Shown here: piece by piece, positions 1-64,000 of the stretch
Position numbering within the stretch: the first letter of the stretch is position 1
How the letters are laid out: each line of letters opens with the position of its first letter
Source: Faecalibacterium sp. CAG:74
GTDB lineage: Archaea > Thermoplasmatota > Thermoplasmata > Methanomassiliicoccales > Methanomethylophilaceae
Reading direction: 5' to 3'
Length of the DNA: 64,000 nt
Assembly (NCBI GenBank): GCA_963635855.1
Contig: CAVHHN010000001.1
Span: 1,820 to 65,819 of the forward strand
The notes under the pieces: model-generated
Database searches by the model: none
Told to the model about the DNA's origin: nothing
Seen by the model: the letters and a program-made list of their open reading frames with translations, nothing else
Program-made: the position numbers and the translations under genes

Positions 1-1
1 C

Positions 2-532
2 CCTGCATGGGGCACTGATGCAGAAACGTTGTCATCGATAATCAATGCGTGCGGACGTCAGGAACAGGCAGGGGTCGGATTGGCCACATGTCTCGGAGAC
101 ACGACTGCTTTGGAACAAGCAAAACGTATCGATTCAGAATCCAGACAGAAGGTCATGAACGGGGTCGCATCCATCGTGAACAAGAACAAGGTCATCCAAA
201 TGGAACATATCCAATGGTTCGATACCAGCGATTCAGGTTTTACAGGGATGATCTGTGGGATCGTCATGAGTTATGCTGGTGATCCAAGCAAACCGGTCAT
301 TGGGATAAACTGTTCTGAAGAAATGGCAAAAGTATCCTCCAGAGGGACGTTCCCACTCATTAATCGTGGACTGAACCTTGCTGAAGCTATGGACAAAGGC
401 TGTGCCGCGGTAGGCGGAGAAGGTGGAGGTCACCGTATCGCTGCAGGCGGTTCGTTCAACAGCACTAAGCGCGATGTGTTCCTTGCTGTCGTGAACAAGA
501 TCATCGGTGAGCAGTTGACGCCCACAAACTGA
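2..532 (+). CDS. DHH/DHHA1-family phosphoesterase (RecJ/GAN-like), C-terminal part; the 5' end lies upstream of the window
   Basis: The reading frame is open from the window edge (codons from nt 2) to TGA at 530-532. A DHHA1-type GGGH motif (GGEGGGHRIAAGGSF) lies near the C-terminus. Confidence 0.55.
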   Translation, partial: PAWGTDAETLSSIINACGRQEQAGVGLATCLGDTTALEQAKRIDSESRQKVMNGVASIVNKNKVIQMEHIQWFDTSDSGFTGMICGIVMSYAGDPSKPVIGINCSEEMAKVSSRGTFPLINRGLNLAEAMDKGCAAVGGEGGGHRIAAGGSFNSTKRDVFLAVVNKIIGEQLTPTN

Positions 533-1528
533 TCAATCGCGCCAAGTCACTGGCACCTCATCGGTACGATATCTCTGACGGACCTCGGTATCTTCTAAGT
601 TCATTCTGACACCGGACCGATACATTATAGATCCCAACCATGCTATCATGGCCCCATTGTCCCTGCAGAATTCTCTGTCTGGAACATACATGCGGGCACC
701 TCTTTCTTTGGCCATGGTGGCGACCATCTCCCTCAGATGACCGTTCTGTGCCACACCTCCGCCGAGAAGCACTTCGTCCTTACCGATGTGGGCCATCGCC
801 CGTTCGGTGACCTCGGTCAACATAGAAAATGCAGTTTCCTGCACCGAATAGCAGATGTCTTCCAACCTGCACCCTTTATCCCGATAGGCCACAGCTGCAG
901 TTAAGATGCCAGAGAATGAGATGTCCATGCCCTTGACCGAATAGGGAAGGTCCAATAATTTGTCACCGTCGGCCGCCAGTTTTTCAATCTTCGGCCCAGC
1001 GTAGAATCCCAGCCCGATATCACGACCGAGTTTATCCAACATATTGCCGATCCCGACATCCTGGGTCTCTCCGAAAATACGATACCGATGATCGGAATAC
1101 GCTATGATCTGGGTGTTACCTCCTGAAGCGTAAAGCAAACAGGGATCTTTGCATCCAGTTAGGGCGTTCCCGATCTCGATGTGGGCGATACAGTGATTCA
1201 CTCCGACGATCGGTATATTCAATGAATGTGCCAGAGATCTTGCGGCAGTACCTGCGACACGTAAACAGGGACCTAATCCCGGACCCATTGAGAACGAAAT
1301 GAGGCCCACCTCATTCAATGATATTCCTGCATTTTCGACCGCTTGAACGATGGTATCTGCGACCACATCGGCATGATGGTTCGCAGCCTCGCGTGGATGG
1401 AGTCCGCCCTGCGGGGGGTTGAACATGTTAATAACATTGGAAAGAACCTTGGCATCTGAATCAACCACGCCTACACCGAGAGTGTGTGCCGTTCCTTCGA
1501 TCCCTAGTGTTATCATCAAAGGTTGCAC
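533..1528 (-). CDS. kae1: tRNA N6-adenosine threonylcarbamoyltransferase Kae1 (stand-alone, no Bud32 fusion)
   Basis: 331 aa with GIEGTAHT near the N-terminus, the HCIAHIE metal-binding His pair and a Kae1/TsaD-like layout. Its stop abuts the convergent upstream stop (TGATCA at 530-535). Confidence 0.9.
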   Translation of the reverse strand: MQPLMITLGIEGTAHTLGVGVVDSDAKVLSNVINMFNPPQGGLHPREAANHHADVVADTIVQAVENAGISLNEVGLISFSMGPGLGPCLRVAGTAARSLAHSLNIPIVGVNHCIAHIEIGNALTGCKDPCLLYASGGNTQIIAYSDHRYRIFGETQDVGIGNMLDKLGRDIGLGFYAGPKIEKLAADGDKLLDLPYSVKGMDISFSGILTAAVAYRDKGCRLEDICYSVQETAFSMLTEVTERAMAHIGKDEVLLGGGVAQNGHLREMVATMAKERGARMYVPDREFCRDNGAMIAWLGSIMYRSGVRMNLEDTEVRQRYRTDEVPVTWRD

Positions 1529-1711
1529 ATTTTAGAGATATAAGAAGAAAATCACTACATCAAAACCCTGTACGAAATGAAAACAACAGAATACGCTAAC
1601 TTTCAACATCCCTTTGTGAATGAGACCTTTCTCAGACCCTCAAGTTCGTATTGACCGAGCTAACCATTGTTATCGACCACAAGATCACCGAGCCTGAAAC
1701 AATAGTTATGT

Positions 1712-1719
1712 TTTATATA
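1712..1719 (+). promoter_or_regulatory. TATA box candidate for tRNA-Val
   Basis: TTTATATA is centred about 29 nt upstream of the tRNA 5' end, which is typical archaeal spacing. Confidence 0.5.
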
Positions 1720-1744
1720 CGTCCAGCCTTTACCTGATTTTACT

Positions 1745-1820
1745 GGGCTCGTGGTCTAGGGGTTATGACGTCACATTGACATTGTGAAGGTCGCCAGTTC
1801 AAATCTGGCCGGGCCCACCA
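1745..1820 (+). tRNA. tRNA-Val (anticodon GAC) with encoded CCA
   Basis: Hand-folded cloverleaf: acceptor GGGCTCG/CGGGCCC, anticodon stem TCACA/TGTGA with loop TTGACAT, T-arm GCCAG-TTCAAAT-CTGGC, 3' A-CCA. Confidence 0.85.
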
Positions 1821-1888
1821 GGTTTTAATCAGTCATTGTCTGCCAACCCCTCTTTAAAGAATTTCAGTGATTTTGTCTAATCCACTGT

Positions 1889-3061
1889 TCAATGGTCCGG
1901 CCGTCCACGATGATATCTTCCGTGAATGGCAAAGTACAGGATCAAGGAAAAAAGCCCGATCCCTGCCATGATTATATAATTGGTCCGATACCCGACGATG
2001 TCAATGATACACCCGTTGATCACCGCACCCACCGCATATGCAAGTTCCATGAATATCCCGAACATCGTCACGGCCGCAGAAACCATTTGGGTAGACGAAT
2101 CCCTTACCACCACGGCCTGACCGACCGAGTTGAGTTGTGCGATGTTGAAACCTATCAAGAAACCGGAGAACAGCAGAAGATATCCGTCCGTAGTGTTCGC
2201 CAAGATCACCATTCCGATGAGATAAAGAATGAACATTGGCGTAAGTGCCAGATTCTCCCCGTGCAGATCGTATATCTTACCCAAAAACAGCCTGCATATC
2301 AGAGTGCCGAGAGATAGCGTGACAAAGAAAAAGACCGCATAACTATGCAGGCCGATCTCATTTCCATATGGAGATAGGAACGATAGAACTCCAGAATAAG
2401 AGAAGAAGAACACGAATGCCACGATCGATATGGGTAGTGCACTCCGTTCGAATATACCGGTTCTTTCCGACGGGGCGGAAACAGTACCTTCCCTATCATT
2501 GGTCAAGAACAAAGAGGCTATGAATGCCGCAAAATTAGCAATGATGCCTATCACAAAGATCTCGTGATATGCTCCAAAGCCCTGAAGGTACATGCAAAGG
2601 AAAGGCCCTACAATAGACCCAAGGGTCAAACTCAGCATGAAATACCCCATGCCTTCGCCCCTTCTTTCAGCAGGTATGCATTGAGCGACAAGAGCATTTA
2701 TCGCAGATACTCCCACACCATAGGTGATCCCGTGGACGAACCTCACAATCAAAAGTCCACCCACATTATCCGTCACGAGGTACATTAATGATACGATGGT
2801 TCCGAGCCCAAAGAAAAGGTTGGCCAATCTTTTCTTCCCATAACGGTCCAACCGCCCACCGATCGTCAGACGTGATATTATATCGCTAGCAATGAAGATA
2901 CTTGCAATGAAACCTCCAAGCATAGAACTTGTACACAGAACATCATTCGAGTAGGAGGCCATTGCTGTATAGAGCATGATAAAATATATTGTGTAAAAGA
3001 AGCAGACCAATGAACACAGATTGAAATTGCGTGTGAACAAGGACTGCTTTTCCATGATCAC
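1889..3061 (-). CDS. MFS-family transporter
   Basis: 390 aa and highly hydrophobic, with roughly 12 predicted TM segments and a loop motif GGRLDRYGKKR (MFS D-R-x-G-R-R-like) after TM2. Confidence 0.75.
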   Translation of the reverse strand: MIMEKQSLFTRNFNLCSLVCFFYTIYFIMLYTAMASYSNDVLCTSSMLGGFIASIFIASDIISRLTIGGRLDRYGKKRLANLFFGLGTIVSLMYLVTDNVGGLLIVRFVHGITYGVGVSAINALVAQCIPAERRGEGMGYFMLSLTLGSIVGPFLCMYLQGFGAYHEIFVIGIIANFAAFIASLFLTNDREGTVSAPSERTGIFERSALPISIVAFVFFFSYSGVLSFLSPYGNEIGLHSYAVFFFVTLSLGTLICRLFLGKIYDLHGENLALTPMFILYLIGMVILANTTDGYLLLFSGFLIGFNIAQLNSVGQAVVVRDSSTQMVSAAVTMFGIFMELAYAVGAVINGCIIDIVGYRTNYIIMAGIGLFSLILYFAIHGRYHRGRPDH

Positions 3062-3329
3062 GGGATTGAAGGAAAGTATATATCAGTGTACTGAGGAACC
3101 CTCAGAATATTGTGTGTTAGAAATATGGATTTATATGGAGACCTATAGAAACTATGTATCTGTGCCCAAGTCCCTGATCTATAATTTTGATAGCAAATCG
3201 ATATTCTGGACCGTCTTTTTGATAAAATAGGTTCCAAGCATGTCTATTCTATGTCTTCACTAATAATATATAATTGATACATGAATAAACAATTATTACA
3301 CTGAAGGTGAGACGATCACAAAGAAATCT

Positions 3330-3899
3330 ATGATATTGATTGTTTCCGTACTGCTGTGTTTATCAGCATATGCTGTAGTAACACACACGGAATCTCTGAA
3401 TGCGGAGCCCGCTAAACTTGGAAGTAGCGAGGTCACATGGGAATTCAACGAAGAGACCGGTACCCTGACCATAAACGGTTCCGGAGCGATCAGGGCAGCC
3501 AATGGTGCATACCCCTGGTCTGATTACAAAGATCGCATAACATCTATCGATATCGAAGGCACGATCACCTCGATCGATGACGGTGTTTTCGAAGATTGCA
3601 CTTCCCTTACATCCATAACGATCCCCGACTCTGTTACAGAACTCGGAACCGATGTGTTTGGCGAGGACATGGTATTTTATGATTCAAATGGTACCACAGT
3701 GCTCGACCCGACCGCCGATGAGCTGGCAGGAGCGACCTTCCAGAAGGTTGATGGAAAATGGGTCAAGCAGATCTCCCCCGCCGATCTGGGAATGGTCGCT
3801 ATCATCATCGCCATACTTGTCATTGCGATAATACCGGTCATCGTTATCATGAGAAGGAACCAGACCGTTCCCTGTGCAAACATAACCTTCCTAAAGTAA
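3330..3899 (+). CDS. Secreted BspA-type leucine-rich-repeat surface protein, C-terminal TM anchor
   Basis: N-terminal signal-like segment, GTLTINGSGAI...PW..Y lead-in, LRR_5-type repeats (FEDCTSLTSITIPDSVTELG), and C-terminal hydrophobic helix plus RRN. Confidence 0.65.
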   Translation: MILIVSVLLCLSAYAVVTHTESLNAEPAKLGSSEVTWEFNEETGTLTINGSGAIRAANGAYPWSDYKDRITSIDIEGTITSIDDGVFEDCTSLTSITIPDSVTELGTDVFGEDMVFYDSNGTTVLDPTADELAGATFQKVDGKWVKQISPADLGMVAIIIAILVIAIIPVIVIMRRNQTVPCANITFLK

Positions 3900-4186
3900 A
3901 AATAACACCTTCAACAAACCCCTCCGCAACTTGAGTGCGAGAAAAGACACACACTCTGCATTTGCAGAGCCTTGTCTTTTCTCGTACAACACAGCACCTT
4001 CATTGAGTTCTTACCATTCTGTGCAGAAGTTAGGGGCATATTCTCACCACCGGACATAAAGAACACACAGATCATTGCTCCGAAGAAAGGCTGTACTTTA
4101 CCAACCAGTTTAATACACTCTACACAATTCTGTAGAATTGCCGGATCCCCGATAAACACTGAGATACCCAACCTGGAGGAGCTGTC

Positions 4187-6460
4187 ATGAAACGTTTGAT
4201 ATTGTTAGTTGTCTCGATAATTGTGTGTACGTCCATGTATATATTTTTAGAAGAATCATCGAAAGCTGAAGCCATTTCGAATACTTCAGGCACCTGGGGG
4301 GACTTGGAGTATAGCTTTGATTCTGCAACTGGGACACTTTCAATAAGCGGTTCTGGAGAGATAGATGATGCGAACTCAAAGGCTCCCTGGAACCAATACA
4401 GAGAAGACGTGCGCTCGATCATAATTGGTGGCGCGATCACGTCCGTTGGCAAGTACTCGTTCATGGAATACGATAACTTAGAAACACTGAGACTCGGATC
4501 TGTCAGCACAATTGAGGACTATGCATTCTATGGATGTTTTTCACTCAAATCGGTGAACATTCCCGACACAGCCACATCTATTGGATTCGGTACTTTTGCC
4601 AGATGTACGGCCCTCACAGAGGTTACATTTGGAAATTCTGTAAACACAATAGATCAAGAGGCCTTCAGAAATTGTACCTCGCTTAAATCCTTGAATATTC
4701 CAAAATCAGTGACCAATATAGGCATGCTTGCATTCTATGGTTGTACATCCCTTACTTCGATCGATGTCGAGGATAACAACCCCAATTATTGGTCAGACAA
4801 AGTTGCACTTTACACCAAAGGTGACGCAATCGAACTGGTCCAATACCCAGCAGCCAACCCATCTACGACATACACAGTACCTGACACAGTATCAACTATT
4901 GGGTACGCTGCATTCAAAGGATGTACATTCCTTAAATGTGTGACCCTCCCAGGATCTATTGTAAAGATCAATAATCATGCATTTCAGAATTGTACTTCAC
5001 TTGAGTCGATATCCTTGCCTGATTCGGTAACGACCATTGGTGAATATGCATACGACAGCTGTTCTTCTCTTAGTTCCATCAATATACCCAGCAAGATCAC
5101 GACCATAAACTGGCACACATTCTATAACTGTACGTCACTCCAATCCATAACTTTGTCTGACTCGATCACATCCATAATGCCATTCGCATTTTGGGGTTGT
5201 ACATCACTTTCAGAGATCGTCTTCGGAAATTCATTACAAAGTGTCGGTTCATACGCATTCTCTTATTGTACCTCCTTGACCGAGGTAACACTCGGTGAAT
5301 CGATAACAAAGTTTGACGGCAGTGCATTCTATTTCTGTATATCTCTGTCATCATTCATTGTTGATCAGAAAAACCCCAATTATTGTTCTGTCGATGGTGT
5401 TCTTTTCAACAAAAAACAAACCGAACTTATCCAGTATCCCTCCAAAAAGACAGACACAAATTATACTGTTCCGAGCACGGTCACAAAGATCTGTGAGGAT
5501 GCTTTTGTAGGGTGTATTTACCTTCAATCCATTGAAGTGAAACAGAATTCCAACTACTGTTCAGATGAGGGTGTATTGTATGATCTGAACAAAACGTGTT
5601 TGATCGCATACCCGAGTGGAAAGACAGATCCTATGTACAGTATGCCTGAAACCTTAGAACGTACCTCTCAGGATTACCCGTTTTATGGAAATACCAATTT
5701 GACCGAAATTGTGGTCTCGGATTCCTTCCAGGACGACTGTGTACCTCAGTTGGGAATGATATCAGCAGGTTGCAAGATCACGATAAATGATACAAATCCG
5801 AATATAAAGGTTGTAGATGAAGTGGTATTCAGTAAAGACGGCGAAACCCTACTACTTTGTACATCAGGAAAAACAGGAGAATACACTATTCCCGAGGGAA
5901 CCAAAAAAATTGAGAAATTCGCATTCGTGTTTGCAGAGAATCTCGTTGCTCTGAACATTGCTGATTCTGTCACAGAGGTCTGCGACAGCGCATTCCAAGG
6001 CAAATGGGCTTTTTCTCCCATTATAGGATGTAAATCTCTATGCAGGATCACATTCGGAAACGGATTAAATACCGTAAGCAAAGACATATCATTCATCGCC
6101 ATGACATTTACATATGAGGGAAAAACCGTCATCGCCCCCACTGATCTGAATGGAAAGACATTCTCTGTTTGCAACGGAACCCTTTCCACAGGGTTCGATC
6201 CCGAAGTCCCCATATCAGCTCATGTTCTGACCGACGTGCCTGGAAAAGCAGCCACCTTCGTTGATGATGGATCTAAAGCACACCAACATTGCACCTTATG
6301 TGGAAAAGATTTCATTGATGGAAAAGAAACTTCCTCAGAAGATCTGGTGATCTCTGCAAAATGTGCTGAACCTGGAACGATATTCGGCCTAGTATCAGCA
6401 ACGATCCTTCTAGTGGTCGGCGTTATTTCTATTTCTATGCTCAGAACGAGAAAAGGCTGA
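4187..6460 (+). CDS. Large BspA-type leucine-rich-repeat surface protein, C-terminal TM anchor
   Basis: 757 aa with a signal peptide and the same GTLSISGSGEI...PW..Y lead-in as the upstream gene. It has more than 15 repeats of the pattern F.gCtsLtsi.iP.sVt.Ig..AF, and a C-terminal TM followed by RTRKG. Confidence 0.8.
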   Translation: MKRLILLVVSIIVCTSMYIFLEESSKAEAISNTSGTWGDLEYSFDSATGTLSISGSGEIDDANSKAPWNQYREDVRSIIIGGAITSVGKYSFMEYDNLETLRLGSVSTIEDYAFYGCFSLKSVNIPDTATSIGFGTFARCTALTEVTFGNSVNTIDQEAFRNCTSLKSLNIPKSVTNIGMLAFYGCTSLTSIDVEDNNPNYWSDKVALYTKGDAIELVQYPAANPSTTYTVPDTVSTIGYAAFKGCTFLKCVTLPGSIVKINNHAFQNCTSLESISLPDSVTTIGEYAYDSCSSLSSINIPSKITTINWHTFYNCTSLQSITLSDSITSIMPFAFWGCTSLSEIVFGNSLQSVGSYAFSYCTSLTEVTLGESITKFDGSAFYFCISLSSFIVDQKNPNYCSVDGVLFNKKQTELIQYPSKKTDTNYTVPSTVTKICEDAFVGCIYLQSIEVKQNSNYCSDEGVLYDLNKTCLIAYPSGKTDPMYSMPETLERTSQDYPFYGNTNLTEIVVSDSFQDDCVPQLGMISAGCKITINDTNPNIKVVDEVVFSKDGETLLLCTSGKTGEYTIPEGTKKIEKFAFVFAENLVALNIADSVTEVCDSAFQGKWAFSPIIGCKSLCRITFGNGLNTVSKDISFIAMTFTYEGKTVIAPTDLNGKTFSVCNGTLSTGFDPEVPISAHVLTDVPGKAATFVDDGSKAHQHCTLCGKDFIDGKETSSEDLVISAKCAEPGTIFGLVSATILLVVGVISISMLRTRKG

Positions 6461-6557
6461 GCCAAAAACCTGTAAGGATATACATGTCCGACCCTTGGGG
6501 GTCAGCCCCAAGGGTATTGAAAAATGGTGAATGGTTCGTAGTGCCAGATATCAAAAA

Positions 6558-7700
6558 TCAAGGCATCAAAGCAATATTCTCGCTACTAATGATATCCTTG
6601 TGCTTCATCTTGGTACCGAGAATTGCCTTTGCCTCATCTGACCGCATCCCACGGATGCGGTTGATCTCCTCGGCACTGTAATCCGGACTTCCGCGTGCGA
6701 TGACCGCAGTACCACATACGATATCGACAACATCACCTGCTTCAAATGAGCCAGATGCAAATTTCACACCTACCGGCAGAAGAGATCTATGAGATTGAAG
6801 TGCCTTTGATGCCCCCTCATCGATTATTATTTTGCCACTTACAGATACAGACTTCATCCAACGTCTTTTCTTGGTGATCGCAGAATCGGCAAGGAAAAGC
6901 GTACCGACAGCTTCACCATTGACCACACGTTCGATCACATTGTGCGTGGCACCAGATGCGATCACCATCATACATCCTGCATCTTGGCAGATTTTGGCGG
7001 CCTTGATCTTGGTCTTCATTCCACCAGTACCGGCCTTTGATCCAGGACCGCCGGCGATGTTCTCGATCGTGTCGTCGATATCTGAAACAACCTCTAGGAG
7101 TTTGGCATCTGGATCTTTACGTGGATTGCCGGAATATAATCCGTCCACATCTGAAAGGATCAGTAAAAGGTCCGCATCGGCCCTGCTTGCGATGACAGCA
7201 GATAAAGTATCATTATCACCGAACGCGACACCGATCTCTTTGATACATATCGCATCGTTCTCATTGAAGATCGGTATAACGCCATATTTTAGAAGAGTGG
7301 ATACTGTGTTGTTAAGGTTACGCACAGTTTCACGATCAGAATAATCGTCCATGGTAATGAGGATCTGTGCGACATGAAGTCCGAACTTCTGGAAGCTGTC
7401 ATTCCATTTTTGCATCAATATGCCCTGTCCGACAGAGGCTGCAGCCTGCTTAATGGGCACTTCATTAGGTTTCGGACGAGCATTCATGGCTTGTAATCCA
7501 ATGGCGACCGCCCCGGAAGATACTATCAGGACGTCTTTCTTTGCTTCCACCAAACGATGTATCTGTTCTGCGACATCGTCCATGAACTCCTCGCTGATGG
7601 TGGGTCCTCCACGAGTTATGGTAGAAGACCCGACTTTGATCACGATACGTTCCACAGACTCCAAATGGCCCCTTCTCGATACCGTATTCTCACTCCCCAT
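6558..7700 (-). CDS. proB: Glutamate 5-kinase with C-terminal PUA domain
   Basis: Amino-acid-kinase N-terminus (IVIKVGSSTIT) and a PUA-like C-terminus (GKIIIDEGA...LLPVGV). The start was trimmed to ATG 7700 (MGSENTV...); the ORF-track start at 7826 would overlap proA by 137 nt. Confidence 0.85.
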   Translation of the reverse strand: MGSENTVSRRGHLESVERIVIKVGSSTITRGGPTISEEFMDDVAEQIHRLVEAKKDVLIVSSGAVAIGLQAMNARPKPNEVPIKQAAASVGQGILMQKWNDSFQKFGLHVAQILITMDDYSDRETVRNLNNTVSTLLKYGVIPIFNENDAICIKEIGVAFGDNDTLSAVIASRADADLLLILSDVDGLYSGNPRKDPDAKLLEVVSDIDDTIENIAGGPGSKAGTGGMKTKIKAAKICQDAGCMMVIASGATHNVIERVVNGEAVGTLFLADSAITKKRRWMKSVSVSGKIIIDEGASKALQSHRSLLPVGVKFASGSFEAGDVVDIVCGTAVIARGSPDYSAEEINRIRGMRSDEAKAILGTKMKHKDIISSENIALMP

Positions 7701-8997
7701 ACTTACGGCAGGTCTTTTGATGTTTGTACGGACGGGCCTCATTTCCAGAATAATCCTTGACCACCTGTCCGTGGCCCACCAAGACGTATTTGTAACTGGT
7801 AAGACCTTCCATCCCCATCGGCCCACGAGCGTGGATCTTTCCTGTGGATATCCCTACCTCCGCACCCTTGCCGAAACGATATCCATCTGCAAAACGGGTA
7901 GATGCGTTTATGAACACGTCTGCCGAGTCCACCGACCTGACGAATTCCGACTGCTTCTCTTTGTTTTCGGTAATGATAGAATCGGTGTGATGGGACCCAT
8001 GGGTATTGATGAAGTCGATGGCCTCCTGTAGGCCACTGACCTGACGAATGGCAATGATCAGATCATCATATTCTGCACTCCAATCCTCGTCCGTGGCAAG
8101 CTCATAATCGAACCCGACGAGATATTTGGTCAAGCGTTCATCGACCCGCATCTTCACATTGTTTGCAACAAAGAGATCGGCCATACGGGGAAGGAAGTAT
8201 GATGCGATATGTTCATCGACCAATAACTTCTCGGCCGCGTTGCAAGCAGCGGGATATTGGATCTTGGAATCAAGGGCCACATTGAGTGCGACATTGAGAT
8301 CTGCCTCCGAATCCACGAAGACACTGCAAACTCCGGACGAATGACCCAGCACAGGAATGTTTGTGTTCGAGCTTATGTATTTGACAAACCCGTATGAACC
8401 ACGGGGAATGAGAAGATCGATGTATTCATCGAGTTTTAAGATCTCGGAAATTTCCTCCCTGGTCTCCAAAAGAACGAACGCATCCTCTGGCACACCTTCC
8501 GACCATGCCGCCTTCCGGAGAATGTCAAAAAGGAACTTGTTGGAACGTTTCGCCTCACTTCCTCCCTTGAAAACGATCGCGTTCCCGGTCTTGAGACAAA
8601 GTGACATGATCTGCGGGACCACTTCAGGACGGGATTCGAATATCACGCCTATCAGCCCGATCGGACATCTAATCTGATAAAGATCCAGCCCCATATCCAT
8701 TTCCATTGAGGATATTGTCTCCCCGATCGGATCGTCCAATTCAGAGACACTAAGGATACTTTCGACCATATCCTGCACCTTATTCTCATTCAACTTCAGC
8801 CGTTTCAGAAGTTCAGGTGCTATCTTCCCTGTGGATTCGCTCACATCCTCAGCGTTTACGCGAAGGATCTCATCTTTATTGACAAGGATCGCCTCGGCCA
8901 TCGAACGGAGCGCAGAATTTTTCACCCCAGTTCCGAGTGCCGCCAATTTCAATGACGCGGCCTTGGCACATTTTATCTCGGATTCGATACCGACCAT
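7690..8997 (-). CDS. proA: Gamma-glutamyl phosphate reductase
   Basis: 435 aa with an aldehyde-dehydrogenase-like ProA layout. It is coupled to proB by an 11-nt overlap. Confidence 0.9.
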   Translation of the reverse strand: MVGIESEIKCAKAASLKLAALGTGVKNSALRSMAEAILVNKDEILRVNAEDVSESTGKIAPELLKRLKLNENKVQDMVESILSVSELDDPIGETISSMEMDMGLDLYQIRCPIGLIGVIFESRPEVVPQIMSLCLKTGNAIVFKGGSEAKRSNKFLFDILRKAAWSEGVPEDAFVLLETREEISEILKLDEYIDLLIPRGSYGFVKYISSNTNIPVLGHSSGVCSVFVDSEADLNVALNVALDSKIQYPAACNAAEKLLVDEHIASYFLPRMADLFVANNVKMRVDERLTKYLVGFDYELATDEDWSAEYDDLIIAIRQVSGLQEAIDFINTHGSHHTDSIITENKEKQSEFVRSVDSADVFINASTRFADGYRFGKGAEVGISTGKIHARGPMGMEGLTSYKYVLVGHGQVVKDYSGNEARPYKHQKTCRKYGE

Positions 8998-9094
8998 GTA
9001 TCTTCATTACAATCTGGTTTATAGTATTCTTCTTACACGCACCTTGTTCTTTTCTAGAAAGACCAGTAAACCACATGTTCCTTGCAAGATGGTA

Positions 9095-9101
9095 TTTATA
9101 A
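9095..9101 (+). promoter_or_regulatory. TATA box candidate for tRNA-Ser
   Basis: TTTATAA is centred 26 nt upstream of the tRNA 5' end. Confidence 0.5.
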
Positions 9102-9123
9102 GTGAACGCGATTGAGCCTTTAA

Positions 9124-9209
9124 GCCGAGATAGCCAAGCCCGGTATGGCGGCAGTCTCGAAAACTGCTGGTCTGTGACCTCGGGAGTTCGAATCTCTCTC
9201 TCGGCGCCA
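9124..9209 (+). tRNA. tRNA-Ser (anticodon CGA), long variable arm, encoded CCA
   Basis: Acceptor GCCGAGA/TCTCGGC, anticodon stem GCAGT/ACTGC with loop CTCGAAA, long extra arm, T-loop GTTCGAATC, G-CCA 3' end. Confidence 0.85.
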
Positions 9210-9422
9210 TTATTCTATTCACTTGAGGTCGAAGAATACTCAGGAGATTACTGAACTCATGATGATTTCTAAATATCTGGGTCTTCGATCGATCAGTACC
9301 TAGCAGTTCTTGTGAGAAAGAGGTTTATTAATCCTGCCACGATAATATGGGCATAAGAGTATGTATCGGATATCAAGTTTTGAGGTACAGATATCCGATC
9401 ATCGATTACAAAATGTGATAGC

Positions 9423-10040
9423 ATGGCAAGAGAAGATCAATACTGCAACCCACAAGGCGAAGAAGGCAGAACAGTACTAAAGGATATGAACGAACACCAC
9501 CGGGATCTGACGATCTGGGGCCTTTCCAATATCCCCTCCATGCATGCCACCCGTATCCTGGATATCGGTTGCGGAGGAGGTAACACCATCAAGATGCTTT
9601 CCGTGAAATACCCTAATGCGACGATTGACGGCATAGATATTTCCGAGGAGGCTGTGAAAATCACTTTGGAAACGAATTCGGTCTTCCACAAATGGGGCAA
9701 AGTGAACGCATCCGTTGCTTCAGTGGATGCGATCCCATTCCCTGAAGAGACCTTTGATATCATCACTGCGGTGGAGACCTACTTTTTCTGGCCCGACCTG
9801 GAAAAAACACTTTTCCATGTGACATCTCGTTTAAAGAAAGGCGGTGTCCTTTGTATCGTATCCGAGCAGTATTTCACTGACACTAATAGATCTGAGCTGA
9901 ATGCAGCCTGTGCAAAATACCATATGAACATCGTTGAAAATGATATCCTGAAAGGTTATCTGGAACAATGTGGTCTGAAGATTCAGATGACCCTTTTAGA
10001 AGATAAAAACTGGATCGAGTTCATAGGTATCAAGGCTTGA
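9423..10040 (+). CDS. Class I SAM-dependent methyltransferase
   Basis: Motif I ILDIGCGGGN, downstream acidic residue (GIDISEEAV), and a Methyltransf_11-like length of 205 aa. Confidence 0.75.
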   Translation: MAREDQYCNPQGEEGRTVLKDMNEHHRDLTIWGLSNIPSMHATRILDIGCGGGNTIKMLSVKYPNATIDGIDISEEAVKITLETNSVFHKWGKVNASVASVDAIPFPEETFDIITAVETYFFWPDLEKTLFHVTSRLKKGGVLCIVSEQYFTDTNRSELNAACAKYHMNIVENDILKGYLEQCGLKIQMTLLEDKNWIEFIGIKA

Positions 10041-11052
10041 CCTGATCATCGAGATCGTCATCGTGCCTCAATTTGGGAAGGTGGTGGTGAATGCGTGCCA
10101 TGAAATCCTCCTTCTCTACTGGTGGCTCCCTGACCAAGATATTGATGAAAACACCATCGTTACCGTAGATACGAAGATTGTCCCTTTCTGGAGAAACTAT
10201 CATCTGGACCACATCGAAATGATGGCCCTGCATGAACTGCCCGCGATTGTAAGGGATTATCCTCCCATGAAGGATCGGATCTCCCCTCATCTGCTGGAAT
10301 AATACCCTGACCCCATTATCTCCTCCAAGAAGATTCAACCTCAGTTCTTTCTCCACCGGCCCCACGTCAAAGACGGCCCAACTACTTTTGTCCAAAAGCA
10401 TATCCAAACTGTCTGGGGTTATGTACATGTTCTTATCGGAGTGAAGGACAGGTTCCAATGCCTCAAGATTGTACTCGATCCTTTTTGTCGGGAACGGGAC
10501 CCATATTCCCCTACGTGTCAGGATCCATATGAATACCGCATTGACGAACATGATCGGAAGGATACTCGAATATTCCAGGAACATCTCCGCCCAGGTGATG
10601 CGGTTGTACCAGTCAATAAAGAACGGAATAATGATCATGAGCATCTGTACTCCGGCCGCCACACAGATCTTGACAACATACCTCCGATATTCGAACAAGT
10701 AAGCCACGGAGAACCCGATCTCAGCAATACCCAGAAGCAATGTTAAGAACGCTAGGATAACATCGATATCATATGCGTAATCCAAGAAAAGAAGGTTCTG
10801 TAAAATGGTTGAAAAACCCAACGCTGTACCGCATAGGAAAATACACAGGTGCACATTCATGTCCCTATGCAGGATAAGCCATAATCCTAACAATAGTAGG
10901 ATAGAGTAGGAGATCAGATACAGGATAGATTCGGACTCGAACGAGAAAGAAAATGCCTCTAGAAGAAGGTAATACGCTTCTGCTAAGACCAAAGCCGAAC
11001 CTAAGATGAGAACGACAGATGTGCCCTTGATCGTAAGGTCAATATTTTTCAT
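10030..11052 (-). CDS. Hypothetical polytopic membrane protein with a C-terminal soluble domain (paralog of the upstream gene)
   Basis: About 6 TM segments followed by a roughly 150-aa soluble tail. ATGA overlap with the upstream gene at 11049-11052. Confidence 0.5.
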   Translation of the reverse strand: MKNIDLTIKGTSVVLILGSALVLAEAYYLLLEAFSFSFESESILYLISYSILLLLGLWLILHRDMNVHLCIFLCGTALGFSTILQNLLFLDYAYDIDVILAFLTLLLGIAEIGFSVAYLFEYRRYVVKICVAAGVQMLMIIIPFFIDWYNRITWAEMFLEYSSILPIMFVNAVFIWILTRRGIWVPFPTKRIEYNLEALEPVLHSDKNMYITPDSLDMLLDKSSWAVFDVGPVEKELRLNLLGGDNGVRVLFQQMRGDPILHGRIIPYNRGQFMQGHHFDVVQMIVSPERDNLRIYGNDGVFINILVREPPVEKEDFMARIHHHLPKLRHDDDLDDQVKP

Positions 11053-12101
11053 GATGCAACCTCGATCTCAGGATCATCCACACGGAGTTGCATGCATACC
11101 CCCTGTCTTCCAAAAACACGTAACCATCTGCAATCGAGTTCGTCAGTGAACAGTAATGAGGATGTTGCAGAAAACCGATAGGCCTGAATCAAAGTTCCAT
11201 CAAGATGGTCTGAAACTGTGAAATACAATTCATCAGAGGTATTCCATTTCTGAACCAAGACCTCGGACCGACCATCCTTGTTCATTATACCGAACCGGTA
11301 TTCGCAGGTCGCGGGCCCACCGTCGGTGACCGGGGTCCATCCAGACCTATCCTCAAAAGCCCTTGAAAGTACATTGGCCACATCCAAAGAGATGTATGTC
11401 TCAGAATCGGTATATTGTGTGCAACGTATCTTATTAAGCACTTCATTGTGAATAGCAAGGATATCTGATGCACGCAAGGTCTCCGAATCGAGGAGACCTA
11501 TGTAGATCGCATACATCAGGCATACAAGCACCTGACCGGTATATATGGTCAAAATATCATGTACAGATGCTCCCATGTGCAACGTGAACACAAGCGCCAA
11601 TAAGTATATGAGAAGGATCGTAAGAGTGGATATCATCAGACTTATACGATTACGGCTGACCCCCCGAAGATAATAACGTCCTGAGACCATCAGATTGATC
11701 CCCAACCCAGTGACGACAAGATAGAACAACCCAATGGGGCCTGGGTGGATGTGTGGCGCATAAGTTATAAATCTATATCCACCAAGAGCAAGCGCATATA
11801 TCCCTACAGAACGCAAGAGATTACGGTTACGGTCGAGAAGGATGATCAACCCACCGATAAGCAGGAAAAGATATCCTAAGGTCTCATACCACCTCAAGTA
11901 GTAATAAACAAAATTTTCATACAACCTATCCGCAGAATATACGACCATCAATGTTGCAAGAATTACATTGTAAAATTTGACAACAAAACCGACCGAAGAA
12001 TGAACGAAGTTGCTGATATCCTGCGAACTGACCTTGTGCATGAGATCTCCAATTGTATGTTCAATTGCACCATTGTTTAATATTATTATGTGTACGTTCA
12101 A
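11049..12101 (-). CDS. Hypothetical polytopic membrane protein with a C-terminal soluble domain (paralog of the downstream gene)
   Basis: Same architecture as 10030-11052. The tails align by eye around YISLDVANVL...GW versus YITPDSLDML...SW. Confidence 0.5.
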   Translation of the reverse strand: MNVHIIILNNGAIEHTIGDLMHKVSSQDISNFVHSSVGFVVKFYNVILATLMVVYSADRLYENFVYYYLRWYETLGYLFLLIGGLIILLDRNRNLLRSVGIYALALGGYRFITYAPHIHPGPIGLFYLVVTGLGINLMVSGRYYLRGVSRNRISLMISTLTILLIYLLALVFTLHMGASVHDILTIYTGQVLVCLMYAIYIGLLDSETLRASDILAIHNEVLNKIRCTQYTDSETYISLDVANVLSRAFEDRSGWTPVTDGGPATCEYRFGIMNKDGRSEVLVQKWNTSDELYFTVSDHLDGTLIQAYRFSATSSLLFTDELDCRWLRVFGRQGVCMQLRVDDPEIEVAS

Positions 12102-12191
12102 AACAAGAATCGGAACATGTCTTCATGGTTCGATGGGAACAACGACCTTCGATACAAGTTCTGCCCTATGTTCCAAATGCCTATCAACACC

Positions 12192-12770
12192 CTATATGCT
12201 GGAACTGTACCAATGACCGTAATCGACCATGTTGAGAAGGGTGTCAAGCCTTTCGTCGCCACCTTTGCCCCAAGATTGAGGGTATGTTGAAGTGAACACG
12301 TGATCCACCTTTTTTCCAACACGATCAAGATTGGACTTAGCCTCGGACAGGTCCTCATCGGATATCTGTTGTTCAGGCCACCAGGACCAATATTTTTCGG
12401 ATTCGGAATGATCTTCCGAAAGTGCTCCCCCCATGGTCAAAATCTTTCTACCACCGATCGTGAACACCTGTCCGCGCATTATATGATATATCCCACGAGA
12501 AATGACCTGTATCTTTCCACCATTCCAAGGAAAAACCGGATACTCCGATAAAAGATCGTAATCATCATATGCTCCGTCGAGGAACAATACGGAACATGGA
12601 AGATCGCGATATGCAGAGATCACATTATCAAGATCGACATGCGGTTCAGTGACCCCGCACCCGCCCAGGATCACAAGATAGTCTTCCTCCCCCATTGTAC
12701 GAACAACAGGGTCGGAAAGAAGGCGTTTGTAACCAGCCTGCCCCCGGGAGTCGCCGGTCACAGCGATCAC
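12192..12770 (-). CDS. Metallophosphoesterase-like protein with substituted catalytic motifs (probable pseudoenzyme)
   Basis: The layout matches small calcineurin-like phosphoesterases (HIMRGQVFTIGGRKILTMGGA, WWPEQQIS). The expected D-x-H, GD and GNH(D/E) motifs read TGDSRG, LGGCG and LDGAYDD instead. Confidence 0.45.
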   Translation of the reverse strand: MIAVTGDSRGQAGYKRLLSDPVVRTMGEEDYLVILGGCGVTEPHVDLDNVISAYRDLPCSVLFLDGAYDDYDLLSEYPVFPWNGGKIQVISRGIYHIMRGQVFTIGGRKILTMGGALSEDHSESEKYWSWWPEQQISDEDLSEAKSNLDRVGKKVDHVFTSTYPQSWGKGGDERLDTLLNMVDYGHWYSSSI

Positions 12771-13699
12771 TCCACCGACCCCATGGTATGCTTGCGATGA
12801 AGTAAGGATGCAACGATCGTGATAGCCAAAACAACAAGTATGAACGCCAGAGAGGACAACACACTTATCTCACAGACGTCCGCAGCAGAAATGAGCATTT
12901 TGACACCGATGAATGCCAGAATGACCCCTAGTCCGTATTTGAGGTAATCCAAAGCGTTAAGGGCACCGTTGATCACGAAGAACATGGACCTAAGTCCCAG
13001 CACCGCGAAGATATTGGATGCATAAACAATGAAAATATCGGTTGTGATGGAAAGTGCAGCGGGAATCGAATCGAAAGCAAACATAATGTCACTCAACTCG
13101 ATTACGATCAAGCAAAGGAACAAAGGTGTGGCCACACGGACCCCGTTCTCGACAGTGAAAAATTTGTTGCTGGAACAATCATCGGTGGCCCGAATATGCT
13201 TGCTCAGTTTGTAAGCCAGGGAGTTCTTCTGATCATCATCTCCCTCCTTTGAAAACACGGTCTTGAATGCGGTGTACAAGAGTAACAGTCCGAACACATA
13301 CATCATAAAGTCGAATCTGGACAGTAACTCCGCACCGATGAAAATGAATACCGCCCTGAAAAATATAGCTCCCAAGATCCCCCAGAATAAGACCTTGTGC
13401 TGATCAGCGGCCGGGATCATGAACAATCCGAACAGGACTATGAACACAAAGAGATTGTCGACCGACATCGACAGTTCTATCACATATGCTGCAAAATAGG
13501 AGGTTGCATGGTCTGCATCCAAACTGAAATAGATCAGAATACCGAATGCGATCGCCACAGCGACATACAATGCTACAAATGCACTCGCTTTCTTGACACT
13601 GATGGTGCCACCTTTGCGTTCGACGAAAAACAGATCGAACACCATAAGCACCAAGAACACTGCTATGAAAACGAACCAAAGAGTAGTTTCAGATACCAT
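12767..13699 (-). CDS. TerC/Alx-family integral membrane protein
   Basis: 310 aa, polytopic, with the TerC-type motif ELSMSVDNLFVFIVLF and a second half-repeat ELSDIMFAFDSIPA. Confidence 0.8.
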   Translation of the reverse strand: MVSETTLWFVFIAVFLVLMVFDLFFVERKGGTISVKKASAFVALYVAVAIAFGILIYFSLDADHATSYFAAYVIELSMSVDNLFVFIVLFGLFMIPAADQHKVLFWGILGAIFFRAVFIFIGAELLSRFDFMMYVFGLLLLYTAFKTVFSKEGDDDQKNSLAYKLSKHIRATDDCSSNKFFTVENGVRVATPLFLCLIVIELSDIMFAFDSIPAALSITTDIFIVYASNIFAVLGLRSMFFVINGALNALDYLKYGLGVILAFIGVKMLISAADVCEISVLSSLAFILVVLAITIVASLLHRKHTMGSVE

Positions 13700-13753
13700 T
13701 ATAATCCATGCAATCCCGAAATAGTTTAAAAACCCCCCAGGTGGGGGGAGATG

Positions 13754-14902
13754 TCAGACAGAGGATTTCCGGTCGAAAATACCTTTTTTGGTCCTTTTAG
13801 ATGACCTTTTTCCTGCATCTTGATCTAGTTTCTCGAGGAGTTCCCGCTCTTCGGCCGAAACGCTTTTGGGAATGATGACCCCAAGTTTGATGTAAAGGTT
13901 GCCACGGGTCGAACGATGAAGTCCTGGAAGTCCCTGTTCCGAAACCTTCAACACGGTCCCGACCTGGGAGGCTTTAGGTATGGAGACCTCGATATTCTTG
14001 CCATCGATGGTCTTGACCTCGATGGTTCCCCCAAGGACCAATCTGGGATATGGCACTTCGGCGACCATCCAGAGATCCGATCCGTTACGTTCGAAATCTT
14101 TGTTGGCCTTGACGTGTATGAACACATACAGATCACCAGCAGGACCGCCGTTCGGACCTGCGTCACCAGCTCCTGAAATGCGCATACGCGAATTGTCATC
14201 GATACCTTTGGGAATGTTGATGCTGATCTTCTGCTCCTTGTTGATACGTCCCGAACCATTACAGCGAGAACATGGCTCAACAGGGATCTTTCCACGCCCT
14301 TTACAACGAGGACAGTCTGTGACCATCCTACTTTGCCCGAACATTGTGCGTTGGACCTGTTGGACCACACCCTGTCCACCACATTGCGAACACGACTGGG
14401 TCTTCCCATCCTTTGCACCGGATCCGTCACATTGAGTACACTTGACGGCATGTCTTATGCTGAGGGTGACGTCCTTTCCGTTCAGGACATCAAGAAGGCC
14501 GATCTCAAGATCGTAACGGAGATCGTCCCCCTGACGCGGGCCACTGGGGCCCCGGGAACGCCTGCCCCCACCGCCGAACATCCCACCGAACATTTCGTTC
14601 AGGATCTCGCTGAGGTCATCTCCGTGGGTGAAATCACCCATGTCGAATCCACCGGCCCCGAACGATCCGTCCACGCCCGCATGACCATATTGATCGTACA
14701 GGGAACGTTTGTTCTCATCCGAAAGGACCTCGTAAGCCTCGGAGATCTCCTTGAACTTGGCCTCCGCAACATCTTTGGGCTCCGTAGAAACGTCAGGATG
14801 GTATTTCTTGACGAGAGTACGGTACGCCTTTTTGATCTCATCGGAGGTGGCGGTCTTGGAGACCCCGAGGACCTCATAGTAGTCCTTTTTCGATTCTGCC
14901 AT
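13754..14902 (-). CDS. dnaJ: Molecular chaperone DnaJ
   Basis: J-domain with HPD (KKYHPDV), a G/F-rich linker, and four CxxCxGxG zinc motifs ([32 protein letters not shown]). Confidence 0.95.
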
Positions 14903-14922
14903 AGGTGCTCACCTCAATAGAC

Positions 14923-16818
14923 TCAGTTCTTGTCGTCATCATCGACGATCTTGTAGTCCGCATTGACGACATTGTCATCAGATGCGTCCTTAGGACCGTT
15001 TTCAGAGCTGTTCTGCTCTGGCTGGCTGTAGGTTTCTTGGCCGCCCTGTTGCTGCTCAGAGGACGCATTCTTGTAGATCTTTTCAGAGATGGGTCCGATA
15101 GCATTTGTGAGGGCAGTGGTCTTAGCCTTGATGTCGTCGATATCATCGGATTTCATGGCCGACTCGAGATCTTTGATGGCACCCTCGATCTGAGTACGCT
15201 CCTCTTGAGTGACCTTCTCACCGAGTTCTTCGAGAGCTTTGTTGGTGGTGTACACCATGGTCTCGGCCTGGTTACGGGTATTGATGAGCTCTTCCTTCTT
15301 CTTGTCAGCATCAGCGAACTGTTCCGCGTCCTTGATGGCAGCGTCGATCTCTTCTTTGGAAAGCTTGTTGGAGGAAGCGATGGTGATCTTCTGCTCCTTT
15401 CCGGTACCGAGGTCCTTTGCGGAGACATTGATGATACCATTGGCATCGATATCGAATGTGACCTCGATCTGCGGTACACCACGCTTTGCAGGGGGTATTC
15501 CGTCAAGGTTGAATCTACCGAGACTGGTGTTGTCAGCGGCCATCTTCCTCTCACCCTGCACGACATTGATCTCCACAGAGGGCTGATTGTCGACAGCGGT
15601 GGAGAACACCTGCGATTTCTTAGTGGGGATGGTGGTGTTACGCTCGATGAGCCTGGTGGCGACACCTCCGAGGGTCTCGATACTGAGAGACAGAGGAGTG
15701 ACATCCAACAGGAGAACGTCTTTGACATCTCCGGAAAGGACGGCACCCTGAATGGCCGCACCCATGGAAACACATTCCATCGGATCGACACCGTGCTGGA
15801 TCTTGGGCCCGACGATGTTCTCGACGAAGTTCTGGATGATCGGCATCCTGGTAGGTCCACCGACCATGATGACCTTGTCGATCTTGTCGGAGGAAAGATT
15901 TGCATCGCGCATTGCCTGCTCGATAGGCGCACGGCACCTCTCCACAACAGGTGTTATGAGTTCCTCGAGTTTCGAACGGGTGATGGTCTGCACCAAGTGT
16001 TTAGGTCCAGAAGCATCGGCGGTGATGAACGGGAGGTTGATCTCGGTCTGCATTATTGTAGACAGTTCGATCTTTGCCTTTTCTGCGGCCTCTCTCACAC
16101 GGACGAATGCGGCATGATCTTTGGAAAGATCGATACCGGTCTCGTTCTGGAACTGCTTGATGACGTAGTTGGTGAGGGCCTCATCCATATCAGATCCTCC
16201 GAGAGCGGTATCTCCGGAAGTGGACATGACCTCGAACACTCCATCGGAGAAATCCATGATGGTGACATCCAAAGTTCCTCCTCCGAGATCGAAGACAAGG
16301 ATCTTCTGTGATTCTCCTGCTTTGTCAAGACCGTATGCGAGGGCTGCCGCAGTAGGCTCGTTGATGATACGGACCACATCGAGACCTGCGATGGCACCTG
16401 CGTCTTTGGTGGCCTGCCTCTGATTGTCGTTGAAGTATGCAGGAACGGTGATGACAGCTTTGTCGACCGTTTCACCAAGGAATTTTTCCGCATCTTTCTT
16501 GATCTTTCCGAGGATGTATGCAGAGATCTGCTGAGGGGTGTACTCTTTTCCGAGGGCAGTGACCTTCTCGTTGGTTCCCATTTTCCTCTTGACGTTCTTG
16601 ATGGTTCCATCAGGGTTAGTGACAGCCTGTCTCCTTGCGGGTTCACCGACAAGAAGCTGTCCATCCTTGGTAAATGCAACGTAGGAAGGGAAGGATTTTC
16701 CTCCTACACTGGTACCCTCTGCGCTGGGGATGATGGTGGGCCTACCACCTTCCATCACAGATGCGGCAGAGTTACTGGTTCCGAGATCGATTCCGATAAT
16801 TTTAGACATATTTTTCAC
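14923..16818 (-). CDS. dnaK: Molecular chaperone DnaK (Hsp70)
   Basis: [19 protein letters not shown] and the full-length Hsp70 layout; 631 aa. Confidence 0.97.
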
Positions 16819-16824
16819 CTCAAT

Positions 16825-17424
16825 TTAGTTTGTATTGTTATCATTCTCAGCAGTTTTCTCATCCTGCTCAGGAGCCGCTTCCTGCTCCTTCATCTTGGTG
16901 ACCGCGACCTTGGCGAACCTCAGCACGTGGCCGTTCATCAAATACCCTTTCTGGTACACTTGGGCGATCTTATTGTCCTCTTCACCTTCTATGACCATCA
17001 GCGCCTCATGCATTTCTGGGTCGAAACCCTTGTCCGTAGGCACCTCGGTCACACCCTGGGATTCCAGGATCTTGATCAAATTTCCTCTGACTGCTTTCAC
17101 TCCGACGGCCAACGGATCTTCTGGATCCTTGGCTGTGGAAAGAGCCCTTTCCAGGTCGTCTGAGACATCCAACAGCTCTTTGACGAGACCGTTGGTCGCA
17201 AACTTCCTGTAATCGGCCATCTCTCTTTCGGTCCTCTTACGATAGTTATCGAATTCAGCTAAGGTGCGCTGGTAACGTTCGAGATTCTCCTTCGTTTCAG
17301 CCTTGAACTTTTCGAGTTCCTTCTCAAGTTCCGCAATAGGTTGTGATGTGGTTTCCTTTTCGGCAGAGGAGGGGTCAGCGACTTTGGCCTTCTCGTCGGA
17401 TTTTTCTTTAGACTTACCAGTCAT
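16825..17424 (-). CDS. grpE: Nucleotide exchange factor GrpE
   Basis: Coiled-coil N-terminus plus a GrpE beta-domain C-terminus (GYLMNGHVLRFAKV). The start was trimmed to ATG 17424, which is preceded by GAGAGGAT. Confidence 0.88.
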   Translation of the reverse strand: MTGKSKEKSDEKAKVADPSSAEKETTSQPIAELEKELEKFKAETKENLERYQRTLAEFDNYRKRTEREMADYRKFATNGLVKELLDVSDDLERALSTAKDPEDPLAVGVKAVRGNLIKILESQGVTEVPTDKGFDPEMHEALMVIEGEEDNKIAQVYQKGYLMNGHVLRFAKVAVTKMKEQEAAPEQDEKTAENDNNTN

Positions 17425-17450
17425 ACATATCCTCTCTGAGTAATTTTGAA

Positions 17451-17464
17451 GGGGCCGAAGCCCC
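17451..17464 (-). terminator. GC hairpin between ths and grpE
   Basis: GGGGC-CGAA-GCCCC lies 19 nt after the thermosome stop. Confidence 0.35.
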
Positions 17465-17482
17465 ATTTATCGGTACTTTTGC

Positions 17483-19099
17483 TCACTCACCGGGCATTCC
17501 GCCACCAGCAGGTGCGGGGGCGGATTTAGATGCGATGACGTCATCGATCCTGAGGATCATGATGGCTGCATCGGTAGCAGAATTGATTGCCTGTTTTCCG
17601 ATCCTGTAAGGCTCGATGACATCGAGCTTCAACATGTCCTCCACTTTGCCAGAGAACGGGTTGATACCTGCATAGATCTTTCCGGCCTTGTGCTGCCTCC
17701 TGAGTTCGATGACCATGTTGATGGGGTCGAGACCCGCGTTGTCAGCAAGGGTGGTGGGGATGATCTCCATTGCAGAGGCGAATGCCTCGATGGCGATCTG
17801 TTCTCTTCCGCCGACAGATGCGGCGTAATCCCTGATTCCCATGGCGAGTTCCATTGCAGTGGATCCGCCTCCGGTGCAGATGAGTCCATCTTCAATGGAC
17901 ACTTTGACAACAGACCAGGCATCCACGAGAGACCTCTCGACCTCGTCAGTGACGTGGTTGGTTCCTCCCCTTACGAGGATGGAGACGGTCTTGGGGTCCT
18001 TGCAACCAGTGACGAATGTCATCTGTTCATCACCGATGAACCTGAGTTCAACGGAGTCTGCATATCCAAGGTCATCAGCTGTGAGTTCGGAGATCTTGCT
18101 GACGATGTTGGCAGAACAGGATTTGCCGAGCCTCTCCATATCGCTCTTCTTCACACGGCGGCAGGCATAGATGCCTTCCCTGGCGAAGAAGTGCTGGGCG
18201 AGGTCGTCGATACCTTTCTGACAGAAGACCACGTTGGCACCGGCCTTCTTGCATGCGTCGACGAGAGCTTTGAGGGTTTTCTCTTCTTCTTTGATGAATT
18301 GGGAGAGCATTTCAGGGTCGGTAATCTGGATCTTTGCGTCCATCTCAGGCTTCTTGACCTCGAATGCACCGTCAATGAGTGCGATCTTCGCGTTCTTGAC
18401 AATCTTAGGCATAGTGGGGGAAACAGGTTCCTTGTCGATGATGAGTCCTTTGACGAGCTCGGACTCTTCCATGTTGGCACCGGCCTTCTTCACGGTACAG
18501 ATGTTCTTGAGGTTGGCGAAATACTTACCCTCTTCATCTTTCTCGATAATGGTCTTGACAGCTTCAACAACCATCTTGGAGAAGAAGTCCTTCGAAGAGT
18601 TGATCTGTTTGCTGTTCATGGAGACCTGAGCGATCTTGAGGAGGAGTGCCTCATCTTTGATGGAGACCTTCTTGGAGACCTTTTTGAGAATCTCCTGTGC
18701 TTTGTCGTTAGCAAGCCTGTATCCCGCGGTGATGATAGTGGGGTGGACGTTGGAGTCGATCAGATCGAGCGCCTTCTTAAGAAGCTCTCCAGCGATGATG
18801 ACGGAGGTTGTGGTTCCGTCTCCGACCTCTTGGTCCTGAGCCTTGGCGACCTCTACGAGCATCTTTGCTGCAGGGTGCTGAACATCCATTTCCTTAAGGA
18901 TAGTGACCCCGTCGTTGGTGATCACAACATCTCCGATGGAGTCGACGAGCATCTTGTCCATACCCCTGGGACCAAGACTGCTGCGGACAGCGTCAGCAAT
19001 GGTCCTTGCTGCGGTGATGTTGTTGAACTGTGCGTCCTTTCCTTTCTCTCTTTTGCTTCCTTCTCTGAGGATCAGTACAGGTGCGTTACCCATTCCCAT
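17483..19099 (-). CDS. ths: Thermosome subunit (group II chaperonin)
   Basis: [18 protein letters not shown] and GDGTTT motifs. The start was trimmed to ATG 19099 ([11 protein letters not shown]), preceded by AAAGGAGAA; the upstream extension is implausible in composition. Confidence 0.93.
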
Positions 19100-19158
19100 G
19101 ATAGTTTCTCCTTTGTTCTGCTTTGCGCAGAAGATGAGATAGTAATGGATTGTTCTTC

Positions 19159-19167
19159 TATATAAAC
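19159..19167 (-). promoter_or_regulatory. TATA box candidate for ths, with an adjacent imperfect palindrome
   Basis: TTTATATAG on the minus strand lies 60-68 nt upstream of ATG 19099. Immediately upstream is GAGAGTT-GAT-AACTCTT (19172-19188), an imperfect inverted repeat. Confidence 0.4.
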
Positions 19168-19270
19168 ATATCGAGAGTTGATAACTCTTGGTTACAAACA
19201 TATTGGATGAGTATTATCAATTGTCTGGCTTGTCTGAAAACAGTCAAAATTTGTATTATTTTTACACATT

Positions 19271-19309
19271 CCCAATTAGGAATTAAAATGTAAATTTATC
19301 CTAATTGGG
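19271..19309. repeat. Perfect 11-bp inverted repeat (hairpin) in the gltB/ths intergenic region
   Basis: CCCAATTAGGA-N17-TCCTAATTGGG begins 13 nt beyond the gltB stop. It may be a terminator or an operator. Confidence 0.45.
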
Positions 19310-19321
19310 TAATTAAAAGGT

Positions 19322-22300
19322 TTAGTTCCGGGCCTGAAGGAGCTGTTTGTACCCAATAGGCATGACCTTCAGGAAACGCGAACAGTTCTCAGACCAGTTA
19401 TCGAGAAGTTCTTTAGCTTTCTTACTACCAGTGTAACGTACATGGTTCTCGAGTATCGTCCGGAGTTCATCTTTGTCTCTGACCGAGAGAAGTTCGAGTT
19501 CGACCATATCCATATTGCAATGACGATCGAAATCACCGCTGTCATTCAGGACATAGGCGATACCTGCGGACATACCGGCAGCGAAATTCCTTCCACAGCT
19601 ACCAAGGACGACGACACGTCCTCCGGTCATGTACTCACAACAATGGTCACCAACGCCTTCTGCGACGGCTATCGCACCACTGTTCCTCACACAGAACCTC
19701 TCACCGACCGCACCTGCGACATACAGTTCACCAGCGGTGGCACCATAGAGCAAAGTGTTGCCTGCGATGACATTGCAGGACAGGTCGGCATCAGAGGAAC
19801 GATAAACTGCGATCTTTCCTCCCGAAAGCCCCTTTCCAACGTAATCATTGCATTGACCATCTATGGAGAAGGTGATACCTTTGCAGAGGAATGCACCAAA
19901 GCTCTGGCCGGCGGAACCGTTGAACCTCACATTGATGGTGTCATCCTTCAGAGCACATCCGCGACGGATGAGCTCTCCGGAAAGCATGGTACCTACCGAA
20001 CGGTCCACATTCCTTATCGAATACTGAAGATCGACCCTCTTTCCACTGTCGAGGGATGCACCCACATCGGAGATTATCCTCTTATCAAAGACACCTTTCA
20101 GAATATCTGCCTGTCCGGTGGAACGCATACGTTCTCCCTCGGCCTTCACGGTGATCTTGCTGATATCGATCATGGATGCCCGGCCGGGGGTTTCTCTGCG
20201 GACAATCAGGTCAGGCCTTCCGATCACTTCATCGAGTGTGTGGAATCCCATCTCTGAGAGATAGTTGCGGACCTCCTCTGCGACACAATTGAAGTAATTC
20301 ACAAGGTGCTCGGGCTTGCCCTTGAATTTGGCCCGCCTCTCAGGGTCCTGAGTGGCTATACCTACAGGACAGGTGTTGGTCTGGCACTTACGGCACATGA
20401 TACACCCTATGGAGATGAGGGCGGCGGTGGCGAAACCATACTCTTCAGCACCGAGCAATGCTGCAAGGATCACATCCTTCCCGGTCTTGATCTGCCCATC
20501 AGCCTGAAGAGTGACACGACCGCGAAGGCCGTTGCAGACCAAGGCCTGCTGAACCTCGGCAAGACCGATGTCAAAAGGCATACCTGCATACCTCATGGAC
20601 GACATGGGGGCGGCCCCGGTACCTCCATCCCCTCCAGAAATGAGGATCAGGTCGGCACCTGCTTTGGCAACACCGCACGCAACAGTTCCCACACCGGATT
20701 CGGAGACCAATTTGACACTGATCTTAGCGGTCGGGTTGATGGATTTCAGGTCGAAGATCAATTGCTTCAGGTCTTCGATCGAATATATGTCATGATGAGG
20801 GGGTGGTGAGATCAGGGTAATGCCGGGGATCGTGTTACGGGTGGCAGCGATGACCGCATCCACCTTGAACCCCATAAGCTGCCCACCTTCACCGGGTTTG
20901 GCCCCCTGGGCGACCTTGATCTGGAGTTCATCGGCGTGGACCAGATAGTCGGCATTGACACCGAATCTTCCTGAAGCGACCTGCCTGATCTTAGAACGAG
21001 TGGAGGTACCGTTACGGGAAGGGTCCTCTCCGCCCTCACCGCAGTTGCTCTTACAGCCGAGGGTATTGGCGGCCTCCGCGAGAGTTTCGTGTGCTTCCTT
21101 ACTGATGGCACCGAACGACATGGCCTCGACAACGAACCTCTTGACGATCGAAGATGCAGACTCCACTTCCTCAAGAGGTACCTTCGTTCCGTGCTTGAAA
21201 TCCATGAGGTCGCGTACAAAGAAAGATTGGGCGGCTTCGCATTCCATATCTTTTGCAAATACTTTGAACTTGGAAGGGTCCTCGGCGGAGGAACGCAAGA
21301 TCTTCACAACCTCTGGAGACCAGGCATGCCTCTCTCCACCTTTGTGGAATGCATAATAACCATAATCCGGAAGGTCCTGGGACAGGTCACCGAACGCAGA
21401 TTCGTGCCTTGCTATGGAATCCTCAGCGATCTGTTCGATCCCTATTCCACCGATACTGGATCTCGTACCGGACATGTATTTTCCACAGAAATCCTGATCG
21501 AGACCGACAGCTTCGAACAGACAAGAACCACGATAGGAACGGATGGTGGCGATACCCATCTTGGACATGACCTTCTCGATACCTTTCTCCAACGAACGGA
21601 TATACCTCCATTCCGCAGTATCTGGATCATATGATATCTTGCCTTCAGAGCAACACTTGGAAATGATATTGAACACGAGGTAAGGGTTGACGGCAGTGGC
21701 CCCATAAGAGAACAAAAGGGCCATGTGTTCCACTTCTCTCGCTTCTCCAGTCTCCACGATAAGACCTGTCTGAGAACGCTTCTTCCTGTTGACCAGGTGG
21801 CTGTGCACTGCGGACAGTGCCAGAAGTGATGGGATCGATGCGTGCGTCGCATCAACTGAACGGTCTGAGAGGATAATGTACGAATGTCCTTCGTCCACAG
21901 CCTCCTCCGCCTTACGGCAGATCTCATCAAGAGCTCCCTTCAACCCGTCGTTCTTGCCTGAAATATCAAACACGATCGGGATCGTGACGGAGGTGAATCC
22001 GCGGTATGCGAGATTCCTGAGAAGGTCCAATTCACGGTTGGTCAACACAGGATGTCTTATTTTGACGGTCTTACAGGTATCGGCAGATGCCTCGAGGATA
22101 GAACTGTGTACCGAACCGATGTAGCCCATCAAGGACATGACGAGTTCCTCGCGGATCGGGTCGATCGGAGGGTTCGTGACCTGTGCGAAGGATTGTTTGA
22201 AGTAATTGTAAAATAGCTGCGGAAGGTCCGAAAGAGCGGCCAACGGAATGTCACTGTTGGACGATGCCACAGGTTCCTTCATGGTCTGTGCCATAGGGAT

Positions 22301-23704
22301 TATGATCTTTTCGACATCCTCCTTGCTGTAAAGGAATTCCCTTTCCAAACGGTCCGCATTATCAAGGTCACGGCCGACCTCACGACCGGATGAAACGGTG
22401 GTCAGATCGAGACAATACTTCTCCAACCAATCCCTGTACGGGTGGGCGGCCGCAAGTGCGGATTTGATCTCTGGGTCATAGATGATCTTGCCTGATGCGG
22501 TATCGATGAGTATCATTTTTCCAGGAGCTAATCTGCCAGCCTCCTTGATATCAGAATCAGCGATAGGTACGACTCCGGACTCCGATGCGAGAATAAATAA
22601 TCCATCCTTGGTCACAGTATATCTTTCAGGGCGCAGACCGTTACGGTCCAACATTCCGCCTGCCAGAACACCATCGGTGAAGAGAAGGGCCGCAGGACCA
22701 TCCCACGGCTCCATCAGGATCGAGTTGTATTCATAGTATGCTTTGAGCGAATCAGGAATAGGGTTCTTATTGTTCCAGGATTCGGGGACCATGGCAGTGA
22801 TGGCGTTCGCCATGCTGAGTCCGGACCTGACAAAGAACTCGAAAACATTGTCGAATGATGCACTGTCGCTCATTCCCGGCTGAACTATCGGGAACACGGA
22901 ATTCTCGCCAGAAAATCCAGGCACCGAGAGAATTCCTTCTCTGGCGGAGATCCACGAACGATTTCCGTTGATGGTATTGATCTCTCCGTTGTGGCACAAC
23001 ATCCTGAAAGGCTGGGCCAGTTTCCACATCGGGTTGGTGTTAGTGCTGAATCTTGAATGCACCATTGCAATGGCAGATTTGAACGCGGGATCGGTAAGAT
23101 CTGCGTAATAATCACGGATCTGTTCAGGGGTCAGCATACCTTTGTAAGTGAGGGTGCGAGTGGACAGACTGCAGATATAGAAATAAGGGTCCGTGACCTT
23201 GTTGGAGACCCTTTTCCGTACAATGAACAGCTTCCGTTCGAGTGCAGACTGTTCGTCATAACTGCTGATGAAGACCTGAACAATATGAGGTTCGGTCTCC
23301 AAAGCCAAAGGCCCAGGAACGGAATGGTCAACGGGTACTTCCCTGACCTGGATCATAAAAAGACCCAGGCGGGAACACTCATCCTTAAGGACTGAAAGTT
23401 CGCGCTCGGATTCGGCGGGATCTTTCGAAAGGAAAAGAATTCCGGTTCCGTAACGCCCTGCGTCAGGGACCGGTATCCCGCACTTTAGAATGAACTCGTG
23501 CGGAACCTGAACGGTGATACCGGAACCGTCTCCGGTACGCCCGTCAGCATTTTCGGCACCACGATGTGCCAGATTCTCCAAGATGGTAAGTCCGTATTCG
23601 ACTATTCCGTGGTCCTGGGCCCCATTGATGTTGACGGCCATCCCGACCCCGCAGGAATCTTTTTCATCCGCGGGGTCGTAGAGGCCGGTCTTGCGATTGA
23701 TCAA
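19322..23704 (-). CDS. gltB: Glutamate synthase, single large chain (amidotransferase + central + FMN + GXGXG domains)
   Basis: N-terminal nucleophile context EKDSCGVGM, an FMN-domain region (SGGDGGTGAAP) and a C-terminal GXGXG beta-helix. The start is proposed at TTG 23704 (MINRKTGLYDP), 9 nt after GGAG. The ATG at 23869 would overlap glnA by 149 nt. Confidence 0.88.
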   Translation of the reverse strand: MINRKTGLYDPADEKDSCGVGMAVNINGAQDHGIVEYGLTILENLAHRGAENADGRTGDGSGITVQVPHEFILKCGIPVPDAGRYGTGILFLSKDPAESERELSVLKDECSRLGLFMIQVREVPVDHSVPGPLALETEPHIVQVFISSYDEQSALERKLFIVRKRVSNKVTDPYFYICSLSTRTLTYKGMLTPEQIRDYYADLTDPAFKSAIAMVHSRFSTNTNPMWKLAQPFRMLCHNGEINTINGNRSWISAREGILSVPGFSGENSVFPIVQPGMSDSASFDNVFEFFVRSGLSMANAITAMVPESWNNKNPIPDSLKAYYEYNSILMEPWDGPAALLFTDGVLAGGMLDRNGLRPERYTVTKDGLFILASESGVVPIADSDIKEAGRLAPGKMILIDTASGKIIYDPEIKSALAAAHPYRDWLEKYCLDLTTVSSGREVGRDLDNADRLEREFLYSKEDVEKIIIPMAQTMKEPVASSNSDIPLAALSDLPQLFYNYFKQSFAQVTNPPIDPIREELVMSLMGYIGSVHSSILEASADTCKTVKIRHPVLTNRELDLLRNLAYRGFTSVTIPIVFDISGKNDGLKGALDEICRKAEEAVDEGHSYIILSDRSVDATHASIPSLLALSAVHSHLVNRKKRSQTGLIVETGEAREVEHMALLFSYGATAVNPYLVFNIISKCCSEGKISYDPDTAEWRYIRSLEKGIEKVMSKMGIATIRSYRGSCLFEAVGLDQDFCGKYMSGTRSSIGGIGIEQIAEDSIARHESAFGDLSQDLPDYGYYAFHKGGERHAWSPEVVKILRSSAEDPSKFKVFAKDMECEAAQSFFVRDLMDFKHGTKVPLEEVESASSIVKRFVVEAMSFGAISKEAHETLAEAANTLGCKSNCGEGGEDPSRNGTSTRSKIRQVASGRFGVNADYLVHADELQIKVAQGAKPGEGGQLMGFKVDAVIAATRNTIPGITLISPPPHHDIYSIEDLKQLIFDLKSINPTAKISVKLVSESGVGTVACGVAKAGADLILISGGDGGTGAAPMSSMRYAGMPFDIGLAEVQQALVCNGLRGRVTLQADGQIKTGKDVILAALLGAEEYGFATAALISIGCIMCRKCQTNTCPVGIATQDPERRAKFKGKPEHLVNYFNCVAEEVRNYLSEMGFHTLDEVIGRPDLIVRRETPGRASMIDISKITVKAEGERMRSTGQADILKGVFDKRIISDVGASLDSGKRVDLQYSIRNVDRSVGTMLSGELIRRGCALKDDTINVRFNGSAGQSFGAFLCKGITFSIDGQCNDYVGKGLSGGKIAVYRSSDADLSCNVIAGNTLLYGATAGELYVAGAVGERFCVRNSGAIAVAEGVGDHCCEYMTGGRVVVLGSCGRNFAAGMSAGIAYVLNDSGDFDRHCNMDMVELELLSVRDKDELRTILENHVRYTGSKKAKELLDNWSENCSRFLKVMPIGYKQLLQARN

Positions 23705-23720
23705 GGGGCCACACTCCGAC

Positions 23721-25904
23721 TCAGTGGATGAACAGCAGTTCTCTGTACTTGGGGAGTGGCCACATCTGGTCATCGACGAGGAGTTCGAGCGAATCGACAT
23801 GTGCCCTGATCTTTTCGAGCAGGGGAACGACCTCATCGTGATACTTGACAGCCTCTGCGCGTCCCTCACCGATGTGTTCGAACTTATCGACCAGGACCTC
23901 GAGCTTGTCGATCATGGCCTCTGCACCGGAAATGTCCTCGGAGATACATTTGATGAGGTCGCTCTGAGAAGCAGCCATCTTCTTGAACTCGCTTGCGGAA
24001 TAGATCGCCTTGAGGTTGTTAACGTTCTCAAGAAGGACGTTCTGGTAGCGGATAGCCACAGGGATGATATGGTTGGTCACGAGATCACAGAGGGTCTTGG
24101 CCTCGATGGCGATCTTCCTACAATAGATCTCAAGGAAGACCTCTTTCCTTGACTCGAGTTCGACCTTGGTGAGAACGTGTTCAGACTTGAATATCTTGAC
24201 GGTCTGGGAGCTGGTGTACGCATCCATACATACAGGAACCGAACTCTCACAGTCGAGACCACGCTTGGCGGCTTCGACTTTCCATTCGTCAGAATATCCG
24301 TTACCATCGAAGCATATGTCCCTGCAGGCACGGTAGGTCTCACGGGTCTCATCGAGAACGGCCTTGAGTGCGTCATCGCCAGCAGAGATCCTCTTCTTGA
24401 CCGCATCGGTGAATTTGTGGATCTGATATGCCAAGATGGTGTTGAGGATGGTGATGGGTCCAGAACAGTTGGCGGATGAACCGACGGCCCTGAACTCGAA
24501 TCTGTTACCAGTGAATGCGAACGGAGAGGTTCTATTCCTGTCGGTGTTGTCGACCATAAGGTCGGGAACCTGGGGAATGCCGAGGCTGTACCCTTTCTTA
24601 CCGGCGATCTTGACCATGTCCTTGCTGTTGAGAAGTTCCTCAAATGCAGCATGGACCTGGGTTCCGAGGAATGAGGAAATAATTGCGGGAGGGGCCTCAT
24701 TGGCTCCAAGCCTGTGTGCATTGGATGCAGTGAGCACAGACGCTTTCAGAAGAGCATTGTTGTCATAGACCGCCTTGAGGGTGTTGGCCATGAAACAAAG
24801 GAATCTGAGATTCTCCGCATCGGTCTTTCCGGGAGACATGAGTCCGATACCGCTCTCGGTTCCGATGGACCAGTTGCAGTGCTTACCGGATCCGTTGACA
24901 CCTGCGAAAGGCTTCTCGTGGAGAAGGACCGCGAAACCGTGCCTCATGGCGACATACCTCATAACGGACATCAAGAGGAGGTTGTGGTCGATGGCAAGGT
25001 TAGAAGACTCATAAACAGGGGCGATCTCGAACTGTCCGGGCGCAACCTCATTGTGCCTTGTTTTTACGGGAATACCGAGCTTGTAACACTCATACTCGAG
25101 ATCTTTCATAAAGCCCATGACCCTTGGAGGGATGGATCCGAAATAGTGGTCCTCAAGCTGCTGGTTTTTGGACGAGACATGACCGAGAAGGGTGCGCTCG
25201 GTAAGTACGAGGTCAGGCCTCTGTGCATAAAGGTCCTTGTCAACGAGGAAATATTCCTGTTCCCAACCAAGATATGAGTGGGTGACCTCATTGGGGTACC
25301 CCATAAGTGCCAGAAGATCGGACGCAGCCTTGGTGACAGCAGCATCTGACTTGAGGAGGGGGGTCTTGTAATCAAGTGCTTCTCCAGTGTAAGAAATGAA
25401 CACGGTCGGGATACAAAGCGTGTCTCCGATGATGAATGCGGGAGATGAGGGGTCCCATGCGGTATATCCCCTTGCTTCGAATGTGTTCCTTAATCCACCA
25501 CTTGGGAATGATGATGCGTCAGGCTCCTGCTGGCACAGTAATTTTCCGCTGAAGTTCTCGATCGATTCGTCACGTCCGCGAGGGTCGGCAAAAGAGTCGT
25601 GTTTCTCCGCGGTACCGCCAGTAAGAGGCTGGAACCAGTGAGTGTAGTGAGTGACGCCTTTGTCGATGGCCCACCTCTTCATTCCGGCTGCGACATAATC
25701 TGCGATGGATTTGTCCAGGGTCGCACCACGCTCGATGGTCTCATAAATGGCCCTCCTGGTGTCCTCATCGAGGTATTTCCTCATAGCGGCCCTGTTGAAA
25801 ACATTGCATCCGTAGTATGCAGAGGTCTCACGATTCGGGGCGACGGCAACAACCGGTTCTTTTGCAGTAGCTTTGCTAACTGCTTCGAATCTGAAATTTA
25901 TCAT
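23721..25904 (-). CDS. glnA: Glutamine synthetase, type III
   Basis: 727 aa, a length typical of type III GS. A central GS catalytic-domain region (NGSGKHCNWS, HRLGANEAPP) and a long C-terminal helical extension. Confidence 0.88.
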   Translation of the reverse strand: MINFRFEAVSKATAKEPVVAVAPNRETSAYYGCNVFNRAAMRKYLDEDTRRAIYETIERGATLDKSIADYVAAGMKRWAIDKGVTHYTHWFQPLTGGTAEKHDSFADPRGRDESIENFSGKLLCQQEPDASSFPSGGLRNTFEARGYTAWDPSSPAFIIGDTLCIPTVFISYTGEALDYKTPLLKSDAAVTKAASDLLALMGYPNEVTHSYLGWEQEYFLVDKDLYAQRPDLVLTERTLLGHVSSKNQQLEDHYFGSIPPRVMGFMKDLEYECYKLGIPVKTRHNEVAPGQFEIAPVYESSNLAIDHNLLLMSVMRYVAMRHGFAVLLHEKPFAGVNGSGKHCNWSIGTESGIGLMSPGKTDAENLRFLCFMANTLKAVYDNNALLKASVLTASNAHRLGANEAPPAIISSFLGTQVHAAFEELLNSKDMVKIAGKKGYSLGIPQVPDLMVDNTDRNRTSPFAFTGNRFEFRAVGSSANCSGPITILNTILAYQIHKFTDAVKKRISAGDDALKAVLDETRETYRACRDICFDGNGYSDEWKVEAAKRGLDCESSVPVCMDAYTSSQTVKIFKSEHVLTKVELESRKEVFLEIYCRKIAIEAKTLCDLVTNHIIPVAIRYQNVLLENVNNLKAIYSASEFKKMAASQSDLIKCISEDISGAEAMIDKLEVLVDKFEHIGEGRAEAVKYHDEVVPLLEKIRAHVDSLELLVDDQMWPLPKYRELLFIH

Positions 25905-26010
25905 AACGAGAGCAATCCGTAGTTTATTAATATACTTTTCTAAAAATCAATTCAAAAAATATAGATTAAGTTCCGTTTATTGCTTAAACAATTACAAAAA
26001 TCTTTTTAAT

Positions 26011-26026
26011 TTAGACATTTGTCTAA
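26011..26026. promoter_or_regulatory. Perfect palindrome upstream of glnA (candidate operator)
   Basis: TTAGACA-TT-TGTCTAA lies 107-122 nt upstream of the glnA ATG in an AT-rich intergenic region. Confidence 0.3.
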
Positions 26027-26083
26027 CTAACTATTGATTGTGGTTGATTGATAAGACAGTTACATCAATAGGCTGAAAGAAAG

Positions 26084-26098
26084 AGGGGCAGAGCCCCC
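26084..26098 (-). terminator. GC hairpin plus T-rich tract after the PP2C gene
   Basis: On the minus strand, GGGGGCTCTGCCCC is followed by TCTTTCTTTC, about 55 nt after the stop at 26153. Confidence 0.4.
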
Positions 26099-26152
26099 AT
26101 CTGAAAATGTGAGATTGCATTCAACAAGATCGTTTGGATCGCTCAAAATACT

Positions 26153-28033
26153 TCATTCAGCATTAGAACAGTCAAGTTTCTTCCACACTGTGAATATGTT
26201 CTGTCCATTGAAGTACTTATAATCTGCATATGTCACTAGTTTTTTGATCATATGGATACCAAATCCGCCGATAGGCCAATCACTGAGGTTCTCATCAATT
26301 GTGATCTCCTCTAAATTGAGAGGATTGAACGATTCCGAACTATCTGCAAAGGTCAGTTTGATCTCATTATCACGTGAACTGCAGTAGACGGTAACATCTC
26401 CCTCCTGATCGCCTTTGGAATGGTCACAGATATTGACGAATATCTCCTCTGCGACGATCTCCATTTTAAGAACGTCTTTGATCTTAAATCCTTGAGCGAC
26501 TAGTTGGGATTCCAAAAAGGCATTGATATTCACAAGTTCCTCCACATTTCTGGGAACGACAAATTTGTGATACTGCGGACGGTTAACAATGAAACACAGC
26601 ATTGTTATGTCATCTGACTGTGTCCACGTTCCTACGAACTCTTTTACCGCAGATTGGACCGCCTTCACGATAGATTTCGCATTGTTGTCTCCCACACTGT
26701 TGAGAACATTCTCCAAACGTTCACGACCGAACTGTTCGCCCGCCTCATTAAATGCCTCATTGACACCATCAGTGTAACAAAAGAAGGTGTCGACATCAGA
26801 CAGAGCGATCGTATCGGTTTTGTAGTGTATTGACCGGTTCACACCGATCATCAATCCTTTTTTCACAGGAAGTTTTTCAAAGCTTCCATTAAGGTGCCTG
26901 ACCATTGGCGGAGGGTGCCCTGCGTTGGCATATTGCAAAACACCGGTATCGGAATCATAGATCCCCATCCAAACTGTAATGAACTGCTCCGCAGCATTTC
27001 TGGAACATATCTCTTTGTTGAATGCGGTGAGGATACGTCCGGGATCATTGCGCAACATGGCTGTGGCCCTTAAAGCTCCCATGGCGCTCATCATCATCAA
27101 TGAAGCGGGGAGCCCTTTATCAGACACATCAGCAACAACGAAGGCAGTGAGGTTCCTCCGAATAGCGAAACAATCGTAAAAATCCCCTGCAACCTCAGTA
27201 GCAGGCACCATTATCCCATAGATATCCAAAGACCGGGTGATAGGAAATTCAGCCGGGAGTGATGCTAATTGTATGTCCCTTGCAATAACAAAATCATGTT
27301 CTGCACGTTTAACATTCTCTTGAGTTTCTATTAACCGCATATACTTGTAAAACAGAACAAGAGCCAAGTATCCGAATATTAAGATGGATAGATCGGACCA
27401 AATATAAAGGGTCCAGAGCTGTTCAGGATGGTCCCACTGGTGCCATTCCGAGATCATAGACGGGATGAAAAAAGCATATATGGCAGCAAGCAGCAAAGGT
27501 GCCACATACCATATTTTATATTTCTTTAGAAGACCGAGTACTACAGAAATTGCTGTTGCGGCGATCACCAACAGATCTACATAGTTCTCCGCTTGGAGAT
27601 ACATGCAATTGTGTAGAAAAAGAACGTGGATCGATAGAGAGATGGCAGACACCACCACCACATACACAGGTCCACCGATCATACCTGTCAGTATGATCGG
27701 AATGTACGCAGTTTGGAATAATGCTTGAGAACCTACCAGGATACTATCCATAATGGTCATACTGACCATCAGAGCGACAAAAGCACATTTGTAATACCAC
27801 TTAGAAGAACTGGATTCCGTAAGTTCGTGGAACATGCGCCCGCGGAACAACATGTATATGATCAACATGGATACAATGGTCCACGCGACACCGTCACTCA
27901 TGCCACTCGTGACTCTGTAATATGGAAATTCTTGTACTCCCAGATTGTAATTTACGTATGCGGCACAAACCGAAATAAGCGTCAAAAGAATAAACAAATT
28001 CTGTAGAACAGCCACTTTGTTATCGATTTTCAT
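26153..28033 (-). CDS. Polytopic membrane PP2C (SpoIIE/RsbU-type) phosphatase fused to a C-terminal RsbW/SpoIIAB-like HATPase domain
   Basis: About 10 TM segments at the N-terminus. PP2C metal motifs are present: GDFYDCF, VADVSDKGLPASLMM, YTDGVNEA and SDDITMLCF. The C-terminal ~130 aa carry the N-box-like EEIFVNICDH and FADSSESFNP. Confidence 0.8.
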   Translation of the reverse strand: MKIDNKVAVLQNLFILLTLISVCAAYVNYNLGVQEFPYYRVTSGMSDGVAWTIVSMLIIYMLFRGRMFHELTESSSSKWYYKCAFVALMVSMTIMDSILVGSQALFQTAYIPIILTGMIGGPVYVVVVSAISLSIHVLFLHNCMYLQAENYVDLLVIAATAISVVLGLLKKYKIWYVAPLLLAAIYAFFIPSMISEWHQWDHPEQLWTLYIWSDLSILIFGYLALVLFYKYMRLIETQENVKRAEHDFVIARDIQLASLPAEFPITRSLDIYGIMVPATEVAGDFYDCFAIRRNLTAFVVADVSDKGLPASLMMMSAMGALRATAMLRNDPGRILTAFNKEICSRNAAEQFITVWMGIYDSDTGVLQYANAGHPPPMVRHLNGSFEKLPVKKGLMIGVNRSIHYKTDTIALSDVDTFFCYTDGVNEAFNEAGEQFGRERLENVLNSVGDNNAKSIVKAVQSAVKEFVGTWTQSDDITMLCFIVNRPQYHKFVVPRNVEELVNINAFLESQLVAQGFKIKDVLKMEIVAEEIFVNICDHSKGDQEGDVTVYCSSRDNEIKLTFADSSESFNPLNLEEITIDENLSDWPIGGFGIHMIKKLVTYADYKYFNGQNIFTVWKKLDCSNAE

Positions 28034-29760
28034 ACGGTCACCGTGAGATTGTTCAGTTTCAGGGAATAACTATATTCGATATTCTTCGCGGCAGCATGTA
28101 CGACCTTGATCCCCAAATGTCCGTCCGTGTCAGCGACAATGGGATTGAATCTGACACCGTCATCCCGCATACGAAATATCACATCATCTCCTTCCTTCAC
28201 GATGCGTATATCGATAGAGTGATCCGTCTCATCATTGAAAGCATGTTCCACGACATTTCCTGCCATCTCCTCTATACAGAGAGCAATACGATCTGCCCGG
28301 TCCTGAGGGATGTTGTGCTCCACACACATTTCAGAGATCTTCCCAACTAGCCCCGAGACCTCTTCCATTTTGTTTGTTATGGACAATTCACACACCGTAT
28401 CAATGTCGAAGACGCTGGATTTCGCGACAACGAAGTCCTCCATATGACGAGGGAATTTTCCCGACTTCGTCCAGATGAACAGCATGATGGTGAGAACGGA
28501 TAACACGTCCGCGAGGAAGAAGGAGATCCACACTCCGTCAAGACCTATGAGCGGGGCGAGGGCAAAAGACACTAGAATGACATACAGTGCACCCCTTGAT
28601 AGAGAGATAACATTCGACATCAGGAGATTTCCCATCGTCTGATACATATAAAGGAAGATCAGGCAAACGGTCGAAGTTGGCTGAGAGATGGCAAAAAGTC
28701 TGAGACATCTGGCCGCGAGGTCCAGATCCCCCCCGTCAGCGATGAACATCCCAGCGACTGGTTTTGCGAATATGAACAGCAAAACAGCCACTATTGTGGA
28801 TAGTGTGATCCCAGATTTCAAAGCGACGCGAAGTGTGTCTGTGATAGCCCTCCGATCCCTCTCTCCGAAGAAGATCCCACACATCGTGGCGACCATGAGT
28901 CCATATCCGGTGGAAATGGCGATCAAGAACTGGTATACATTGGTCTGAACCGATAATGCCAGCACGGCCGCCGATCCTCCAAGGGACAGCAGGAACACAT
29001 TGAGCACGAGGTTTTTGATGGTCTGAGATCCCCTGTTTATAGCGGTGGGAAGACCGGCCATACAGATATCTTTCAGTACAGTCCGGGAACCAGAGGGGGA
29101 ACAAAACCTGAGCATACGTTCCCTTCTTTTAAAATGGGTCATGGCAATGAACAATCCGGCAAGATTGCCGACCATGATGGAGGCCCCGATACCAAAAAGA
29201 CCCAGATTGGTGGATGATGCACAGAACAGTGCCACCACGGTGTTCGCGACAATGACCACAATCATGGAGATCAAGGAAATTCTCTGGTTGCTATCCATCC
29301 TCAGATAGATCAACAGGTTCTGTAACAGTAGAAAGGGTATGGCGGATATCCCAAGACCGCGAATGTAGCCGGCCGCCATGCCCTCGATGTTGTCACCAGC
29401 TCCGAACAGGTTCGAAAGCGGATCAGCGAGTAAAAGACAGAACAGCATATACACTGCGCCCACCGATATAGAAGACAACGTCGTCGCAGTAAAGTTCAGC
29501 TGAACTGCAGTCATGTCCCCTCTACCGATATGATTGGCACATTTTATCGCACCCCCGTTGCTGAAGATGCCGGATACAGCCCCTAGAAGAAGGAATACGG
29601 GGGATGTGAGACCGAAGGCAACAAGGGCGTCGGAACCTAACAGTTGCCCGATGATAAGACCATTGATGACCATGCTCAGCGTGGCTGTAAGCGTCACTAA
29701 AATAGTAACAGCCAAATGACCGTGCAGGACCTTCTCGATCAGATAGGTGTTGGTATGCAT
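28030..29760 (-). CDS. MATE-family exporter fused to a C-terminal RsbW/SpoIIAB-like HATPase domain
   Basis: About 12 TM segments over roughly 440 aa with a MATE-like duplicated layout. The soluble tail carries CIEEMAGNVVEHAF (E..N...H N-box) and RMRDDGVRFNP (G1-box-like). ATGA overlap with the PP2C gene. Confidence 0.75.
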   Translation of the reverse strand: MHTNTYLIEKVLHGHLAVTILVTLTATLSMVINGLIIGQLLGSDALVAFGLTSPVFLLLGAVSGIFSNGGAIKCANHIGRGDMTAVQLNFTATTLSSISVGAVYMLFCLLLADPLSNLFGAGDNIEGMAAGYIRGLGISAIPFLLLQNLLIYLRMDSNQRISLISMIVVIVANTVVALFCASSTNLGLFGIGASIMVGNLAGLFIAMTHFKRRERMLRFCSPSGSRTVLKDICMAGLPTAINRGSQTIKNLVLNVFLLSLGGSAAVLALSVQTNVYQFLIAISTGYGLMVATMCGIFFGERDRRAITDTLRVALKSGITLSTIVAVLLFIFAKPVAGMFIADGGDLDLAARCLRLFAISQPTSTVCLIFLYMYQTMGNLLMSNVISLSRGALYVILVSFALAPLIGLDGVWISFFLADVLSVLTIMLFIWTKSGKFPRHMEDFVVAKSSVFDIDTVCELSITNKMEEVSGLVGKISEMCVEHNIPQDRADRIALCIEEMAGNVVEHAFNDETDHSIDIRIVKEGDDVIFRMRDDGVRFNPIVADTDGHLGIKVVHAAAKNIEYSYSLKLNNLTVTV

Positions 29761-29763
29761 CGC

Positions 29764-30060
29764 TCATTCCAGAGTGAGGATCTCGTCGAGGCCCGTCTCC
29801 GTGAAAACCTCCATAACGAGTTCTGGCACATTCTTGAGAGTTAATTTTCCGTCATTCTTGACCATTTTTTTCTCAAGTGCCAGAACAACCCTGAGACCAG
29901 CACTGGATATGTAGATACATGGTGACAGGTCGAGTATGATGCTCTTGGTATCATCACTTATCTGTTTGTTCATATCAGCCTCGAATTCAGGAGAGGTCGT
30001 CCTGTCCAATTTACCCTCAATAACCGCTTTGATCTCTGTACCGTTCTTTAAGATCTTCAC
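29764..30060 (-). CDS. STAS-domain protein (SpoIIAA/RsbV-type anti-anti-sigma-like)
   Basis: 98 aa with DLSPCIYISSAGLRVVLAL, which matches the STAS phospho-serine loop (D.s...fi.SsGL..L). GTG start forms a GTGA overlap with the GH3 gene stop. Confidence 0.85.
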   Translation of the reverse strand: MKILKNGTEIKAVIEGKLDRTTSPEFEADMNKQISDDTKSIILDLSPCIYISSAGLRVVLALEKKMVKNDGKLTLKNVPELVMEVFTETGLDEILTLE

Positions 30061-31757
30061 TGTTCTCCCTCCCTGTCAATAAGCACCCTGAAGAAGCGGA
30101 GTTGTACTTCATTCATGATTATTTTAACTGGTTTTACCTGAGTGGATGCTCCACCCATCATAATTTGTTTGTCTCTCCACAGAGCATAGGTCTCGTCCTG
30201 CAGATAGTGGGATACGACCGGTCCGGTAAGATTCATCTCAAATCTGTAATCAAGCAATGGATTTACCTTCACAAGCTCCTTCTGCAGACGGGCGGATAAT
30301 TCACTGAGGCCCACTTTGGGATGTCTAGGACATTCTATAAAGAACCTGTAGCATGGTGGCGCCATATCAGTGTCCGGATACACACAGAAGTCCATATAGT
30401 CGAAGTCCAGTTCCTTCGCGGTGGCGTCCATTGCAGCTCTAAGAGTTGGTTCATAGGTTTTCTCACCGTTGAGGTTGACGCACAGGTCTATACGATATAG
30501 ATATTCCATGGTGGGAAGGTTGTTGTACATCTTTACGAAACGGATAGCATCACGTGTTCTGTAACGATAAAATCCCGACATAGTGGTCAAAATGACCTCA
30601 TATTCCTTTCCGATCTCCACTTCGGTCAAGGTGCATGTCTTCGACGGATCCTCTTCCCCAAGGGGAAGGAACTCTAGGAACATTGTGTTGCCCAGTGGTG
30701 CGAAGTCCGAGACGTTGAAATCATAGGGAGTGGAGATCGCACCCTCAGATGCGACAAGCCCGGTCATAAAGATCGGTACCTCCTCCGAAATGAAGTTATC
30801 CCTGAGTTTACGCAGATACGCCGAGAATGTTCCGGTACTGACCCCGAGAATGAAAACAAGGTTTGGCCAGATCCTCTTAGCGATCGTGTTATCGAAACCT
30901 TCTGTGAATATTTTCCTAAGTTCCTGTGCCCTTTCAGGCATCGGAATCAATTCCGATTCTAGCTTTGTACGGACAGCATCTGTCATCTTCACCGCAGGAT
31001 CGATCTTTCCGGACTCGATGTCGTCGCATAGCATTTTCCAGTTGTCCCGGATGTAATGGAACATATCCAAAAGGAAGGTGATGAAGGTTGTCTGCAAGCT
31101 CGTCACATCCCTGCATACCAGACCATACCTTGCATGCAAGTATCTGGTGTCCGTCTGTTTATCCGGACAGACCGCTTCAAGAGGGGAGGTGAACATCCCC
31201 GATTGCGTTACCTGCCAATCATACACGGCCTGCCCCGAAACACCAAAATATCTCTTAGGTGGGGTACCGATAACGGTCATGGCATATGCTTCAGACACAG
31301 AAAGTGCCCTTCCTTTGAGGAAATCGGTACCGAACCTCCTCACCGCCATAGCATAAGGGCTCGCAAAAGCGTAATCGATCATATAATCCATAGATATGGA
31401 GGACATGGGAATCCTCTTAGGGTTACCCATTGTTCCAGAGGACCTGTTGTATTGGGCCACACCATATACAGAGTGAAGGTGCTCCTCATTACCTGTCAAT
31501 TCACGGACCACATATTCTGCATAATCATCGAAGACCGTGAGCGGTACCTTCTTCTTGTAATCCTCAATTGTCTTGATCTCGGAAAACCCGTACTTTCTTC
31601 CATACTCAGTATTCCCGTTGTCTGCCAGGATCTTGAAGAGAAGTTTCTCCCCGATACTGCCGGGGTCCTTGGAAAATGCCTCCAGGTCGTCCAACGCTTT
31701 TTTACCGCGTTCTGCCGCGGAACGATTCAGCTGATAGGTTTTCTCCGAATCTACCAT
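30057..31757 (-). CDS. GH3-family adenylate-forming acyl-acid amido synthetase-like protein
   Basis: About 566 aa. The N-terminal region (EKLLFKILADNGNTEYGRKYGFSEIKTIEDYKKKVPLTVFDDY), SSGTMGNPKRIP and the overall length match the GH3 (auxin-responsive promoter) family. The start was trimmed to ATG 31757. Confidence 0.7.
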   Translation of the reverse strand: MVDSEKTYQLNRSAAERGKKALDDLEAFSKDPGSIGEKLLFKILADNGNTEYGRKYGFSEIKTIEDYKKKVPLTVFDDYAEYVVRELTGNEEHLHSVYGVAQYNRSSGTMGNPKRIPMSSISMDYMIDYAFASPYAMAVRRFGTDFLKGRALSVSEAYAMTVIGTPPKRYFGVSGQAVYDWQVTQSGMFTSPLEAVCPDKQTDTRYLHARYGLVCRDVTSLQTTFITFLLDMFHYIRDNWKMLCDDIESGKIDPAVKMTDAVRTKLESELIPMPERAQELRKIFTEGFDNTIAKRIWPNLVFILGVSTGTFSAYLRKLRDNFISEEVPIFMTGLVASEGAISTPYDFNVSDFAPLGNTMFLEFLPLGEEDPSKTCTLTEVEIGKEYEVILTTMSGFYRYRTRDAIRFVKMYNNLPTMEYLYRIDLCVNLNGEKTYEPTLRAAMDATAKELDFDYMDFCVYPDTDMAPPCYRFFIECPRHPKVGLSELSARLQKELVKVNPLLDYRFEMNLTGPVVSHYLQDETYALWRDKQIMMGGASTQVKPVKIIMNEVQLRFFRVLIDREGEQ

Positions 31758-32107
31758 AAACCTCGAACAAAGTTCTGTTATAAATGTGTGGCGAACATAT
31801 ATCCAGGGCCCAGAAACCAAGATAACTCACTAGATCGGATCAAGTCCGCAAAATAACTGAGAAGAACACTAGATTGTTTTTCCTCGGTCGATCAATGTCC
31901 CTATTTCGGGGCAGTAGGGAGTATAAAAATTTAAGCATACTTAAACTAAGGTCAATTTGTGTAATTATTACCAAAAATACACACATACACTAAATGTGCC
32001 AGATTAAAAATTCATTTTCATAAATACCTCGGAATAACAAGGCATTGTTATCTGGGACAGGTCTTAATATTAGTACCAGGTTCTACATATAATAAGGAGG
32101 TACACCA

Positions 32108-33025
32108 GTGGCGATTTTTTTCAAAGGTGGCGAACAGCTGTTCAACGAAGGTATCGACCTCGTCGGCAGAAAAAATTTCAAAGACGCAAAACGCAAATTC
32201 CTCGATGCTATCGAAAAGGGATACAACAAGGACGGACTGGCAAACGTCTATGCCTCACTGATCACAGTAGGTGAGAACAGGTCCAATATAGGCGCATACA
32301 AATCATTACTCGACGATCTGAACAACCTTCCCGTTGGATCTTTCAAGTTCGGTCTCACAGATGTTGTCACAGAGGACCTTCGCACTGAGGTCCAACTGGA
32401 CATTGATGAGATCAATGCTAGCAACATCAATGATTCCGATTACCAGACTAAAGGAAACGCATACATCGAGTGCGCAGGAAAGTTCTCATCACTCATAGGT
32501 GATAAAAGCCTTGCTCTCGACGAGATCTTCAAAGGAAACTCGGTTGCCACCGGTACCAGAGAAGGACTCATCCTCCAGGCAGAGGGATACAGCATCCTCG
32601 GTAAAGGAACCGTCAACGCTGACCCTAAACTCGCTGCGGAATATATGCAGATGGCATACAACTTCCGCAAACAACTCGGAGACAAAGGAGAAGAAGAACT
32701 TGGGCTGTCCAAAGACTATGCCAGGTCCGCCAAATGTTGGATCTGTGGCAGGCCGGCGAACGGAGAAGGTATTCACTTCATGGCCATGCGGAGTACGATC
32801 GAACCAGTGTTTGCGAGCATGACCACGAACGATGTTGTCAAACCGATCTCCGAAGACATGGAAAATATCTATGTGTGCACTCCCTGTTACACTGCGATCT
32901 CGAACAAATCCGATGAGATCTCGAGATACTACTACGACAGTGCAATGGCAGAGATGAGGGCCATGGAAGCTAGGCTTGAGGCCGAGATCTCATCCCTCAG
33001 ATTCTCTGCAGCAATGCGCAGGTGA
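32108..33025 (+). CDS. Hypothetical protein: helical (TPR/MIT-like) N-terminus, internal Cys4 zinc finger, coiled-coil tail
   Basis: GTG start 7 nt after AAGGAGGT. CWICGRP...CTPCYTAI forms a CxxC-N41-CxxC pair. Confidence 0.6.
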   Translation: MAIFFKGGEQLFNEGIDLVGRKNFKDAKRKFLDAIEKGYNKDGLANVYASLITVGENRSNIGAYKSLLDDLNNLPVGSFKFGLTDVVTEDLRTEVQLDIDEINASNINDSDYQTKGNAYIECAGKFSSLIGDKSLALDEIFKGNSVATGTREGLILQAEGYSILGKGTVNADPKLAAEYMQMAYNFRKQLGDKGEEELGLSKDYARSAKCWICGRPANGEGIHFMAMRSTIEPVFASMTTNDVVKPISEDMENIYVCTPCYTAISNKSDEISRYYYDSAMAEMRAMEARLEAEISSLRFSAAMRR

Positions 33026-33029
33026 TTGA

Positions 33030-34574
33030 ATGGATGAAATGATGGCACTGAGGTGTAAATACTGCGGTGCCCCACTTGATGAAAACGCGGTAAAGGATGA
33101 TAGTCCGTATGTGACATGTACCAGTTGCGGTACCACTCAGCAGAAATTGGACGCCCGCGAATACCTGAACCAATTGATGGGACAGGTACGTTCCTGGGTC
33201 AACAGCGCAATGCCTGGGGGAATGGCCTCATTCACCGGAAACCAGAATGTCGATAGTGTTGCAAGACACAATATCTTCATGACCAACTTCAAACCCCGTA
33301 TCGATATGGAGTTCACGAAGTACAAATTCGGATTCAACAACCTATTGTCCCAGGTCATGATGGTCCTGCCTTTCACTGAAGACAAGAATGTGAAGTCCAA
33401 CGACACATCGAACTCGGTGTTCGAGTTCGGTGCCAAGATGAAGGAGATCTCCCCGCTTGCGGTCAGTGACGAGTCCACATCGATCATGAACGAGGTCTCT
33501 GGGGTCACGGATGCTTATGCACTTCTGATCAACAACACAGAGCTCATTCAGAACGATAAACCTGGAAGATTCACTCTCATGGCCAGCAATTTCACCATCG
33601 CTTCCCAGGATTTCGCCAAGATCAAAGGATATGAACCTGCACAGAAACGTTTCGAAGGACTTGCTGCTCTATGTCAGGGATGTGAAAAACTGACCAATGG
33701 AGATATTGCCTCCTCCTTCGGACTTTTCTCTAAAGGAAAATCCCTCCTTGAAGAGGCCTCCAAAGAAATCACAGGAAACCTCAAGGTCGCAGTGATGAGT
33801 CAGGCCGTGTCGCAGGAGATCAAACAAGCGGACGTCCTCATTGAACTGGCAGAATATGTCAACAACATGGGCGGTTCAAAAGAGGTTTTCGATGCGGTCA
33901 GGCGCATATTCACCTACCAATTCCCTGCCACGGGAAACTGGTCGTTCCTTCTGAAGAATCGTGACAGGTTCTCCGAGATATTCACTTTCATGTCGACAGC
34001 GGTCAAGGCCCGTTCTGGATCTGGCACTATTCCTGTTACATCTGGATCGGGGAATATCCTTGTCCCCTTCTGGTATGTCAAATTAAAATACAGTTTCCAG
34101 ACCGGGTCTCTGTGGAAGAAACACAGTGTTGAGGTTGAAGAACCCTTGCTTGTTCCTGCAGACTTCGTCATCGATGGAGAATGCCTGAGCAACCCTCGCA
34201 CTGCCGTGACCGATGTGTTCTCCGTCAAAGGAAACAACGGAATGTTCGCAGGACTCACCGGCAATGAAACCAGCATCAGCAACTCTCAAGGAATCGACAG
34301 ACTGATCGAGTCTGCATCCCAGAGTTCCGCAGATGGCAGGGAAGTTGTTGTACCGTTGAGCACCAGGCGTGAAGCAGAAAGGATCAGCGAATCCTATGTT
34401 CAGGCGGTCTCGAGGGTCGAATCAAAACTCAAACTCAGCAACCCGGACGTGATCGACCTGATCTACATCCCCTTCACTAAATCCAACAACAGGTACCAGC
34501 CCAATGATTCGTTCGGCATACTTCTCCCCAAGAGGGTTGCCAATACAGATCTGTCTCAATTGATAGTAATATGA
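33030..34574 (+). CDS. Hypothetical protein with an N-terminal zinc ribbon
   Basis: CKYCGAPL...CTSCGTTQ at residues 9-35, AGGTGA RBS, and a 4-nt gap to the upstream gene. Confidence 0.6.
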   Translation: MDEMMALRCKYCGAPLDENAVKDDSPYVTCTSCGTTQQKLDAREYLNQLMGQVRSWVNSAMPGGMASFTGNQNVDSVARHNIFMTNFKPRIDMEFTKYKFGFNNLLSQVMMVLPFTEDKNVKSNDTSNSVFEFGAKMKEISPLAVSDESTSIMNEVSGVTDAYALLINNTELIQNDKPGRFTLMASNFTIASQDFAKIKGYEPAQKRFEGLAALCQGCEKLTNGDIASSFGLFSKGKSLLEEASKEITGNLKVAVMSQAVSQEIKQADVLIELAEYVNNMGGSKEVFDAVRRIFTYQFPATGNWSFLLKNRDRFSEIFTFMSTAVKARSGSGTIPVTSGSGNILVPFWYVKLKYSFQTGSLWKKHSVEVEEPLLVPADFVIDGECLSNPRTAVTDVFSVKGNNGMFAGLTGNETSISNSQGIDRLIESASQSSADGREVVVPLSTRREAERISESYVQAVSRVESKLKLSNPDVIDLIYIPFTKSNNRYQPNDSFGILLPKRVANTDLSQLIVI

Positions 34575-34583
34575 GGTGAGAAC

Positions 34584-34961
34584 ATGGAGAACACAGGTAA
34601 CAAATACAGAACACGCGAGGCCGTGGTGGTAGCATTCGTGCTCATCGCTTTGGCCTTTGCGGTCATAATATATGGGGCCACCGACGCAGGAGTTGTCGGT
34701 GCCCTTGGCGCATTCCTAGCTGTGGCAGGTGTCGGACTTGCCGCATTGTCTACGCTTTTCGACAGTACCCCTGACAAATTCGGACCTTCTGAGATGCTGT
34801 ACCGTATGGTCTTCGGCACCCTTATGTTCGTCGCCGGAGTTGTGTGTCTGATGCATGCCTATGATGTAAAATGGTACATCACCGTGGCGGTCGTCATCAT
34901 CGCTATCGCGGTCGTCGGTCTTTGTGCGGCACTTGTGAACGGTAAGAATTCAAAATACTGA
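34584..34961 (+). CDS. Small integral membrane protein (about 4 TM)
   Basis: 125 aa with four hydrophobic helices and a GAGGTGA RBS. Confidence 0.6.
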   Translation: MENTGNKYRTREAVVVAFVLIALAFAVIIYGATDAGVVGALGAFLAVAGVGLAALSTLFDSTPDKFGPSEMLYRMVFGTLMFVAGVVCLMHAYDVKWYITVAVVIIAIAVVGLCAALVNGKNSKY

Positions 34962-34970
34962 GGAATCAAA

Positions 34971-35510
34971 ATGACAAATGCATTGGAAAACAGCGCAGAA
35001 GAGTCCATCGCAAAAAACAGGACGCTCATCGAGAGGATCTCGATGTATGTCCCGTTCTACAAAGGATACAAACAGAAGAATCTCCGCAGGGATGAGGACC
35101 GCGCGATCAGAGAGGTCGTGGCCAAGGTCCTTACTGCGATCAAGAACGACCTGGCAAACGCTTCCAGGGCCACCATAGGGGACCTTGATGCAATGAGAGA
35201 TATGGAACGTATCAAGACCAAGGTCGACAGATATTGTACTGATGTGAAGAAAGCGGTCTCAGGATACAGTGGGATCCACGCCACGGTCAAGATCCTCGAG
35301 TCCGAGCTCGACCGTGTTATCGAGTGGGATGCAAACCTGATCGATGATGTCGAACTGCTCAAACAGCAGTCTGAGAAAATGATGCATGACGCCGATGAAG
35401 GGCTCAGCATCAAAGCAGACATGAGACTCATCGAACAGACCGTTGATGAAATGATCAACACATTCCGCCAGAGAGACAACGTTATGAGGAACCTTGTCGA
35501 GGAGGCTTGA
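34971..35510 (+). CDS. All-alpha coiled-coil protein (possible PspA/ESCRT-III-like; unverified)
   Basis: 179 aa, charged and heptad-like, with no Cys or TM segment. It sits directly before the SPFH gene. Confidence 0.5.
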   Translation: MTNALENSAEESIAKNRTLIERISMYVPFYKGYKQKNLRRDEDRAIREVVAKVLTAIKNDLANASRATIGDLDAMRDMERIKTKVDRYCTDVKKAVSGYSGIHATVKILESELDRVIEWDANLIDDVELLKQQSEKMMHDADEGLSIKADMRLIEQTVDEMINTFRQRDNVMRNLVEEA

Positions 35511-35512
35511 AC

Positions 35513-36640
35513 ATGGCACTAGGAAAGAAAGAAGAGAAAAAGACCAATGTGGTATTTTGGAAAGAACAAGGTCCCAATGACATCATCTATGTGTCACCAG
35601 ACGACGATCTAAGAGTGATCACCTCGGTGACCGTTCCCGAGCACGCTGTCGCCCTTTTCATAAGGGATGGACAGCTTCAGGGAGTTCTAGAGCCCGGAAG
35701 GCATGTCGTCACCTCGAACAACATCCCCTGGCTCACTGCATTGTACAACAAGATGCTCGGATACAGGGACACCCCGTTCAAAGTTTGGATCGTCTTCATT
35801 TCCCTGAAGATGTTCAACGGTAAATGGGGTATCCGCGGAATGATCAAGGCCGCACAGGGCTACGATGTGCCCATCACCCTCATGGCCAATGGAGAATTCC
35901 AGTTCAGGATCACCGACGTGTCCGTGTTCTACACCCAGGTATTGGGTGGAATGAAAACCTACTCTACTGGAGATGTCAATGCTTTCATGAAGAGCTTCAT
36001 CAACGAGCAGATAACCCAACAGCTCGCACAGAAGTACTACATGGAGGTCATGCAGAATCTAGAGGTTGCTTCCACCAGCACCAAGATCCTCCTCGACCCC
36101 TATTTCCAGCAGAGGGGTATCGAACTTCTCTCTCTGAAGATCAACGAGGTCTCCACCACTGAGGAAGAGAAAACCAAGGTATTCGAATATCTCCAGTTCA
36201 GCAGCAGCAACGGAGAAGCGTTCAAGAGGTATGAGGTCATGGATAGAATGGCAGATGCTATCGGAGATTCGCAAGGTGGTGCAGCAATGGGTGCAGGAAT
36301 GCTCCTGTTCCCTCAGATGTACCAGCAGCTTAACCAACAGTCCGTACAAGGTGTGCAGAACCAACAGGCCGCTGCACAGGCACAGAAGGTCATGTGCCCA
36401 TACTGCGGATCGCTCAATGAATACCCATACAGGTTCTGTGGAAACTGCGGAAAGCCTTCTCCCCAACTTCAGCCCGTTGCGACTGCAACACCCACCCCTA
36501 CCGCTCAGGCCGCACCTGCGACCAATGGGGCCACTGCAGCACCTGGCACATTCAAACGTTGCCCCTATTGTGGCGAAGATCTTAGCACTCTCAAGAAGAC
36601 CCCTAAGTTCTGCCCATACTGTTCTGAGGAACTTTCGTAA
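35513..36640 (+). CDS. SPFH/band-7 family protein of the COG4260 (B. subtilis YdjI-like) type with two C-terminal zinc ribbons
   Basis: The N-terminal pattern VPEHAVALFIRDGQLQGVLEPGRHVV...NIPWL...PFKVWIVFIS...KWG is typical of that family. Q-rich and PTA-rich linkers are followed by CPYCGS..CGNCG and CPYCGE..CPYCSE. ATG 35513 lies 7 nt after GAGGAGG; the ORF track starts at TTG 35507. Confidence 0.72.
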   Translation: MALGKKEEKKTNVVFWKEQGPNDIIYVSPDDDLRVITSVTVPEHAVALFIRDGQLQGVLEPGRHVVTSNNIPWLTALYNKMLGYRDTPFKVWIVFISLKMFNGKWGIRGMIKAAQGYDVPITLMANGEFQFRITDVSVFYTQVLGGMKTYSTGDVNAFMKSFINEQITQQLAQKYYMEVMQNLEVASTSTKILLDPYFQQRGIELLSLKINEVSTTEEEKTKVFEYLQFSSSNGEAFKRYEVMDRMADAIGDSQGGAAMGAGMLLFPQMYQQLNQQSVQGVQNQQAAAQAQKVMCPYCGSLNEYPYRFCGNCGKPSPQLQPVATATPTPTAQAAPATNGATAAPGTFKRCPYCGEDLSTLKKTPKFCPYCSEELS

Positions 36641-36650
36641 ACCTATTAAC

Positions 36651-36666
36651 CCGGCCTTCGGGCCGG
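36651..36666 (+). terminator. GC hairpin after the five-gene operon
   Basis: CCGGCC-TTCG-GGCCGG lies 11 nt after the stop and is followed by ACCATTTTAT. Confidence 0.5.
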
Positions 36667-36687
36667 ACCATTTTATAAAGTGATATT

Positions 36688-37515
36688 TTGAGTTCATTAT
36701 TGGATGCTGTGGTCGCCGTAGCTAGAACTGCAGGAAAAATGATGATCACTGAGACGGACATCACAGTGGAGAACAAAGGATCTAAGGAGAATTATGTTAC
36801 ATCCACTGACCTGAAGATCCAGACATACCTTAGAAAAGAACTTCTTGAAATTCTTCCAGGTTCAGAGTTCATGGGGGAGGAGAACGATCTCCTCTCAACA
36901 GAAAGTGAGCATTATGACATCGACCACCCAGTATGGATCGTGGACCCCATTGACGGTACCGCCAACTATGCCCATAAGATCCCTATGAGCGTGGTTTCCA
37001 TTGCATTGGTAAAGAACCATGAATCTATTCTCGGCGTCGTTTATCAACCATATCTAGATGAACTGTACAAAGCGGAAAAAGGAAAAGGTGCGTTCTTGAA
37101 CGATGTTCCGATCCACGTCTCGGACAGACCCAAAGAACGTGGCATATGTTGTACTGCATGGTCTTGTTATAACAAGACAAAATCCGCACTCTGTTTTCAG
37201 GTCACCACCGAGTTATACAAGATCTGTGAAGATATCCGTAGGCTTGGAACTGCGGCCTATGAACTATGTCTGATGGCAAAAGGCGCCTGCGAGCTTTACT
37301 TCGAGATCAATCTATCTCCCTGGGACTATGCCGCGGCATCTTGTATCCTGTATGAAGCAGGGGGTTGCATGACCTCCAATAAACAGGTACTTGACTATTA
37401 TGCTCCTTGCACGGTCATCGCTGCAAACTGCGATAATAGTCTCCAGTTCGTCAGAAATATCGTAAAAAAGGCGTGTAAGAATCACCCAGAAGCGGAAACC
37501 ACTATTAAGGATTGA
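36688..37515 (+). CDS. Inositol monophosphatase / FBPase-family protein
   Basis: WIVDPIDGTANY and WDYAA motifs. The start is uncertain: TTG 36688, TTG 36700 or GTG 36709. A TTTTATAAAG box at 36671-36680 would favour a downstream or leaderless start. Confidence 0.8.
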   Translation: MSSLLDAVVAVARTAGKMMITETDITVENKGSKENYVTSTDLKIQTYLRKELLEILPGSEFMGEENDLLSTESEHYDIDHPVWIVDPIDGTANYAHKIPMSVVSIALVKNHESILGVVYQPYLDELYKAEKGKGAFLNDVPIHVSDRPKERGICCTAWSCYNKTKSALCFQVTTELYKICEDIRRLGTAAYELCLMAKGACELYFEINLSPWDYAAASCILYEAGGCMTSNKQVLDYYAPCTVIAANCDNSLQFVRNIVKKACKNHPEAETTIKD

Positions 37516-37531
37516 ATTTATCCCCGCACAT

Positions 37532-38062
37532 ATGACAAACGAACTTGAAAAATACGTCACCACGATTCCAGATTTTCCCAAACCAGGGATCATGTTCAGA
37601 GACATCACTTCCGTTGTTCAGAGCCCAGATGGATTCAAGATGGCCGTGGACCAATTGATCGCTGCACTTGACGGTGTCGATTTCGATTATATCATCGGAA
37701 CAGAGTCCAGAGGATTTGTCTTCGGTGCACCTGTGGCGTATGCACTCCACAAAGGATTCATTCTTGCTAGGAAGAAGGGAAAACTTCCCAGAGAATGTGT
37801 CTCCGAAACCTACGATCTTGAATATGGACAGGCCACACTTGAGATCCACAAAGATGCTTTCCCACCTAAATCCAAGATCGTTATCCTCGATGACCTCATT
37901 GCTACTGGCGGAACCACCAAGGCGGTCTGCAAAATGATAGAGAAACTTGATGGGACCGTTGTCAAGATCGGATTCGTCATGGAACTTGCAGGATTCAAAG
38001 CAAGAGAAAAGGTCCTCAGTGGGTACGACGTATTCAGTTTGATCACCTACCCCGGCATCTGA
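37532..38062 (+). CDS. apt: Adenine phosphoribosyltransferase
   Basis: PDFPKPGIMFRDIT and the PRPP loop VILDDLIATGGT; 176 aa. Confidence 0.92.
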   Translation: MTNELEKYVTTIPDFPKPGIMFRDITSVVQSPDGFKMAVDQLIAALDGVDFDYIIGTESRGFVFGAPVAYALHKGFILARKKGKLPRECVSETYDLEYGQATLEIHKDAFPPKSKIVILDDLIATGGTTKAVCKMIEKLDGTVVKIGFVMELAGFKAREKVLSGYDVFSLITYPGI

Positions 38063-38121
38063 GCACGTACAATCCTAGGACATTTGTTATGTCCCAGCAA
38101 TCTATTTTATCTGTCAGAAGG

Positions 38122-38195
38122 AGGGCCTGCCGGGATTCGAACCCGGGTCATTAGTTCCGAAGACTAGCAGGATATCCTGGCTACCCCACAGGCCC
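38122..38195 (-). tRNA. tRNA-Arg (anticodon TCG), no complete encoded CCA
   Basis: The reverse complement folds with acceptor GGGCCTG/CAGGCCC, anticodon loop CTTCGGA and T-loop GTTCGAATC. The body is closely similar to the tRNA-Arg at 45807-45883. Confidence 0.8.
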
Positions 38196-38253
38196 TGGGC
38201 TGTAATCAACAGGCATCTATATCTTTTAATCGGACTTGTGCAATTCAGAAAGC

Positions 38254-39300
38254 ATGTCCAAAGTCATCATGAACGACGGTGCTGGTGGAGATATCATGCA
38301 GGAATTCATCTCCAAACATATCACCGGCCATTTTCCCAAAATGAAAACAGAGGTACCACTTGACGCATTAGATGATTCCGCGGTCGTCGATGATATCGTC
38401 TTCACTATTGATGGACATACTGTCAATCCGTTGTTCTTCCCTGGTGGAGACATTGGGAGGATTGCAGTATCTGGAACAGTTAATGACATTTCGGTCATGG
38501 GGGCCAAACCCGTCGGACTCGGAAGCTCTGTCATCTTAGAAGAAGGGCTCGACTCAGATATCGTTGACAAGGTCATGGAAAGTATGGGTAAGACCTCACT
38601 CGAATGTGGCGTCCCCGTTGTCACAGGTGATACAAAGGTCATGGGTGCGGGTGAACTTGATAAGATGATCGTGACCACTTCTGCGATCGGGATCAGGCCG
38701 GACTACCTCGACCATGATATGGAAGTGGCGAACGGATATCGCAAGGTCGAAAGCCGCTGGTGCGCAGACTCCAATACCCGGCCCGGAGATGCGATTATAG
38801 CATCTGGGTATATGGGAGACCATGGTATCGCATTATTGTCATTCCGGGAAGGATATGGTTTTGAATCCAATGTGAGATCAGATGTGCAGCCACTCAACAA
38901 AATGATCGAAAAAGCTCTTCGCGTCGGAGGTATCGTTGCAATGAAAGATCCAACAAGAGGTGGGATCGCCAATACCCTGAACGAATGGGCTGAAAAATCA
39001 AAGTGTCAGCTCGATATCAATGAGGAAGATATACCGATCAGGGACGGAGTCGAGAACGCCTGCGAACTTCTCGGTATCGAACCGCTCAACATCGGGAACG
39101 AAGGAAAATGTATTATCTCCGTCGTCCCTGAAATGGCGGAAGAGGTCCTCAAAACCCTCAGATCCACTCCTGAAGGAAAGGATGCAGCAATCATTGGAAG
39201 GGCCGTGGACGGACCATCTCGTGTGGTTCTCAGAACAGAGGTTGGGGGAAAAAGGATCCTTGAACCCCCATCTGGTGATCCGGTTCCACGCATCTGTTGA
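38254..39300 (+). CDS. hypE: Hydrogenase maturation carbamoyl dehydratase HypE
   Basis: PurM-like fold pattern and the diagnostic C-terminal PRIC. The start was trimmed to ATG 38254 (MSKVIMNDGAGG). Confidence 0.88.
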   Translation: MSKVIMNDGAGGDIMQEFISKHITGHFPKMKTEVPLDALDDSAVVDDIVFTIDGHTVNPLFFPGGDIGRIAVSGTVNDISVMGAKPVGLGSSVILEEGLDSDIVDKVMESMGKTSLECGVPVVTGDTKVMGAGELDKMIVTTSAIGIRPDYLDHDMEVANGYRKVESRWCADSNTRPGDAIIASGYMGDHGIALLSFREGYGFESNVRSDVQPLNKMIEKALRVGGIVAMKDPTRGGIANTLNEWAEKSKCQLDINEEDIPIRDGVENACELLGIEPLNIGNEGKCIISVVPEMAEEVLKTLRSTPEGKDAAIIGRAVDGPSRVVLRTEVGGKRILEPPSGDPVPRIC

Positions 39301-39309
39301 AACCTTTTC

Positions 39310-39332
39310 CCGGGAATTTCCCGGCATTTTTT
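39310..39332 (+). terminator. Short hairpin plus T6 tract after hypE
   Basis: CCGGG-AATTT-CCCGG followed by CATTTTTT. Confidence 0.45.
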
Positions 39333-39639
39333 GAATTTACGTACCAAATGATTTACCAAGGTAATATAGATCGTTTTGCATCATTCGAATTTCGAAAAAA
39401 ATAGGTATATATACATTAATTTGGATATCTATCTGCGGAGACGCAAATATAAGCAAAGAAATATGCTGGAACACTGCGAGAGATCGTGGATGTTTCAGGA
39501 TTGTCAGTAAAATGACGCTTACCTTTGAATGCGTTTCTGTTCATTAAGATCTCAAATAGCACGTTTGAGATTTTGGTCGCAACAAACCCCTTTCGGCCTA
39601 ATTCGTTTATTACCCGGGGGCCCAAAGCCCCCACATCTT

Positions 39640-39655
39640 CCTTTCTTCTTACCTA
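39640..39655 (+). repeat. Left copy of the direct repeat abutting MITE-like copy L
   Basis: CCTTTCTT(CTT)ACCTA lies 1 nt outside the element end and matches 42162-42174 in the same orientation. Confidence 0.5.
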
Positions 39656-39656
39656 G

Positions 39657-39880
39657 TCCCATTGAAATCATGCCGTCAACACCTGATTTAATTTCAACCT
39701 GATTGAATTCGAAACATTGAACACTGTCACAGTAAACAGGGCACATATCTTCTGTTGTTGTCTAACCTTTCCCTGATTTGTAACTGTTCGGAGTCCCCTC
39801 AAGGATCCAAAATAATGTAATTTGAAAAATGAAAAGAGTGACGACAAGATCAGTTATTGAGAAATGATTTCAATGGGTCG
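39657..39880. mobile_element. MITE-like repeat, copy L (about 224 bp, 14-bp terminal inverted repeats)
   Basis: Ends CCCATTGAAATCAT ... ATGATTTCAATGGG. It aligns along its whole length with the reverse complement of 41937-42160, including a 46-nt perfect core at 39756-39801. It contains no ORF. Confidence 0.6.
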
Positions 39881-40012
39881 GGCACCATAGCATCGGTGAA
39901 TTAGTATAATGAACGTTAATTATTGAGAGAATTACTACAATTGTTGGATACTATGTAGTTATCTTTTTATTTAATAACTTGGTTTTGGATTTATCATCCA
40001 AAGGTTGATAAA

Positions 40013-41872
40013 ATGAATTTGAAAAACAAAAGCGGCATGATTGCCCCCCCCCTGATCTGCCTGATGCTTATCGTTACGGCATTCACAATGGTCGTCAGCG
40101 ATAAGGCAGAAGGTTCGGTAGGTGGCGAACTAAACGACAGTTCAGGTTACTACTATAGCGGTGCGATGATGGAATCCTTATCGAATTCCAGAGGCATCAG
40201 TAGCGATAACTACAAAGTAAATTGGTCCCTGGAAAATTCTATAGGATATGCAATATCCGGTAACTATGCATATGTTGTTACCAGCGACGGCAAGCTCAAC
40301 AAAGTAAGTCTTGATGATGGTACAATCATCAAATCTGTCGAGAGAGGCTCTACCTCCAGTGCTTGGCCTGCAGTGAACGATGAGTTGGTCTTAGATCCAA
40401 TAACTGGTAATGTCTATGATCTCGATCTCAATCAAAAATACCAGATTAATGCTACTTGCGAGTATGGATATTATAATGATGGGCACTGGTATGTTGTTCA
40501 GAGGGACAAAACTTGTAAATGTTTCACAGTCGAGGATGAAGATACTGCTGATGCAAAGAATGTTCAGCAGCCTGTATGGTCCACTACATTTACATTCTTC
40601 ATCGATGCAAATACGATGGCTCTGTCCATTGCTTTTGGTGAAACAACATTATACTACCCAGGAATCGGTGCAAGCGATCAGAATCAGCGCATCATCTACT
40701 GTGTCGACAAATCCACCGGTGAACAGTTGGATACTTTTGAAATGACCGAGATCAGATCCACCTACTGGAACTCTGGATTCATTTCTTATTATGATGGTAC
40801 AGTTTATGTTTCTGCTCATTGGGACACTATGTTCTGGCCTATTGGAGACGGAACCAAGCCTGTATTTGTTCAGATACAGACCAACAGTGACGGTAAATTC
40901 GATCCCAGCACTGTGAAATATACATGCAGTGGTATCGACAATTCATATTCGTCAGCAGTAGTGAAGGTCGGAAACCTTGGATTTGTCCATACTGGAAGCA
41001 ACTTTATCGTTTTTGATCTGAATGATAATATGAAGATTCTTGCTCAGACCCCTGCCGATAAAAAGCTCGCCAAGATCTACAGCAATATCGCGATTGCCTA
41101 CGGAAGCAATGATCTGGTCTATGGGTATGCGATTCCATCAGGTGTACCAACAACTCTTGCAGATGCGGCTGATGGAATTGTTGGTTTTGAATACAGAATA
41201 TCCACAAATGAAATCAAAGCCTTTGAACTCAATGTGGGTGAAACCAAAACTAACACCGCTAACACTATAAAGATCGGTCCAAATGGGGAACTTCTTTTTG
41301 CAAAGAACAACTCAGTTCTTTATTGTATCACACAAGATGTTAAGTCGTACTATGTGAATTTTGATGCTAACGGAGGAAGTGGTGATATGGCCAGAGGCGA
41401 TGTTTCCGGCACGTACACTTTGCCTGCATGTACCTTCACTGCCCCCGAAGGTAAGAAGTTCTTGGGTTGGGCTTATTCTCCGACAGGGGAAGTTATCTCT
41501 GGTACCACCATCAATGTGACCGCTGATGTGACCTTGTATGCCATATGGGGCGATTCCAGTTATTCAATCAGTTTCAATGCCAATGGCGGCTCTGGAACCA
41601 TGGCTAACGTGTCGGTCCTCCCCGGTACCTACTCTTTGCCTGCATGTTCGTTCACTGCCCCTGATGGTAAGAAATTCTTGGGTTGGGCTTATTCTTCGAA
41701 CGGTCCTGTGATATCTGGTACCACCATCAATGTGACATCCGATGTGACCTTGTATGCCATATGGGAAGACAACCACCCTTCGTCATCAAATACGGTTACC
41801 ATAATAATTTGTGCAGTTGTGGTGCTGGCAATTGTTGGTGCTGCATTCCTTATATACAAACACAGACCTTGA
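40013..41872 (+). CDS. Secreted surface protein: N-terminal signal/TM, beta-rich (propeller-like) region, two Listeria/Bacteroides-type repeats, C-terminal TM anchor
   Basis: 619 aa. Two 71-aa repeats of the form F.ANGGSG.M......GTY.LP.C.FTAP.GKKFLGWAYS..G.VISGTTINVT.DVTLYAIW. The C-terminus is VTIIICAVVVLAIVGAAFLIYKHRP. Confidence 0.7.
   Translation: MNLKNKSGMIAPPLICLMLIVTAFTMVVSDKAEGSVGGELNDSSGYYYSGAMMESLSNSRGISSDNYKVNWSLENSIGYAISGNYAYVVTSDGKLNKVSLDDGTIIKSVERGSTSSAWPAVNDELVLDPITGNVYDLDLNQKYQINATCEYGYYNDGHWYVVQRDKTCKCFTVEDEDTADAKNVQQPVWSTTFTFFIDANTMALSIAFGETTLYYPGIGASDQNQRIIYCVDKSTGEQLDTFEMTEIRSTYWNSGFISYYDGTVYVSAHWDTMFWPIGDGTKPVFVQIQTNSDGKFDPSTVKYTCSGIDNSYSSAVVKVGNLGFVHTGSNFIVFDLNDNMKILAQTPADKKLAKIYSNIAIAYGSNDLVYGYAIPSGVPTTLADAADGIVGFEYRISTNEIKAFELNVGETKTNTANTIKIGPNGELLFAKNNSVLYCITQDVKSYYVNFDANGGSGDMARGDVSGTYTLPACTFTAPEGKKFLGWAYSPTGEVISGTTINVTADVTLYAIWGDSSYSISFNANGGSGTMANVSVLPGTYSLPACSFTAPDGKKFLGWAYSSNGPVISGTTINVTSDVTLYAIWEDNHPSSSNTVTIIICAVVVLAIVGAAFLIYKHRP
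41348..41773 (+). repeat. Tandem 213-nt coding repeat (2 copies)
   Basis: Copies at 41348-41560 and 41561-41773 are in frame. Their 3' halves are nearly identical at the DNA level. Confidence 0.85.
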
Positions 41873-41893
41873 TCCGGTTTTACTAAACTTCTC

Positions 41894-41907
41894 CCCCCTT
41901 CTGGGGG
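41894..41907 (+). terminator. GC hairpin after the surface-protein gene
   Basis: CCCCC-TTCT-GGGGG lies 22 nt after the stop. Confidence 0.4.
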
Positions 41908-41936
41908 ACCCTATATATTATAAAGTTTTGAAAACC

Positions 41937-42160
41937 GGCCCCATTGAAACCAGGTCTCAATGACTGATCATAGGGTCGGTCTTTTCATTTTTCAAATTAG
42001 ATCATTTTGAATCCCCTGAGGGGACTCCGAACAGTTACAAATCAGGGAAAGGTTAGACAACAGCAAAAGAAACGTGCACTGTTTACTGTGGTAGCGTTCA
42101 ACGTTGCGAATTCGATCAGATCGAAATAGGGTTGGGTGTTGACAGCATGATTTCGATGGA
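41937..42160. mobile_element. MITE-like repeat, copy R (inverted relative to copy L)
   Basis: Its reverse complement aligns with 39657-39880, with a 46-nt perfect core at 42017-42062. The ends are CCATTGAAACCA ... TGATTTCGATGG. Confidence 0.6.
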
Positions 42161-42161
42161 A

Positions 42162-42174
42162 CCTTTCTTACCTA
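42162..42174 (+). repeat. Right copy of the direct repeat abutting MITE-like copy R
   Basis: CCTTTCTTACCTA lies 1 nt outside the element end and is in direct orientation with 39640-39655. Confidence 0.5.
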
Positions 42175-42179
42175 TAAGG

Positions 42180-42186
42180 TTTATAA
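42180..42186 (+). promoter_or_regulatory. TATA box candidate for the DUF1015 gene (leaderless or short leader)
   Basis: TTTATAA is centred 31 nt upstream of ATG 42214. Confidence 0.4.
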
Positions 42187-42213
42187 CGTGAGTGTAATCC
42201 TCAACCAGATACT

Positions 42214-43404
42214 ATGGTCACATTCCGCCCATTCAAAGGATACAGGCCCAGACTCCAAGCTGGTGAAAAAATAGATGCTCGCATCTCCCCCCCTTATGAT
42301 GTTATCGGAGAAGAGTACCTTAAGCAACTCCAATCCAATGAATTCAATGTAACCAACCTGACCCTTTCTCCAGACGCGGACAAGAGATATACTCACTCAA
42401 GAAAACTCTTGGACAAGATGATAGAAGAAAATTTACTGATGCCTGACGAACCTTCGTTCTATCTCTATGATCAAAAGTTCACCTCTGATGGAAAGGAATA
42501 TTCAAGAAGAGGACTGGTAGGGATCTTGAAGACCGAAGACTACAGCGAAGGCCACATCATCCCGCACGAAGAGACCTTTTCCAAAGTAAAAGCAGACCGG
42601 CTCAACCTCCTCAGGGACATGGAGACCCACCTCGAATCCATCTTCGGCATCTATCCAGGGCTCGGAGAGGAACTGGATAAGAAGGTCGATAACGAAGCTA
42701 GACTATGCTACAGATATGTCGACAGCGATGGTGTCGAACACAGGTATAGCCGGATCTCTGACCCTGCACTCTGCGAAGCGATCTCAGAGAAACTTAAAGA
42801 TCAGAACATGCTCATCGCAGATGGTCACCACAGGTATGAGACCGCTCTTAACTATGCCAAGGAAAATCCCGATAATGAGGCGAAACAGCACGTCCTGTGC
42901 ACAATGGTCGCCTCTACTGACACCGGACTTGTGATCTGGCCTACCCACAGATTGATCGATGCTGAAGACATCGGGGAGACCAGTGCTATCAAGAAAATCG
43001 AGAAGAATATGGTCACTCAAGAGGTTTCTGAGGAACAGATGGAAGCTGAGCTCGGGAAGCACCTGTTCGGTATGATGTTCAAATCAGGTCGGTGTTTCCT
43101 CATTGACAACCCCCAGGAGCAGGATGATGTCATGTACCAGCTTGACACCTATTCCGCCCAGCAGAACATTCTCTACGGCATATACAAATCCGATGAAGGT
43201 AAATCCAAAGTATCTTACGATGCAGAACTGCCATCGGTCAAAAAGGCCATGGAAGAAAAGAAACATGATGCTGCGATCATACTCAACACCCCCAGCCTCA
43301 AAACTATCTGGGACCTGGCGGCCATTGGAAAGAGAATGCCCAAGAAGACCACCTATTTCTTCCCCAAGATCTGGTCTGGCTGGGTCTTCTACAAAATGAA
43401 CTGA
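42214..43404 (+). CDS. DUF1015-family protein
   Basis: The N-terminus FRPFKGYRP.......ISPPYDVI and the later ADGHHRYETAL match the DUF1015 pattern as I recall it. Confidence 0.65.
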   Translation: MVTFRPFKGYRPRLQAGEKIDARISPPYDVIGEEYLKQLQSNEFNVTNLTLSPDADKRYTHSRKLLDKMIEENLLMPDEPSFYLYDQKFTSDGKEYSRRGLVGILKTEDYSEGHIIPHEETFSKVKADRLNLLRDMETHLESIFGIYPGLGEELDKKVDNEARLCYRYVDSDGVEHRYSRISDPALCEAISEKLKDQNMLIADGHHRYETALNYAKENPDNEAKQHVLCTMVASTDTGLVIWPTHRLIDAEDIGETSAIKKIEKNMVTQEVSEEQMEAELGKHLFGMMFKSGRCFLIDNPQEQDDVMYQLDTYSAQQNILYGIYKSDEGKSKVSYDAELPSVKKAMEEKKHDAAIILNTPSLKTIWDLAAIGKRMPKKTTYFFPKIWSGWVFYKMN

Positions 43405-43511
43405 TCTTCCCAAACTTATTGGGTTCTGGGCCGATCAATAGGTCCAACTCCCCAATTTCTACTGCAAATAGCCACCCAAATCTTGTTGAACAAATGAGTA
43501 GAGTTGAAAAA

Positions 43512-43586
43512 TGGAGCCACAGGAGGGAATTGAACCCTCGGCCTACGCCTTACCAAGGCGTCGCTATACCCCTTAGCCACTGCGGC
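43512..43586 (-). tRNA. tRNA-Thr (anticodon GGT) with encoded CCA
   Basis: The reverse complement folds with acceptor GCCGCAG/CTGTGGC, anticodon stem ACGCC/GGCGT with loop TTGGTAA, T-loop GTTCAATTC, and T-CCA. Confidence 0.82.
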
Positions 43587-43727
43587 AGTAAAGTCGCATA
43601 ATGATAGACTCTACATAAACCTTTCTAGATTCCTGGCACCAATAGAATACAAGATGTGATTGTTCCAGCCATAAAACCACTCATACGAAACAGTACTTAT
43701 TTGAAAATGCAACCTATCTCCCCGGAC

Positions 43728-45680
43728 ATGAAGAAGGAAATGAGCTCATTCGATGTCAGCTCACTGGTCGGAGAGATGGCCATCCTCGAAGATGCACACC
43801 TCGATAAAACATACCAATGGGAAGACAATGTCCTTTTCCGTATCAATTCAAAGAACAACGGTAAGATCGACCTTTTCTTCAAGAATAAGAAATGGCTTTA
43901 TCTTTCCCCAGATAGGCCGGACACACCCACTACTCCCACTTCCTTCGCAACATTCATGAGAAAATATCTCACAAATGCCAGGATCGGAAAGACCACACAG
44001 ATGGGCTTTGACCGTGTGGTCGTGATCGAGGTTTTCAAATCGGAAGCTGATTACAAATTGATCTTCGAGATGTTCGGTGGAGGAAACGTCCTTCTCGTTC
44101 AGGACGGAAAGATCGTGAATTGTCTGACCCAAAGGACCTTCAGGGACAGAGTCACACGTCCCGGAGAAGATTATGTTCTCCCCAAGGAGAGGTTCGATCC
44201 GTTCACCTCAACGGAAGATGCGTTCTCGAATACCTTCCGGACGTCCGAATCGGATACCGTCCGTACCTTGGCGACAGTTACCAACCTCGGTGGACAGTAC
44301 GCTGAAGAGGTCTGCAAAAGATCTGGTTGCCCCAAGGACCTCCCTGCAACAGAAGTTTCGGATGCCGATCTTGCGAAGATGTACAGTGTTGTAGGAGACA
44401 TCGTCAACCAGATCCGTACCGATCCCAGAACTATGATCTTCCGTAAAGAAGGAAAAATCGTCGATCTGGCTCCGGTAGATCTTCAGATCTATGAAGACTG
44501 TGAAAAGGAACCTGCAGACACTATATCTATCGCCATCGGAAAATATATGGCGGAACTTGCGACCGCAGAGAAAAAAGAATTCAAAGATCCTGAGATTGAA
44601 AAACTGAAGAAACGTATAGAACGCCAGACCGAGACCGTTCAGAACTATCGGCAGTCTGCTGAACGGCTGAAGGCTCAGGCAGATATGCTTTATACAGAAT
44701 ACCAAAAGGTCACACAGCTCCTTGCAGTTCTCAACGAACAAAGCAAGAAACTTTCTTGGGAAAAACTAACCGAAGGTGCATTGAAGATCCCTTACGTCGA
44801 CTATATCGATCCAAGTAAACAGATAGTTGCTGTAAATCTGGGCATCCTTAGCGTGGAACTTGACTATACCAAAGGGTTGGAGACCAATGCATCTGATATT
44901 TATGCAAAAGGTAAAAATGAATCGACCAAAGCTGACAATGCAGAGAAAGCACTGGATGACAGCAAAGCCGAACTTGAGAAAAAGCAAAAAGGATTTGACA
45001 AAAAGGTAGCATTGGAACTTTCAAAGGCCAAACCGACCAAAAGGTTTTGGTTTGAGACATTCAAATGGTTTATCACATCTGAAGGTAAACTTGTCATTGC
45101 TGGAAGGGATGTACGTTCAAATGATGCCATCGTGAAAAAACACCTGAAAGATCCAGATGTCTATGTCCATGCCGACATACACGGAGCCCCATCTGTGATC
45201 CTAAAAGACGGCTCCAAAGCATCCGACCAAGAACTGCGTGAAGCATGCGATTTTGCCCTTGCACAATCAAAAGCGTGGATGGCAGGTTCGAGAGAGGGTG
45301 GCGCATTCTGGGCATATCCCGACCAGGTCAGCAAAACACCGAACTCTGGAGAATTCGTACCAAAAGGTGCATTCATCATCCGGGGTAAGAGAAATTGGAT
45401 CTATCACCTTCCTTTAGAACTCGCTTTAGGGGAAATACAATATGAAGGTTCAAGAAAAATCATGTGTGCACCCACCGAGGTCATCGAAAAGGTAAGTGAG
45501 AAATATTTCGTGATCCAGCCTTCGAAAGAGAAAAACGGCACCATTGCTGGTCGGATGGCCAAAGAATTCGATGTACCGGAAGAAGAGATCTCAAGGATAA
45601 TCCCGCCAGGGTCCATCGCAATATCTTCTACTGTTTGGCCTAAAGAAGAATCTGAAGAGACAGAAGTTCCCAGCGAATGA
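43728..45680 (+). CDS. NFACT-family protein (Rqc2/FbpA homolog, ribosome quality control)
   Basis: NFACT-N-like N-terminus, a long central coiled coil, and an NFACT-R/DUF814 region (DVYVHADIHGAPSVILK). The start is uncertain: 43707, 43728 or 43740. The ORF-track GTG at 43656 is unlikely. Confidence 0.8.
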   Translation: MKKEMSSFDVSSLVGEMAILEDAHLDKTYQWEDNVLFRINSKNNGKIDLFFKNKKWLYLSPDRPDTPTTPTSFATFMRKYLTNARIGKTTQMGFDRVVVIEVFKSEADYKLIFEMFGGGNVLLVQDGKIVNCLTQRTFRDRVTRPGEDYVLPKERFDPFTSTEDAFSNTFRTSESDTVRTLATVTNLGGQYAEEVCKRSGCPKDLPATEVSDADLAKMYSVVGDIVNQIRTDPRTMIFRKEGKIVDLAPVDLQIYEDCEKEPADTISIAIGKYMAELATAEKKEFKDPEIEKLKKRIERQTETVQNYRQSAERLKAQADMLYTEYQKVTQLLAVLNEQSKKLSWEKLTEGALKIPYVDYIDPSKQIVAVNLGILSVELDYTKGLETNASDIYAKGKNESTKADNAEKALDDSKAELEKKQKGFDKKVALELSKAKPTKRFWFETFKWFITSEGKLVIAGRDVRSNDAIVKKHLKDPDVYVHADIHGAPSVILKDGSKASDQELREACDFALAQSKAWMAGSREGGAFWAYPDQVSKTPNSGEFVPKGAFIIRGKRNWIYHLPLELALGEIQYEGSRKIMCAPTEVIEKVSEKYFVIQPSKEKNGTIAGRMAKEFDVPEEEISRIIPPGSIAISSTVWPKEESEETEVPSE

Positions 45681-45806
45681 CAAAGATCAATATTCGCCCC
45701 CGACATAGACATGGTTTCAAACCTGCCTTTGAGACAATAGCATCATCTTAAAGGGGGTTAAAACCCTGAATTCAACCTTCCTGATAAAAACAAATCGGGA
45801 AGTGGA

Positions 45807-45883
45807 TGGCGGGCTTGCCGCGATTCGAACGCGGGTCTGGGGCTCCGCAAGCCCTCAGGATATCCAAGCTACCCCACAAGCCC
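45807..45883 (-). tRNA. tRNA-Arg (anticodon GCG) with encoded CCA
   Basis: The reverse complement folds with acceptor GGGCTTG/CAAGCCC, anticodon loop TTGCGGA, T-loop GTTCGAATC, and G-CCA. Confidence 0.8.
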
Positions 45884-45927
45884 AATTAAATGCGGATCTT
45901 ATTCAAGATAAGTAAGAGGTTTTACCT

Positions 45928-46119
45928 TCATGCCTCAGGGTGAGACAGGTAACGAGTGATGTATCCCGCGATCTTGTTCCTCATGGGCACGGTCTTGACA
46001 TCGGTCAGCTGAGCGACCATTTCTTTGTTGTTGTCAAAATCCTTGCTGAATGCCTGAGGATATTTGTTGATGAGTTCGATGGATACTCTCTTGATGTAGG
46101 TGGGTCTTATTCTTCCCAT
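45928..46119 (-). CDS. rps17e: 30S ribosomal protein S17e
   Basis: The 63-aa product starts MGRIRPTYIKR, which is characteristic of eS17. The 141-aa ORF-track version is an artefactual upstream extension. Confidence 0.88.
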   Translation of the reverse strand: MGRIRPTYIKRVSIELINKYPQAFSKDFDNNKEMVAQLTDVKTVPMRNKIAGYITRYLSHPEA

Positions 46120-46168
46120 ATCGTTCACCGAGTTATGAGTTGTGTGATAGGTATTCGCTATATAAACA

Positions 46169-46879
46169 TTAGTTATGAGGCTGTTCTCCCATAGATAGGA
46201 ATTCGGCCCTACGCGAATGACCGCATGACTTCTCCCCTTCCGGGCACGGTCCAGCGACACAGGATGGTCCAGCATAGGCAAATATGGCAGGAGATACAGA
46301 CTTGCACAACTTGAGCATCTCATCAGCAAGATCGCGGATCTCCTTCTGAGCACGGGTGCAGCACCTCAATTTGAAGAAATGAATCAATTCTCTGGCATTC
46401 ATGGTCACAGTGATGTTGGTGGTACATGCGTTCGGAAGAACATACCTTGCATCTTCTTTGTCAATACCCAGATTCTCCAGCTCGTTGTAGGTCTTCCAAA
46501 TGTCCGCCATGAGTTTGTCGTACAATGCTTTGGCCTCGGGGTTTCCGGCAATGGTATCTGGAACCACATAATCCGGTTCGTTGAGAGACACATATCTTTG
46601 ACTCTGCTGAGAAAACGAGGCCACCCTGTGTCTGACCAACTGATGGGTAAGGGAACGGGAAACACCTTCTATGGAGAATGTGAAGACGGCATGTTCTATG
46701 ACCGAATGATGTCCCATCGAGACGATATGGCTGAGTGTGGTTGCAGGATCTTTCAATTTATCTGCCATGATCGCAGAAGAATTCTCAGAATAACAGGAAC
46801 GGGCAGCAGCTGCGCAGACCCGGTCCGCATCAGGGGTATAAGCAAGTAATTTGACTATCAATGTTCGGGAGCCTCCCAA
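46169..46879 (-). CDS. thyX: FAD-dependent thymidylate synthase ThyX
   Basis: ThyX signature RHRVASFSQQSQRY. Overlaps the upstream TraB-family gene by 22 nt. Confidence 0.9.
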   Translation of the reverse strand: MGGSRTLIVKLLAYTPDADRVCAAAARSCYSENSSAIMADKLKDPATTLSHIVSMGHHSVIEHAVFTFSIEGVSRSLTHQLVRHRVASFSQQSQRYVSLNEPDYVVPDTIAGNPEAKALYDKLMADIWKTYNELENLGIDKEDARYVLPNACTTNITVTMNARELIHFFKLRCCTRAQKEIRDLADEMLKLCKSVSPAIFAYAGPSCVAGPCPEGEKSCGHSRRAEFLSMGEQPHN

Positions 46880-47613
46880 AATTCACTTTTGATCTTATTC
46901 AATTTTTCCGAATCCATTAATTCCGCCAACCGGACGGTACGGATCTCGCCCACATCCGGAAGCAGACGAAGGATACCATCCACATGTCCGTCACCTACGA
47001 CAGCCACGACCTGTTCATGATCGGAGCAGACCTTGGCGATCTCTTTGGCCATGTGTTCGTTGCGTTCGTCGATAAGAACACGTACCAGGGTCGGGAACTT
47101 CTTCCTCATATCCTCAATGTAAGCAGCCTGGTCTTTGGAGTAGTCCTTCTGGGTCTTTTCAACCCTGGACTTTTTGAAGATATTGTCTGCCATAGAGGAC
47201 ATCTTGTATCTGAAACGTTCTTTCCGGGGCATCTCGTTCCACATACGGATAAGTGATGCCTGACCGTCGAGATCGATACAGAACACCTGCGCGTCGACAG
47301 ACTTCGCGGCACCGATGGCGGCCACCATGTCGGCACCTGCGGACACATTGTTCTGTTTTGATACGTTCTCCTGGTATTTCGCGGTGTTGCGATAGATCGC
47401 GGGGGCATTCTTCAACCGTTCCTCTGGAGGTAGGTCCGGATCTACCCCACGCTCGCGAAGATCGTTACGTAGTGCTTCTTTGTCACCGGTGAGTGCATGG
47501 AACCTCAGGATATCGAGTTCCACACAGACCGCATCGGGCCAACTCTGACGGGTCAGGAATGATACTGCCTCGGAGATCTGAAAAACATGGCCTGTGCCGA
47601 TGATCGTAAGCAT
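46858..47613 (-). CDS. TraB/GumN-family protein
   Basis: IIGTGHV...PDAVCVELD, GADM, IDERNEHMAK and VVAVVGDGHVDGI all match the TraB family pattern. Confidence 0.75.
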   Translation of the reverse strand: MLTIIGTGHVFQISEAVSFLTRQSWPDAVCVELDILRFHALTGDKEALRNDLRERGVDPDLPPEERLKNAPAIYRNTAKYQENVSKQNNVSAGADMVAAIGAAKSVDAQVFCIDLDGQASLIRMWNEMPRKERFRYKMSSMADNIFKKSRVEKTQKDYSKDQAAYIEDMRKKFPTLVRVLIDERNEHMAKEIAKVCSDHEQVVAVVGDGHVDGILRLLPDVGEIRTVRLAELMDSEKLNKIKSEFWEAPEH

Positions 47614-47651
47614 ATGGTTCCCGTATGTCTGATTCCCTTTAAAACATGGGT

Positions 47652-48116
47652 TTAATCTTTAAACCGGGGATCGTCCGAATTGATGGGACATCCACCGATC
47701 CATGGGCCATCATAGATGATGGATCCGTCTGATGCAAAGTAACGGCCTTCTCCGTCCATCACATTATCTTTGAACTGTCCTTTATAACGGTCCCCGTTGG
47801 CGAAGTATCTGATTCCTTTTCCAGACATCACTCCGTTGGAAAAATCACCTTCGTAACGGTCCCCCGACGGCCAGGTCATGACCCCTTTCCCAGATATGGT
47901 GTCATCAAGAAAATCACCCTCGTAGATCCTGCCGTCAGCCCAGGCATAACGTCCTTTGCCACACAACTTTCCGTTGCGGAAGTCACCGATGTATACATTC
48001 CCATTGTTCCAGGCGAACATTCCATGGCCGTTCTCCGTATTGCCGTCATCGGCCACCTGCCCCCAGTAATATCCATCCGCATATTGGATTCTGACATAAT
48101 CATCAGGGATCTGCAT
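47652..48116 (-). CDS. MORN-repeat protein
   Basis: Five or more repeats of Y.G.F.ng...G.G. The start was trimmed to ATG 48116 to remove overlap with the divergent HAD gene. Confidence 0.75.
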   Translation of the reverse strand: MQIPDDYVRIQYADGYYWGQVADDGNTENGHGMFAWNNGNVYIGDFRNGKLCGKGRYAWADGRIYEGDFLDDTISGKGVMTWPSGDRYEGDFSNGVMSGKGIRYFANGDRYKGQFKDNVMDGEGRYFASDGSIIYDGPWIGGCPINSDDPRFKD

Positions 48117-48175
48117 ACAAACCGAAATCCGTGCTACTAGATAACGATATATTACCTCATCTGATTGCGTGGCCC

Positions 48176-48838
48176 ATGCCAAGCAAGTACGACCTGGCCT
48201 GTTTCGATATGGACGGCACCCTCACCAACATCAGAAGTACGTGGCAGTGGATCCACCGGTGCCTCGGGACCTCGAACGAAAAAGGATATCAGGATTTCAT
48301 CAACCAGCTGATCACTGAAGAAGAATTCATGCGCAGTGATATCTCGATCTGGAAGACCGCAAAACCAGACCTTTGTGTCCGCGACCTGATAAAAATATTC
48401 CAACAGACCCCACTGGTTGGTGGCATCCAGGAAACGGTGGCCTCCCTTCAGGACTGCGGAATGCGCTGTGTCATCGTAAGCGGAGGGATCGATATCGCTG
48501 CAGAGATGCTTGCTAACGAATTCGGATTTGATGATTTCATTGCGGATGGTCTGAAAACCGATGATGAGGGAAAACTTACCGGAGAGGGTGTCAAGGTCGT
48601 GGACCTCGCAGATAAGGGAGTCTGGGTCAGAGAGTTCATCGAACGTTATGGTACTACGCTGGAAAGGACAGTTTCGATCGGTAATTCCTTCACGGACATA
48701 CCGATGTTCAAAAACTCCGGGCTCTCGATAGCGTTCAATCCACTTGATGTGTATACCTCGGATGCCGCAACATACACAGTACGTTCCGACAATATCTCCG
48801 ATATTCTCGACCATATCATCGACGAACCGAAGAACTGA
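48176..48838 (+). CDS. HAD-superfamily hydrolase, subfamily IB (phosphoserine-phosphatase-like)
   Basis: The DMDGTLT nucleophile motif, VSGG and GNSFTDIPMF. The start was trimmed to ATG 48176. Confidence 0.75.
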   Translation: MPSKYDLACFDMDGTLTNIRSTWQWIHRCLGTSNEKGYQDFINQLITEEEFMRSDISIWKTAKPDLCVRDLIKIFQQTPLVGGIQETVASLQDCGMRCVIVSGGIDIAAEMLANEFGFDDFIADGLKTDDEGKLTGEGVKVVDLADKGVWVREFIERYGTTLERTVSIGNSFTDIPMFKNSGLSIAFNPLDVYTSDAATYTVRSDNISDILDHIIDEPKN

Positions 48839-48840
48839 TC

Positions 48841-49527
48841 TCAGTTCTCATCGAAATCCATGATCGCGTCATCGGCGAATTCGAGTTGCTCCTCGTCTGC
48901 ATCGAAGTCTTCCATTACAGCTCCAGAACCGTCACGGCGCCTGATCTTCGCATAGATGCGAACAATATCTCTGGCCTCGGCGGTTCCTTTCCTAAGGAGC
49001 TTGTCCTTGGTCTTGATAGCATGGATCACACAATCCCAAAGATCGAAATGCATGTACATTCCGACAGTATACTCATCATCCGGTTCCGCGTCACTGATCA
49101 TCGAGTAGGTCTTTTTGTAATCATTCACGGAAACTTTGATCTGAAGAATGCCGAACGCTTTGACCCAAAGTGCCTTTATCTCGGGTGCTGGAACCTTGGA
49201 CCTCCTGCTGCCATCAGGCATCTCGATGTAGGTTATCTGAACGTGACGTCCGTCGTCAAGATCGAATTCGTCACCGACCGCCAGGATCTCATTCTCGCGA
49301 AGCGTGGTCTGAGTGGTGTCTGTGACGTCACCCTCACTGAAAAGCACTTTCACAGAGAACTTTTTGGGAAGCTTGATGGTGCCAGAGAAAACACGGCCGC
49401 AGGCAGTACATTGGAATGTTCCAGATATACTGGATTTACCCTCCTTGGCACGGAGGATCCGGTGCTCGGTGACATCATCGCAATCCGGACATTCATTGTA
49501 TATGTATGCGGGTAGATCTTCTGACAT
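48841..49527 (-). CDS. Archaeal zinc-finger protein (COG1326-like)
   Basis: N-terminal CPDC-N21-CTAC zinc ribbon followed by a beta-rich domain, with an acidic C-terminus. Confidence 0.5.
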   Translation of the reverse strand: MSEDLPAYIYNECPDCDDVTEHRILRAKEGKSSISGTFQCTACGRVFSGTIKLPKKFSVKVLFSEGDVTDTTQTTLRENEILAVGDEFDLDDGRHVQITYIEMPDGSRRSKVPAPEIKALWVKAFGILQIKVSVNDYKKTYSMISDAEPDDEYTVGMYMHFDLWDCVIHAIKTKDKLLRKGTAEARDIVRIYAKIRRRDGSGAVMEDFDADEEQLEFADDAIMDFDEN

Positions 49528-49563
49528 ATTCTCACGCTTCGTTCCATTATTCTCATCGTTAAC

Positions 49564-50166
49564 TTATTTTTTGCGCACAGAGAAGGGTTTGTCGTGCCCA
49601 GGAATTATAACATCGGCATATTCGATTATCTTCTTCATACTCGCCATTGCGAGTTCGGGGTCGTAATTGGCTCTCGGTGGCACCATCTTGTAGTAATTAT
49701 TCGCCATAGGTATGGCATCCCCAGCAATAACATACTTGCGATCGGCTTCGACAAAGACGCTCATCGAACCTGGTGAGTGCCCGGGTGTATGAACCAATCT
49801 GACCCCTTTGGCAATATCCATATCGGAATCCACCCCGATCGCATCTGGCACATGGTCCAACTCTTCGGCTCTGACGTAGATCTTTGCATTCTTGAACAAA
49901 GAACAGTTCCCTGAGTGGTCGGGGTGTGCATGGGTCAGGACCACGATGTCCACGTCCTCGGGAAATATCTTTCCGATCTGTTTGAATGATGTTTTGATCC
50001 CTGCCTTCATGAAAGGCGTACTGGTATCGACGACGATATTGTGGCCGTCGTCGGTCCGTATCAAAGTAGATGAAGACCAGGTATTTTCAAGATCTACACT
50101 CATGTCCTCATTGCGTTCGATGTGACCCAACACCAATATGTCAAGGGAATTCATAGAGCATGACAC
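49564..50166 (-). CDS. MBL-fold metallo-hydrolase
   Basis: HAHPDHSGN motif, a later HTPGHSPG, and a terminal GHD. An alternative start is ATG 50154. Confidence 0.85.
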   Translation of the reverse strand: MSCSMNSLDILVLGHIERNEDMSVDLENTWSSSTLIRTDDGHNIVVDTSTPFMKAGIKTSFKQIGKIFPEDVDIVVLTHAHPDHSGNCSLFKNAKIYVRAEELDHVPDAIGVDSDMDIAKGVRLVHTPGHSPGSMSVFVEADRKYVIAGDAIPMANNYYKMVPPRANYDPELAMASMKKIIEYADVIIPGHDKPFSVRKK

Positions 50167-50789
50167 AAGAACAACTTTATAGGGATTTTGGAGAATCCCC
50201 TACTATGGAATATCGGCCAGACATCGACATAACAGAAGACCCAGATGTCTATCCCCCCTCTGATGACAGCATTCTCCTCATAGAATCGCTCTCTATCACC
50301 AAAGATGAAAAGGTGTTGGAGATCGGATGCGGTTCTGGAGTCGTCTCTATTCATTGTGCGGTGAACGGTGCTGTCGTATCGTGCGGTGACCTCAATCCAC
50401 ATGCCGTTGAACTGACCCGTAAAAATGCGTTGAAAAACGGAGTCACCCTTGAAGTGAGGGCCACGAATGTCTACTCCGGATTCCCTGAAAAATATGATAT
50501 GGTCCTCTTCAACCTCCCCTACCTGCCGGTTCAAGATGAGGGAGATCTTGCTCTCGCATGGTCCGGCGGAGATGATGGGCTGGGGCCCTTACCTGAACTG
50601 CTGACACATGCACCGGAACATCTCTTGCCCGGCGGTCGTGTGGTTGTCGTGGTATCCTCCCTAATGGACCAAAATCGTCTGCATGAAGTACTGGGAAACA
50701 ATACGGTCACGGTCCTTGGGACCCTCCCGTTATTTTTCGAACGTCTTGACGTTCTCGAGATAAAATTCAATGGCCGGAACGAAGCATGA
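50160..50789 (+). CDS. HemK-related (Mtq2-like) N5-glutamine methyltransferase
   Basis: VYPPSDDSILL, VLEIGCGSGVV, DLNPHAV, and the FNLPYLP (NPPY-type) motif. Confidence 0.8.
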   Translation: MTQEQLYRDFGESPTMEYRPDIDITEDPDVYPPSDDSILLIESLSITKDEKVLEIGCGSGVVSIHCAVNGAVVSCGDLNPHAVELTRKNALKNGVTLEVRATNVYSGFPEKYDMVLFNLPYLPVQDEGDLALAWSGGDDGLGPLPELLTHAPEHLLPGGRVVVVVSSLMDQNRLHEVLGNNTVTVLGTLPLFFERLDVLEIKFNGRNEA

Positions 50790-50816
50790 CCCCGTCCGGC
50801 CAGTGATCTTGAAAGA

Positions 50817-52691
50817 TCAGGAAAGTAGTTTCTTGATGGCTGCAGTAAGCAATTCATTCGCCTGCTTGCCGTCGATCTTTCCTCTGAGGGCGCCCATGAC
50901 AGGGCCCATGAGTCCACCGATCGCGGCCATTCCTTTTGAACGAACGAAATCTGCGCGTTCAGCTACGATCTTCTCAATGATCGCAGCAGCCTCATCGACA
51001 CCAACTGCTGAGACACCAAGCTTCTTTACAGCCGAATCGAGGTCCGATCCACCGGCGATCTCCTTCAGGATCGCTGGGATGGCTTCCTTGGCATATTTGT
51101 TGGCTTTGAGTCCGGAGAACACCTGATATAGGTCGTCATAAGAGAACAGATCGGTGTCCACGCCTTCATGTTCCAACTCCTGGAAAGTGTTCTGGAAGGT
51201 AGTGGCGGCTACTGCAGCAAGGCCGAATTCGTCCGAAATACTGCTGAACACATCATCACGTCCGTGTTTGACGATAAGATGGGCCTGCTGTGCGTTGATA
51301 CCATATTTACTGACCAATCTAGCCTCGACCTGCTCGGGGAACTCTGGTAGATTGGATTTGATACGTCCGAGTCTTGCGGCCGTGATCGTGGTCGGCGGCA
51401 CATCTGTCTCAGGATACATCCTTGCGGCACCGGGCAATGGTCTCGAATATCTGGTGGTTCCATCAGGCAGAGGGTCACGGGTTTCTTCCGGAACACCATC
51501 GATGGCCATGTTCGCCCTTCCAACAGCAAGAGTGAGCGCATCGGTGGCCTTTTTCTGGGATGCTGCACAGATAACAAAACCATCCAGATCCCCGGTCATT
51601 CCGAGTTTCTCGCGGAGCGCATCGACGTATGGTTGTTCGATACCGTAATTGGGTAGCTCATCGGAATGGAAGATACCTTTGACCCCGACCGTACGAGCAT
51701 ACTGTGCCATTTCAGCACCCAATCTCAGGGTCTTGTTATCCCCGTTCATGACCCCGGCAAAACCAGGTAGTCTGACAGCAAGTACCTTTCCGTTGGCTTT
51801 GAGGGCAGTGGATATCACCTTGGACTCACAGTCAGCGAACAATGCAGTAACATCCTCGATCTTGATCTCGACAGGCTTGGTACCCCGTTCTGCGAGGATC
51901 TTCTTCACACGGACAAGGTTCTGTTGTCTCTTGACCTCATTGGCAACGAAATCGGGGAGAAGCCTGAGCTCCTGAACCCCTTTGATCTCGATGCGTGCCC
52001 CTTCCGGAATAGAGATGTTCAGATCCTCACGGATGGTACCCAATCCTCTTTTGACCCTCTTGGTGGCCCTGAGCAATGCTCCGATACGGGAAGCGACCTC
52101 GTAAACCTCCTCCGGTGTCCTCATATCGGGGGCGGTGGCCACCTCGATAAGGGGAATACCCAGACGGTCGGTCCTCCAGGTGACGGTGTCGACGGAGGTC
52201 TCGATCTTACGACAGGCATCCTCTTCCAAACAGACCGAGAGGATACCCACCTTCCTTCCGATGGCGGCAACATCTATCGAACCGTCCACAGCAACAAGAG
52301 AGGTACGTTGGAATCCGGAGGTGTTGGACCCATCGACAACGATCTTCCTCATGAACTGGACCTCATCGATGACCTGGGCCTTCACTAGCTCGGAGAAGAT
52401 CAAGGTCGTCTCCAAAGCATCGGCATTCACTTCGTGAGGTGGTTCTTCATCCAATTCCACCAAACAGGTCTCGCATTTACAACTCTGATACCTGAATCCG
52501 TACCCTCTCATGAACTGTGCCAGAGCGGCGCGGTCCACCTCCCCCATCTCGGAAGTTGTGGGCCTCAAACGCCTGTAAATGCCGCCGAACCCTTCTTCGG
52601 AGAGTTCACTACGACAGTCACAGAACAATTTGTGGGTATCAAGCTGCTGGTGGATCTCGATACCACACATCATCTCGGGTTGATCGGTCAT
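50817..52691 (-). CDS. gatE: Glu-tRNA(Gln) amidotransferase subunit E
   Basis: MCGIEIHQQLDT...LFCDC N-terminus; 624 aa; ATGA-type overlap with gatD. Confidence 0.93.
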   Translation of the reverse strand: MTDQPEMMCGIEIHQQLDTHKLFCDCRSELSEEGFGGIYRRLRPTTSEMGEVDRAALAQFMRGYGFRYQSCKCETCLVELDEEPPHEVNADALETTLIFSELVKAQVIDEVQFMRKIVVDGSNTSGFQRTSLVAVDGSIDVAAIGRKVGILSVCLEEDACRKIETSVDTVTWRTDRLGIPLIEVATAPDMRTPEEVYEVASRIGALLRATKRVKRGLGTIREDLNISIPEGARIEIKGVQELRLLPDFVANEVKRQQNLVRVKKILAERGTKPVEIKIEDVTALFADCESKVISTALKANGKVLAVRLPGFAGVMNGDNKTLRLGAEMAQYARTVGVKGIFHSDELPNYGIEQPYVDALREKLGMTGDLDGFVICAASQKKATDALTLAVGRANMAIDGVPEETRDPLPDGTTRYSRPLPGAARMYPETDVPPTTITAARLGRIKSNLPEFPEQVEARLVSKYGINAQQAHLIVKHGRDDVFSSISDEFGLAAVAATTFQNTFQELEHEGVDTDLFSYDDLYQVFSGLKANKYAKEAIPAILKEIAGGSDLDSAVKKLGVSAVGVDEAAAIIEKIVAERADFVRSKGMAAIGGLMGPVMGALRGKIDGKQANELLTAAIKKLLS

Positions 52692-53983
52692 AATAATTCC
52701 CTCCTGTCGCTCATTTCACCGGCAAGATCGGTCTTCATGACCTCCTTGGCGGCTTCGACCGAGTTGGTATTGGCCAGAGCCCACATAAGTTTCACATAGG
52801 CGGTCTCCGGAAGCATGTCCTTGACAGTGATGATACCTGCGTTCAGCATATCCCTTCCAGTGTTGTAAACATTGAGATTCGTCCTTCCGTTAAGGCATTG
52901 GGACGTGGCAACGACGACGGTGCCAGATCCAACAGCTTCACGGATCAACGGGACAATATTGGAATTGACATGTCCAAGACCGGAACCGGCAATGACAACC
53001 CCTTTGCTTTTCATGAACACGTCACGGAAAAGCTCAGGGTCCATTCCGGGATAGAATTGAAGTAAAACCACCTGCTGGCACAGATCGGATGCAACCTCGA
53101 CCGGTGCGTTTCCGACAGGCCTTCCATCGGTGTTGAATGTTATTTTTCCAGCTGCATCGATGGTGGCAACAGGAGGCACATTGATGCTCTTGAAAGCATC
53201 TCTACGGGAGGTGTGCATCTTCCTCACTCTGGTACCACAATGAACAGCGAACGAATCATCACCGGAACCATCATGCATGACCACGAAAACCCCGGCCCGG
53301 TTTCCGTTGACACAGAAACGAGCCGCGGCCATGAGATTACTGCTTGCATCGGAAGATGGTCTGTCCGAGGACCTCTGGGCTCCTACGAACACAACAGGTT
53401 TCTGAACATCTCCGAGCATGAAAGATATTGCAGCGGCAGTATATCCCATGGTGTCGGTACCGTGTGGAATGATGACCGCATCGGCACCAGAGTTCAATTC
53501 GGATGCGATGGCCTCGGCGAGCTTCTGCCAGTGAGAAGAGGTCATGTTCTCCGAGAATATCGAAAAAAGAACATTCGCCTTGAGGTTGGCGATCTCCTTG
53601 ATCTCCGGGACCGCATTGATCATATCGGAAGTGGAAAGTGCAGGGTGCACAGCACCGGTACGATAGTCCACGTAAGAAGCGATCGTACCACCGGTTCCGA
53701 TCAAAACAATCGTTTTCAGACCCTCTTTCGGGCCTTCGTGTGCTTCGGGTTTGATCCTCTCCAAAGGCCTTGACTCTACGGAGATCGTGGAATTCTCATC
53801 AAGTCTGATACCGACATTGTATCCACTTTTGACCTTGAGGATAAGGATGTCTTTACCGCTGAACTCGTGATGGGGCATCAGAACGCCTCTGTATTCCTTC
53901 TCCCCTACACTGACGTTCAGCATACAGCCCTCTTTGGCGTCGGCCTCGGCCAACTTCTTGGACAGGAACTCTGCATAGCTCAT
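52688..53983 (-). CDS. gatD: Glu-tRNA(Gln) amidotransferase subunit D
   Basis: Asparaginase-like GTGGTIAS and HGTDTM motifs, preceded by the GatD N-terminal domain. Confidence 0.93.
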   Translation of the reverse strand: MSYAEFLSKKLAEADAKEGCMLNVSVGEKEYRGVLMPHHEFSGKDILILKVKSGYNVGIRLDENSTISVESRPLERIKPEAHEGPKEGLKTIVLIGTGGTIASYVDYRTGAVHPALSTSDMINAVPEIKEIANLKANVLFSIFSENMTSSHWQKLAEAIASELNSGADAVIIPHGTDTMGYTAAAISFMLGDVQKPVVFVGAQRSSDRPSSDASSNLMAAARFCVNGNRAGVFVVMHDGSGDDSFAVHCGTRVRKMHTSRRDAFKSINVPPVATIDAAGKITFNTDGRPVGNAPVEVASDLCQQVVLLQFYPGMDPELFRDVFMKSKGVVIAGSGLGHVNSNIVPLIREAVGSGTVVVATSQCLNGRTNLNVYNTGRDMLNAGIITVKDMLPETAYVKLMWALANTNSVEAAKEVMKTDLAGEMSDRRELL

Positions 53984-54132
53984 AATGGCCCAGACTATGC
54001 TGATTATGACTTTAAACTAATCGAGGAACGATTCCGGCTGCAATCATCGAAAAATCTACAATGGCATACCGGGTGTGCATGCTAATAGCACGCGTGCATA
54101 TACTTATAGGAGGGCTACAGTACCCCAATTAT

Positions 54133-54783
54133 ATGCACATCATCCAAGCCGGAATGGAGTTCGACGTACTCAGAGCGAACAACAAGGTCGCTCACGAAAA
54201 CTACCACCGGTTCAAAGAACACGGGATAAAAACAGTGGACTTCATGGGGTCCATCGGCGCCGGAAAGACCACACTCATCATAGAGATCGGGAAAAAACTG
54301 GTCGATAAGGGAAAAAGGGTCTGTGTTATCGCCGGCGATGTGACCGGCGATGATGATTTCAAAAGATTCAAAGAGGCGGGACTTGATGCAGTCAACTGCA
54401 ACACCGGAAAAGAATGCCACCTCGATGCGAACCTCGTGAAAAAGGCCCTTGATTCAATGGATCTCGGAAAATATGATGTGGTGATCATCGAGAACGTCGG
54501 CAACCTTGTCTGTCCTGCGGATTTCCCGTTGGGAACCGACTATCGTGCGGTCGTCATATCGACCACCGAGGGCGATGATATGGTGAGGAAGCACCATGCG
54601 ATCTTCCAACATTCCGACATTGCCATACTGAACAAGATTGACATTGCCGATGCGGTCGGTGTGGACCCCTCAGTCATCATCAATGACTATGAGAAACTGA
54701 CCGGTGGACTGAAGAAGATATATACCTGCAGTGCCAAAAAGAATGATGGAATAGAAGAGATAATTGCCGCGTTCGGCTTTTGA
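54133..54783 (+). CDS. hypB: Hydrogenase nickel-incorporation GTPase HypB
   Basis: P-loop GSIGAGKTT and ENVGNLVCPA. The start was trimmed to ATG 54133 (MHIIQAG...). Confidence 0.88.
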   Translation: MHIIQAGMEFDVLRANNKVAHENYHRFKEHGIKTVDFMGSIGAGKTTLIIEIGKKLVDKGKRVCVIAGDVTGDDDFKRFKEAGLDAVNCNTGKECHLDANLVKKALDSMDLGKYDVVIIENVGNLVCPADFPLGTDYRAVVISTTEGDDMVRKHHAIFQHSDIAILNKIDIADAVGVDPSVIINDYEKLTGGLKKIYTCSAKKNDGIEEIIAAFGF

Positions 54784-54792
54784 GGAGATAAT

Positions 54793-56118
54793 ATGAAAAT
54801 ACTTACTATCGGTGGCGGCGCCAGAGAACACGCCGTCGTTGAAGCATTGGCCCGCTGTCCGGGCGTTGAGATCTACGCTGTAATGAAGAACGTCAACCCC
54901 GGCATCAAAGCGAAGGCAGTGGATGTACGTTATTGCAAAGAAGATGATATCGATAACATCTGTGATTTCGCGATCAACAATTTTGTAGAGTATGCATTCG
55001 TTGGTCCCGAAGCCCCCCTGTCCTCAGGTATTGTTGATGCATTGGAACACATCGGCGTTAAATGCGCCTCCCCCTCAAAAGACGCATCCAGGATCGAGAC
55101 CTCAAAGACATTCATGAGGAATCTGGTCGAGAAATACGGCATCGAAGGAAATCTCAAATACAACAGTTTTGACACCGCTGAAGAGGCGATCGCATTCGTC
55201 AAGACCGTTCCTTACAAAGTCGCCATCAAACCTGTCGGTCTGACCGGCGGAAAAGGGGTCAAGGTCCAAGGAGACCAGCTGAACTCTCTCGAAGAGACCA
55301 TTGAGTACATAAACGAGATCTTCAACGATGACATCGGTGGAGGAAAGGTCATCATCGAGGAGAAGGCCGAAGGCGAAGAATTCACCCAGATGGTCTTCAC
55401 GAACGGTGAGATCATCTTCCCTATGCCCCTGGTCCAAGACCATAAGAGGGCTTACGAGGGAGATACCGGACCCAACACTGGTGGAATGGGATCGTACAGT
55501 GATGCAAACCACTTGTTACCGTTCGTCACTGAAGAAGAACGTCAAAAAGCGATTGACATAGTAAAGGCGATCATTGTTGCATTGGCCAAAGAAGGGTGCC
55601 CGTACAAGGGGCCGATGTACGGCCAGTTCATGCTTACAAAGGATGGTCCCAAGATCATCGAGATCAATGCCAGATTCGGTGACCCAGAAGCAATGAACGT
55701 TCTGACCATCTTATCTTCGGATTTCAGCGAGATCATCAAATGGATGGCCGGCGGAAAGATGAAAGACGGTGTGACATTCTATAACAAAGCCACCGTCTGC
55801 AAATATGTAGTTCCTCGTGGATACGGTGTCGCACCAGAACCCGGACATACTATTTCCATAAACATTGAGAGCATCAACAATGCTGGTGCTGTGGCATACT
55901 TCGGTAGCGTGGATATGAATGAAGGCAAACTTATCACCGGAACCTCCAGGTCCATCGGGGTTGTCGGCATCGGTGACACTATCGCAGAAGCTGAAGCACA
56001 CTGTGAAAAAGGACTCACATTCATCAATTGTGATGCAATAGAGGTCCGTCACGACATTGGTACTGCAGAACTGATCCAGAAAAGGATCGACCACATGAGA
56101 TCGATCCGCGGACAATGA
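54793..56118 (+). CDS. purD: Phosphoribosylamine-glycine ligase
   Basis: MKILTIGGGAREHA N-terminus and an ATP-grasp layout; 441 aa. Confidence 0.93.
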   Translation: MKILTIGGGAREHAVVEALARCPGVEIYAVMKNVNPGIKAKAVDVRYCKEDDIDNICDFAINNFVEYAFVGPEAPLSSGIVDALEHIGVKCASPSKDASRIETSKTFMRNLVEKYGIEGNLKYNSFDTAEEAIAFVKTVPYKVAIKPVGLTGGKGVKVQGDQLNSLEETIEYINEIFNDDIGGGKVIIEEKAEGEEFTQMVFTNGEIIFPMPLVQDHKRAYEGDTGPNTGGMGSYSDANHLLPFVTEEERQKAIDIVKAIIVALAKEGCPYKGPMYGQFMLTKDGPKIIEINARFGDPEAMNVLTILSSDFSEIIKWMAGGKMKDGVTFYNKATVCKYVVPRGYGVAPEPGHTISINIESINNAGAVAYFGSVDMNEGKLITGTSRSIGVVGIGDTIAEAEAHCEKGLTFINCDAIEVRHDIGTAELIQKRIDHMRSIRGQ

Positions 56119-56903
56119 GGCGCGTAGCAGTCAAAATAGCATATCTGGGAGACGAATTCAACGGATCCCAGATACAACCTGCCGAAACCAATCTCCGCAC
56201 CGTTGCAGGGGAGATCTTGGGAAATCTTACGCTGGTGGACCACGTTCCCCCAGAAGAGATCGACCTGAAATTTGCCAGTCGCACAGATGCTGGTGTTAGC
56301 GCACTTGGCAATGTCATCACATTTTACACCGAATTCAAGGACCTAGGTCTTTTGCTTAGAGCTACTAGCTCGATATCCCATGGAGTATATTACAAAAGTG
56401 TGGCGGAGATTGATGATGTGTTCAATCCCCGCATAGCCTGGAAAAGATACTATCGTTATACAACTCCTGACCACGGCATTGATATTGAAAGTTTTACAAA
56501 AGCTGCCAAACTCTTCGAAGGACATCATGATTTCAAACGTTTTGCAAAGAACGAAACAGGCAGATCAACAGTGATGTCGATAGAAAGTATTGAAGTCAAA
56601 CATGTTGATGGGCTCATTGTTACCGACTTCTGTGCAGACTATTTCCTTTGGAATCAGATCAGACGCATTATGGCTGCAGTGATTCAAGTTGGCAAAGGGA
56701 TGTCCACCTTGGATGATGTAAAAGCCAAACTCGCTGGAGAAGAGGGCACATTCGGTATTGCAAAACCTGATGGACTTACACTTTTAGATGTTACATACAC
56801 GGACCTTGAGTTCCAAACCCCGCCTTATTGCCCCTATGAAAAACGTCTCAGACAGGACCTTTATCTAGATTCTCTCAGACAAATGTTCCATAAATCCTTG
56901 TAA
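56115..56903 (+). CDS. truA: tRNA pseudouridine synthase A
   Basis: The catalytic motif SRTDAGVSA. ATGA overlap with purD. Confidence 0.88.
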   Translation: MRRVAVKIAYLGDEFNGSQIQPAETNLRTVAGEILGNLTLVDHVPPEEIDLKFASRTDAGVSALGNVITFYTEFKDLGLLLRATSSISHGVYYKSVAEIDDVFNPRIAWKRYYRYTTPDHGIDIESFTKAAKLFEGHHDFKRFAKNETGRSTVMSIESIEVKHVDGLIVTDFCADYFLWNQIRRIMAAVIQVGKGMSTLDDVKAKLAGEEGTFGIAKPDGLTLLDVTYTDLEFQTPPYCPYEKRLRQDLYLDSLRQMFHKSL

Positions 56904-56914
56904 TCGTATAGATA

Positions 56915-57502
56915 TTGGAGCATATGCAATTACAAGAACTCCTGACTGAGGTCAACAATGCCCTATCTGAAGAGGAAAAGGCTGCAGAACTTGCATTTGA
57001 ATCCTCACGCAAAATCATCCGTAAGACCAAGACCGCGATACATGGGATCCATGTAGGGGCAAGAGACCCAGAACTTATCGATGAGATCTCAAGTGATCTT
57101 GCAGGACTGGTCTCATCTCTGAGGGGACATCCGGGACTGATCTTCGGAACCGATGTCCAGGGTGCAATGTCCGAGTTCGCTGAGACGGTCATATATGATC
57201 GGGTTCTTGATGGGAAAGAGATTCCTACTTATGATGATCTGGAAATAACACCTGCTGCATGGCTTCTAGGTCTTGCGGACAGCATCGGAGAATTAAGAAG
57301 AGATATGCTCACGGCCCTAATCAAAGATGATCTTGACAAGGCAACGATGATATTCGGATCTATAGAGATACTTACCGATGCATTGATGGAGTTCGACATC
57401 AAGGATACAGTAGTCCCTATCCGGAGAAAACAAGACATCGCGCGGGGGATCCTTGATCGTTCCAGATCGGATCTTGCCACAGCAAAGATTATGAAAAGAT
57501 AA
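56915..57502 (+). CDS. Translin-family protein
   Basis: 195 aa and all-helical. LGLADSIGELRR matches the archaeal translin-like (COG2178) signature. Confidence 0.7.
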   Translation: MEHMQLQELLTEVNNALSEEEKAAELAFESSRKIIRKTKTAIHGIHVGARDPELIDEISSDLAGLVSSLRGHPGLIFGTDVQGAMSEFAETVIYDRVLDGKEIPTYDDLEITPAAWLLGLADSIGELRRDMLTALIKDDLDKATMIFGSIEILTDALMEFDIKDTVVPIRRKQDIARGILDRSRSDLATAKIMKR

Positions 57503-57514
57503 GTTAAGAAAAAA

Positions 57515-57537
57515 CCTGGTGATCAGAAGACACCAGG
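57515..57537. terminator. Hairpin between convergent genes
   Basis: CCTGGTG-N9-CACCAGG, followed by a second GGGG...CCCC(C) hairpin and TGGTTTTT. Confidence 0.4.
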
Positions 57538-57567
57538 GTCGGGGACTTATGCCACCCCCATGGTTTT

Positions 57568-58344
57568 TCAGCGCCTTGCTTTGGGCTTACCGTAATTCTT
57601 GACAGGCTTACGGAATACCCAGACAGCAAATACGACCAAGATGACCAGAACCACTACTATCAGGTAGATCAAGTAGTTGTAGTCTCCCTGATGGTAATAG
57701 AACTCATATTCGACACCCAGACCTTCGATGGTGTAAGCATGATCTCCTGCATCGAGGCAGTAGGTATGTCTGCCAGCGGTCAGGTTTTTGTCGAAATATT
57801 TGTAGGTCACGGTCTTGCTTCCATCGGCTTCAATGGAGATCTTCTGTTCACTGTCGTCGATCTTCTTACCGTCGACATAGAAGTACACCGTGGTACCGTT
57901 GATAGCAAGACTACCGGTGTTCTTGAGTGTGACACTAAGGGTGACAGGCTCCCTTGCTTCAAGGGTCTTCGAAACGGTGAATACCTTGTTCGGAAGATCA
58001 CTGGTGCTACTATACCTCTCTGTAAAGGTGACTTCAAGAGTGTAGGTCCCTGCGGTCGAGGGAAGTGTGACGGTGATCTCCTCAGAGAACTCCGTTTCGG
58101 TAGTACTTCCTGCGGTCCTTGACAGTGCACTTGACTGTGAAACACCTTTGGAGTTGACCAATTTAGCGGTGTAGGACATGTTACTGAAGATGTCATGGTC
58201 CTGCTCATAGAACTTTATGGTAGCAGTGATCTTTCCACCAGTTGCCTCGACCGTGTCCGAAAGAAGAATATCTCCTGAACTGACAGAATCTGCAGAGGTG
58301 TCGTCAGTGATTACGAACACCGTTGCAAAGGATGCGAAGACCAT
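57568..58344 (-). CDS. Surface protein with a CARDB-like beta-sandwich domain and a C-terminal TM anchor
   Basis: LSVTLKNTGSLAINGTTVYFYVDGKK...GSKTVTYKY is CARDB-like. The C-terminal helix is followed by RKPVKNYGKPKARR. It lies 26 nt downstream of aglB on the same strand. Confidence 0.6.
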   Translation of the reverse strand: MVFASFATVFVITDDTSADSVSSGDILLSDTVEATGGKITATIKFYEQDHDIFSNMSYTAKLVNSKGVSQSSALSRTAGSTTETEFSEEITVTLPSTAGTYTLEVTFTERYSSTSDLPNKVFTVSKTLEAREPVTLSVTLKNTGSLAINGTTVYFYVDGKKIDDSEQKISIEADGSKTVTYKYFDKNLTAGRHTYCLDAGDHAYTIEGLGVEYEFYYHQGDYNYLIYLIVVVLVILVVFAVWVFRKPVKNYGKPKARR

Positions 58345-58370
58345 GACGGTCGCCGCAAGTATTGCAAGAT

Positions 58371-61300
58371 TCAGTTTTTGCGTGAGAACACCCCCCTCTT
58401 CATGCCTCCCCAGATAGTGACAAGGAGAAGCAGAATGACAACAACAGTAAGGATCCAGAATCCATTAGGCAGGGCCTTTACCTTGTTGTCAGATCCAGCA
58501 CCAGAAGCAGAGTGTTCTGAGCCATCGACTTTAGCAATGGATGGATCAAGGTCTACAGATTTGGAATAGTCCCCAGTAATCGACAATGATATTGAAGGCA
58601 CACCAGCGTTTGAATCACCTGATTTGTGGATCAACATCACGTACAGAGTAGTGTCACCGAGACCGTTGAGATTGAAAGAATCTCCGTTATTCTTGATCAA
58701 CAATCCACTTGAATCTACCAACATCACATACCATTTGTCAGCATCGGTCTTCGGAGTCGCAGTGATCTTGACCGTCTTGTAAACAGAGTTATTGTTGGAG
58801 AAACGCATCGCGTACTTGTAGGAATATCCATCGGCAGAGTCAGATACGTCGCTATCTCCGGCAAATGCGACAGAGATATCTCCGGTGGCACCAGAGCCCT
58901 CGGCATGGTCTTTATCAACAACCACCTTTCCGATGGAGGTTCCATCAATAGATGTGACCTCAAGGGTCAGATCCGAATTACCTGCACCGATGGTGAACTG
59001 GTTGTAATATCCGTGGACTTCGACCGTGTTCTCCTTTGTGTCAGAACCAGATATGGTTATGGAATACATCTTATCCAGGGTCAATGCACCACTGCCCGTC
59101 ACGAAATAAGTGACTGGGTAATCATGAGTGTTCTTGACCCTAAGGACAACTGTAGCATCTCCATTGTTCAGCGTTGCGTCATCGACGGTGACAGTATCAG
59201 AAGTTAGCTCAGATGTCGTCGTAGTGGAAAGGTTGAATGTCATATCCTCATCGACAGTGAACGCATCGATCTTCGAAATATCATAGACAGTGTAGGTATA
59301 GGTATCATCGGTAGCTTTGCCCTCAAGTGTCATACTAGACACTTTGAAACCTTTTGGTAGGTCAACAGAGTATACTCCTTTACTGACCTCGACCTGCACC
59401 TGTATATCTTGTGACTCATCACAGATGAGTAGGTGACCATCGACCTCTGCACCGACATATCCCTTAAGGGTCTTGCTTTCAACAAAAGTGTAATCCTTGA
59501 AGGTGTCATTCGATTCAAAGGTCTTAGAGTACACCACTTTTCCATCAGAATCGGTCACTTTGAAATAATACTCGTAATCGATATCTCCATCATACTGAAG
59601 ATAATAGTTGATGACACATTTGTCAGACTTATCTTCAACACTGACGTAGGCACCCACTTTTTCATCTTTCTCGATGGGAACAACTGTAACGGTATCTTTC
59701 TCATTCGCTTTGGTCAAAGTTACTTTGAAACAGGCGACAGCAGTGAGAGAGATCTCTTTGGTATCGATGTAGATGTTGATGGTCTGTGAATCGATGAACT
59801 GCCCATTGAGAACAGAATCGTCTTCGTAGCCGTTCTTGTAAACGGTCACAACGTAACGCCCAGGTATAAGATAATCGATCTCATCACCGATCTTCTCATC
59901 GGTTATTGTGTATTTGTTGATCTGTGTGATCTTACCATTCACAATGGTCACAAGCAGATCGTAATCAGTACCTGCATATGCATCGAACACAAGCTTTCCG
60001 TCGAATTTGGTCTTGAGTTCATCATCCTTGATGAAATCGATAGCATCCTTGGAAAGAGGCTTCACAGTATTCTTCGTTTCATCATACTTTGTATCGATAG
60101 AGAAGGTCTCAAGGGTCGTTGTACTGGATACAGAGGTTGACTCCTTCGACTGGAACACGAGTCCAGAACCAGATTCTGTCTCGACGAAGTTGAAAATACC
60201 AGTACCGCTCTTACCATAGGCCTTGTCCAGAGGATCGAATGCCACATTGTAACTGACAATGGAATCCTTAGGCACATACAAGGTGTACTTTCCATCAGAG
60301 CCGGTCACAGCAGGAATAGTGTAGGTCGTTTCACCGACCTTCACTGTGAATGTCAAAGGAATGAATGCAAGCCCCACAGTACTGGGCACCATATTTGTCT
60401 TAAAGTTCACAGTAGCGCTGGCGGCATATGCGACATCCATCTTGACTTCAATATCAGATGTATCACCACTGATCTCTTTGTTGAAGTATACTGCCTGACT
60501 ATTGTTGGTGGCGTAAATGGTGTAAGTTCCATTGGGAACATGTCCACTGAACTTTCCATCAGTATCGGCCGCGAACAGGTATACTCCAGTGGTGGTACCG
60601 GTACCGATGAACGCAACGGTTCCTGAAAGGGCGGTTCCTGAATTGTCCTTAAGAACACCACTGACCGCTGAACCGGTACCAGTATATTCTGTCAGGTATC
60701 CGTCAAGGGTCTTCGGAAGATAAACTGTGGTACCTTTGGCAACGGTACTGTATCCGAGTGCTGACCAGATACTTCCAGCAGAGGACTCTTTACTCGATGC
60801 AGCATACACCGAAAGTGTCGCACTGGCAGTGCTGGTGGATTTGTCGAGAGAGATGGTCTTGGCCTGTACGGACACATAGTCGTTTTTGACATACAGAGTG
60901 TACTTCCCAACAGGCAGATAGACGTCCTCGGATCCTGTGATCTCAAGATCGAACGTAAATCCGTTGGAACCTGCAAAGGTGACCTGCACAGGGTCGTCCA
61001 TCTGCTTTCCATACATATCGTTGACGGTGATGGTGGCCTTGGCCGCACCGAGGCTGACAGACAGATAGTCAAGACCGTCGATGATACTGACCGAGCTGAC
61101 AGTGTTCAGAAGGGATCCATCCTTCCCGTATACATTGATGGTGTACTTACCAGGAATGAGGTTCTCAACAGTGAATTTTCCGTCAGTTACGGTCACGGTA
61201 TTGACCACTCCGTCGCTACCAACGAAACTAAGTGTCACATCAGACGTCACGTAGAGATTGTTGTTGGAGTCAACTATTTGACCTGTCTGGGTCACGGGTT

Positions 61301-64000
61301 TGAGCACGAAATTGTAATCGACGATTTCAGAAGAATCGGTCTCGATCGTATTCACGCAAACTCCATCCCTAAAGGTCTCAGAACCTACGAAATACTTCAC
61401 AAGATACTTCTGCTTCTCCAAAGGTACTTCAGGATCATAGCCAGGAACGGTGATGTTGAACTTTCCCTCACTATCTGTGTAAGTAATACAGCGCGGGATG
61501 TATGAAATGGAGCTTTTAGTGTCGTAATTGATCATTTCATAGACGACTACCTTCACGTCGGAAACAGGCTTTGCTGAGTCGCCGGTTCCGGTAGTTATCT
61601 GACCGGACTTGACGGTCTTGGAATGATCATACTCATACATGATGACCGAGGAAAGATAGTTAATATATCCTCCATTGGCGTTCTGTTCAGCGATCGCCTC
61701 GTAAGCATCCATATCCTTCCATTCAGCGTTTTCATTCGCCCTGTACATAACATGCCAATATGCGATCTTGAAGTTATCCAAGCCATATCCAGGCTGGGCC
61801 TTGACGGTTCCATCGGAGTTGGCAAGCTTGGAAAGCAGGTCGAGGGAGCTGTTCAGTCCGAAATCGGAGGGGGTGACACCCATAAGTGCGTTCCAAAGGA
61901 AGGTCTGATACATGGCATCCTGGTAGGTGTAGTACAACTGAGCGTAGTATCCATACTGGTAGTAGAGACGGGTGGTGGCTGTAACATTGTACAAGCTGGA
62001 CGGACTGCCGTCACTGTCAAGGGCGTAATCATCAAAGTAGGCCATTGTCGAAGCATAGGTTCCGTCATTGGCATAAAGTGGGATCATCGATCCGTCAACT
62101 TCGATGTAACCGATCTTGTTTCCGGTCTCACCACAGACCAGATCATAAAGATCGGCGAGTTTTGTACTGTCGAGCTGAGCGGTCAGATAGTGCACACCGG
62201 CAAGGTACGGCACTGTCTCAGAGCTAAGCTGGGTTTTGTATTTCACGAAATCGTCAGAGTACTGAGAGATGTAATCCCTGGCATAGCTTTCATCGCTGAG
62301 GATCTTGACGAGTTCGGACACACCGGCCTTCTCGAACTGATCTGCATACTTGATGGCATCGTTCTCAACGAGACGGATGATCAGAGAAGCAAGAGCGCCA
62401 GCATTACCTGTGGACAAGTAGACGGAGGCCATTGCAGAGGTTCCGCCACCGTTCGAACTGGTAACGGTCGAGAATCTGCCGATCTGAGTGGCAGCATCGG
62501 AATAACCGTACCAGGTGACGAGGGCACCGTTTTTGTCCAGACCGGCATAGTGGTTCCAAGTACTGGTGGTGAGAGTGGAGTTCGAAGTGTTGATGGTGTA
62601 ACCGAGACCACCGAAGTAGTTCCCGTGTTCATTGTTGGTAGGAGTGGATGCGTCGACCGCGTAGACTGCAGTAGGTACTGCAACGAGGAAGACGGTCACG
62701 AGGAGTGTGACGAGGGGGAAGAAGTTGAGAGCTTTCCTGGCACCGGCCTTGAATCCGTTGCCCCTGAGAGACTTGAGGTAAGACCTCATGTCCACCTTGC
62801 GAATGAGGCTCACGAGGACATATCCGGACCCGACAGCGAAACCTGCGCCTGCAACAAGTGCATACTCGGTGCTGAACCATCCGACGAAGAAACTGGCAAG
62901 TAACCAGATCATCGTGAACATGTAAAGAAGACTTCTGGAGTGGTCACGGAATTTGTAAGCCATCCAAACCCCAGCGAAGAGGGGGAGCCAGACGGTCAAC
63001 CAACCATAATAGGATGCCATGGTGGAGATGCTGGTCCTGCTGAACTGCTCAGCAAGGGAGTGTGCAAGAGCACCGGTGACAGGGAGACTTCCAGACATAA
63101 CGGCGCTGGATACGCTGGGTACTGCGACCGCAAGTATGACGGCAACAGCAAAGATTATGGCCGCGGTGAGCGGGATGGAAAGTACCCAGGGTTTCTTCTC
63201 GAGAGCGAGGAAGATAAGGCTGTATACAACAACAAGGACCGCAAGGATACATCCTCCCTCGAAGATCTGATTCCACAGACCAGTGGGGATGTAGTAAACG
63301 GCTCCGACGACGATACCGACCAGAAGGGAAACAAGGGGAATACCGATAAGGACCCCGAGATCCTTTCCACCGACACGCTGGATAACGGATGCGAGAAGAA
63401 CCATTATGGCCATGGTCATAACAGCTGCCCAGAATCCGGTCCAGGTCAGAACGATGAATGCGAATGAAATTGCTGCAGCAAAAGTGAATTTCCTGACAGC
63501 GGAAACTTTGAAAACGGAACCGATACCGGTCGCGTTGAGCTCATCGGCCTTGCTGTATGCAGATGCGACGAAGTAGACGAACCAGGCCACGATGAAGCAG
63601 AGCATTGGATACTCTGCACCATTCGAGAAGGCCGTGGTCATGATCGAGGCCGCGAAAACCGCATAGAACAAAGCACTGACAAGGGAGATCACCTCATCCT
63701 TGAAGAGCCTCTTTGCGATCAAGTAGACCGGAACACAGGTCAATGCACCGAAAATGGGTGCGGACCAAGCAAGGGTACCAGCTGCCGCAACAGGAGTGTC
63801 GATCCCGAAACAGGTGACCAACCAAGCAATAGCGGCCATAAAGTAATCGAACAGTGGGCCGGAGATACTGGCGGTTCCGAATGGGTAGTTCATCGACATC
63901 TCGTTAGCAGGGTTGTAGGTACCTGCAAGGATCTCCGTAATGATACGAAGGTGGCTGGATGCGCTTGTACCGCCAGACAGGGCATAATTATCCCCCGCGG
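58371..64000 (-). CDS. aglB: Giant AglB/STT3-type oligosaccharyltransferase-like protein; the 5' end lies beyond the window
   Basis: The frame stays open upstream of ATG 63899 to the window edge (..SSHLRIITEILAGTYNPANEMSMNYPFG..), matching the STT3 YH.R....NYP.G N-terminal region. It has about 13 TM segments, then a soluble domain, then a long series of beta-sandwich repeats with recurring G(K/T)Y(T/V)(I/L).V motifs. A C-terminal TM helix is followed by KRGVFSRKN. Confidence 0.7.
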   Translation of the reverse strand, partial: AGDNYALSGGTSASSHLRIITEILAGTYNPANEMSMNYPFGTASISGPLFDYFMAAIAWLVTCFGIDTPVAAAGTLAWSAPIFGALTCVPVYLIAKRLFKDEVISLVSALFYAVFAASIMTTAFSNGAEYPMLCFIVAWFVYFVASAYSKADELNATGIGSVFKVSAVRKFTFAAAISFAFIVLTWTGFWAAVMTMAIMVLLASVIQRVGGKDLGVLIGIPLVSLLVGIVVGAVYYIPTGLWNQIFEGGCILAVLVVVYSLIFLALEKKPWVLSIPLTAAIIFAVAVILAVAVPSVSSAVMSGSLPVTGALAHSLAEQFSRTSISTMASYYGWLTVWLPLFAGVWMAYKFRDHSRSLLYMFTMIWLLASFFVGWFSTEYALVAGAGFAVGSGYVLVSLIRKVDMRSYLKSLRGNGFKAGARKALNFFPLVTLLVTVFLVAVPTAVYAVDASTPTNNEHGNYFGGLGYTINTSNSTLTTSTWNHYAGLDKNGALVTWYGYSDAATQIGRFSTVTSSNGGGTSAMASVYLSTGNAGALASLIIRLVENDAIKYADQFEKAGVSELVKILSDESYARDYISQYSDDFVKYKTQLSSETVPYLAGVHYLTAQLDSTKLADLYDLVCGETGNKIGYIEVDGSMIPLYANDGTYASTMAYFDDYALDSDGSPSSLYNVTATTRLYYQYGYYAQLYYTYQDAMYQTFLWNALMGVTPSDFGLNSSLDLLSKLANSDGTVKAQPGYGLDNFKIAYWHVMYRANENAEWKDMDAYEAIAEQNANGGYINYLSSVIMYEYDHSKTVKSGQITTGTGDSAKPVSDVKVVVYEMINYDTKSSISYIPRCITYTDSEGKFNITVPGYDPEVPLEKQKYLVKYFVGSETFRDGVCVNTIETDSSEIVDYNFVLKPVTQTGQIVDSNNNLYVTSDVTLSFVGSDGVVNTVTVTDGKFTVENLIPGKYTINVYGKDGSLLNTVSSVSIIDGLDYLSVSLGAAKATITVNDMYGKQMDDPVQVTFAGSNGFTFDLEITGSEDVYLPVGKYTLYVKNDYVSVQAKTISLDKSTSTASATLSVYAASSKESSAGSIWSALGYSTVAKGTTVYLPKTLDGYLTEYTGTGSAVSGVLKDNSGTALSGTVAFIGTGTTTGVYLFAADTDGKFSGHVPNGTYTIYATNNSQAVYFNKEISGDTSDIEVKMDVAYAASATVNFKTNMVPSTVGLAFIPLTFTVKVGETTYTIPAVTGSDGKYTLYVPKDSIVSYNVAFDPLDKAYGKSGTGIFNFVETESGSGLVFQSKESTSVSSTTTLETFSIDTKYDETKNTVKPLSKDAIDFIKDDELKTKFDGKLVFDAYAGTDYDLLVTIVNGKITQINKYTITDEKIGDEIDYLIPGRYVVTVYKNGYEDDSVLNGQFIDSQTINIYIDTKEISLTAVACFKVTLTKANEKDTVTVVPIEKDEKVGAYVSVEDKSDKCVINYYLQYDGDIDYEYYFKVTDSDGKVVYSKTFESNDTFKDYTFVESKTLKGYVGAEVDGHLLICDESQDIQVQVEVSKGVYSVDLPKGFKVSSMTLEGKATDDTYTYTVYDISKIDAFTVDEDMTFNLSTTTTSELTSDTVTVDDATLNNGDATVVLRVKNTHDYPVTYFVTGSGALTLDKMYSITISGSDTKENTVEVHGYYNQFTIGAGNSDLTLEVTSIDGTSIGKVVVDKDHAEGSGATGDISVAFAGDSDVSDSADGYSYKYAMRFSNNNSVYKTVKITATPKTDADKWYVMLVDSSGLLIKNNGDSFNLNGLGDTTLYVMLIHKSGDSNAGVPSISLSITGDYSKSVDLDPSIAKVDGSEHSASGAGSDNKVKALPNGFWILTVVVILLLLVTIWGGMKRGVFSRKN

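Follow-up and report, generated by a model that had tools for sequence, protein, structure and literature searches.

A GH3-family ligase and an RsbW-tailed MATE transporter encoded with partner-switching proteins in an archaeal operon

Two partner-switching modules of Bacillus, RsbV-RsbW-RsbU (sigma-B) and SpoIIAA-SpoIIAB-SpoIIE (sigma-F), consist of three protein families: a STAS antagonist with a phospho-serine loop, a serine kinase of the HATPase_c_2 fold, and a SpoIIE-type PP2C phosphatase with a membrane N-terminus. PP2C and RsbW-like domains may also reside in one polypeptide, as in Rv1364c of Mycobacterium tuberculosis (RsbU-RsbW-STAS), and bacteria commonly combine SpoIIE and HATPase_c_2 in this way, with a wide range of sensor N-termini. 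Outputs other than sigma factors are known for the partner switches SypE/SypA, BtrUVW and SiaABCD of Pseudomonas aeruginosa; in the last of these the diguanylate cyclase SiaD is controlled by the STAS protein SiaC; MlaB-MlaF, in which a STAS protein regulates a transporter, is a further precedent of the partner-switch type acting off sigma factors. An Anabaena study explicitly widens partner switching to include a biosynthetic enzyme, the STAS-glycosyltransferase All4160/HenR (bioRxiv 10.64898/2026.04.08.717354), and in SLC26/SulP proteins a C-terminal STAS domain is functionally coupled to the membrane transporter (PMC8256260). Stressosome-type rsbRSTX modules, a related form of STAS/RsbT-kinase signalling, were reported previously from some archaea (PMC9237108).

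The stretch of DNA analyzed here (64,000 nucleotides, hereafter the window) is archaeal, from a methanogen of the gut, and also encodes GatD/GatE, a thermosome and NFACT. Four genes on its minus strand (26153-31757), encoding GH3, STAS, MATE-HATPase_c_2 and PP2C-HATPase_c_2 proteins, are translationally coupled and form one tight unit (Table 1); each of the four domain families retains catalytic or binding motifs. The open reading frames and coordinates proposed in an earlier, sequence-only reading were confirmed, and direct reading bore out its three junctions: the STAS GTG start is overlapped by the GH3 stop (caGTGAag, 30057-30060), the STAS and MATE genes lie 3 nt apart (tga-gcg-atg, 29761-29763), and the MATE and PP2C genes overlap (gtATGAaa, 28030-28033). 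Every motif that it quoted (YISSAGLRVV, CIEEMAGNVVEH, DDGVRFNP, EEIFVNICDH and ADSSESFNP) is present, and the profile searches that it suggested returned GH3, STAS, MatE, HATPase_c_2 and SpoIIE, all Pfam matches of the four proteins exceeding the curated gathering cut-offs. The candidate TATA-like box ends about 21 nt 5' of the GH3 ATG, a spacing from which a leaderless or near-leaderless archaeal transcript would be expected, and the operon probably ends at a GC-rich hairpin (GGGGGCTCTGCCCCT) followed by a T-rich tract (CTTTCTTTCA), about 55 nt 3' of the last stop codon.

Table 1. Features of the cassette, in coordinates of the window
Feature	Position	Strand	Basis
GH3-family adenylate-forming acyl-acid amido synthetase, 566 aa	30057..31757	-	Pfam, PDB sequence matches
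Single-domain STAS protein, RsbV/SpoIIAA type, 98 aa, GTG start	29764..30060	-	Pfam, TIGR00377
Predicted phospho-acceptor Ser53 of STAS	29902-29904	-	alignment with RsbV
MATE (MOP superfamily) domain, 12 TM, aa 1-433 of 576-aa protein	28462..29760	-	Pfam, AF2, Foldseek
RsbW/SpoIIAB-like HATPase_c_2 tail of MATE, aa 445-576 plus stop	28030..28428	-	PF13581, AF2, Foldseek
N-terminal membrane sensor region of PP2C protein, aa 1-240, about 7 hydrophobic segments	27314..28033	-	hydropathy
SpoIIE/RsbU-type PP2C domain, aa 296-481	26591..27148	-	Pfam SpoIIE
Second HATPase_c_2 (RsbW-like), PP2C-fused, aa 494-626 plus stop	26153..26554	-	PF13581
Candidate TATA-like box TTTATAA	31778..31784	-	direct reading and pattern search
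Candidate terminator, GC-rich hairpin then T-rich tract	26084..26098	-	consensus scan only

The first protein contains the GH3_N (3.9e-61), GH3_M (3.2e-20) and GH3_C (1.4e-10) domains; its best PDB sequence matches are plant GH3-1, JAR1 and PBS3 (4e-42 to 3e-40), with which its SSGT, ASE and YRxxD nucleotide motifs align. Three-domain architecture and nucleotide motifs are common to these plant enzymes, bacterial OlsH and the window protein, but the last of these falls far short of the OlsH equivalog model (66 bits, cut-off 620). Its place is in a large, uncharacterised clade of proteins of gut Firmicutes and methanogens, for which STAS is a constant partner in the contexts inspected. The STAS protein, which matches RsbV and SpoIIAA, was recognized by Pfam (8.2e-14) and by the NCBIfam model for anti-sigma factor antagonists (TIGR00377; 54.9, cut-off 53.45). 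Ser53 aligns with the serine of the YMDSTGLGV loop in Bacillus subtilis RsbV (6m36_B), and the loop Y(I/V/L)SSAGLR hardly varies among 42 STAS proteins encoded at related loci and 7 further ones.

The claim of a 12-TM MATE transporter with an RsbW/SpoIIAB-like tail was upheld by both sequence profile and structure. MatE matched in two stretches (4.6e-27), the full-length AF2 model (pLDDT 85.9, pTM 0.83) has 12 long helices, and Foldseek retrieved PfMATE (3vvs, 4mlb and 6hfb; target-normalised TM 0.84-0.86); the pTM of this model suggests that the tail holds a fixed position relative to the pump. The tail matches PF13581 (1.8e-10, aa 463-573, 41.4 bits), as does that of the PP2C protein (2.1e-15, aa 494-615, 57.3 bits), both above the cut-off of 27.4. 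RsbW and SpoIIAB are the best matches of the MATE tail in sequence as well as structure, and the top 17 Foldseek matches of a tail-only model (pLDDT 86.7) are all anti-sigma serine kinases; its matches include SpoIIAB (1tid; TM 0.75, E 7.8e-8), UsfX (8ih8, 8jzt), RsbW (6m37), Rv1364c (3ke6) and, more weakly, SiaB-SiaC (6kko). Among 24 aligned family members E498, N502, D533, F538 and G550 are invariant and G535 occurs in at least 90%; the N-box (Glu, Asn) and G1 (Asp-x-Gly) motifs persist, and the ATP lid is about 10-16 residues shorter, with a single G2 glycine left. Alignment of the family profile with RsbW (6m36; 1.4e-5) shows a deletion of about 16 aa in the lid.

The membrane region of the PP2C protein, for which about 10 TM had been proposed, shows about 7 hydrophobic segments by Kyte-Doolittle. 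In the window copy this region has no Pfam match; in two orthologues of the cassette (P0097 and P0093) it matches PF07694 (5TMR-LYT; 27.5 and 25.4 bits, cut-off 24.6). No other part of the cassette diverges as fast, and at the nucleotide level the region does not align with the related locus L012. In the phosphatase domain (SpoIIE, 1.5e-46) the metal-binding Asp motifs noted earlier proved invariant across 22 homologues (GDFYD, ADVSDKG, YTDG and SDDIT; D284, D287, D302, D422, D474 and D475). The fused RsbW-like domain had been described as having lost its glycines, which holds for G1 but not for the G2 box (GGFGI), and the lid is of full length. Its family invariants are E530, N534, D564, G589, G590 and G592. 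B. subtilis RsbW (6m36) is its only PDB sequence match, a weak one (E 0.046), with ADSSESF aligned to ADEGDSF and GGFGIHM to GGLGLYL. The G1 glycine, a serine in the window, is missing from the window's own clade alone; the other archaeal clade keeps it, as do bacterial homologues. The closest counterpart of this tail in the nearest bacterial clusters (L021, L022, L008) is a stand-alone HATPase_c_2 protein of 135-148 aa, encoded apart from the PP2C; it resembles the archaeal PP2C tail (4e-19) far more than it does the MATE tail (3e-4).

The cassette thus shares its three protein families with the Bacillus modules, but differs from them in several respects. A sigma factor is absent, the host being archaeal; the cassette contains two RsbW-like domains, neither of which is free-standing (one is fused to MATE, the other to PP2C) and which score only 17-28 bits against the NCBIfam RsbW equivalog (cut-off 145); and the ATP lid of the MATE tail is truncated. 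Compared with the Rv1364c type, the PP2C protein has a multi-TM sensor of the 5TMR-LYT type, STAS is separate, and the module lies within a GH3/MATE operon. In All4160/HenR, SiaABCD, SypE/SypA and BtrUVW a phospho-STAS switch acts directly on an enzyme or machine and not on transcription, as we propose for the cassette, but these systems lack an RsbW-tailed MATE, a GH3 ligase and an archaeal host. Relative to SLC26/SulP and MlaB-MlaF the arrangement is inverted: the transporter bears the kinase-like partner, and STAS is free and diffusible, accompanied by a kinase/phosphatase pair. The sequence-only reading named no described system with this fusion architecture, and our search of the accessible literature likewise found no published description of a MATE-HATPase_c_2 fusion.

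In a survey of species-representative genomes, 13 Methanomassiliicoccales-type loci were found; the gene order of the window recurs in all of them, with STAS, MATE-HATPase_c_2 and PP2C-HATPase_c_2 kept throughout and GH3 in 11 (the remaining two are on truncated contigs), and the flanks of the cassette differ between genomes. Variants occur in Methanobrevibacter and one further archaeon, and Methanobrevibacter cuticularis and Eubacteriales combine GH3, STAS and MATE-HATPase_c_2 in different arrangements, so the neighbourhood survey agrees with the expected co-conservation. The cassette is not an archaeal peculiarity but an apparent import from a large Firmicutes family. At least 254 species-representative genomes, the majority of gut Firmicutes, encode MATE-HATPase_c_2 fusions; these often adjoin STAS, RsbW-like, PP2C or APH-kinase genes, and in several loci they adjoin STAS-APH and STAS-APH-HATPase_c_2 fusion proteins. 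The tail profile matches 117 clusters (E<=1e-30), and among the matches listed the tail is always C-terminal. Since the archaeal clade is nested within bacterial diversity in a single unbootstrapped NJ tree, on which the direction of transfer rests, the sequences suggest acquisition from gut Firmicutes by inter-domain transfer. Among the 67 bacterial MATE-HATPase_c_2 genes, 31 have STAS at a distance of no more than 8 kb (directly adjacent in 14), which fits the direct link between STAS and the MATE tail proposed earlier; a STAS, PP2C or RsbW-like gene lies within 8 kb in 35/67. About half of the bacterial loci have no STAS, PP2C or RsbW gene within this distance, and the tail may therefore have another ligand or function.

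We regard it as about an even call that the cassette is a self-contained operon in which a GH3 + MATE biosynthesis-export unit is coupled to a sigma-less partner-switching phospho-relay. A membrane or envelope signal would act on the sensor-PP2C-RsbW-like protein (about 7 TM), which would set the state of Ser53 as bifunctional writer and eraser of STAS phosphorylation. Unphosphorylated STAS would dock on the lid-truncated tail at the cytoplasmic face of MATE and switch export on or off, whereas phospho-STAS would be unable to dock there. GH3 would make the conjugate that MATE exports, and the same STAS may regulate GH3, so that synthesis and export would be coordinated after translation. Control of small-molecule synthesis and export would then probably be post-translational and not via transcription.

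This reading assigns to the two RsbW-like domains roles that are probably the reverse of those implied before. The STAS kinase is probably the domain fused to PP2C and not the one on the pump, because the former has the full lid and intact G2 box and is the counterpart of the stand-alone RsbW-like genes; the MATE tail, with its shortened lid, one remaining G2 glycine and structural match to SpoIIAB, UsfX and RsbW, is more likely a cytoplasmic STAS docking or receiver domain than a kinase. Two observations count against this assignment: the missing G1 glycine in the window PP2C tail (ADSSES) might impair ATP binding, and the N-box and G1 D-x-G kept in the MATE tail argue for nucleotide binding and a possible kinase. 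An arrangement in which the active kinase for STAS is the tail of the pump, and the PP2C-fused domain a degenerate regulatory pseudokinase (e.g., an intramolecular phosphatase inhibitor or a second STAS sink), is in our view unlikely. Such roles would agree with the N-box (Glu, Asn) and G1 Asp present in 24/24 tail members (Gly in at least 90%), with the Ser found at the G1 glycine position of the window PP2C tail, and with some bacterial loci (e.g., L031, L035, L050, L082) that have MATE-HATPase_c_2 and STAS and no other kinase within 8 kb. However, the MATE tail has lost the G2 GxG and the greater part of the ATP lid, elements that hold the triphosphate in GHKL kinases, whereas the PP2C tail invariantly keeps lid and GGxG, its G1 Gly is present outside the window's clade, and the stand-alone RsbW-like genes correspond to it.

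Docking on the pump has also to be weighed against GH3 as the target. GH3 adjoins STAS in every context inspected, and STAS-GH3 pairs also occur beside ABC exporters without a HATPase_c_2 tail or MATE-HATPase_c_2 (L090, L091, L096, L095; the archaeon L095 has the order STAS, GH3, RsbW-like). Pump gating therefore cannot be the sole role of STAS, and GH3 itself may be a target of the switch. That GH3 is the real target, its ligase activity controlled by bound STAS or RsbW-like domain, is in our view doubtful: the overlap of the GH3 stop with the STAS start codon and the precedent of a partner switch acting directly on a biosynthetic enzyme (bioRxiv 10.64898/2026.04.08.717354) speak for it, but no GH3-STAS fusion was found among the 120 closest GH3 homologues (all 529-589 aa), and the consistent fusion of an RsbW-like domain to the exporter (117 clusters) would be left unexplained. 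With GH3 as the target, the MATE tail would be a secondary dock or a feedback sensor of export status; the two targets are not mutually exclusive. It is very improbable that the cassette is a recent bacterial import without function in its archaeal host, or mis-binned bacterial DNA, as its slightly lower GC (0.43-0.49, against 0.51-0.53 in the neighbouring genes on one side), a transposase adjoining it in L007 and the bacterial names of several related records might indicate. Archaeal markers lie on the same contig (GatD/GatE and thermosome in the window; L18e, S9 and RpoN in L007; Hjc in L009), and the bacterially named records are syntenic with the archaeal flanks of the window at 81-89% nucleotide identity. 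Furthermore, no reading frame is disrupted, and the motifs for catalysis and binding do not vary among proteins that share only 51-88% identity in at least 13 species-level genomes.

Between positions 26153 and 31757 the minus strand holds four ORFs, encoding a GH3-family protein, a STAS protein, a MATE transporter with a C-terminal HATPase_c_2 domain (the MATE tail) and a PP2C phosphatase with a second such domain (the PP2C tail); the ORFs, junctions and domains described in the sequence-only reading were all found. At the first junction (caGTGAag) the TGA stop codon of GH3 and the GTG start codon of STAS share nucleotides, the STAS and MATE genes are 3 nt apart, and the MATE stop codon overlaps the ATG of the PP2C gene (gtATGAaa). 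The cassette looks like a single operon because of these overlaps and the short gap, a TTTATAA box ending ~21 nt upstream of the GH3 ATG, and a GC-rich hairpin with a T-tract ~55 nt past the last stop codon. An Rfam search of the window returned its tRNAs only, with no match in the operon leader region, and no partner-switching genes were found in the 64-kb window beyond the cassette. An anti-phage defence system was rejected, as none of the four cassette proteins had a match in PADLOC-DB.

Coordinates and gene content of the cassette, of other features of the window and of the compared loci
Locus	Feature	Coordinates	Strand	Remarks
Window	GH3 gene	30057-31757	-	566 aa, ATG at 31757
Window	STAS gene	29764-30060	-	98 aa, GTG start
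Window	MATE-HATPase_c_2 gene	28030-29760	-	576 aa
Window	PP2C-HATPase_c_2 gene	26153-28033	-	626 aa, ATG start
Window	Type III glutamine synthetase, large-subunit-type glutamate synthase	19322-25904	-	727 aa; ~1483-1515 aa
Window	Five-gene cluster	32108-36640	+	305, 514, 125, 179, 377 aa
Window	Likely surface/adhesin-like proteins and an 1842-aa ORF	4187-6460, 40013-41872, 58371-63899
L012	GH3 tandem duplicate	3961-5739, 6005-7705
L021	~350-430-aa protein	9730-11031
L008	~350-430-aa protein	6734-7996
L022	~350-430-aa protein	2246-3520
L039	~350-430-aa protein	5921-6973
L041	STAS/APH fusion gene	6821-7978
L047	STAS/APH fusion gene	13363-14523
L078	STAS/APH fusion gene	786-2339
L083	STAS/APH fusion gene	4709-6286
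L032	STAS/APH fusion gene	1272-2729
L090	STAS, GH3, ATP-grasp, ABC, ABC, ATP-grasp	5682-13528		mobile-element-rich gut bacterial contig
L091	STAS, GH3, ATP-grasp, ABC, ABC, ATP-grasp	5539-13385		mobile-element-rich gut bacterial contig
L096	STAS, GH3, ATP-grasp, ABC, ABC, ATP-grasp	4921-14517		mobile-element-rich gut bacterial contig
L092	STAS, GH3, GH3, MATE-HATPase_c_2, PaaK-like ligase			Methanobrevibacter cuticularis
L093	GH3, STAS, PP2C-HATPase_c_2, LuxE, LuxC/AMP-binding, MATE-HATPase_c_2	6001-13659
L094	GH3, STAS, PP2C-HATPase_c_2, LuxE, LuxC/AMP-binding, MATE-HATPase_c_2
L095	RimK, GH3, GH3, RimK, ABC, ABC, STAS, GH3, RsbW-like	1-11081		archaeon GCA_002504405.1; SpoIIE on opposite strand

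The Pfam families recognized by eye in the four proteins (GH3, STAS, MatE, SpoIIE and HATPase_c_2 in both tails) all scored above their curated cut-offs. The GH3 protein matched the N, M and C domains individually (3.9e-61, 3.2e-20 and 1.4e-10) and plant GH3-1, JAR1 and PBS3 at 4e-42 to 3e-40, and its motifs SSGT, ASE and YRxxD align with those of VvGH3-1; it has the three domains and three nucleotide-binding motifs of a GH3 acyl-acid amido synthetase. OlsH, a lyso-ornithine lipid synthetase of ornithine-lipid synthesis, is the sole characterized bacterial GH3 found in our literature search (PMC12493201), an identity that was rejected for the cassette protein (66.3 bits against a cut-off of 620 for NF052613). 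The GH3 gene is tandemly duplicated in L012, which comes from an organism closely related to that of the window (the second copy shows 72% nucleotide identity to the window gene), and several GH3 copies are also present in L092 and L095. The STAS protein (8.2e-14, 51.7 bits vs. 22.6) barely exceeded the cut-off of the anti-sigma factor antagonist family TIGR00377 (54.9 vs. 53.45). In alignment with Bacillus subtilis RsbV (6m36_B), its Ser53 falls on the loop serine, and the phospho-loop motif is kept in ~49 STAS proteins of related loci, i.e., this is a single-domain STAS protein with a conserved phosphorylatable serine in the loop before helix 2, as in partner switching.

The MATE protein matched PF01554 in two stretches (4.6e-27, 95 bits), and its AlphaFold2 model (pLDDT 85.9, pTM 0.83) shows a compact alpha/beta domain after the 12 TM helices, the transporter part resembling PfMATE (target-normalized TM 0.84-0.86, Foldseek). 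The protein is thus a MATE transporter (MOP superfamily) by its two MatE repeats, 12 TM helices and fold, and it stays below the cut-offs of the multidrug equivalogs FepA (115 vs. 900) and MepA (50 vs. 850). A copy (P0001) with the same neighbours lies on a contig of GCA_963650645.1 and was called 100% identical, yet at least two substitutions relative to the window are visible. In the PP2C protein, the SpoIIE domain (PF07228; 1.5e-46, 159 bits vs. 25) carries the metal-binding Asp motifs of SpoIIE/RsbU-type phosphatases, invariant across 22 aligned homologues. The sensor region gave no match to PF07694 (5TMR-LYT) at E<=10 and a weak one to NCBIfam GdpS (0.049); the orthologues P0097 and P0093 do match PF07694 (27.5 and 25.4 bits vs. 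24.6).

The archaeal host assignment holds: GatD/GatE, the thermosome and NFACT are encoded in the same 64-kb window, and homologues carry the name Candidatus Methanomethylophilaceae. The co-occurrence of GH3, STAS and MATE-HATPase_c_2, on which the sequence-only reading depended, extends to bacteria (L021, L022 and L008), and the four-gene order is common to 13 Methanomassiliicoccales-type species-representative genomes, with MATE proteins 51-88% identical to that of the window. These archaeal cassettes sit in differing flanks, e.g., ribosomal protein genes and an adjacent transposase (L007), adenylosuccinate synthetase and UbiD (L009), or another part of the window's own neighbourhood (L011 and L013). 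L010 and L012 show synteny with the archaeal flanks of the window (20058-26025 and 31927-37709) at 81-89% nucleotide identity, whereas the cassette (26136-31807) shows only 70-82%, and by this measure it is diverging more rapidly than the DNA around it. The TM region of the PP2C sensor gave no nucleotide-level alignment with L010 and L012, which, together with the lower conservation of the cassette, suggests that the sensed signal has diversified rapidly. The GenBank titles of L010, L012, L015 and L019 name Acutalibacteraceae, Eggerthellaceae or Anaerovoracaceae bacteria, those of L010 and L012 being Acutalibacteraceae or Eggerthellaceae; the bin labels of L010 and L012 look wrong because their flanks are syntenic with the archaeal window at the identity given, and for L015 and L019 the label check covered the cassette region. 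The reading that the cassette lies on a misassembled or mis-binned bacterial contig was rejected on the archaeal markers of the same contigs and the synteny.

The two tails belong to the same HATPase_c_2 (GHKL) family of Ser-kinase/anti-sigma domains (PF13581) but differ in their nucleotide-binding sites; a lack of any HATPase_c_2 or structural match, which would have spoken against the sequence-only reading, was seen for neither. The MATE tail (aa 463-573; 1.8e-10, 41.4 bits vs. 27.4) was modelled separately, since a fold search with the full-length model returned MATE and MurJ structures only, the transporter domain dominating. The best PDB matches of the tail-only model (pLDDT 86.7) are anti-sigma Ser kinases: SpoIIAB 1tid (TM 0.75, E 7.8e-8), UsfX, RsbW, the RsbW domain of Rv1364c and, with a weaker match, SiaB. 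In 24 aligned MATE tails, E498 and N502 of the N-box, D533 (the G1 Asp), F538 and G550 are invariant and the G1 glycine G535 is retained in at least 90%, with the G2 site down to a lone glycine, G550. In the window protein the G1 Asp and G550 are just 17 residues apart, alignment of the family profile with RsbW requires the deletion of ~16 lid residues, and the model shows a 15-residue coil where the lid would be; the lid is ~10-16 residues shorter than in RsbW/SpoIIAB. The PP2C tail (aa 494-615; 2.1e-15, 57.3 bits vs. 27.4) aligns with RsbW and has a lid of 25 residues, the same as RsbW; among 22 aligned PP2C tails, E530, N534 and D564 are invariant and the G2 box is intact (G589, G590 and G592). 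The window's own clade alone has Ser or Ala in place of the G1 glycine (DxGxPF), which is retained in a second archaeal clade and most bacterial PP2C-tail homologues. Neither tail reaches the RsbW/SpoIIAB equivalogs (NF003144, 17.4 and 28.2 vs. 145 bits; TIGR01924, 14.3 and 21.1 vs. 155 bits), and by sequence both are homologous to RsbW, not RsbW orthologues.

In the closest bacterial relatives of the archaeal cassette (L021, L022 and L008; STAS and GH3 present, MATE 41% identical), separate genes encode the PP2C protein (531-677 aa) and a HATPase_c_2 protein of 135-148 aa. The latter, free-standing protein is much more similar to the archaeal PP2C tail (4e-19) than to the MATE tail (3e-4). 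Its match to the PP2C tail, together with the intact G2 box, lid and N-box there, favours the PP2C-fused domain as the kinase, and the MATE tail would then probably be a nucleotide-binding but non-catalytic STAS receptor. The opposite assignment, with the MATE tail as the kinase, would fit the invariant N-box and G1 Asp of that tail, but we consider it unlikely given the tail's reduced G2 site and lid. The archaeal PP2C protein may be a fusion of a phosphatase with its cognate RsbW-type kinase, because the separate bacterial HATPase_c_2 gene matches that tail best; PP2C and HATPase_c_2 domains are commonly joined elsewhere in bacteria, and a fusion within this lineage is therefore only one possibility. 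The same three bacterial loci also contain papain-/clostripain-like peptidases, a CAAX protease and two ~430-aa proteins of unknown function. A conserved ~350-430-aa protein without a Pfam match recurs in bacterial GH3/MATE-HATPase_c_2 clusters and is absent from the archaeal cassette.

Neighbours of the MATE-HATPase_c_2 gene were counted in all fetched loci by phmmer, with the window proteins and some further neighbours as queries. Within 8 kb of the gene, 31 of the 67 bacterial loci encode a STAS protein (directly adjacent in 14), 21 a PP2C phosphatase, 20 a separate RsbW-like HATPase_c_2 domain and 27 an APH-family kinase (directly upstream of the pump in 19). Beside Firmicutes MATE-HATPase_c_2 genes we also observed STAS-APH (~386 aa), APH-STAS (485 aa) and STAS-APH-HATPase_c_2 (517-525 aa) fusions, in each of which STAS and an aminoglycoside-phosphotransferase-like kinase form one polypeptide.

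GH3 homologues 41-47% identical to that of the window are abundant in gut Firmicutes and occur in other archaea too, and GH3 directly adjoins STAS in all contexts fetched. Across the inspected contexts this pair is constant, whereas exporter type, accessory ligases and the kinase/phosphatase arrangement vary; every STAS protein of the contexts L090-L096 keeps the SSAGLR loop. In L090, L091 and L096 the first ATP-grasp is RimK-like and the last Ddl-like, with two ABC exporters. In L093 and L094 (GCA_965334605.1 and GCA_965353845.1), genes for LuxE (acyl-protein synthetase) and a LuxC/AMP-binding reductase sit between PP2C-HATPase_c_2 and MATE-HATPase_c_2, which hints at a carboxylic-acid or aldehyde substrate there. 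The archaeon of L095 encodes eIF2-alpha, S27e and L44e nearby; its RimK-like ligases raised the idea of methanogen-cofactor modification, which is unlikely, as the cluster is also found on mobile elements of bacteria. In gut ecosystems, the GH3/MATE clusters probably serve to synthesize an acyl-amino-acid-type metabolite and export it.

A pattern scan (one genome per species) gave at least 254 MATE-HATPase_c_2 relatives, and the 80 retrieved, the archaeal clade aside, are overwhelmingly from gut and rumen Firmicutes (Lachnospiraceae, Erysipelotrichaceae, Ruminococcus, Christensenella, Quinella and the isolate Butyrivibrio sp. LC3010). An exhaustive search with a tail-only profile yielded 117 clusters (50% identity) at E<=1e-30 and 4,679 at E<=1e-10; in the best 150 matches the domain is always C-terminal, and full-length proteins have ~575-600 aa. 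This is a large, unstudied family, mostly of gut and rumen Firmicutes and host-associated methanogens. In an unbootstrapped neighbour-joining tree, the Methanomassiliicoccales MATE proteins form one clade nested in bacterial diversity, with M. cuticularis and the Eubacteriales loci L021, L022, L023 and L008 as sister group. Transfer from Firmicutes to gut archaea is the simplest reading of this unbootstrapped tree, and the locus is clearly a candidate case of a complete signalling-plus-metabolism module having passed between the domains.

Partner switching is textbook control of bacterial sigma factors, and its further outputs include the non-sigma systems SiaABCD, SypE/SypA and BtrUVW; MlaB couples a STAS protein to a transporter. 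The RsbV/RsbW/RsbU and SpoIIAA/AB/E systems share their components with the cassette, but their defining sigma-factor output is absent from it, an absence that we presume because the window is archaeal and, to our knowledge, archaea have no sigma factors. The STAS-glycosyltransferase All4160 is a partner switch with a non-sigma output (bioRxiv 10.64898/2026.04.08.717354), SLC26 is a precedent for STAS-transporter coupling (PMC8256260), and rsbRSTX modules of the stressosome type were previously observed in some archaea (PMC9237108). Since components, non-sigma outputs, transporter coupling and archaeal modules are already known, the locus is not categorically new. Literature searches on the MATE fusion or a GH3-STAS link gave no relevant match in the searchable literature, relative to which the fusion of an RsbW-like domain to a MATE pump, the obligate GH3-STAS pairing and the compact four-gene archaeal form appear undescribed.

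In the cassette the parts are present, their motifs intact, and the genes coupled and co-conserved. The presence of all parts of a partner switch in an organism without sigma factors, with one RsbW-like domain fused to a transporter, suggests that export, and possibly the ligase too, is under direct post-translational control. A fast-evolving ~7-TM sensor (5TMR-LYT-like in orthologues) would receive a membrane signal that shifts the kinase/phosphatase balance of the PP2C-HATPase_c_2 protein; the phosphorylation state of STAS Ser53 would then set its docking on the MATE tail, and possibly also on GH3, which may itself be a direct target of the switch. Docking would alter pump activity and match export to GH3-dependent synthesis, the GH3 product being a putative acyl-amine conjugate exported by the MATE pump. 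The wiring of the sequence-only reading, in which STAS phosphorylation would gate a pump, perhaps for the GH3 product, is plausible and was strengthened by comparative genomics, with three amendments: the family is of Firmicutes type and seemingly imported, the two tails probably have kinase and receptor roles opposite to those it implied, and the switch may act on GH3 directly. More tentatively, GH3 and STAS might form the invariant core of a widespread gut-microbe system that switches synthesis and export jointly, a single phospho-STAS licensing both GH3 and a dedicated exporter whose tethered, lid-less RsbW pseudokinase is the STAS receptor. If true, secondary-metabolite production would be controlled post-translationally without a transcription factor, by a system moved repeatedly between Firmicutes and methanogenic archaea. 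The locus is a lead into a widespread, unstudied regulatory architecture, and cultured carriers (Butyrivibrio sp. LC3010 and M. cuticularis) make the hypothesis directly testable.

Directly downstream of the cassette lie genes for a glutamine synthetase and a glutamate synthase, which overlap by ~50 nt as annotated on the compared locus L001 and by ~150 nt as maximal ORFs of the window. On its other side, a divergent five-gene cluster, syntenic in L010 and L012, encodes four proteins without a Pfam family and a last one with Band_7 and zinc-ribbon domains (Pfam table of the matching contig). The window also encodes likely surface/adhesin-like proteins of a type typical of host-associated microbes, among them a BspA-type LRR_5 protein (1e-84) and a Listeria-Bacteroides-repeat protein, and it contains an 1842-aa ORF.

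Follow-up and report, generated by a model that had tools for sequence, protein, structure and literature searches.

Five tightly packed genes, here g1 to g5, occupy positions 32108-36640 of the + strand in a gut Methanomassiliicoccales methanogen (ORF list); "window" refers to the whole 64-kb stretch of DNA analysed. The intergenic gaps g1-g2, g2-g3 and g3-g4 are 4, 9 and 9 nt. For g5, the ATG at 35513 (2 nt after g4) is a better start than the TTG at 35507, which would overlap g4 by 4 nt, because GAGGAGG lies 7 nt upstream of the ATG and the protein is 375 aa long in public gene calls for identical contigs. Shine-Dalgarno-like motifs are found at all five starts: AGGAGGT, CAGGTGA, GAGGTGA, TGAGGA and GAGGAGG.

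An A/T-rich 5′ intergenic region (31857..32107, + strand; sequence read directly) lies between a divergent GH3 gene and g1. It includes two TATA-like stretches, TTAATATTA (~32063-32072) and TATATAATAA (~32085-32094), and the AGGAGGT ribosome-binding motif of g1 (32095-32101). A promoter scan, bacterial-type and applied here to an archaeal host, picked TTAATA...TATAAT at 32064-32093. This region is presumed to be the promoter region of the operon, its assignment as an archaeal promoter being inferred. At the other end, a terminator-like scan site and direct reading give a GC hairpin, CCGGCC-TTCG-GGCCGG, then ACCATTTTAT (36651..36676, + strand): a stem of 6 bp, all GC (36651-36666), followed by a T-run. 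It is likely the end of the transcription unit. The gene located 3′ of the operon encodes an inositol monophosphatase (start at or beyond 36688).

Encoded proteins

g1 (32108..33025, + strand; GTG start; 305 aa) encodes a soluble protein devoid of TM segment. From its N-terminus, it comprises a TPR motif (about residues 8-45), a helical middle, a zinc ribbon (C210/C213/C257/C260) and a C-terminal helix carrying a conserved MRAMEARLQAEI motif. The TPR assignment comes from Pfam TPR_2, matched by 13 of 18 family members below the Pfam threshold, and from consensus TPR proteins in the PDB, matched by the g1 profile at residues 8-42 (E 1.7e-10).

g2 (33030..34574, + strand; 514 aa; AF2 pLDDT 80, pTM 0.64) encodes a soluble protein: zinc ribbon (C9/C12/C30/C33, invariant), helix (42-60), disordered linker (60-73), all-helical repeat domain (76-330) and, at the C-terminus, an alpha/beta domain (334-505). 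The protein belongs to no named family, and its model gave no Foldseek match in the PDB below E 0.4. All source-named proteins among its 202 homologs are of Methanomassiliicoccales type; most of the homologs are unnamed metagenomic proteins.

g3 (34584..34961, + strand; 125 aa) encodes a membrane protein with four TM segments (hydropathy, alignments) and a conserved PDKFGPSE in the TM2-TM3 loop. None of the other four products has hydrophobic segments. No consistent Pfam family was found for the 14 members of its family. The relatives of g1 are from Methanomassiliicoccales only; more generally, none were detected outside this order for g1, g2 or g3, so the roles proposed below for these three proteins are drawn from their composition.

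The model of g4 (34971..35510, + strand; 179 aa; AF2 pLDDT 82, pTM 0.76) shows a hydrophilic helix at the N-terminus and, after it, four helices of ~30 residues, most simply a four-helix bundle; this fits the protein better than the preliminary label of coiled-coil protein. Two motifs are conserved, P28-x-x-x-G32-Y33...R39-R40-x-x-D43-x-x-x-R47 and A95-x-x-G98-Y99-x-G101...D120; R168 is invariant too. An exhaustive profile search (E <= 1e-3) gave 1130 family representatives after clustering at 50% identity. Pfam has no model for this family and gave no match for g4; NCBIfam NF047596 is matched at E 4.8e-10, below the cut-off of the model. In several proteins, the g4 domain is fused to DUF4178 or zinc ribbons.

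g5 (35513..36640, + strand; 375 aa from the ATG, 377 aa from TTG 35507) encodes an SPFH protein that matches PF13421 Band_7_1 (7.3e-23; 81.7 bits for a cut-off of 24) and the zinc-ribbon models Zn_ribbon_3, DUF7577 and DZR, all above cut-offs (Pfam). The SPFH domain is followed by a Q-rich linker, zinc ribbon 1 (C295/C298/C309/C312), a P/T/A-rich linker and zinc ribbon 2 (C350/C353/C367/C370). Hydropathy gives no TM segment. BLASTP against B. subtilis YdjI gives E 1e-13 (with a YdjI sequence whose ends agree with published primers). By sequence, g5 is thus a soluble SPFH protein of the YdjI/SamI type. The operon encodes four zinc ribbons.

Most of the preliminary description is retained: a five-gene + strand operon (gaps of 2-9 nt) with a GGAGG-like motif at each gene (five starts out of five) and a closing GC hairpin at 36651-36666; the TPR part of its reading of g1 and the internal CxxC...CxxC of this protein (C210/C213 and C257/C260, all four unchanged across 18 homologs); the N-terminal zinc ribbon of g2; the four TM segments of g3; and, for g5, the YdjI-type assignment and the SPFH domain with two CxxC...CxxC ribbons and their linkers.

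Conservation of the operon and of the g4-SPFH pair

Conservation of gene order, proposed earlier as a check, was analysed in 80 metagenomic loci located via g2 (38-72% identity). Wherever contig room allows, the partners are found near g2: g1 in 72/72 loci, g3 in 69/69, g4 in 63/63 and g5 in 49/49. Since these partners are constant and the five genes run colinear on a single strand in 44 of the 46 complete loci, the arrangement is not due to chance; synteny is strict. Gene order is kept in BRNA1, in Ca. Methanogranum and in a third MAG with different flanking genes, and across four divergent lineages the five genes stay 2-26 nt apart. Protein conservation is highest for g5 (64-73% identity to orthologs), followed by g4.

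The g4 family is a conserved gene partner of Band_7_1 SPFH proteins. In Chloroflexota, a g5-like ORF lies directly 3′ of g4 on the same strand in 75 of 80 loci (median gap ~35 nt), at least three of the five exceptions being cut by contig ends; these loci are the best 80 matches to one query, so Chloroflexota are over-represented among the sampled loci. The pair is also found in Armatimonadota (L089), in a Bacillota MAG (L094) and, among archaea, in two more settings (L087/L088 and L177/L178). In L094 the SPFH start follows the g4 stop immediately; in L177/L178 it follows after 1 nt. The pairing is not universal: no SPFH gene lies within 5 kb of the g4-like gene in L096.

A variable accessory gene is found 5′ of the pair. 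Its product is of the 2TM-wHTH-ZnR type in 33 loci of Anaerolineae, carries a zinc ribbon in L087, L088, L090 and L095, and has two TM segments in L177. Of g2, only the zinc ribbon and the next helix align with the zinc-ribbon proteins that other archaea encode upstream of the pair (hhalign probability 84%, E 7e-6); no similarity was found between the C-terminal domains of g2 and of these proteins. The g4 family is also linked to PspA, DUF4178 and Toastrack genes. One operon of Anaerolineae (L064) encodes g4, g4::DUF4178, PspA_IM30 (8e-51) and Band_7_1+DZR, and two Toastrack (DUF4097) genes sit between g4 and the SPFH gene in L095. DUF4178, Toastrack and Band-7+ZnR are among the PSP partners (PMC11237479). 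As the g4 family adjoins SPFH genes in many bacteria and archaea, g4 and the SPFH protein probably work as a unit at the cell membrane.

Comparison with PspA and the Bacillus pspA-ydjGHI operon

The B. subtilis operon is pspA-ydjG-ydjH-ydjI, with no g4-like neighbour of ydjI reported; YdjI (SamI) is a soluble SPFH protein whose membrane localisation requires the membrane proteins YdjG and YdjH (PMC8581546; bioRxiv 10.64898/2026.02.06.704340). The locus was initially proposed to be an archaeal counterpart of this operon. The part that stands is the YdjI-type g5 and the general logic, i.e. a soluble SPFH protein with a zinc-ribbon protein and a membrane protein (PMC8581546, PMC11237479). The rest does not: no YdjH-type TPM domain was found in g1-g5 (Pfam); YdjG carries two zinc ribbons and a TM segment, g2 a single zinc ribbon and no TM segment; and a PspA-like identity of g4 is not supported.

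This last point concerns the proposal that g4 is PspA/ESCRT-III-like, which failed all sequence and structure tests run. Pfam gave no match to PspA_IM30 or Snf7 for g4, nor for 48 family members among the best 25 of 103 families. No PspA, Vipp1 or CHMP was found among PDB sequences matched by the family profile (E <= 10), and the hhalign probability with PspA is 0.27%. The best 50 Foldseek matches of the g4 model are generic helical bundles, again without PspA, Vipp1 or CHMP (best match: IncA, E 8e-3, TM 0.47). The N-terminal helix is hydrophilic (mean hydrophobicity -0.25, versus +0.27 for alpha-0 of E. coli PspA), and the four ~30-residue helices differ from the long hairpin of ESCRT-III.

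g4 could still be a functional PspA/ESCRT-III analog, recruited by g5, polymerising on the damaged membrane and filling the PspA slot. It adjoins a YdjI-type SPFH gene, and in Bacillus such a gene shares its operon with pspA (PMC8581546); its family shares the partners Band-7+ZnR, DUF4178 and Toastrack with PspA; the model is all-helical with an N-terminal helix; and a search of the 64-kb window gave no PspA gene, although the Bacillus operon includes one. Given the results above and the presence of a true PspA alongside g4 in the L064 operon, which argues against simple substitution, this analogy is judged unlikely.

Candidate functions

In other SPFH families, cages that surround proteases are established. 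They provide a precedent for membrane-protein quality control, in which the SPFH protein would form a cage confining or regulating a membrane protease (as with HflK/C for FtsH and stomatin for NfeD), g4 and the zinc-ribbon proteins being regulators or substrate adaptors; a 24-mer SPFH cage features in PMC11188069. L087, L088 and L090 (divergent) have an M48 (HtpX-like) peptidase gene beside the cluster; in L093 it lies two genes upstream, and an M50 peptidase is encoded nearby in L095. Such adjacency is limited to a few loci, and no protease gene is found in or adjoining the operon in the window, BRNA1 or Methanogranum. As the NfeD domain is absent and cage-forming SPFH proteins have a TM anchor that is missing from g5, a protease cage is an improbable reading of this operon.

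Anaerolineae SPFH partners often terminate in HTH_17 (3.2e-10) instead of zinc ribbons, a hint at a possible function involving nucleic acids, and the 2-TM protein encoded upstream carries a wHTH and a zinc ribbon. The complex could be a membrane-tethered signalling or nucleic-acid-binding switch: its zinc ribbons and, in bacterial versions, the HTH_17/wHTH domains would bind DNA or RNA, and the SPFH/g4 unit would keep them at the membrane until stress releases them, with a SamGHI-like transcriptional output; in B. subtilis, transcription changes globally when SamI is lost (bioRxiv 10.64898/2026.02.06.704340). However, no DNA-binding domain was detected in g1-g5 (Pfam), no target is known, and short zinc ribbons in PSP-type systems are mostly protein-interaction or membrane-proximal modules (PMC11237479). 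Such a switch seems quite unlikely here.

An anti-virus or conflict system, with an SPFH/zinc-ribbon complex sensing infection at the membrane, is highly improbable: the cluster is compact, zinc-ribbon-rich and made of mostly unannotated proteins, and PMC11237479 (ref. 81 therein) mentions Band-7 proteins in some conflict systems, but 0/5 proteins match PADLOC, PHROGs gave weak zinc-ribbon matches only, a search of 72,556 plasmids and 50,697 phage records with the g4 consensus gave no match, GC content is unremarkable, and the cluster has a fixed place among housekeeping genes, is inherited order-wide and shows no sign of mobility.

There is a somewhat better than even chance that the five products are subunits of a YdjI/SamI-like SPFH complex associated with the membrane, with the g4/SPFH pair as its basis. 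In this complex, g5 and g4 would be the two-gene core. Soluble g5 would oligomerise under the membrane, as SPFH proteins do, and g4 would bind it, probably through the conserved end of the bundle made by its two invariant motifs; g4 may either regulate g5 assembly or couple g5 to other factors. As g5 and g4 lack membrane segments, g3, the only membrane-embedded product, is the presumed anchor, and g1 and g2 may be lineage-specific adaptors between anchor and core. The analogy to SamGHI of B. subtilis suggests that this complex may sense or buffer membrane perturbation; nothing indicating stress regulation was found in the 64-kb window.

The g4/SPFH pair was previously undescribed, and the g4 family is large and unnamed. 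Methanomassiliicoccales are said to lack a rigid cell wall; if so, this would be why the sensing or buffering of membrane perturbation matters in these archaea.

Layout and conservation of the operon

Five ORFs are read on the plus strand of the window, at 32108-33025 (g1), 33030-34574 (g2), 34584-34961 (g3), 34971-35510 (g4, encoding a small helical protein) and 35507/35513-36640 (g5, encoding an SPFH protein). They are those of the preliminary description, and the cysteine pairs pointed out there are real and invariant among homologs. A Shine-Dalgarno-like motif is found at each of the five starts. The start retained for g5 is the ATG at 35513, which has GAGGAGG 7 nt on its 5′ side and is also the start in public gene calls on identical contigs; with this start, the gaps from g1 to g5 are 4, 9, 9 and 2 nt. 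The operon is closed by a GC hairpin of 6 bp with a T-rich tail (36651-36666). Among the five products, only that of g3 has hydrophobic segments, four in number. Rfam and tRNA scans of the window found no RNA gene within the operon. A tRNA-Arg(TCG) gene (38120-38195, minus strand) is located between phosphoribosyltransferase and HypE/AIRS-like genes, and the four further tRNA genes of the window are all outside the operon.

Genes identical to those of the window are carried by contigs of the MAG assemblies GCA_963647045.1 and GCA_963656955.1. Methanomassiliicoccales are the source of the g2 and g4 homologs, with BRNA1, Ca. Methanoplasma, Methanomethylophilaceae and Ca. Methanogranum among the genomes represented; TALC_01484 and TALC_01486 of 'Thermoplasmatales archaeon BRNA1' are two of these homologs. 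No mention of TALC_01483-01487 was found in the literature searched. The gene order first noticed in the window is preserved in three divergent genomes, with intergenic gaps of 2-26 nt: BRNA1 (proteins of 271, 516, 127, 180 and 369 aa from g1 to g5), Methanogranum (308, 512, 125, 166 and 371 aa) and a further MAG whose flanking genes are quite different (309, 509, 123, 179 and 357 aa). A metagenome scan seeded with g2 gave 80 loci (38-72% identity), in which the partners were sought with local HMMs. Wherever the contig had room, each partner was found: g1 in 72/72, g3 in 69/69, g4 in 63/63 and g5 in 49/49. Forty-four of the 46 complete loci are colinear, and in the remaining two the deviation is an artefact of ORF coordinates taken from stop to stop. 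From this synteny, the five-gene cluster is therefore a fixed feature of the Methanomassiliicoccales clade. Identity to orthologs is highest for g5 (64-73%), followed by g4 (51-65%), g2 (46-54%), g1 (41-52%) and g3 (34-46%).

A divergent, bacterial-type partner-switching set is located upstream of the operon (26153-31820, minus strand). According to the Pfam labels of identical public genes, it encodes, at 26153-28033, a SpoIIE phosphatase with HATPase_c_2; at 28030-29760, a MatE transporter carrying an RsbW-like HATPase_c_2 kinase domain as a fusion; at 29764-30060, a STAS protein; and at 30057-31820, a protein of the GH3 family, all on the minus strand. Stops and starts overlap within this set, and a MATE-kinase fusion alongside GH3 is unusual for an archaeon. 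On the other side, a phosphoribosyltransferase gene is found at least one gene downstream of the SPFH gene in Methanomassiliicoccales (window, 37532-38062; 10551-11096 and 12898-13422 in the compared loci L091 and L092). Such a gene is directly downstream of the SPFH gene in seven Anaerolineae loci (e.g. L076, 9629-10171), and an adenosine-specific kinase is encoded upstream in L068, L076 and L054. The recurrence of the phosphoribosyltransferase in two distant lineages may be a coincidence. Further downstream, a protein with a weak Flg_new match has 619 aa in the window (40013-41872), 618 aa in L002 and 552 aa in L001 (16982-18640). L001 is a MAG contig otherwise near-identical to the window, and the difference is a length polymorphism between close strains.

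The SPFH protein and the three upstream products

The product of g5 matches PF13421 (Band_7_1) with 81.7 bits (cut-off 24; E 7.3e-23; profile positions 14-204 of 211), an assignment also precomputed for identical public proteins; its match to PF01145 is weaker (4.9e-8). Three zinc-ribbon models score above their cut-off: Zn_ribbon_3 (29.5; cut-off 27), DUF7577 (28.8; 28) and DZR (28.0; 27.3). The zinc ribbons are C-terminal, follow a low-complexity linker and include four CxxC pairs conserved in orthologs. No TM segment is present, as judged by the absence of any 19-residue window with a Kyte-Doolittle hydropathy of at least 1.6. In BLASTP, g5 aligns with B. subtilis YdjI over 165 aa of the SPFH domain (22% identity, E 1e-13) and over a zinc-ribbon segment (E 4e-4). 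Of the YdjI query sequence, only the two ends were confirmed, against primers printed in PMC8581546. The same query aligns end to end (E 3e-27) with the SPFH protein paired with a g4-like gene in Bacillota. The family match, the zinc ribbons, the lack of a TM segment and the alignment to YdjI therefore identify g5 as a YdjI/SamI-type SPFH protein, as had been proposed initially.

YdjI/SamI-type SPFH proteins are widespread. To our knowledge, they have been studied in one organism only, where they are explained via PspA. No functional literature on PF13421 or COG4260 was found in the literature searched.

The description of g1 as TPR-like stands. A single N-terminal TPR motif is recognisable: 13 of 18 homologs match TPR_2, with a best E of 6.6e-5 and no score reaching the gathering threshold, and the profile of g1 matches consensus TPR proteins of the PDB over residues 8-42 (E 1.7e-10). 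Beyond this motif, the protein has a helical body and a zinc ribbon whose four Cys are invariant, and its C-terminal helix is conserved. No MIT match, the other resemblance suggested for g1, was found in the Pfam scan.

In the AF2 model of g2 (pLDDT 80), a zinc ribbon and a helix are followed by a disordered linker, which leads to a helical-repeat domain (76-330) and then to an alpha/beta domain (334-505); the single zinc ribbon is N-terminal and no TM segment is found. Foldseek matches of the whole chain (TPR, Bro1, SRP68, calpain-7 MIT) are all insignificant (E >= 0.4), and domain 334-505 has no match because the helical domain dominates a whole-chain search. When g2 is compared with the zinc-ribbon proteins of other archaeal loci that carry a g4-SPFH gene pair, only the zinc ribbon and the following helix align (probability 84%). 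Homology to these short proteins beyond this region was rejected (C-terminal domains, E 0.3), and a resemblance seen by eye ('LVPFW' versus 'YLPFW') is unsupported by alignment.

The product of g3, a 4-TM protein, has a conserved loop (PDKFGPSE) and matches no Pfam family consistently; assignment to LiaI/LiaF-type 4-TM proteins was rejected in the absence of DUF2157 or any other consistent match. Word-indexed and pattern-seeded searches found no relatives of g1, g2 or g3 outside Methanomassiliicoccales.

The g4 family, its relation to PspA and its pairing with SPFH genes

The AF2 model of g4, obtained from a 30-sequence alignment (pLDDT 82, pTM 0.76), starts with an N-terminal helix (3-24), which a conserved loop separates from four helices, each about 30 residues long (40-68, 72-101, 110-142 and 148-178). 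For the "coiled-coil" of the preliminary description, the simplest reading of this helix pattern would be a four-helix bundle after an N-terminal helix. Foldseek gave no PDB match at E <= 1e-3, the best being the IncA soluble domain and designed bundles. No Pfam family was found for g4 by Pfam scan. The sole curated model that it touches is NCBIfam NF047596 'LIMLP_15305 family protein' (E 4.8e-10, 39.6 bits, g4 27-172, model 25-173 of 175). With 39.6 bits against an equivalog cut-off of 210 bits, g4 is therefore a distant relative of this family and not a member. The model, which derives from a Leptospira hypothetical protein and carries no assigned function, is matched over nearly its full length, which extends the g4 family to spirochaetes. 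The sole paper found that names the LIMLP_15305 locus tag lists it as a small-RNA neighbour (PMC7567364); no functional literature on it was found in the literature searched.

An exhaustive search with a family profile built from Methanomassiliicoccales sequences retrieved 1130 representatives of 50% clusters at E <= 1e-3, 496 of them at E <= 1e-10. Members are mostly of 165-185 aa and are matched end to end; the sources named by cluster look-up are Bacillota and Methanofastidiosa. The family, with more than 1000 clusters at 50% identity, has no Pfam model. Its hallmark motif is IPG[YF]xGY[KR]xKExRRExD[KR]LxR and a second motif is AxYGYxGFFD...D; P28, Y33, D43, R47, G98, D120 and R168 do not vary across an alignment of 48 sequences from different phyla. 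Judged by the helix order of the model, both motifs border loops at the same end of the bundle, and the conserved residues may form one functional surface. LemA-like and other named helical families were rejected, as no Pfam family recurs in the 48 members, whose best Pfam matches are noise from coiled-coil families. In the literature searched, which lay outside subscription journals, no prior description of this widespread partner family or of its pairing with Band_7_1 proteins was found.

The PspA/ESCRT-III-like role initially suggested for g4 finds no support in comparisons of sequence, profile and fold. In the Pfam scan, g4 has no match to PF04012 or PF03357 at E <= 1, and neither PspA_IM30 nor Snf7 is among the best 25 of the 103 families matched by the 48 family members (E <= 0.1). 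The family profile finds no PspA, Vipp1 or CHMP among PDB sequences at E <= 10, and the best 50 PDB matches of the model in Foldseek include no PspA, Vipp1 or CHMP/ESCRT-III. Alignment of the g4 family with the PspA proteins of E. coli and B. subtilis by hhalign gives a probability of 0.27%; the two PspA sequences were confirmed as PF04012 at 9e-49 and 2e-41. The long alpha1-alpha2 hairpin and shorter alpha3-alpha5 of the ESCRT-III fold are not found in the AF2 model of g4. By a crude measure, the best N-terminal 18-mer of g4 has a hydrophobic moment of 0.40 and a mean hydrophobicity of -0.25, versus 0.49 and +0.27 for E. coli PspA alpha-0. Like PspA, Vipp1 and ESCRT-III proteins (PF04012, PF03357), g4 is all-helical, cytoplasmic and of about 180-220 aa; unlike them, it has an apparently hydrophilic N-terminal helix, followed in the model by the four shorter helices. 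Given these negative results, g4 is therefore no detectable member of the PspA/ESCRT-III superfamily.

That g4 would be an analog of PspA, doing its work without being its relative, has some basis in gene context. Like PspA, g4 is encoded beside YdjI-type SPFH genes, and the partner domains DUF4178, Toastrack (DUF4097) and zinc ribbon are common to both. The most informative locus for these links is L064, a single operon (53-6302) of an Anaerolineae MAG (JBHIEC010000085.1). It encodes, in order, DUF2207, a 2TM-wHTH-ZnR protein, a small nucleotidyltransferase, a g4-like protein, a g4::DUF4178 fusion (5e-24), PspA_IM30 (8e-51) and Band_7_1+DZR with a double zinc ribbon (4e-62). It is the only one of the 97 sequences searched (96 loci and the window) with a PspA gene. 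Fusions to DUF4178, an N-terminal zinc ribbon or a TM helix also occur elsewhere in the g4 family. Ravi et al. 2024 (PMC11237479) list DUF4178, Toastrack and Band-7+ZnR as PspA partners; these common partners thus place the g4 family in the functional neighbourhood of PspA. As both coexist in L064, g4 is a distinct component and not a replacement of PspA, and the reading as a PspA analog has less support than that of a separate SPFH partner.

In the window, g4 ends 2 nt upstream of g5. A genome scan with an alignment of 19 closer family sequences found at least 578 stretches; the best 80 loci are all from Chloroflexota, a bias due to this choice of query and to the ranking. In 75 of these 80 loci, the g4-like ORF is directly followed on the same strand by a g5-like one (phmmer E as low as 4e-33); the median distance between them is about 35 nt. 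Of the five remaining loci, at least three are truncated by the end of the contig. The SPFH partners are strong Band_7_1 members (1e-70). In 33 loci, an extra 173-aa protein encoded upstream combines two TM segments with a wHTH and a zinc ribbon; 36 loci encode an extra DUF2207 protein.

The pair is also found elsewhere. A g4-like gene is followed by a Band_7_1+DZR gene in Armatimonadota (L089) and directly abuts it in a Bacillota MAG (L094); the gap is 1 nt in L177 and L178, which represent a second archaeal context. In the archaeal loci L087 and L088, a zinc-ribbon protein and a divergent M48 peptidase are encoded upstream of the pair. The SPFH gene is apparently broken in the archaeal L090 (6558-7486), where the g4-like gene is followed by fragments of 45 and 234 aa with no Pfam match on record, at the place of the intact 329-aa Band_7_1+DZR gene of L087 and L088; a frameshift, a pseudogene or an assembly error may account for this. 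In the bacterial locus L095 (4359-8906), two Toastrack genes are located between the g4-like and Band_7_1+DZR genes, and a 173-aa N-terminal zinc-ribbon protein is encoded upstream. In L096, the g4-like gene is alone, and this is the sole locus compared from which the SPFH gene is simply absent. A frequent neighbour of YdjI/SamI-type SPFH genes in many bacteria and archaea is an unnamed helical protein of 175 aa, and not PspA.

M48 (HtpX-like) peptidase genes are found beside g4-SPFH clusters in two different archaeal lineages: on the minus strand in L087 (4095-5147), L088 (4035-5087) and L090 (4046-5113), and on the plus strand in L093 (3659-4546). This adjacency could hint at a link with membrane-protein quality control, or be a coincidence.

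Comparison with known systems and proposed function

The operon had been likened to B. subtilis pspA-ydjGHI, also called pspA-samGHI (described in PMC8581546 and bioRxiv 10.64898/2026.02.06.704340; domains in PMC11237479). Both operons end with the gene of a soluble Band_7_1 SPFH protein that is not itself anchored in the membrane and has a zinc ribbon at its C terminus, after a low-complexity linker; both also encode an N-terminal zinc-ribbon protein and an integral membrane protein. The YdjI-type component of the likeness stands. No PspA_IM30 match was found in g1-g5 at E <= 1, nor any PspA in the six-frame translation of the 64-kb window with a PspA HMM that recovers the PspA of L064 (3.7e-30). 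The TPM_phosphatase domain of YdjH is not matched in g1-g5, g3 being a bare 4-TM protein. By domain description, g2 differs from YdjG: its helical-repeat domain comes with a single zinc ribbon and no TM segment, against a TM segment, a YpeB/NTF2-like domain and two zinc ribbons in YdjG (PMC11237479). Two genes, g1 and g4, are extra, and the g4 family is outside the published Bacillus operon. The operon is thus not a pspA-ydjGHI operon and apparently has only the YdjI-type component in common with it. In B. subtilis, YdjG and YdjH bring the soluble SPFH protein to the membrane, where this protein stabilises PspA foci and has PspA-independent signalling effects (PMC8581546; bioRxiv 10.64898/2026.02.06.704340).

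Makarova et al. 2024 (PMC11188069) reported an SPFH + coiled-coil + zinc-ribbon protein in archaeal 'Meth_adaptin' ESCRT neighbourhoods, which contain Vps4, ESCRT-III, adaptin-appendage proteins, GOLD and ProX, and described YdjI-PspA as an ancient SPFH-ESCRT-III link. The operon resembles these loci in that an archaeal SPFH protein bearing a zinc ribbon is encoded alongside adaptor-like proteins that also contain zinc ribbons; unlike in these loci, Vps4, ESCRT-III, adaptin-appendage, GOLD and ProX are undetected among g1-g5 in the Pfam scan.

The reading of g1-g5 with the best support is a YdjI/SamI-type SPFH complex that associates with the membrane. Within it, g3 would be the only possible membrane anchor, g1 and g2 would be zinc-ribbon/helical-repeat adaptors, and g4 and g5 would form the conserved core; their tight spacing suggests co-expression in fixed proportion. 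Physical contacts among the products and a role in membrane stress are plausible, and gene context is the basis on which a function is proposed for the system.

Regulation of a protease by the SPFH complex has less support. The SPFH domain is shared with HflK/C-FtsH, stomatin-NfeD and the flotillins FloA/FloT, and large membrane oligomers would be expected. Unlike these cage-forming systems, g5 belongs to a separate Band_7_1 branch and has no TM segment or hairpin, no flotillin repeats and no NfeD or FtsH partner. A membrane-tethered switch that binds nucleic acids is likewise less well supported than the YdjI/SamI-type complex. In most Anaerolineae loci among L007-L086, including L068 (8559-9605), the SPFH partner ends in HTH_17 (excisionase-like; 3.2e-10) and not in the zinc ribbons found in g5; the C-terminal module of Band_7_1 proteins thus seems exchangeable. 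A defence system, the other reading with less support, is made very unlikely by the lack of PADLOC matches, by PHROGs matches limited to zinc-ribbon noise and by the absence of the g4 consensus from plasmid and phage collections.

A broader reading of the YdjI/SamI-type complex is offered tentatively, with the odds against it. The g4 family and its Band_7_1 SPFH partner might be an ancient, PspA-independent, two-component membrane-surveillance unit, present in four or more bacterial phyla and in several orders of archaea. In such a unit, g4 would be a new SPFH regulator or cargo and no ESCRT-III relative, and the add-ons (PspA, DUF4178, Toastrack, zinc-ribbon and TM proteins) would be interchangeable.

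The operon places a scaffold protein of known type in a new five-gene setting that is strictly conserved; it is not categorically new machinery, as SPFH scaffolds and their stress role are already known. For Methanomassiliicoccales, gut and rumen methanogens reported to have no rigid cell wall, it defines a membrane system of five proteins with strict conservation. The published 'PSP partner' network gains one node, the g4 family, tied to PspA, DUF4178 and Toastrack. For a branch of the SPFH superfamily that is still poorly understood, g4 is a concrete, testable partner, and the g4-SPFH pairing is a clear, testable lead for the SPFH/PSP field. If the surveillance-unit reading is true, the Methanomassiliicoccales operon would be a five-subunit elaboration for cells that rely on the membrane alone.

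Follow-up and report, generated by a model that had tools for sequence, protein, structure and literature searches.

A surface-protein gene between inverted MITE-like arms: a probable transposase-less composite cassette in a gut Methanomethylophilaceae archaeon

Features of the hypE-DUF1015 locus

The window (the whole 64-kb stretch of DNA analyzed here) comes from a Methanomethylophilaceae archaeon, a gut methanogen. Downstream of hypE, between a putative small-RNA gene and the DUF1015 promoter (start codon ATG at 42214), it holds a surface-protein gene that lies between two inverted, noncoding arms, and direct repeats border the arms on the outside (Table 1). The 3′ pyrimidine tract of the putative small-RNA gene is the sequence that served as the insertion target. 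Rfam searches at the gathering threshold returned tRNAs only, and at an E value of ≤10 they returned nothing meaningful in the interval from 39250 to 42250.

Table 1. Features at the hypE-DUF1015 locus, in window coordinates
Feature	Position	Strand	Remark
Conserved structured noncoding block, putative small-RNA gene	39436..39650	+	Context feature
Left target-site duplication copy, CCTTTCTTCTTACCTA	39640..39655	.	16 nt
Arm L, MITE-like unit, left terminal inverted repeat of cassette	39656..39882	+	227 bp, noncoding
Outer terminal inverted repeat of arm L, CCCATTGAAATCAT	39658..39671	+	
46-nt perfect core, arm L	39756..39801	+	
Inner terminal inverted repeat of arm L, ATGATTTCAATGGG on + strand	39864..39877	-	
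Upstream region of cargo gene	39883..40012	+	100% identity to L020
TATA-like box upstream of cargo gene, TTTTTATTTAATAA	39964-39977		
Shine-Dalgarno-like GGTTGAT upstream of cargo gene	40003-40009		
Cargo gene, 619-aa surface protein	40013..41872	+	Pfam PF09479, E 2.9e-17
3′ region of cargo	41873..41934	+	Kept in L021; 100% identity to L020
Terminator-like hairpin CCCCCC-TTCT-GGGGG in cargo 3′ region	about 41893-41907		
Arm R, inverted copy of arm L	41935..42161	-	
46-nt perfect core, arm R	42017..42062	-	
Right target-site duplication copy, CCTTTCTTACCTA	42162..42174	.	13 nt
TATA box TTTATAA of DUF1015 gene, left intact by insertion	42179..42185	+	Same in window, L003, L004, and L005, directly 3′ of target sequence

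Arm L and the reverse complement of arm R (41935-42162) aligned by blastn at 83.4% identity over 223 nt (E value, 1.8e-63), and the two form the sole inverted repeat in the window that is longer than about 40 nt or more than 75% identical. Base 42162 is ambiguous, since it may either close the terminal inverted repeat or open the duplication. The core was invariant in all four arm sequences compared, i.e., the two of the window and the two of the conspecific genome L020; arm L is 98.7% identical between these genomes, and the L020 arms are collinear with those of the window on either side of the core and are not chimeric. The terminal inverted repeats of arm L are a perfect 14-nt pair. A 12-nt end motif, CCATYGAAAYCA, occurs with zero mismatches four times in the 64 kb, and these occurrences are the four arm ends. 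The arms carry stop codons in all frames and share no open frame, and a collection of 5.8 billion protein clusters contained no counterpart of two arm ORFs of 59 and 64 aa; given the lack of a conserved frame and of protein counterparts, we rejected the idea that the arms are coding remnants. They were likewise rejected as structured RNAs, since, apart from the stem formed by the terminal inverted repeats, they folded no better than shuffled sequences (z scores of −1.7, −2.9, and +0.2). Each arm is built like a MITE: it is small (within the limit of roughly 600 bp), lacks coding capacity, and bears terminal inverted repeats of its own.

Between the arms, only the 619-aa ORF has family or homologue support. 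In its product, a predicted membrane-anchored surface protein, a propeller and two Flg_new repeats are combined with an N-terminal helix and a C-terminal transmembrane helix. The propeller (residues about 55 to 445) is predicted to be eight-bladed and of the beta type: in an AlphaFold2 model (pLDDT of 79), Foldseek matched it to the BamB/YxaL propellers with an E value of 1e-12. A sequence search of the protein against solved structures gave zero matches. From its sequence, the cargo appears to be a full transcription unit, with the putative promoter, ribosome-binding site, and terminator all located between the arms. A paralogous cargo locus, L021, has other neighbors and no arms; its positions 2906 to 4716 are 76% identical to the window from about 39904 to about 41930, so that the homology takes in the cargo upstream region from about 39904 as well as the 3′ region. 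At five homologous loci elsewhere (L021 and L036 to L039), no arms were found beside the cargo-gene homologue. The cargo gene has a GC content of 43.8% and a GC3 of 44.0%, compared to means of 48.5% and 54.8% (standard deviation, 5.7) for the genes of the window. A second surface-protein gene, at 4187-6460, is as AT rich as the cargo gene.

A preliminary description of this DNA had reported inverted arms of ~224 bp with a 46-nt perfect core, terminal inverted repeats belonging to each arm, direct repeats outside them, and a 619-aa adhesin-like protein as the sole enclosed gene, richer in AT than its neighbors. All of these features were recovered, the core and the direct repeats at the same positions, and the identity of the arms is higher than the “three quarters” given there.

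A single insertion event with a target-site duplication

On the outside, each arm borders to within one base on a direct repeat, CCTTTCTTCTTACCTA on the left and CCTTTCTTACCTA on the right. The right copy equals the left copy less one CTT from the CTTCTT run, and we attribute the difference between 16 and 13 nt to the slippage of one CTT in this run. At the position of the right duplication, L020 reads CCCTTCTTACCTA.

We compared the locus in 17 related species, of which the sister species L003 is the closest (about 88% nucleotide identity to the window in the flanking genes and 20% difference in neutral intergenic DNA). In all 17, hypE adjoins the DUF1015 gene at a distance of 92 to 505 nt, and neither the arms nor the cargo gene is present at this site in any of them. 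The empty site of L003 reads ...CCCCCAACTATTAT-CCTTTCTTTTTACCTA-TAAGGTTTATAAC, and the filled site of the window reads ...CCCCCACATCTT-CCTTTCTTCTTACCTA-[cassette]-CCTTTCTTACCTA-TAAGGTTTATAAC. Because L003 has the 16-mer once, at the exact position occupied by the cassette in the window, the direct repeats are a true target-site duplication of 13 to 16 bp, and the entire 2,506 bp arrived as one unit. The insertion duplicated about 16 bp of the target; the left copy today measures 16 nt, and the right copy measures 13 nt. This duplication is confined to the outer ends of the whole unit, in which two element copies flank the cargo; the inner arm ends have no matching direct repeats. An alternative model with an 8-bp duplication (CTTACCTA) was rejected, as it needs a chance match of the adjacent CCTTT on both sides. 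Duplications of 13 to 16 bp exceed those that most insertion-sequence families, as classified in ISfinder, are known to produce, and a length of 16 bp suggests an enzyme outside the common families.

Two conspecific genomes carry the insertion. L020 (GCA_963656955.1) has it at the identical site, with both ends and in the same orientation as the window; L041 (GCA_963650645.1) has arm L and part of the gene at the identical site, on a contig that stops within the gene. The flanks of both are 98 to 99% identical to those of the window. Logan contigs from one metagenome assembly also match the window arrangement over the parts that they cover. All of these occurrences represent one locus and show a single insertion event in a recent ancestor of this Methanomethylophilaceae species. 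The preliminary description had offered a mobile cassette, inserted as a unit with a target-site duplication, as one of two readings, and had suggested a search for empty sites in which hypE, one repeat copy, and the DUF1015 gene follow one another. The L003 site, in which the 16-mer is followed by TAAGGTTTATAAC, has this structure and supports that reading, as does the absence of the arms and the gene from the 17 relatives. The reservation expressed there, that the direct repeats might belong to a longer conserved intergenic sequence, was answered in the opposite sense by the single 16-mer of L003.

The divergence between arm L and arm R (17%) is near that of neutral intergenic DNA between the window and L003. 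Because of this similarity, the history of the arms is ambiguous, and what was inserted may have carried either two different copies or a single duplicated end.

Searches for further copies and a mobility enzyme

Beyond arms L and R, the window contains no copies of the arm, and in about 300 kb of related loci none was found outside this locus. A 24-mer of the core had no match in 185,579 species-representative genomes (GTDB), the core and terminal patterns had none in IMG/VR, and the arms had none in phage and plasmid collections. Searching JGI metagenomes with a terminal 20-mer yielded 14 matches, all of them attributable to chance, with extensions that never went past 20 to 24 nt. Because no second site was found, mobility is shown for a single event. 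One Logan contig, SRR13434599_87858, ends at window position 39685, exactly 30 nt into arm L. This end hints that an arm terminus is present in another context in the sample, by way of a break in the k=31 assembly graph; a variant at position 39686 could also have caused it. The Logan contigs break in three stretches of the window, 39656-39686, 39930-39961, and 41970-42001.

The preliminary description stated that no transposase or recombinase is present in the window, and our Pfam analysis agrees: among 48 nonoverlapping ORFs of at least 90 aa, none matched a transposase, a recombinase, Cas1, or PolB (5 of the 48 had zero Pfam matches). Neither the window nor the collections searched yielded a transposase or insertion sequence whose ends match. 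Since neither another arm copy nor a cognate transposase came to light, a “MITE family” is unproven, and the earlier term “MITE-like” is justified in part, by the anatomy of each arm; multicopy status and descent from a parent insertion sequence would complete it. An IS110-family transposase gene lies about 1.6 kb upstream of the paralogue at L021. To our knowledge, IS110 elements have neither terminal inverted repeats nor duplications of this kind, and for this reason, and because L021 has no arms, we rejected a relationship between this transposase and the arms.

Interpretation and comparison with known elements

The reading that we favor, with a probability of roughly 0.75, is that 39656-42161 is a 2,506-bp nonautonomous transposon in which two diverged, inverted MITE-like units surround one surface-protein transcription unit. 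Under this model, two 227-bp units would earlier have inserted to the left and right of the gene at a donor locus. A transposase supplied in trans would then have recognized the two outermost CCATYGAAATCATGCYGTCAACACC ends and made an unusually long staggered cut in the target, and everything between these ends would have moved, as in two-MITE composite transposons. The host would have gained one extra gene for an adhesin-like surface protein, with both neighbors left undisturbed.

Composites of this type have been described in bacteria: 439-bp MITE-integron-MITE units with outer duplications are found in Acinetobacter, a class 1 integron of Enterobacter cloacae lies between 288-bp IMU units, which have been shown experimentally to transpose, and Tn3-derived miniature inverted-repeat elements (TIMEs) form composites in Pseudomonas (PMC3575428, PMC4133298). 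As in those composites, the cargo lies between two copies of a small noncoding element, each of which has terminal inverted repeats of its own; no transposase is encoded inside, the duplication is found at the outer ends of the unit only, and a single insertion interrupts the target. The cassette differs from them in that its host is archaeal, it carries a surface-protein gene instead of a module for resistance or replication, its arms are only 83% identical, it is known from one insertion site, and no parent transposase family is assigned to it. Its duplication is also longer, at about 16 bp compared to 5 to 6 bp in TIME elements (PMC4133298). MITEs have been described in archaea, namely, SM1 to SM4 of Sulfolobus and elements of Halobacterium and Haloquadratum (PMC10969869). 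The arms resemble these in being small and noncoding, in having terminal inverted repeats, and in residing in an archaeon; however, those MITEs are multicopy and usually solitary, whereas the arms are known in two copies and act as the ends of a gene-carrying unit. A further relevant concept is that of mobile insertion cassettes (MICs) and transporter insertion sequences, named in PMC3129680. The cassette shares with these the terminal inverted and direct repeats around a passenger that has no role in transposition, and mobilization in trans is presumed. MICs such as MIC231 of the Bacillus cereus group have short terminal inverted repeats that clearly derive from a named insertion sequence; the ends of the cassette, in contrast, are 227-bp units with subterminal repeats and without an assigned parent insertion sequence. 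The cassette is thus an archaeal addition to a kind of element known in bacteria and, as seen here, a single event of a type that is well documented there.

The length of the duplication also brings casposons to mind, and it is conceivable, although improbable, that the cassette is a nonautonomous derivative of a casposon or of some other element with a long-stagger integrase and that a Cas1-type casposase is encoded elsewhere in the genome. Casposons have terminal inverted repeats of 25 to 602 nt and duplications of 1 to 27 nt with a median of 15 (PMC4046053). Those of Methanosarcina mazei generate 14-bp duplications whose 3′ part is AT rich (PMC4779613), and MetLum-C1, a family 2 casposon of the euryarchaeon Methanomassiliicoccus luminyensis, is listed with a 17-bp duplication and an intergenic target (supplement). 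The cassette resembles these elements in its long duplication (13 to 16 bp, next to about 14 to 17 bp expected of a casposon), its 227-nt terminal inverted repeats, its integration at an intergenic site or RNA-gene 3′ end, and a host of the same archaeal order as that of MetLum-C1; its terminal inverted repeat and duplication may moreover overlap by one base, as they do in many casposons. However, the cassette and the window lack Cas1 and PolB, and the ends, GTCCCATTGAAATCATGC, are unrelated in sequence to the family 2 casposon ends GGGGTAGTAGTTATCGG, GGGTAATAGTTATCCC, and GGAGGGGGATATATA (supplement). At 2.5 kb, the cassette is also small next to the 9 to 20 kb of the casposons tabulated in the supplement. 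Subterminal inverted repeats such as those within the arms are a usual trait of MITEs that descend from insertion sequences, and in the literature on casposons we found no mention of nonautonomous derivatives. There is a small chance that the cassette is the first recognized nonautonomous passenger of a casposase (Cas1-solo) or of another integrase that staggers its cuts in archaeal targets by about 16 bp. If it were, gut methanogens would be shuffling adhesin-like surface genes by means of machinery related to CRISPR adaptation.

The direct repeats are long for a transposase, and the site is the 3′ terminus of a putative RNA gene, a classic integrase target. Both could also point to site-specific entry through a 13- to 16-bp att core at the small-RNA 3′ end; the enzyme would be a tyrosine or serine integrase provided in trans, the repeats would be attL and attR, and the arms would be incidental. 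We consider this unlikely. The arms start within one base of the repeats and present one motif at all four ends, which is the signature of transposase ends and not of att arms. Neither the cassette nor the window contains an integrase gene, and we know of no class of integrase-less integrative elements of 2.5 kb.

The other reading in the preliminary description, an invertible segment in which recombination between the arms flips the surface-protein gene and causes phase variation, found no support and is very improbable. Inverted repeats of 227 bp with a 46-nt perfect core could sustain homologous recombination, and gene conversion between the arms may have left the perfect core behind. The promoter, however, is part of the segment and would travel with the gene, so that inversion would not switch expression; with the ribosome-binding site and terminator also inside, neither orientation couples the gene to an outside promoter or uncouples it from one. 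The orientation is identical in the window and L020, with L041 and the Logan contigs in agreement over the parts covered, there is no invertase nearby, and the empty site shows that the repeats came together with the gene. As for two independent MITE insertions flanking a surface-protein gene already resident at the site, the MITE anatomy of each arm taken alone would allow for them, but this most improbable of the readings is already contradicted by the empty site, by the lack of the gene at the site in 17 of 17 relatives, by a sole duplication located at the outer ends of the complete unit, and by inner ends without matching direct repeats.

The locus, with its filled site, empty site, and duplication, is a clean and datable case in which a small transposase-less element, as we read it, delivered an adhesin-like gene along with its own putative promoter and terminator. 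If further copies of the arms exist, they would define an archaeal system of gene-carrying MITEs and indicate its transposase. In host-associated Methanomassiliicoccales, adhesin-like proteins with Flg_new repeats form large and variable repertoires (PMC10673518, PMC9723798). The cargo gene itself varies between strains: dS is raised 5- to 20-fold in codons 60 to 420, and dN/dS is near 0.2. Because dS itself is raised and dN/dS is this low, we rejected diversifying selection as the source of the divergence in favor of recombination.

An insertion between hypE and the DUF1015 gene

Searching with the DUF1015 protein against one genome per GTDB species, we obtained 17 loci, all of which (17/17) showed the archaeal hypE-DUF1015 synteny, with labels that were mostly Methanomethylophilaceae or Methanomassiliicoccales. 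In the window, the gene order is inositol monophosphatase, phosphoribosyltransferase, tRNA-Arg, hypE, cassette, DUF1015, tRNA-Thr, and NFACT. The arms and the 619-aa gene were absent from the hypE-DUF1015 locus in 17/17 relatives, in which hypE and DUF1015 lie 92 to 505 nt apart. L003, the locus of the closest relative (88% nucleotide identity in the flanking genes), could be aligned with both window flanks, base for base. The empty site in L003 reads ...GGGGGGCCCACAGCCCCCAACTATTAT-CCTTTCTTTTTACCTA-TAAGGTTTATAACGAG..., and the filled site in the window reads ...GGGGGCCCAAAGCCCCCACATCTT-CCTTTCTTCTTACCTA-[39656-42161]-CCTTTCTTACCTA-TAAGGTTTATAACGTG.... Since the 16-mer occurs once in the empty site and twice, once at each outer end, in the filled site, it is a true target-site duplication. 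The preliminary description had considered that the direct repeats might belong to a longer conserved intergenic sequence; the opposite was found, as that sequence is conserved but has a single copy of the repeat. Its proposal of a mobile cassette inserted as a unit is supported by this pair of sites, which shows one insertion event with an ~16-bp duplication and terminal inverted repeats abutting the duplication.

Features of the cassette, its cargo, and the surrounding locus (window coordinates unless residues are given)
Feature	Position	Strand or orientation	Remark
hypE-like AIR synthase-family protein	38254-39300		just before cassette
TATA-like box of noncoding block	39405-39414		GTATATATAC
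Noncoding block	39436-39650	+	between hypE and insertion site
Long hairpin of block	39475-39581
GC hairpin of block	39616-39631
Left duplication copy	39640-39655	direct	CCTTTCTTCTTACCTA, directly outside arm L
Arm L	39656-39882	+	core 39756-39801
TATA-like box of cargo gene	39964-39977		TTTTTATTTAATAA
Cargo gene	40013-41872	+
Cargo protein, N-terminal hydrophobic helix	residues 13-28
Cargo protein, eight-bladed beta-propeller	residues about 55-445
Cargo protein, two Flg_new (Listeria-Bacteroides) repeats
Cargo protein, C-terminal transmembrane helix	residues 593-616
144-nt tandem duplication	41406-41549 / 41622-41765
Arm R	41935-42161	-	core 42017-42062
Right duplication copy	42162-42174	direct	CCTTTCTTACCTA, directly outside arm R
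DUF1015 TATA box	42179-42185
DUF1015 gene	42214-43404		just after cassette
tRNA-Arg (GCG)	45807-45883	-

The right duplication copy lacks one CTT of the CTTCTT run, likewise in the conspecific genome L020, most simply through later slippage. The single base G 39656 / C 42162 may belong to the terminal inverted repeat or to the duplication. The TATA box of DUF1015, ~30 nt before the ATG and immediately 3' of the right copy, is intact.

The cassette was found at the same locus in three further assemblies. L020 (GCA_963656955.1) has the same insertion, duplication, and orientation, with flanks 98 to 99% identical and arm L 98.7% identical to those of the window; its arm R is broken by a run of ten Ns (L020:11940-11960), a gap that stems from scaffolding at this repeat. 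L041 (GCA_963650645.1) shows 99.4% identity to the window across 13.9 kb; the contig terminates within the cargo gene, at window position 41475, in the first copy of the 144-nt tandem duplication. Logan contigs of sample SRR13434599 are identical to the window. Among loci without the cassette, L003 (CAVIXW010000034.1) and L005 (CAVGRR010000003.1; hypE protein 96% and DUF1015 protein 92% identical to those of the window) are both syntenic with the archaeal locus. The MAGs that contain these contigs are labelled Acutalibacteraceae and Eggerthellaceae bacteria; the contigs are probably mis-binned archaeal sequence.

The arms and how the cassette may have moved

The arms, core, terminal repeats, and direct repeats noted earlier were confirmed. 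Arm L aligned with the reverse complement of 41935-42162 at 83.4% identity over 223 nt, with no large gaps (blastn E value of 1.8e-63 within the window), and this pair is the sole inverted repeat in the 64 kb of more than ~40 nt or more than 75% identity. A perfect 14-nt inverted repeat lies at arm L's own two ends, and CCATYGAAAYCA (12 nt, zero mismatches) has exactly 4 occurrences in the window, namely, the four ends of both arms. The arms contain stop codons in every frame, no open frame is conserved between them, their folding is no better than in shuffled controls except for the stem of their own terminal inverted repeats, and they match no Rfam family. If the 17% divergence were uniform, the 46-nt perfect core would have a chance of ~3% (our calculation); constraint or gene conversion may lie behind it.

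This anatomy fits the earlier designation as MITE-like, but the copy number so far does not. Using exact 20- to 25-mers or BLAST-level similarity, and covering this genome by the 64-kb window alone, we found no further arm copies in GTDB representatives, IMG/VR, JGI metagenomes, phage/plasmid collections, ~300 kb of related loci, or called proteins. The 15-kb Logan contig over hypE (L040/L042) stops at 39685, having entered arm L by exactly 30 nt. With the k of 31 used for Logan graphs, a stop there is expected if the first 31-mer of the arm is preceded by two different k-mers in SRR13434599; the same break would also arise from a variant at position 39686. The adhesin-like-protein contig L001 spans 39931-42000, and both of its breaks are unexplained by the two known arms; the start of contig L002 at 42032, inside the shared core, is explained by them. 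The breaks at 39685, 39931, and 42000 are only suggestive of additional sequences in SRR13434599 having 31-mers in common with the arms or the stretch immediately interior to arm L.

No transposase was found in the cassette or elsewhere in the 64-kb window. We infer that an enzyme acting in trans would have gripped the outermost end on either side and mobilised the whole stretch in between; the same logic has been demonstrated in bacterial composites, i.e., MITE-integron-MITE, IMU, and TIME, a Tn3-derived miniature element (PMC3575428, PMC4133298). Given that both arms have inverted ends of their own, a three-step history would be simplest: a 227-bp MITE-like unit would have inserted twice at a donor locus, once on each side of the gene, the outer ends of the two copies would then have been used jointly, and the composite would have inserted at the present site. 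Arm L and arm R diverge by 17%, similar to the 20% by which this species and L003 differ in the adjacent intergenic DNA. The duplication copies show 0 substitutions in 13 aligned bases (~9% likely at 17% divergence, by our calculation), which mildly favours arms that already differed at insertion. Functionally, the element resembles a MITE-flanked composite transposon or mobile insertion cassette, and it adds a new example of this kind from an archaeon.

Only the long duplication is unusual in this cassette; at 13 to 16 bp, it exceeds that of most insertion-sequence families in the ISfinder family table. Movement by a casposon-type enzyme is a low-probability lead: the duplication length falls within the casposon range (median of 15 bp, with terminal inverted repeats of 25 to 602 nt [PMC4046053]; 14 bp from Methanosarcina mazei casposons [PMC4779613]), and MetLum-C1 of Methanomassiliicoccus luminyensis has a 17-bp duplication at an intergenic site in the published casposon listing, but the family-2 casposon ends GGGGTAGTAGTTATCGG, GGGTAATAGTTATCCC, and GGAGGGGGATATATA are unrelated to the cassette end GTCCCATTGAAATCATGC, and the window contains no Cas1 or PolB. 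The other suggestion of the preliminary description, a phase-variation switch, is not supported, with the promoter lying within the segment, no recombinase nearby, and every assembly in one orientation as far as it extends. On both flanks of the core, the window and L020 have the same arm L versus arm R differences; thus, no inversion separates these genomes, and arm divergence predates their split. Homologous inversion across the core now and then is physically possible but would have no obvious regulatory effect; neither neighbour depends on segment orientation, DUF1015 having its own TATA box.

The cargo gene and its alleles

Nearly everything between the arms (~39904 to ~41930) is 70 to 76% identical to L021:2906-4716, a locus from another metagenome (SRR19415674) that has no arms and has other neighbours (IS110 transposase, tubulin-family protein, and tRNA synthetase). 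Common to both are a TATA-like box, a Shine-Dalgarno-like GGTTGAT, the ORF, and a C6/G5 terminator hairpin. As all of these lie within the L021-homologous part, the cargo is a complete transcription unit belonging to a family of paralogous genes. The IS110-family transposase gene at L021:371-1396 precedes the arm-less paralogue by ~1.6 kb.

Pfam, an AlphaFold2 model (mean pLDDT of 79), and Foldseek gave the protein architecture listed in the table; the model matched BamB and YxaL (Foldseek E value of about 1e-12, target TM-score of about 0.7), and a putative surface, adhesin-like protein is a fair description of it. The two Flg_new repeats correspond to the 144-nt tandem duplication (86% identity, 216-nt spacing). 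GC content and GC3 of the cargo gene are 43.8% and 44.0%, versus window gene means of 48.5% and 54.8% (standard deviation, 5.7). Further putative surface-protein genes lie at 3330-6460, 57568-58344, and 58371-63899 and encode BspA-type LRR_5 proteins, a CARDB-domain protein, and a 1,842-aa ORF with a CarboxypepD_reg domain; one BspA-type LRR_5 gene, at 42% GC, is as AT-rich as the cargo gene. No inverted repeats were found around these other genes in the window.

Between the window and L020 (L020:10001-11857), the propeller part (40190-41270, codons about 60 to 420) showed a dS of 0.19 to 0.69, about 8 to 15% nucleotide differences, and a dN/dS near 0.2, compared with a dS of 0.02 to 0.08 in the flanking genes, whereas the first 60 codons, the Flg_new/anchor part, the promoter, and the terminator were 99 to 100% identical. 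From these comparisons, recombination that replaced the allele, rather than selection on point mutations, looks like the source of the propeller divergence. L041 has the allele of the window.

A conserved block beside the target site

Upstream of the insertion lies a conserved structured block, preceded by a TATA-like box and with a conserved start, GGAG(A/G)CGCA. It is noncoding, because relatives differ by frameshifting indels. In its long hairpin, 90% of cells were paired, and compensatory changes occurred in 15/34 predicted pairs of the block across six genomes; 0/500 shuffles matched this, with slid controls at 29 to 45%. A GC hairpin follows, and then a pyrimidine tract that is the target of the cassette. 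The block had no Rfam match at an E value of ≤10 and no counterpart in relatives with a short hypE-DUF1015 spacer; it probably represents a small RNA not yet described. Farther downstream, ARAGORN called the tRNA-Arg (GCG) listed in the table, which the Rfam tRNA model did not report at the gathering threshold.
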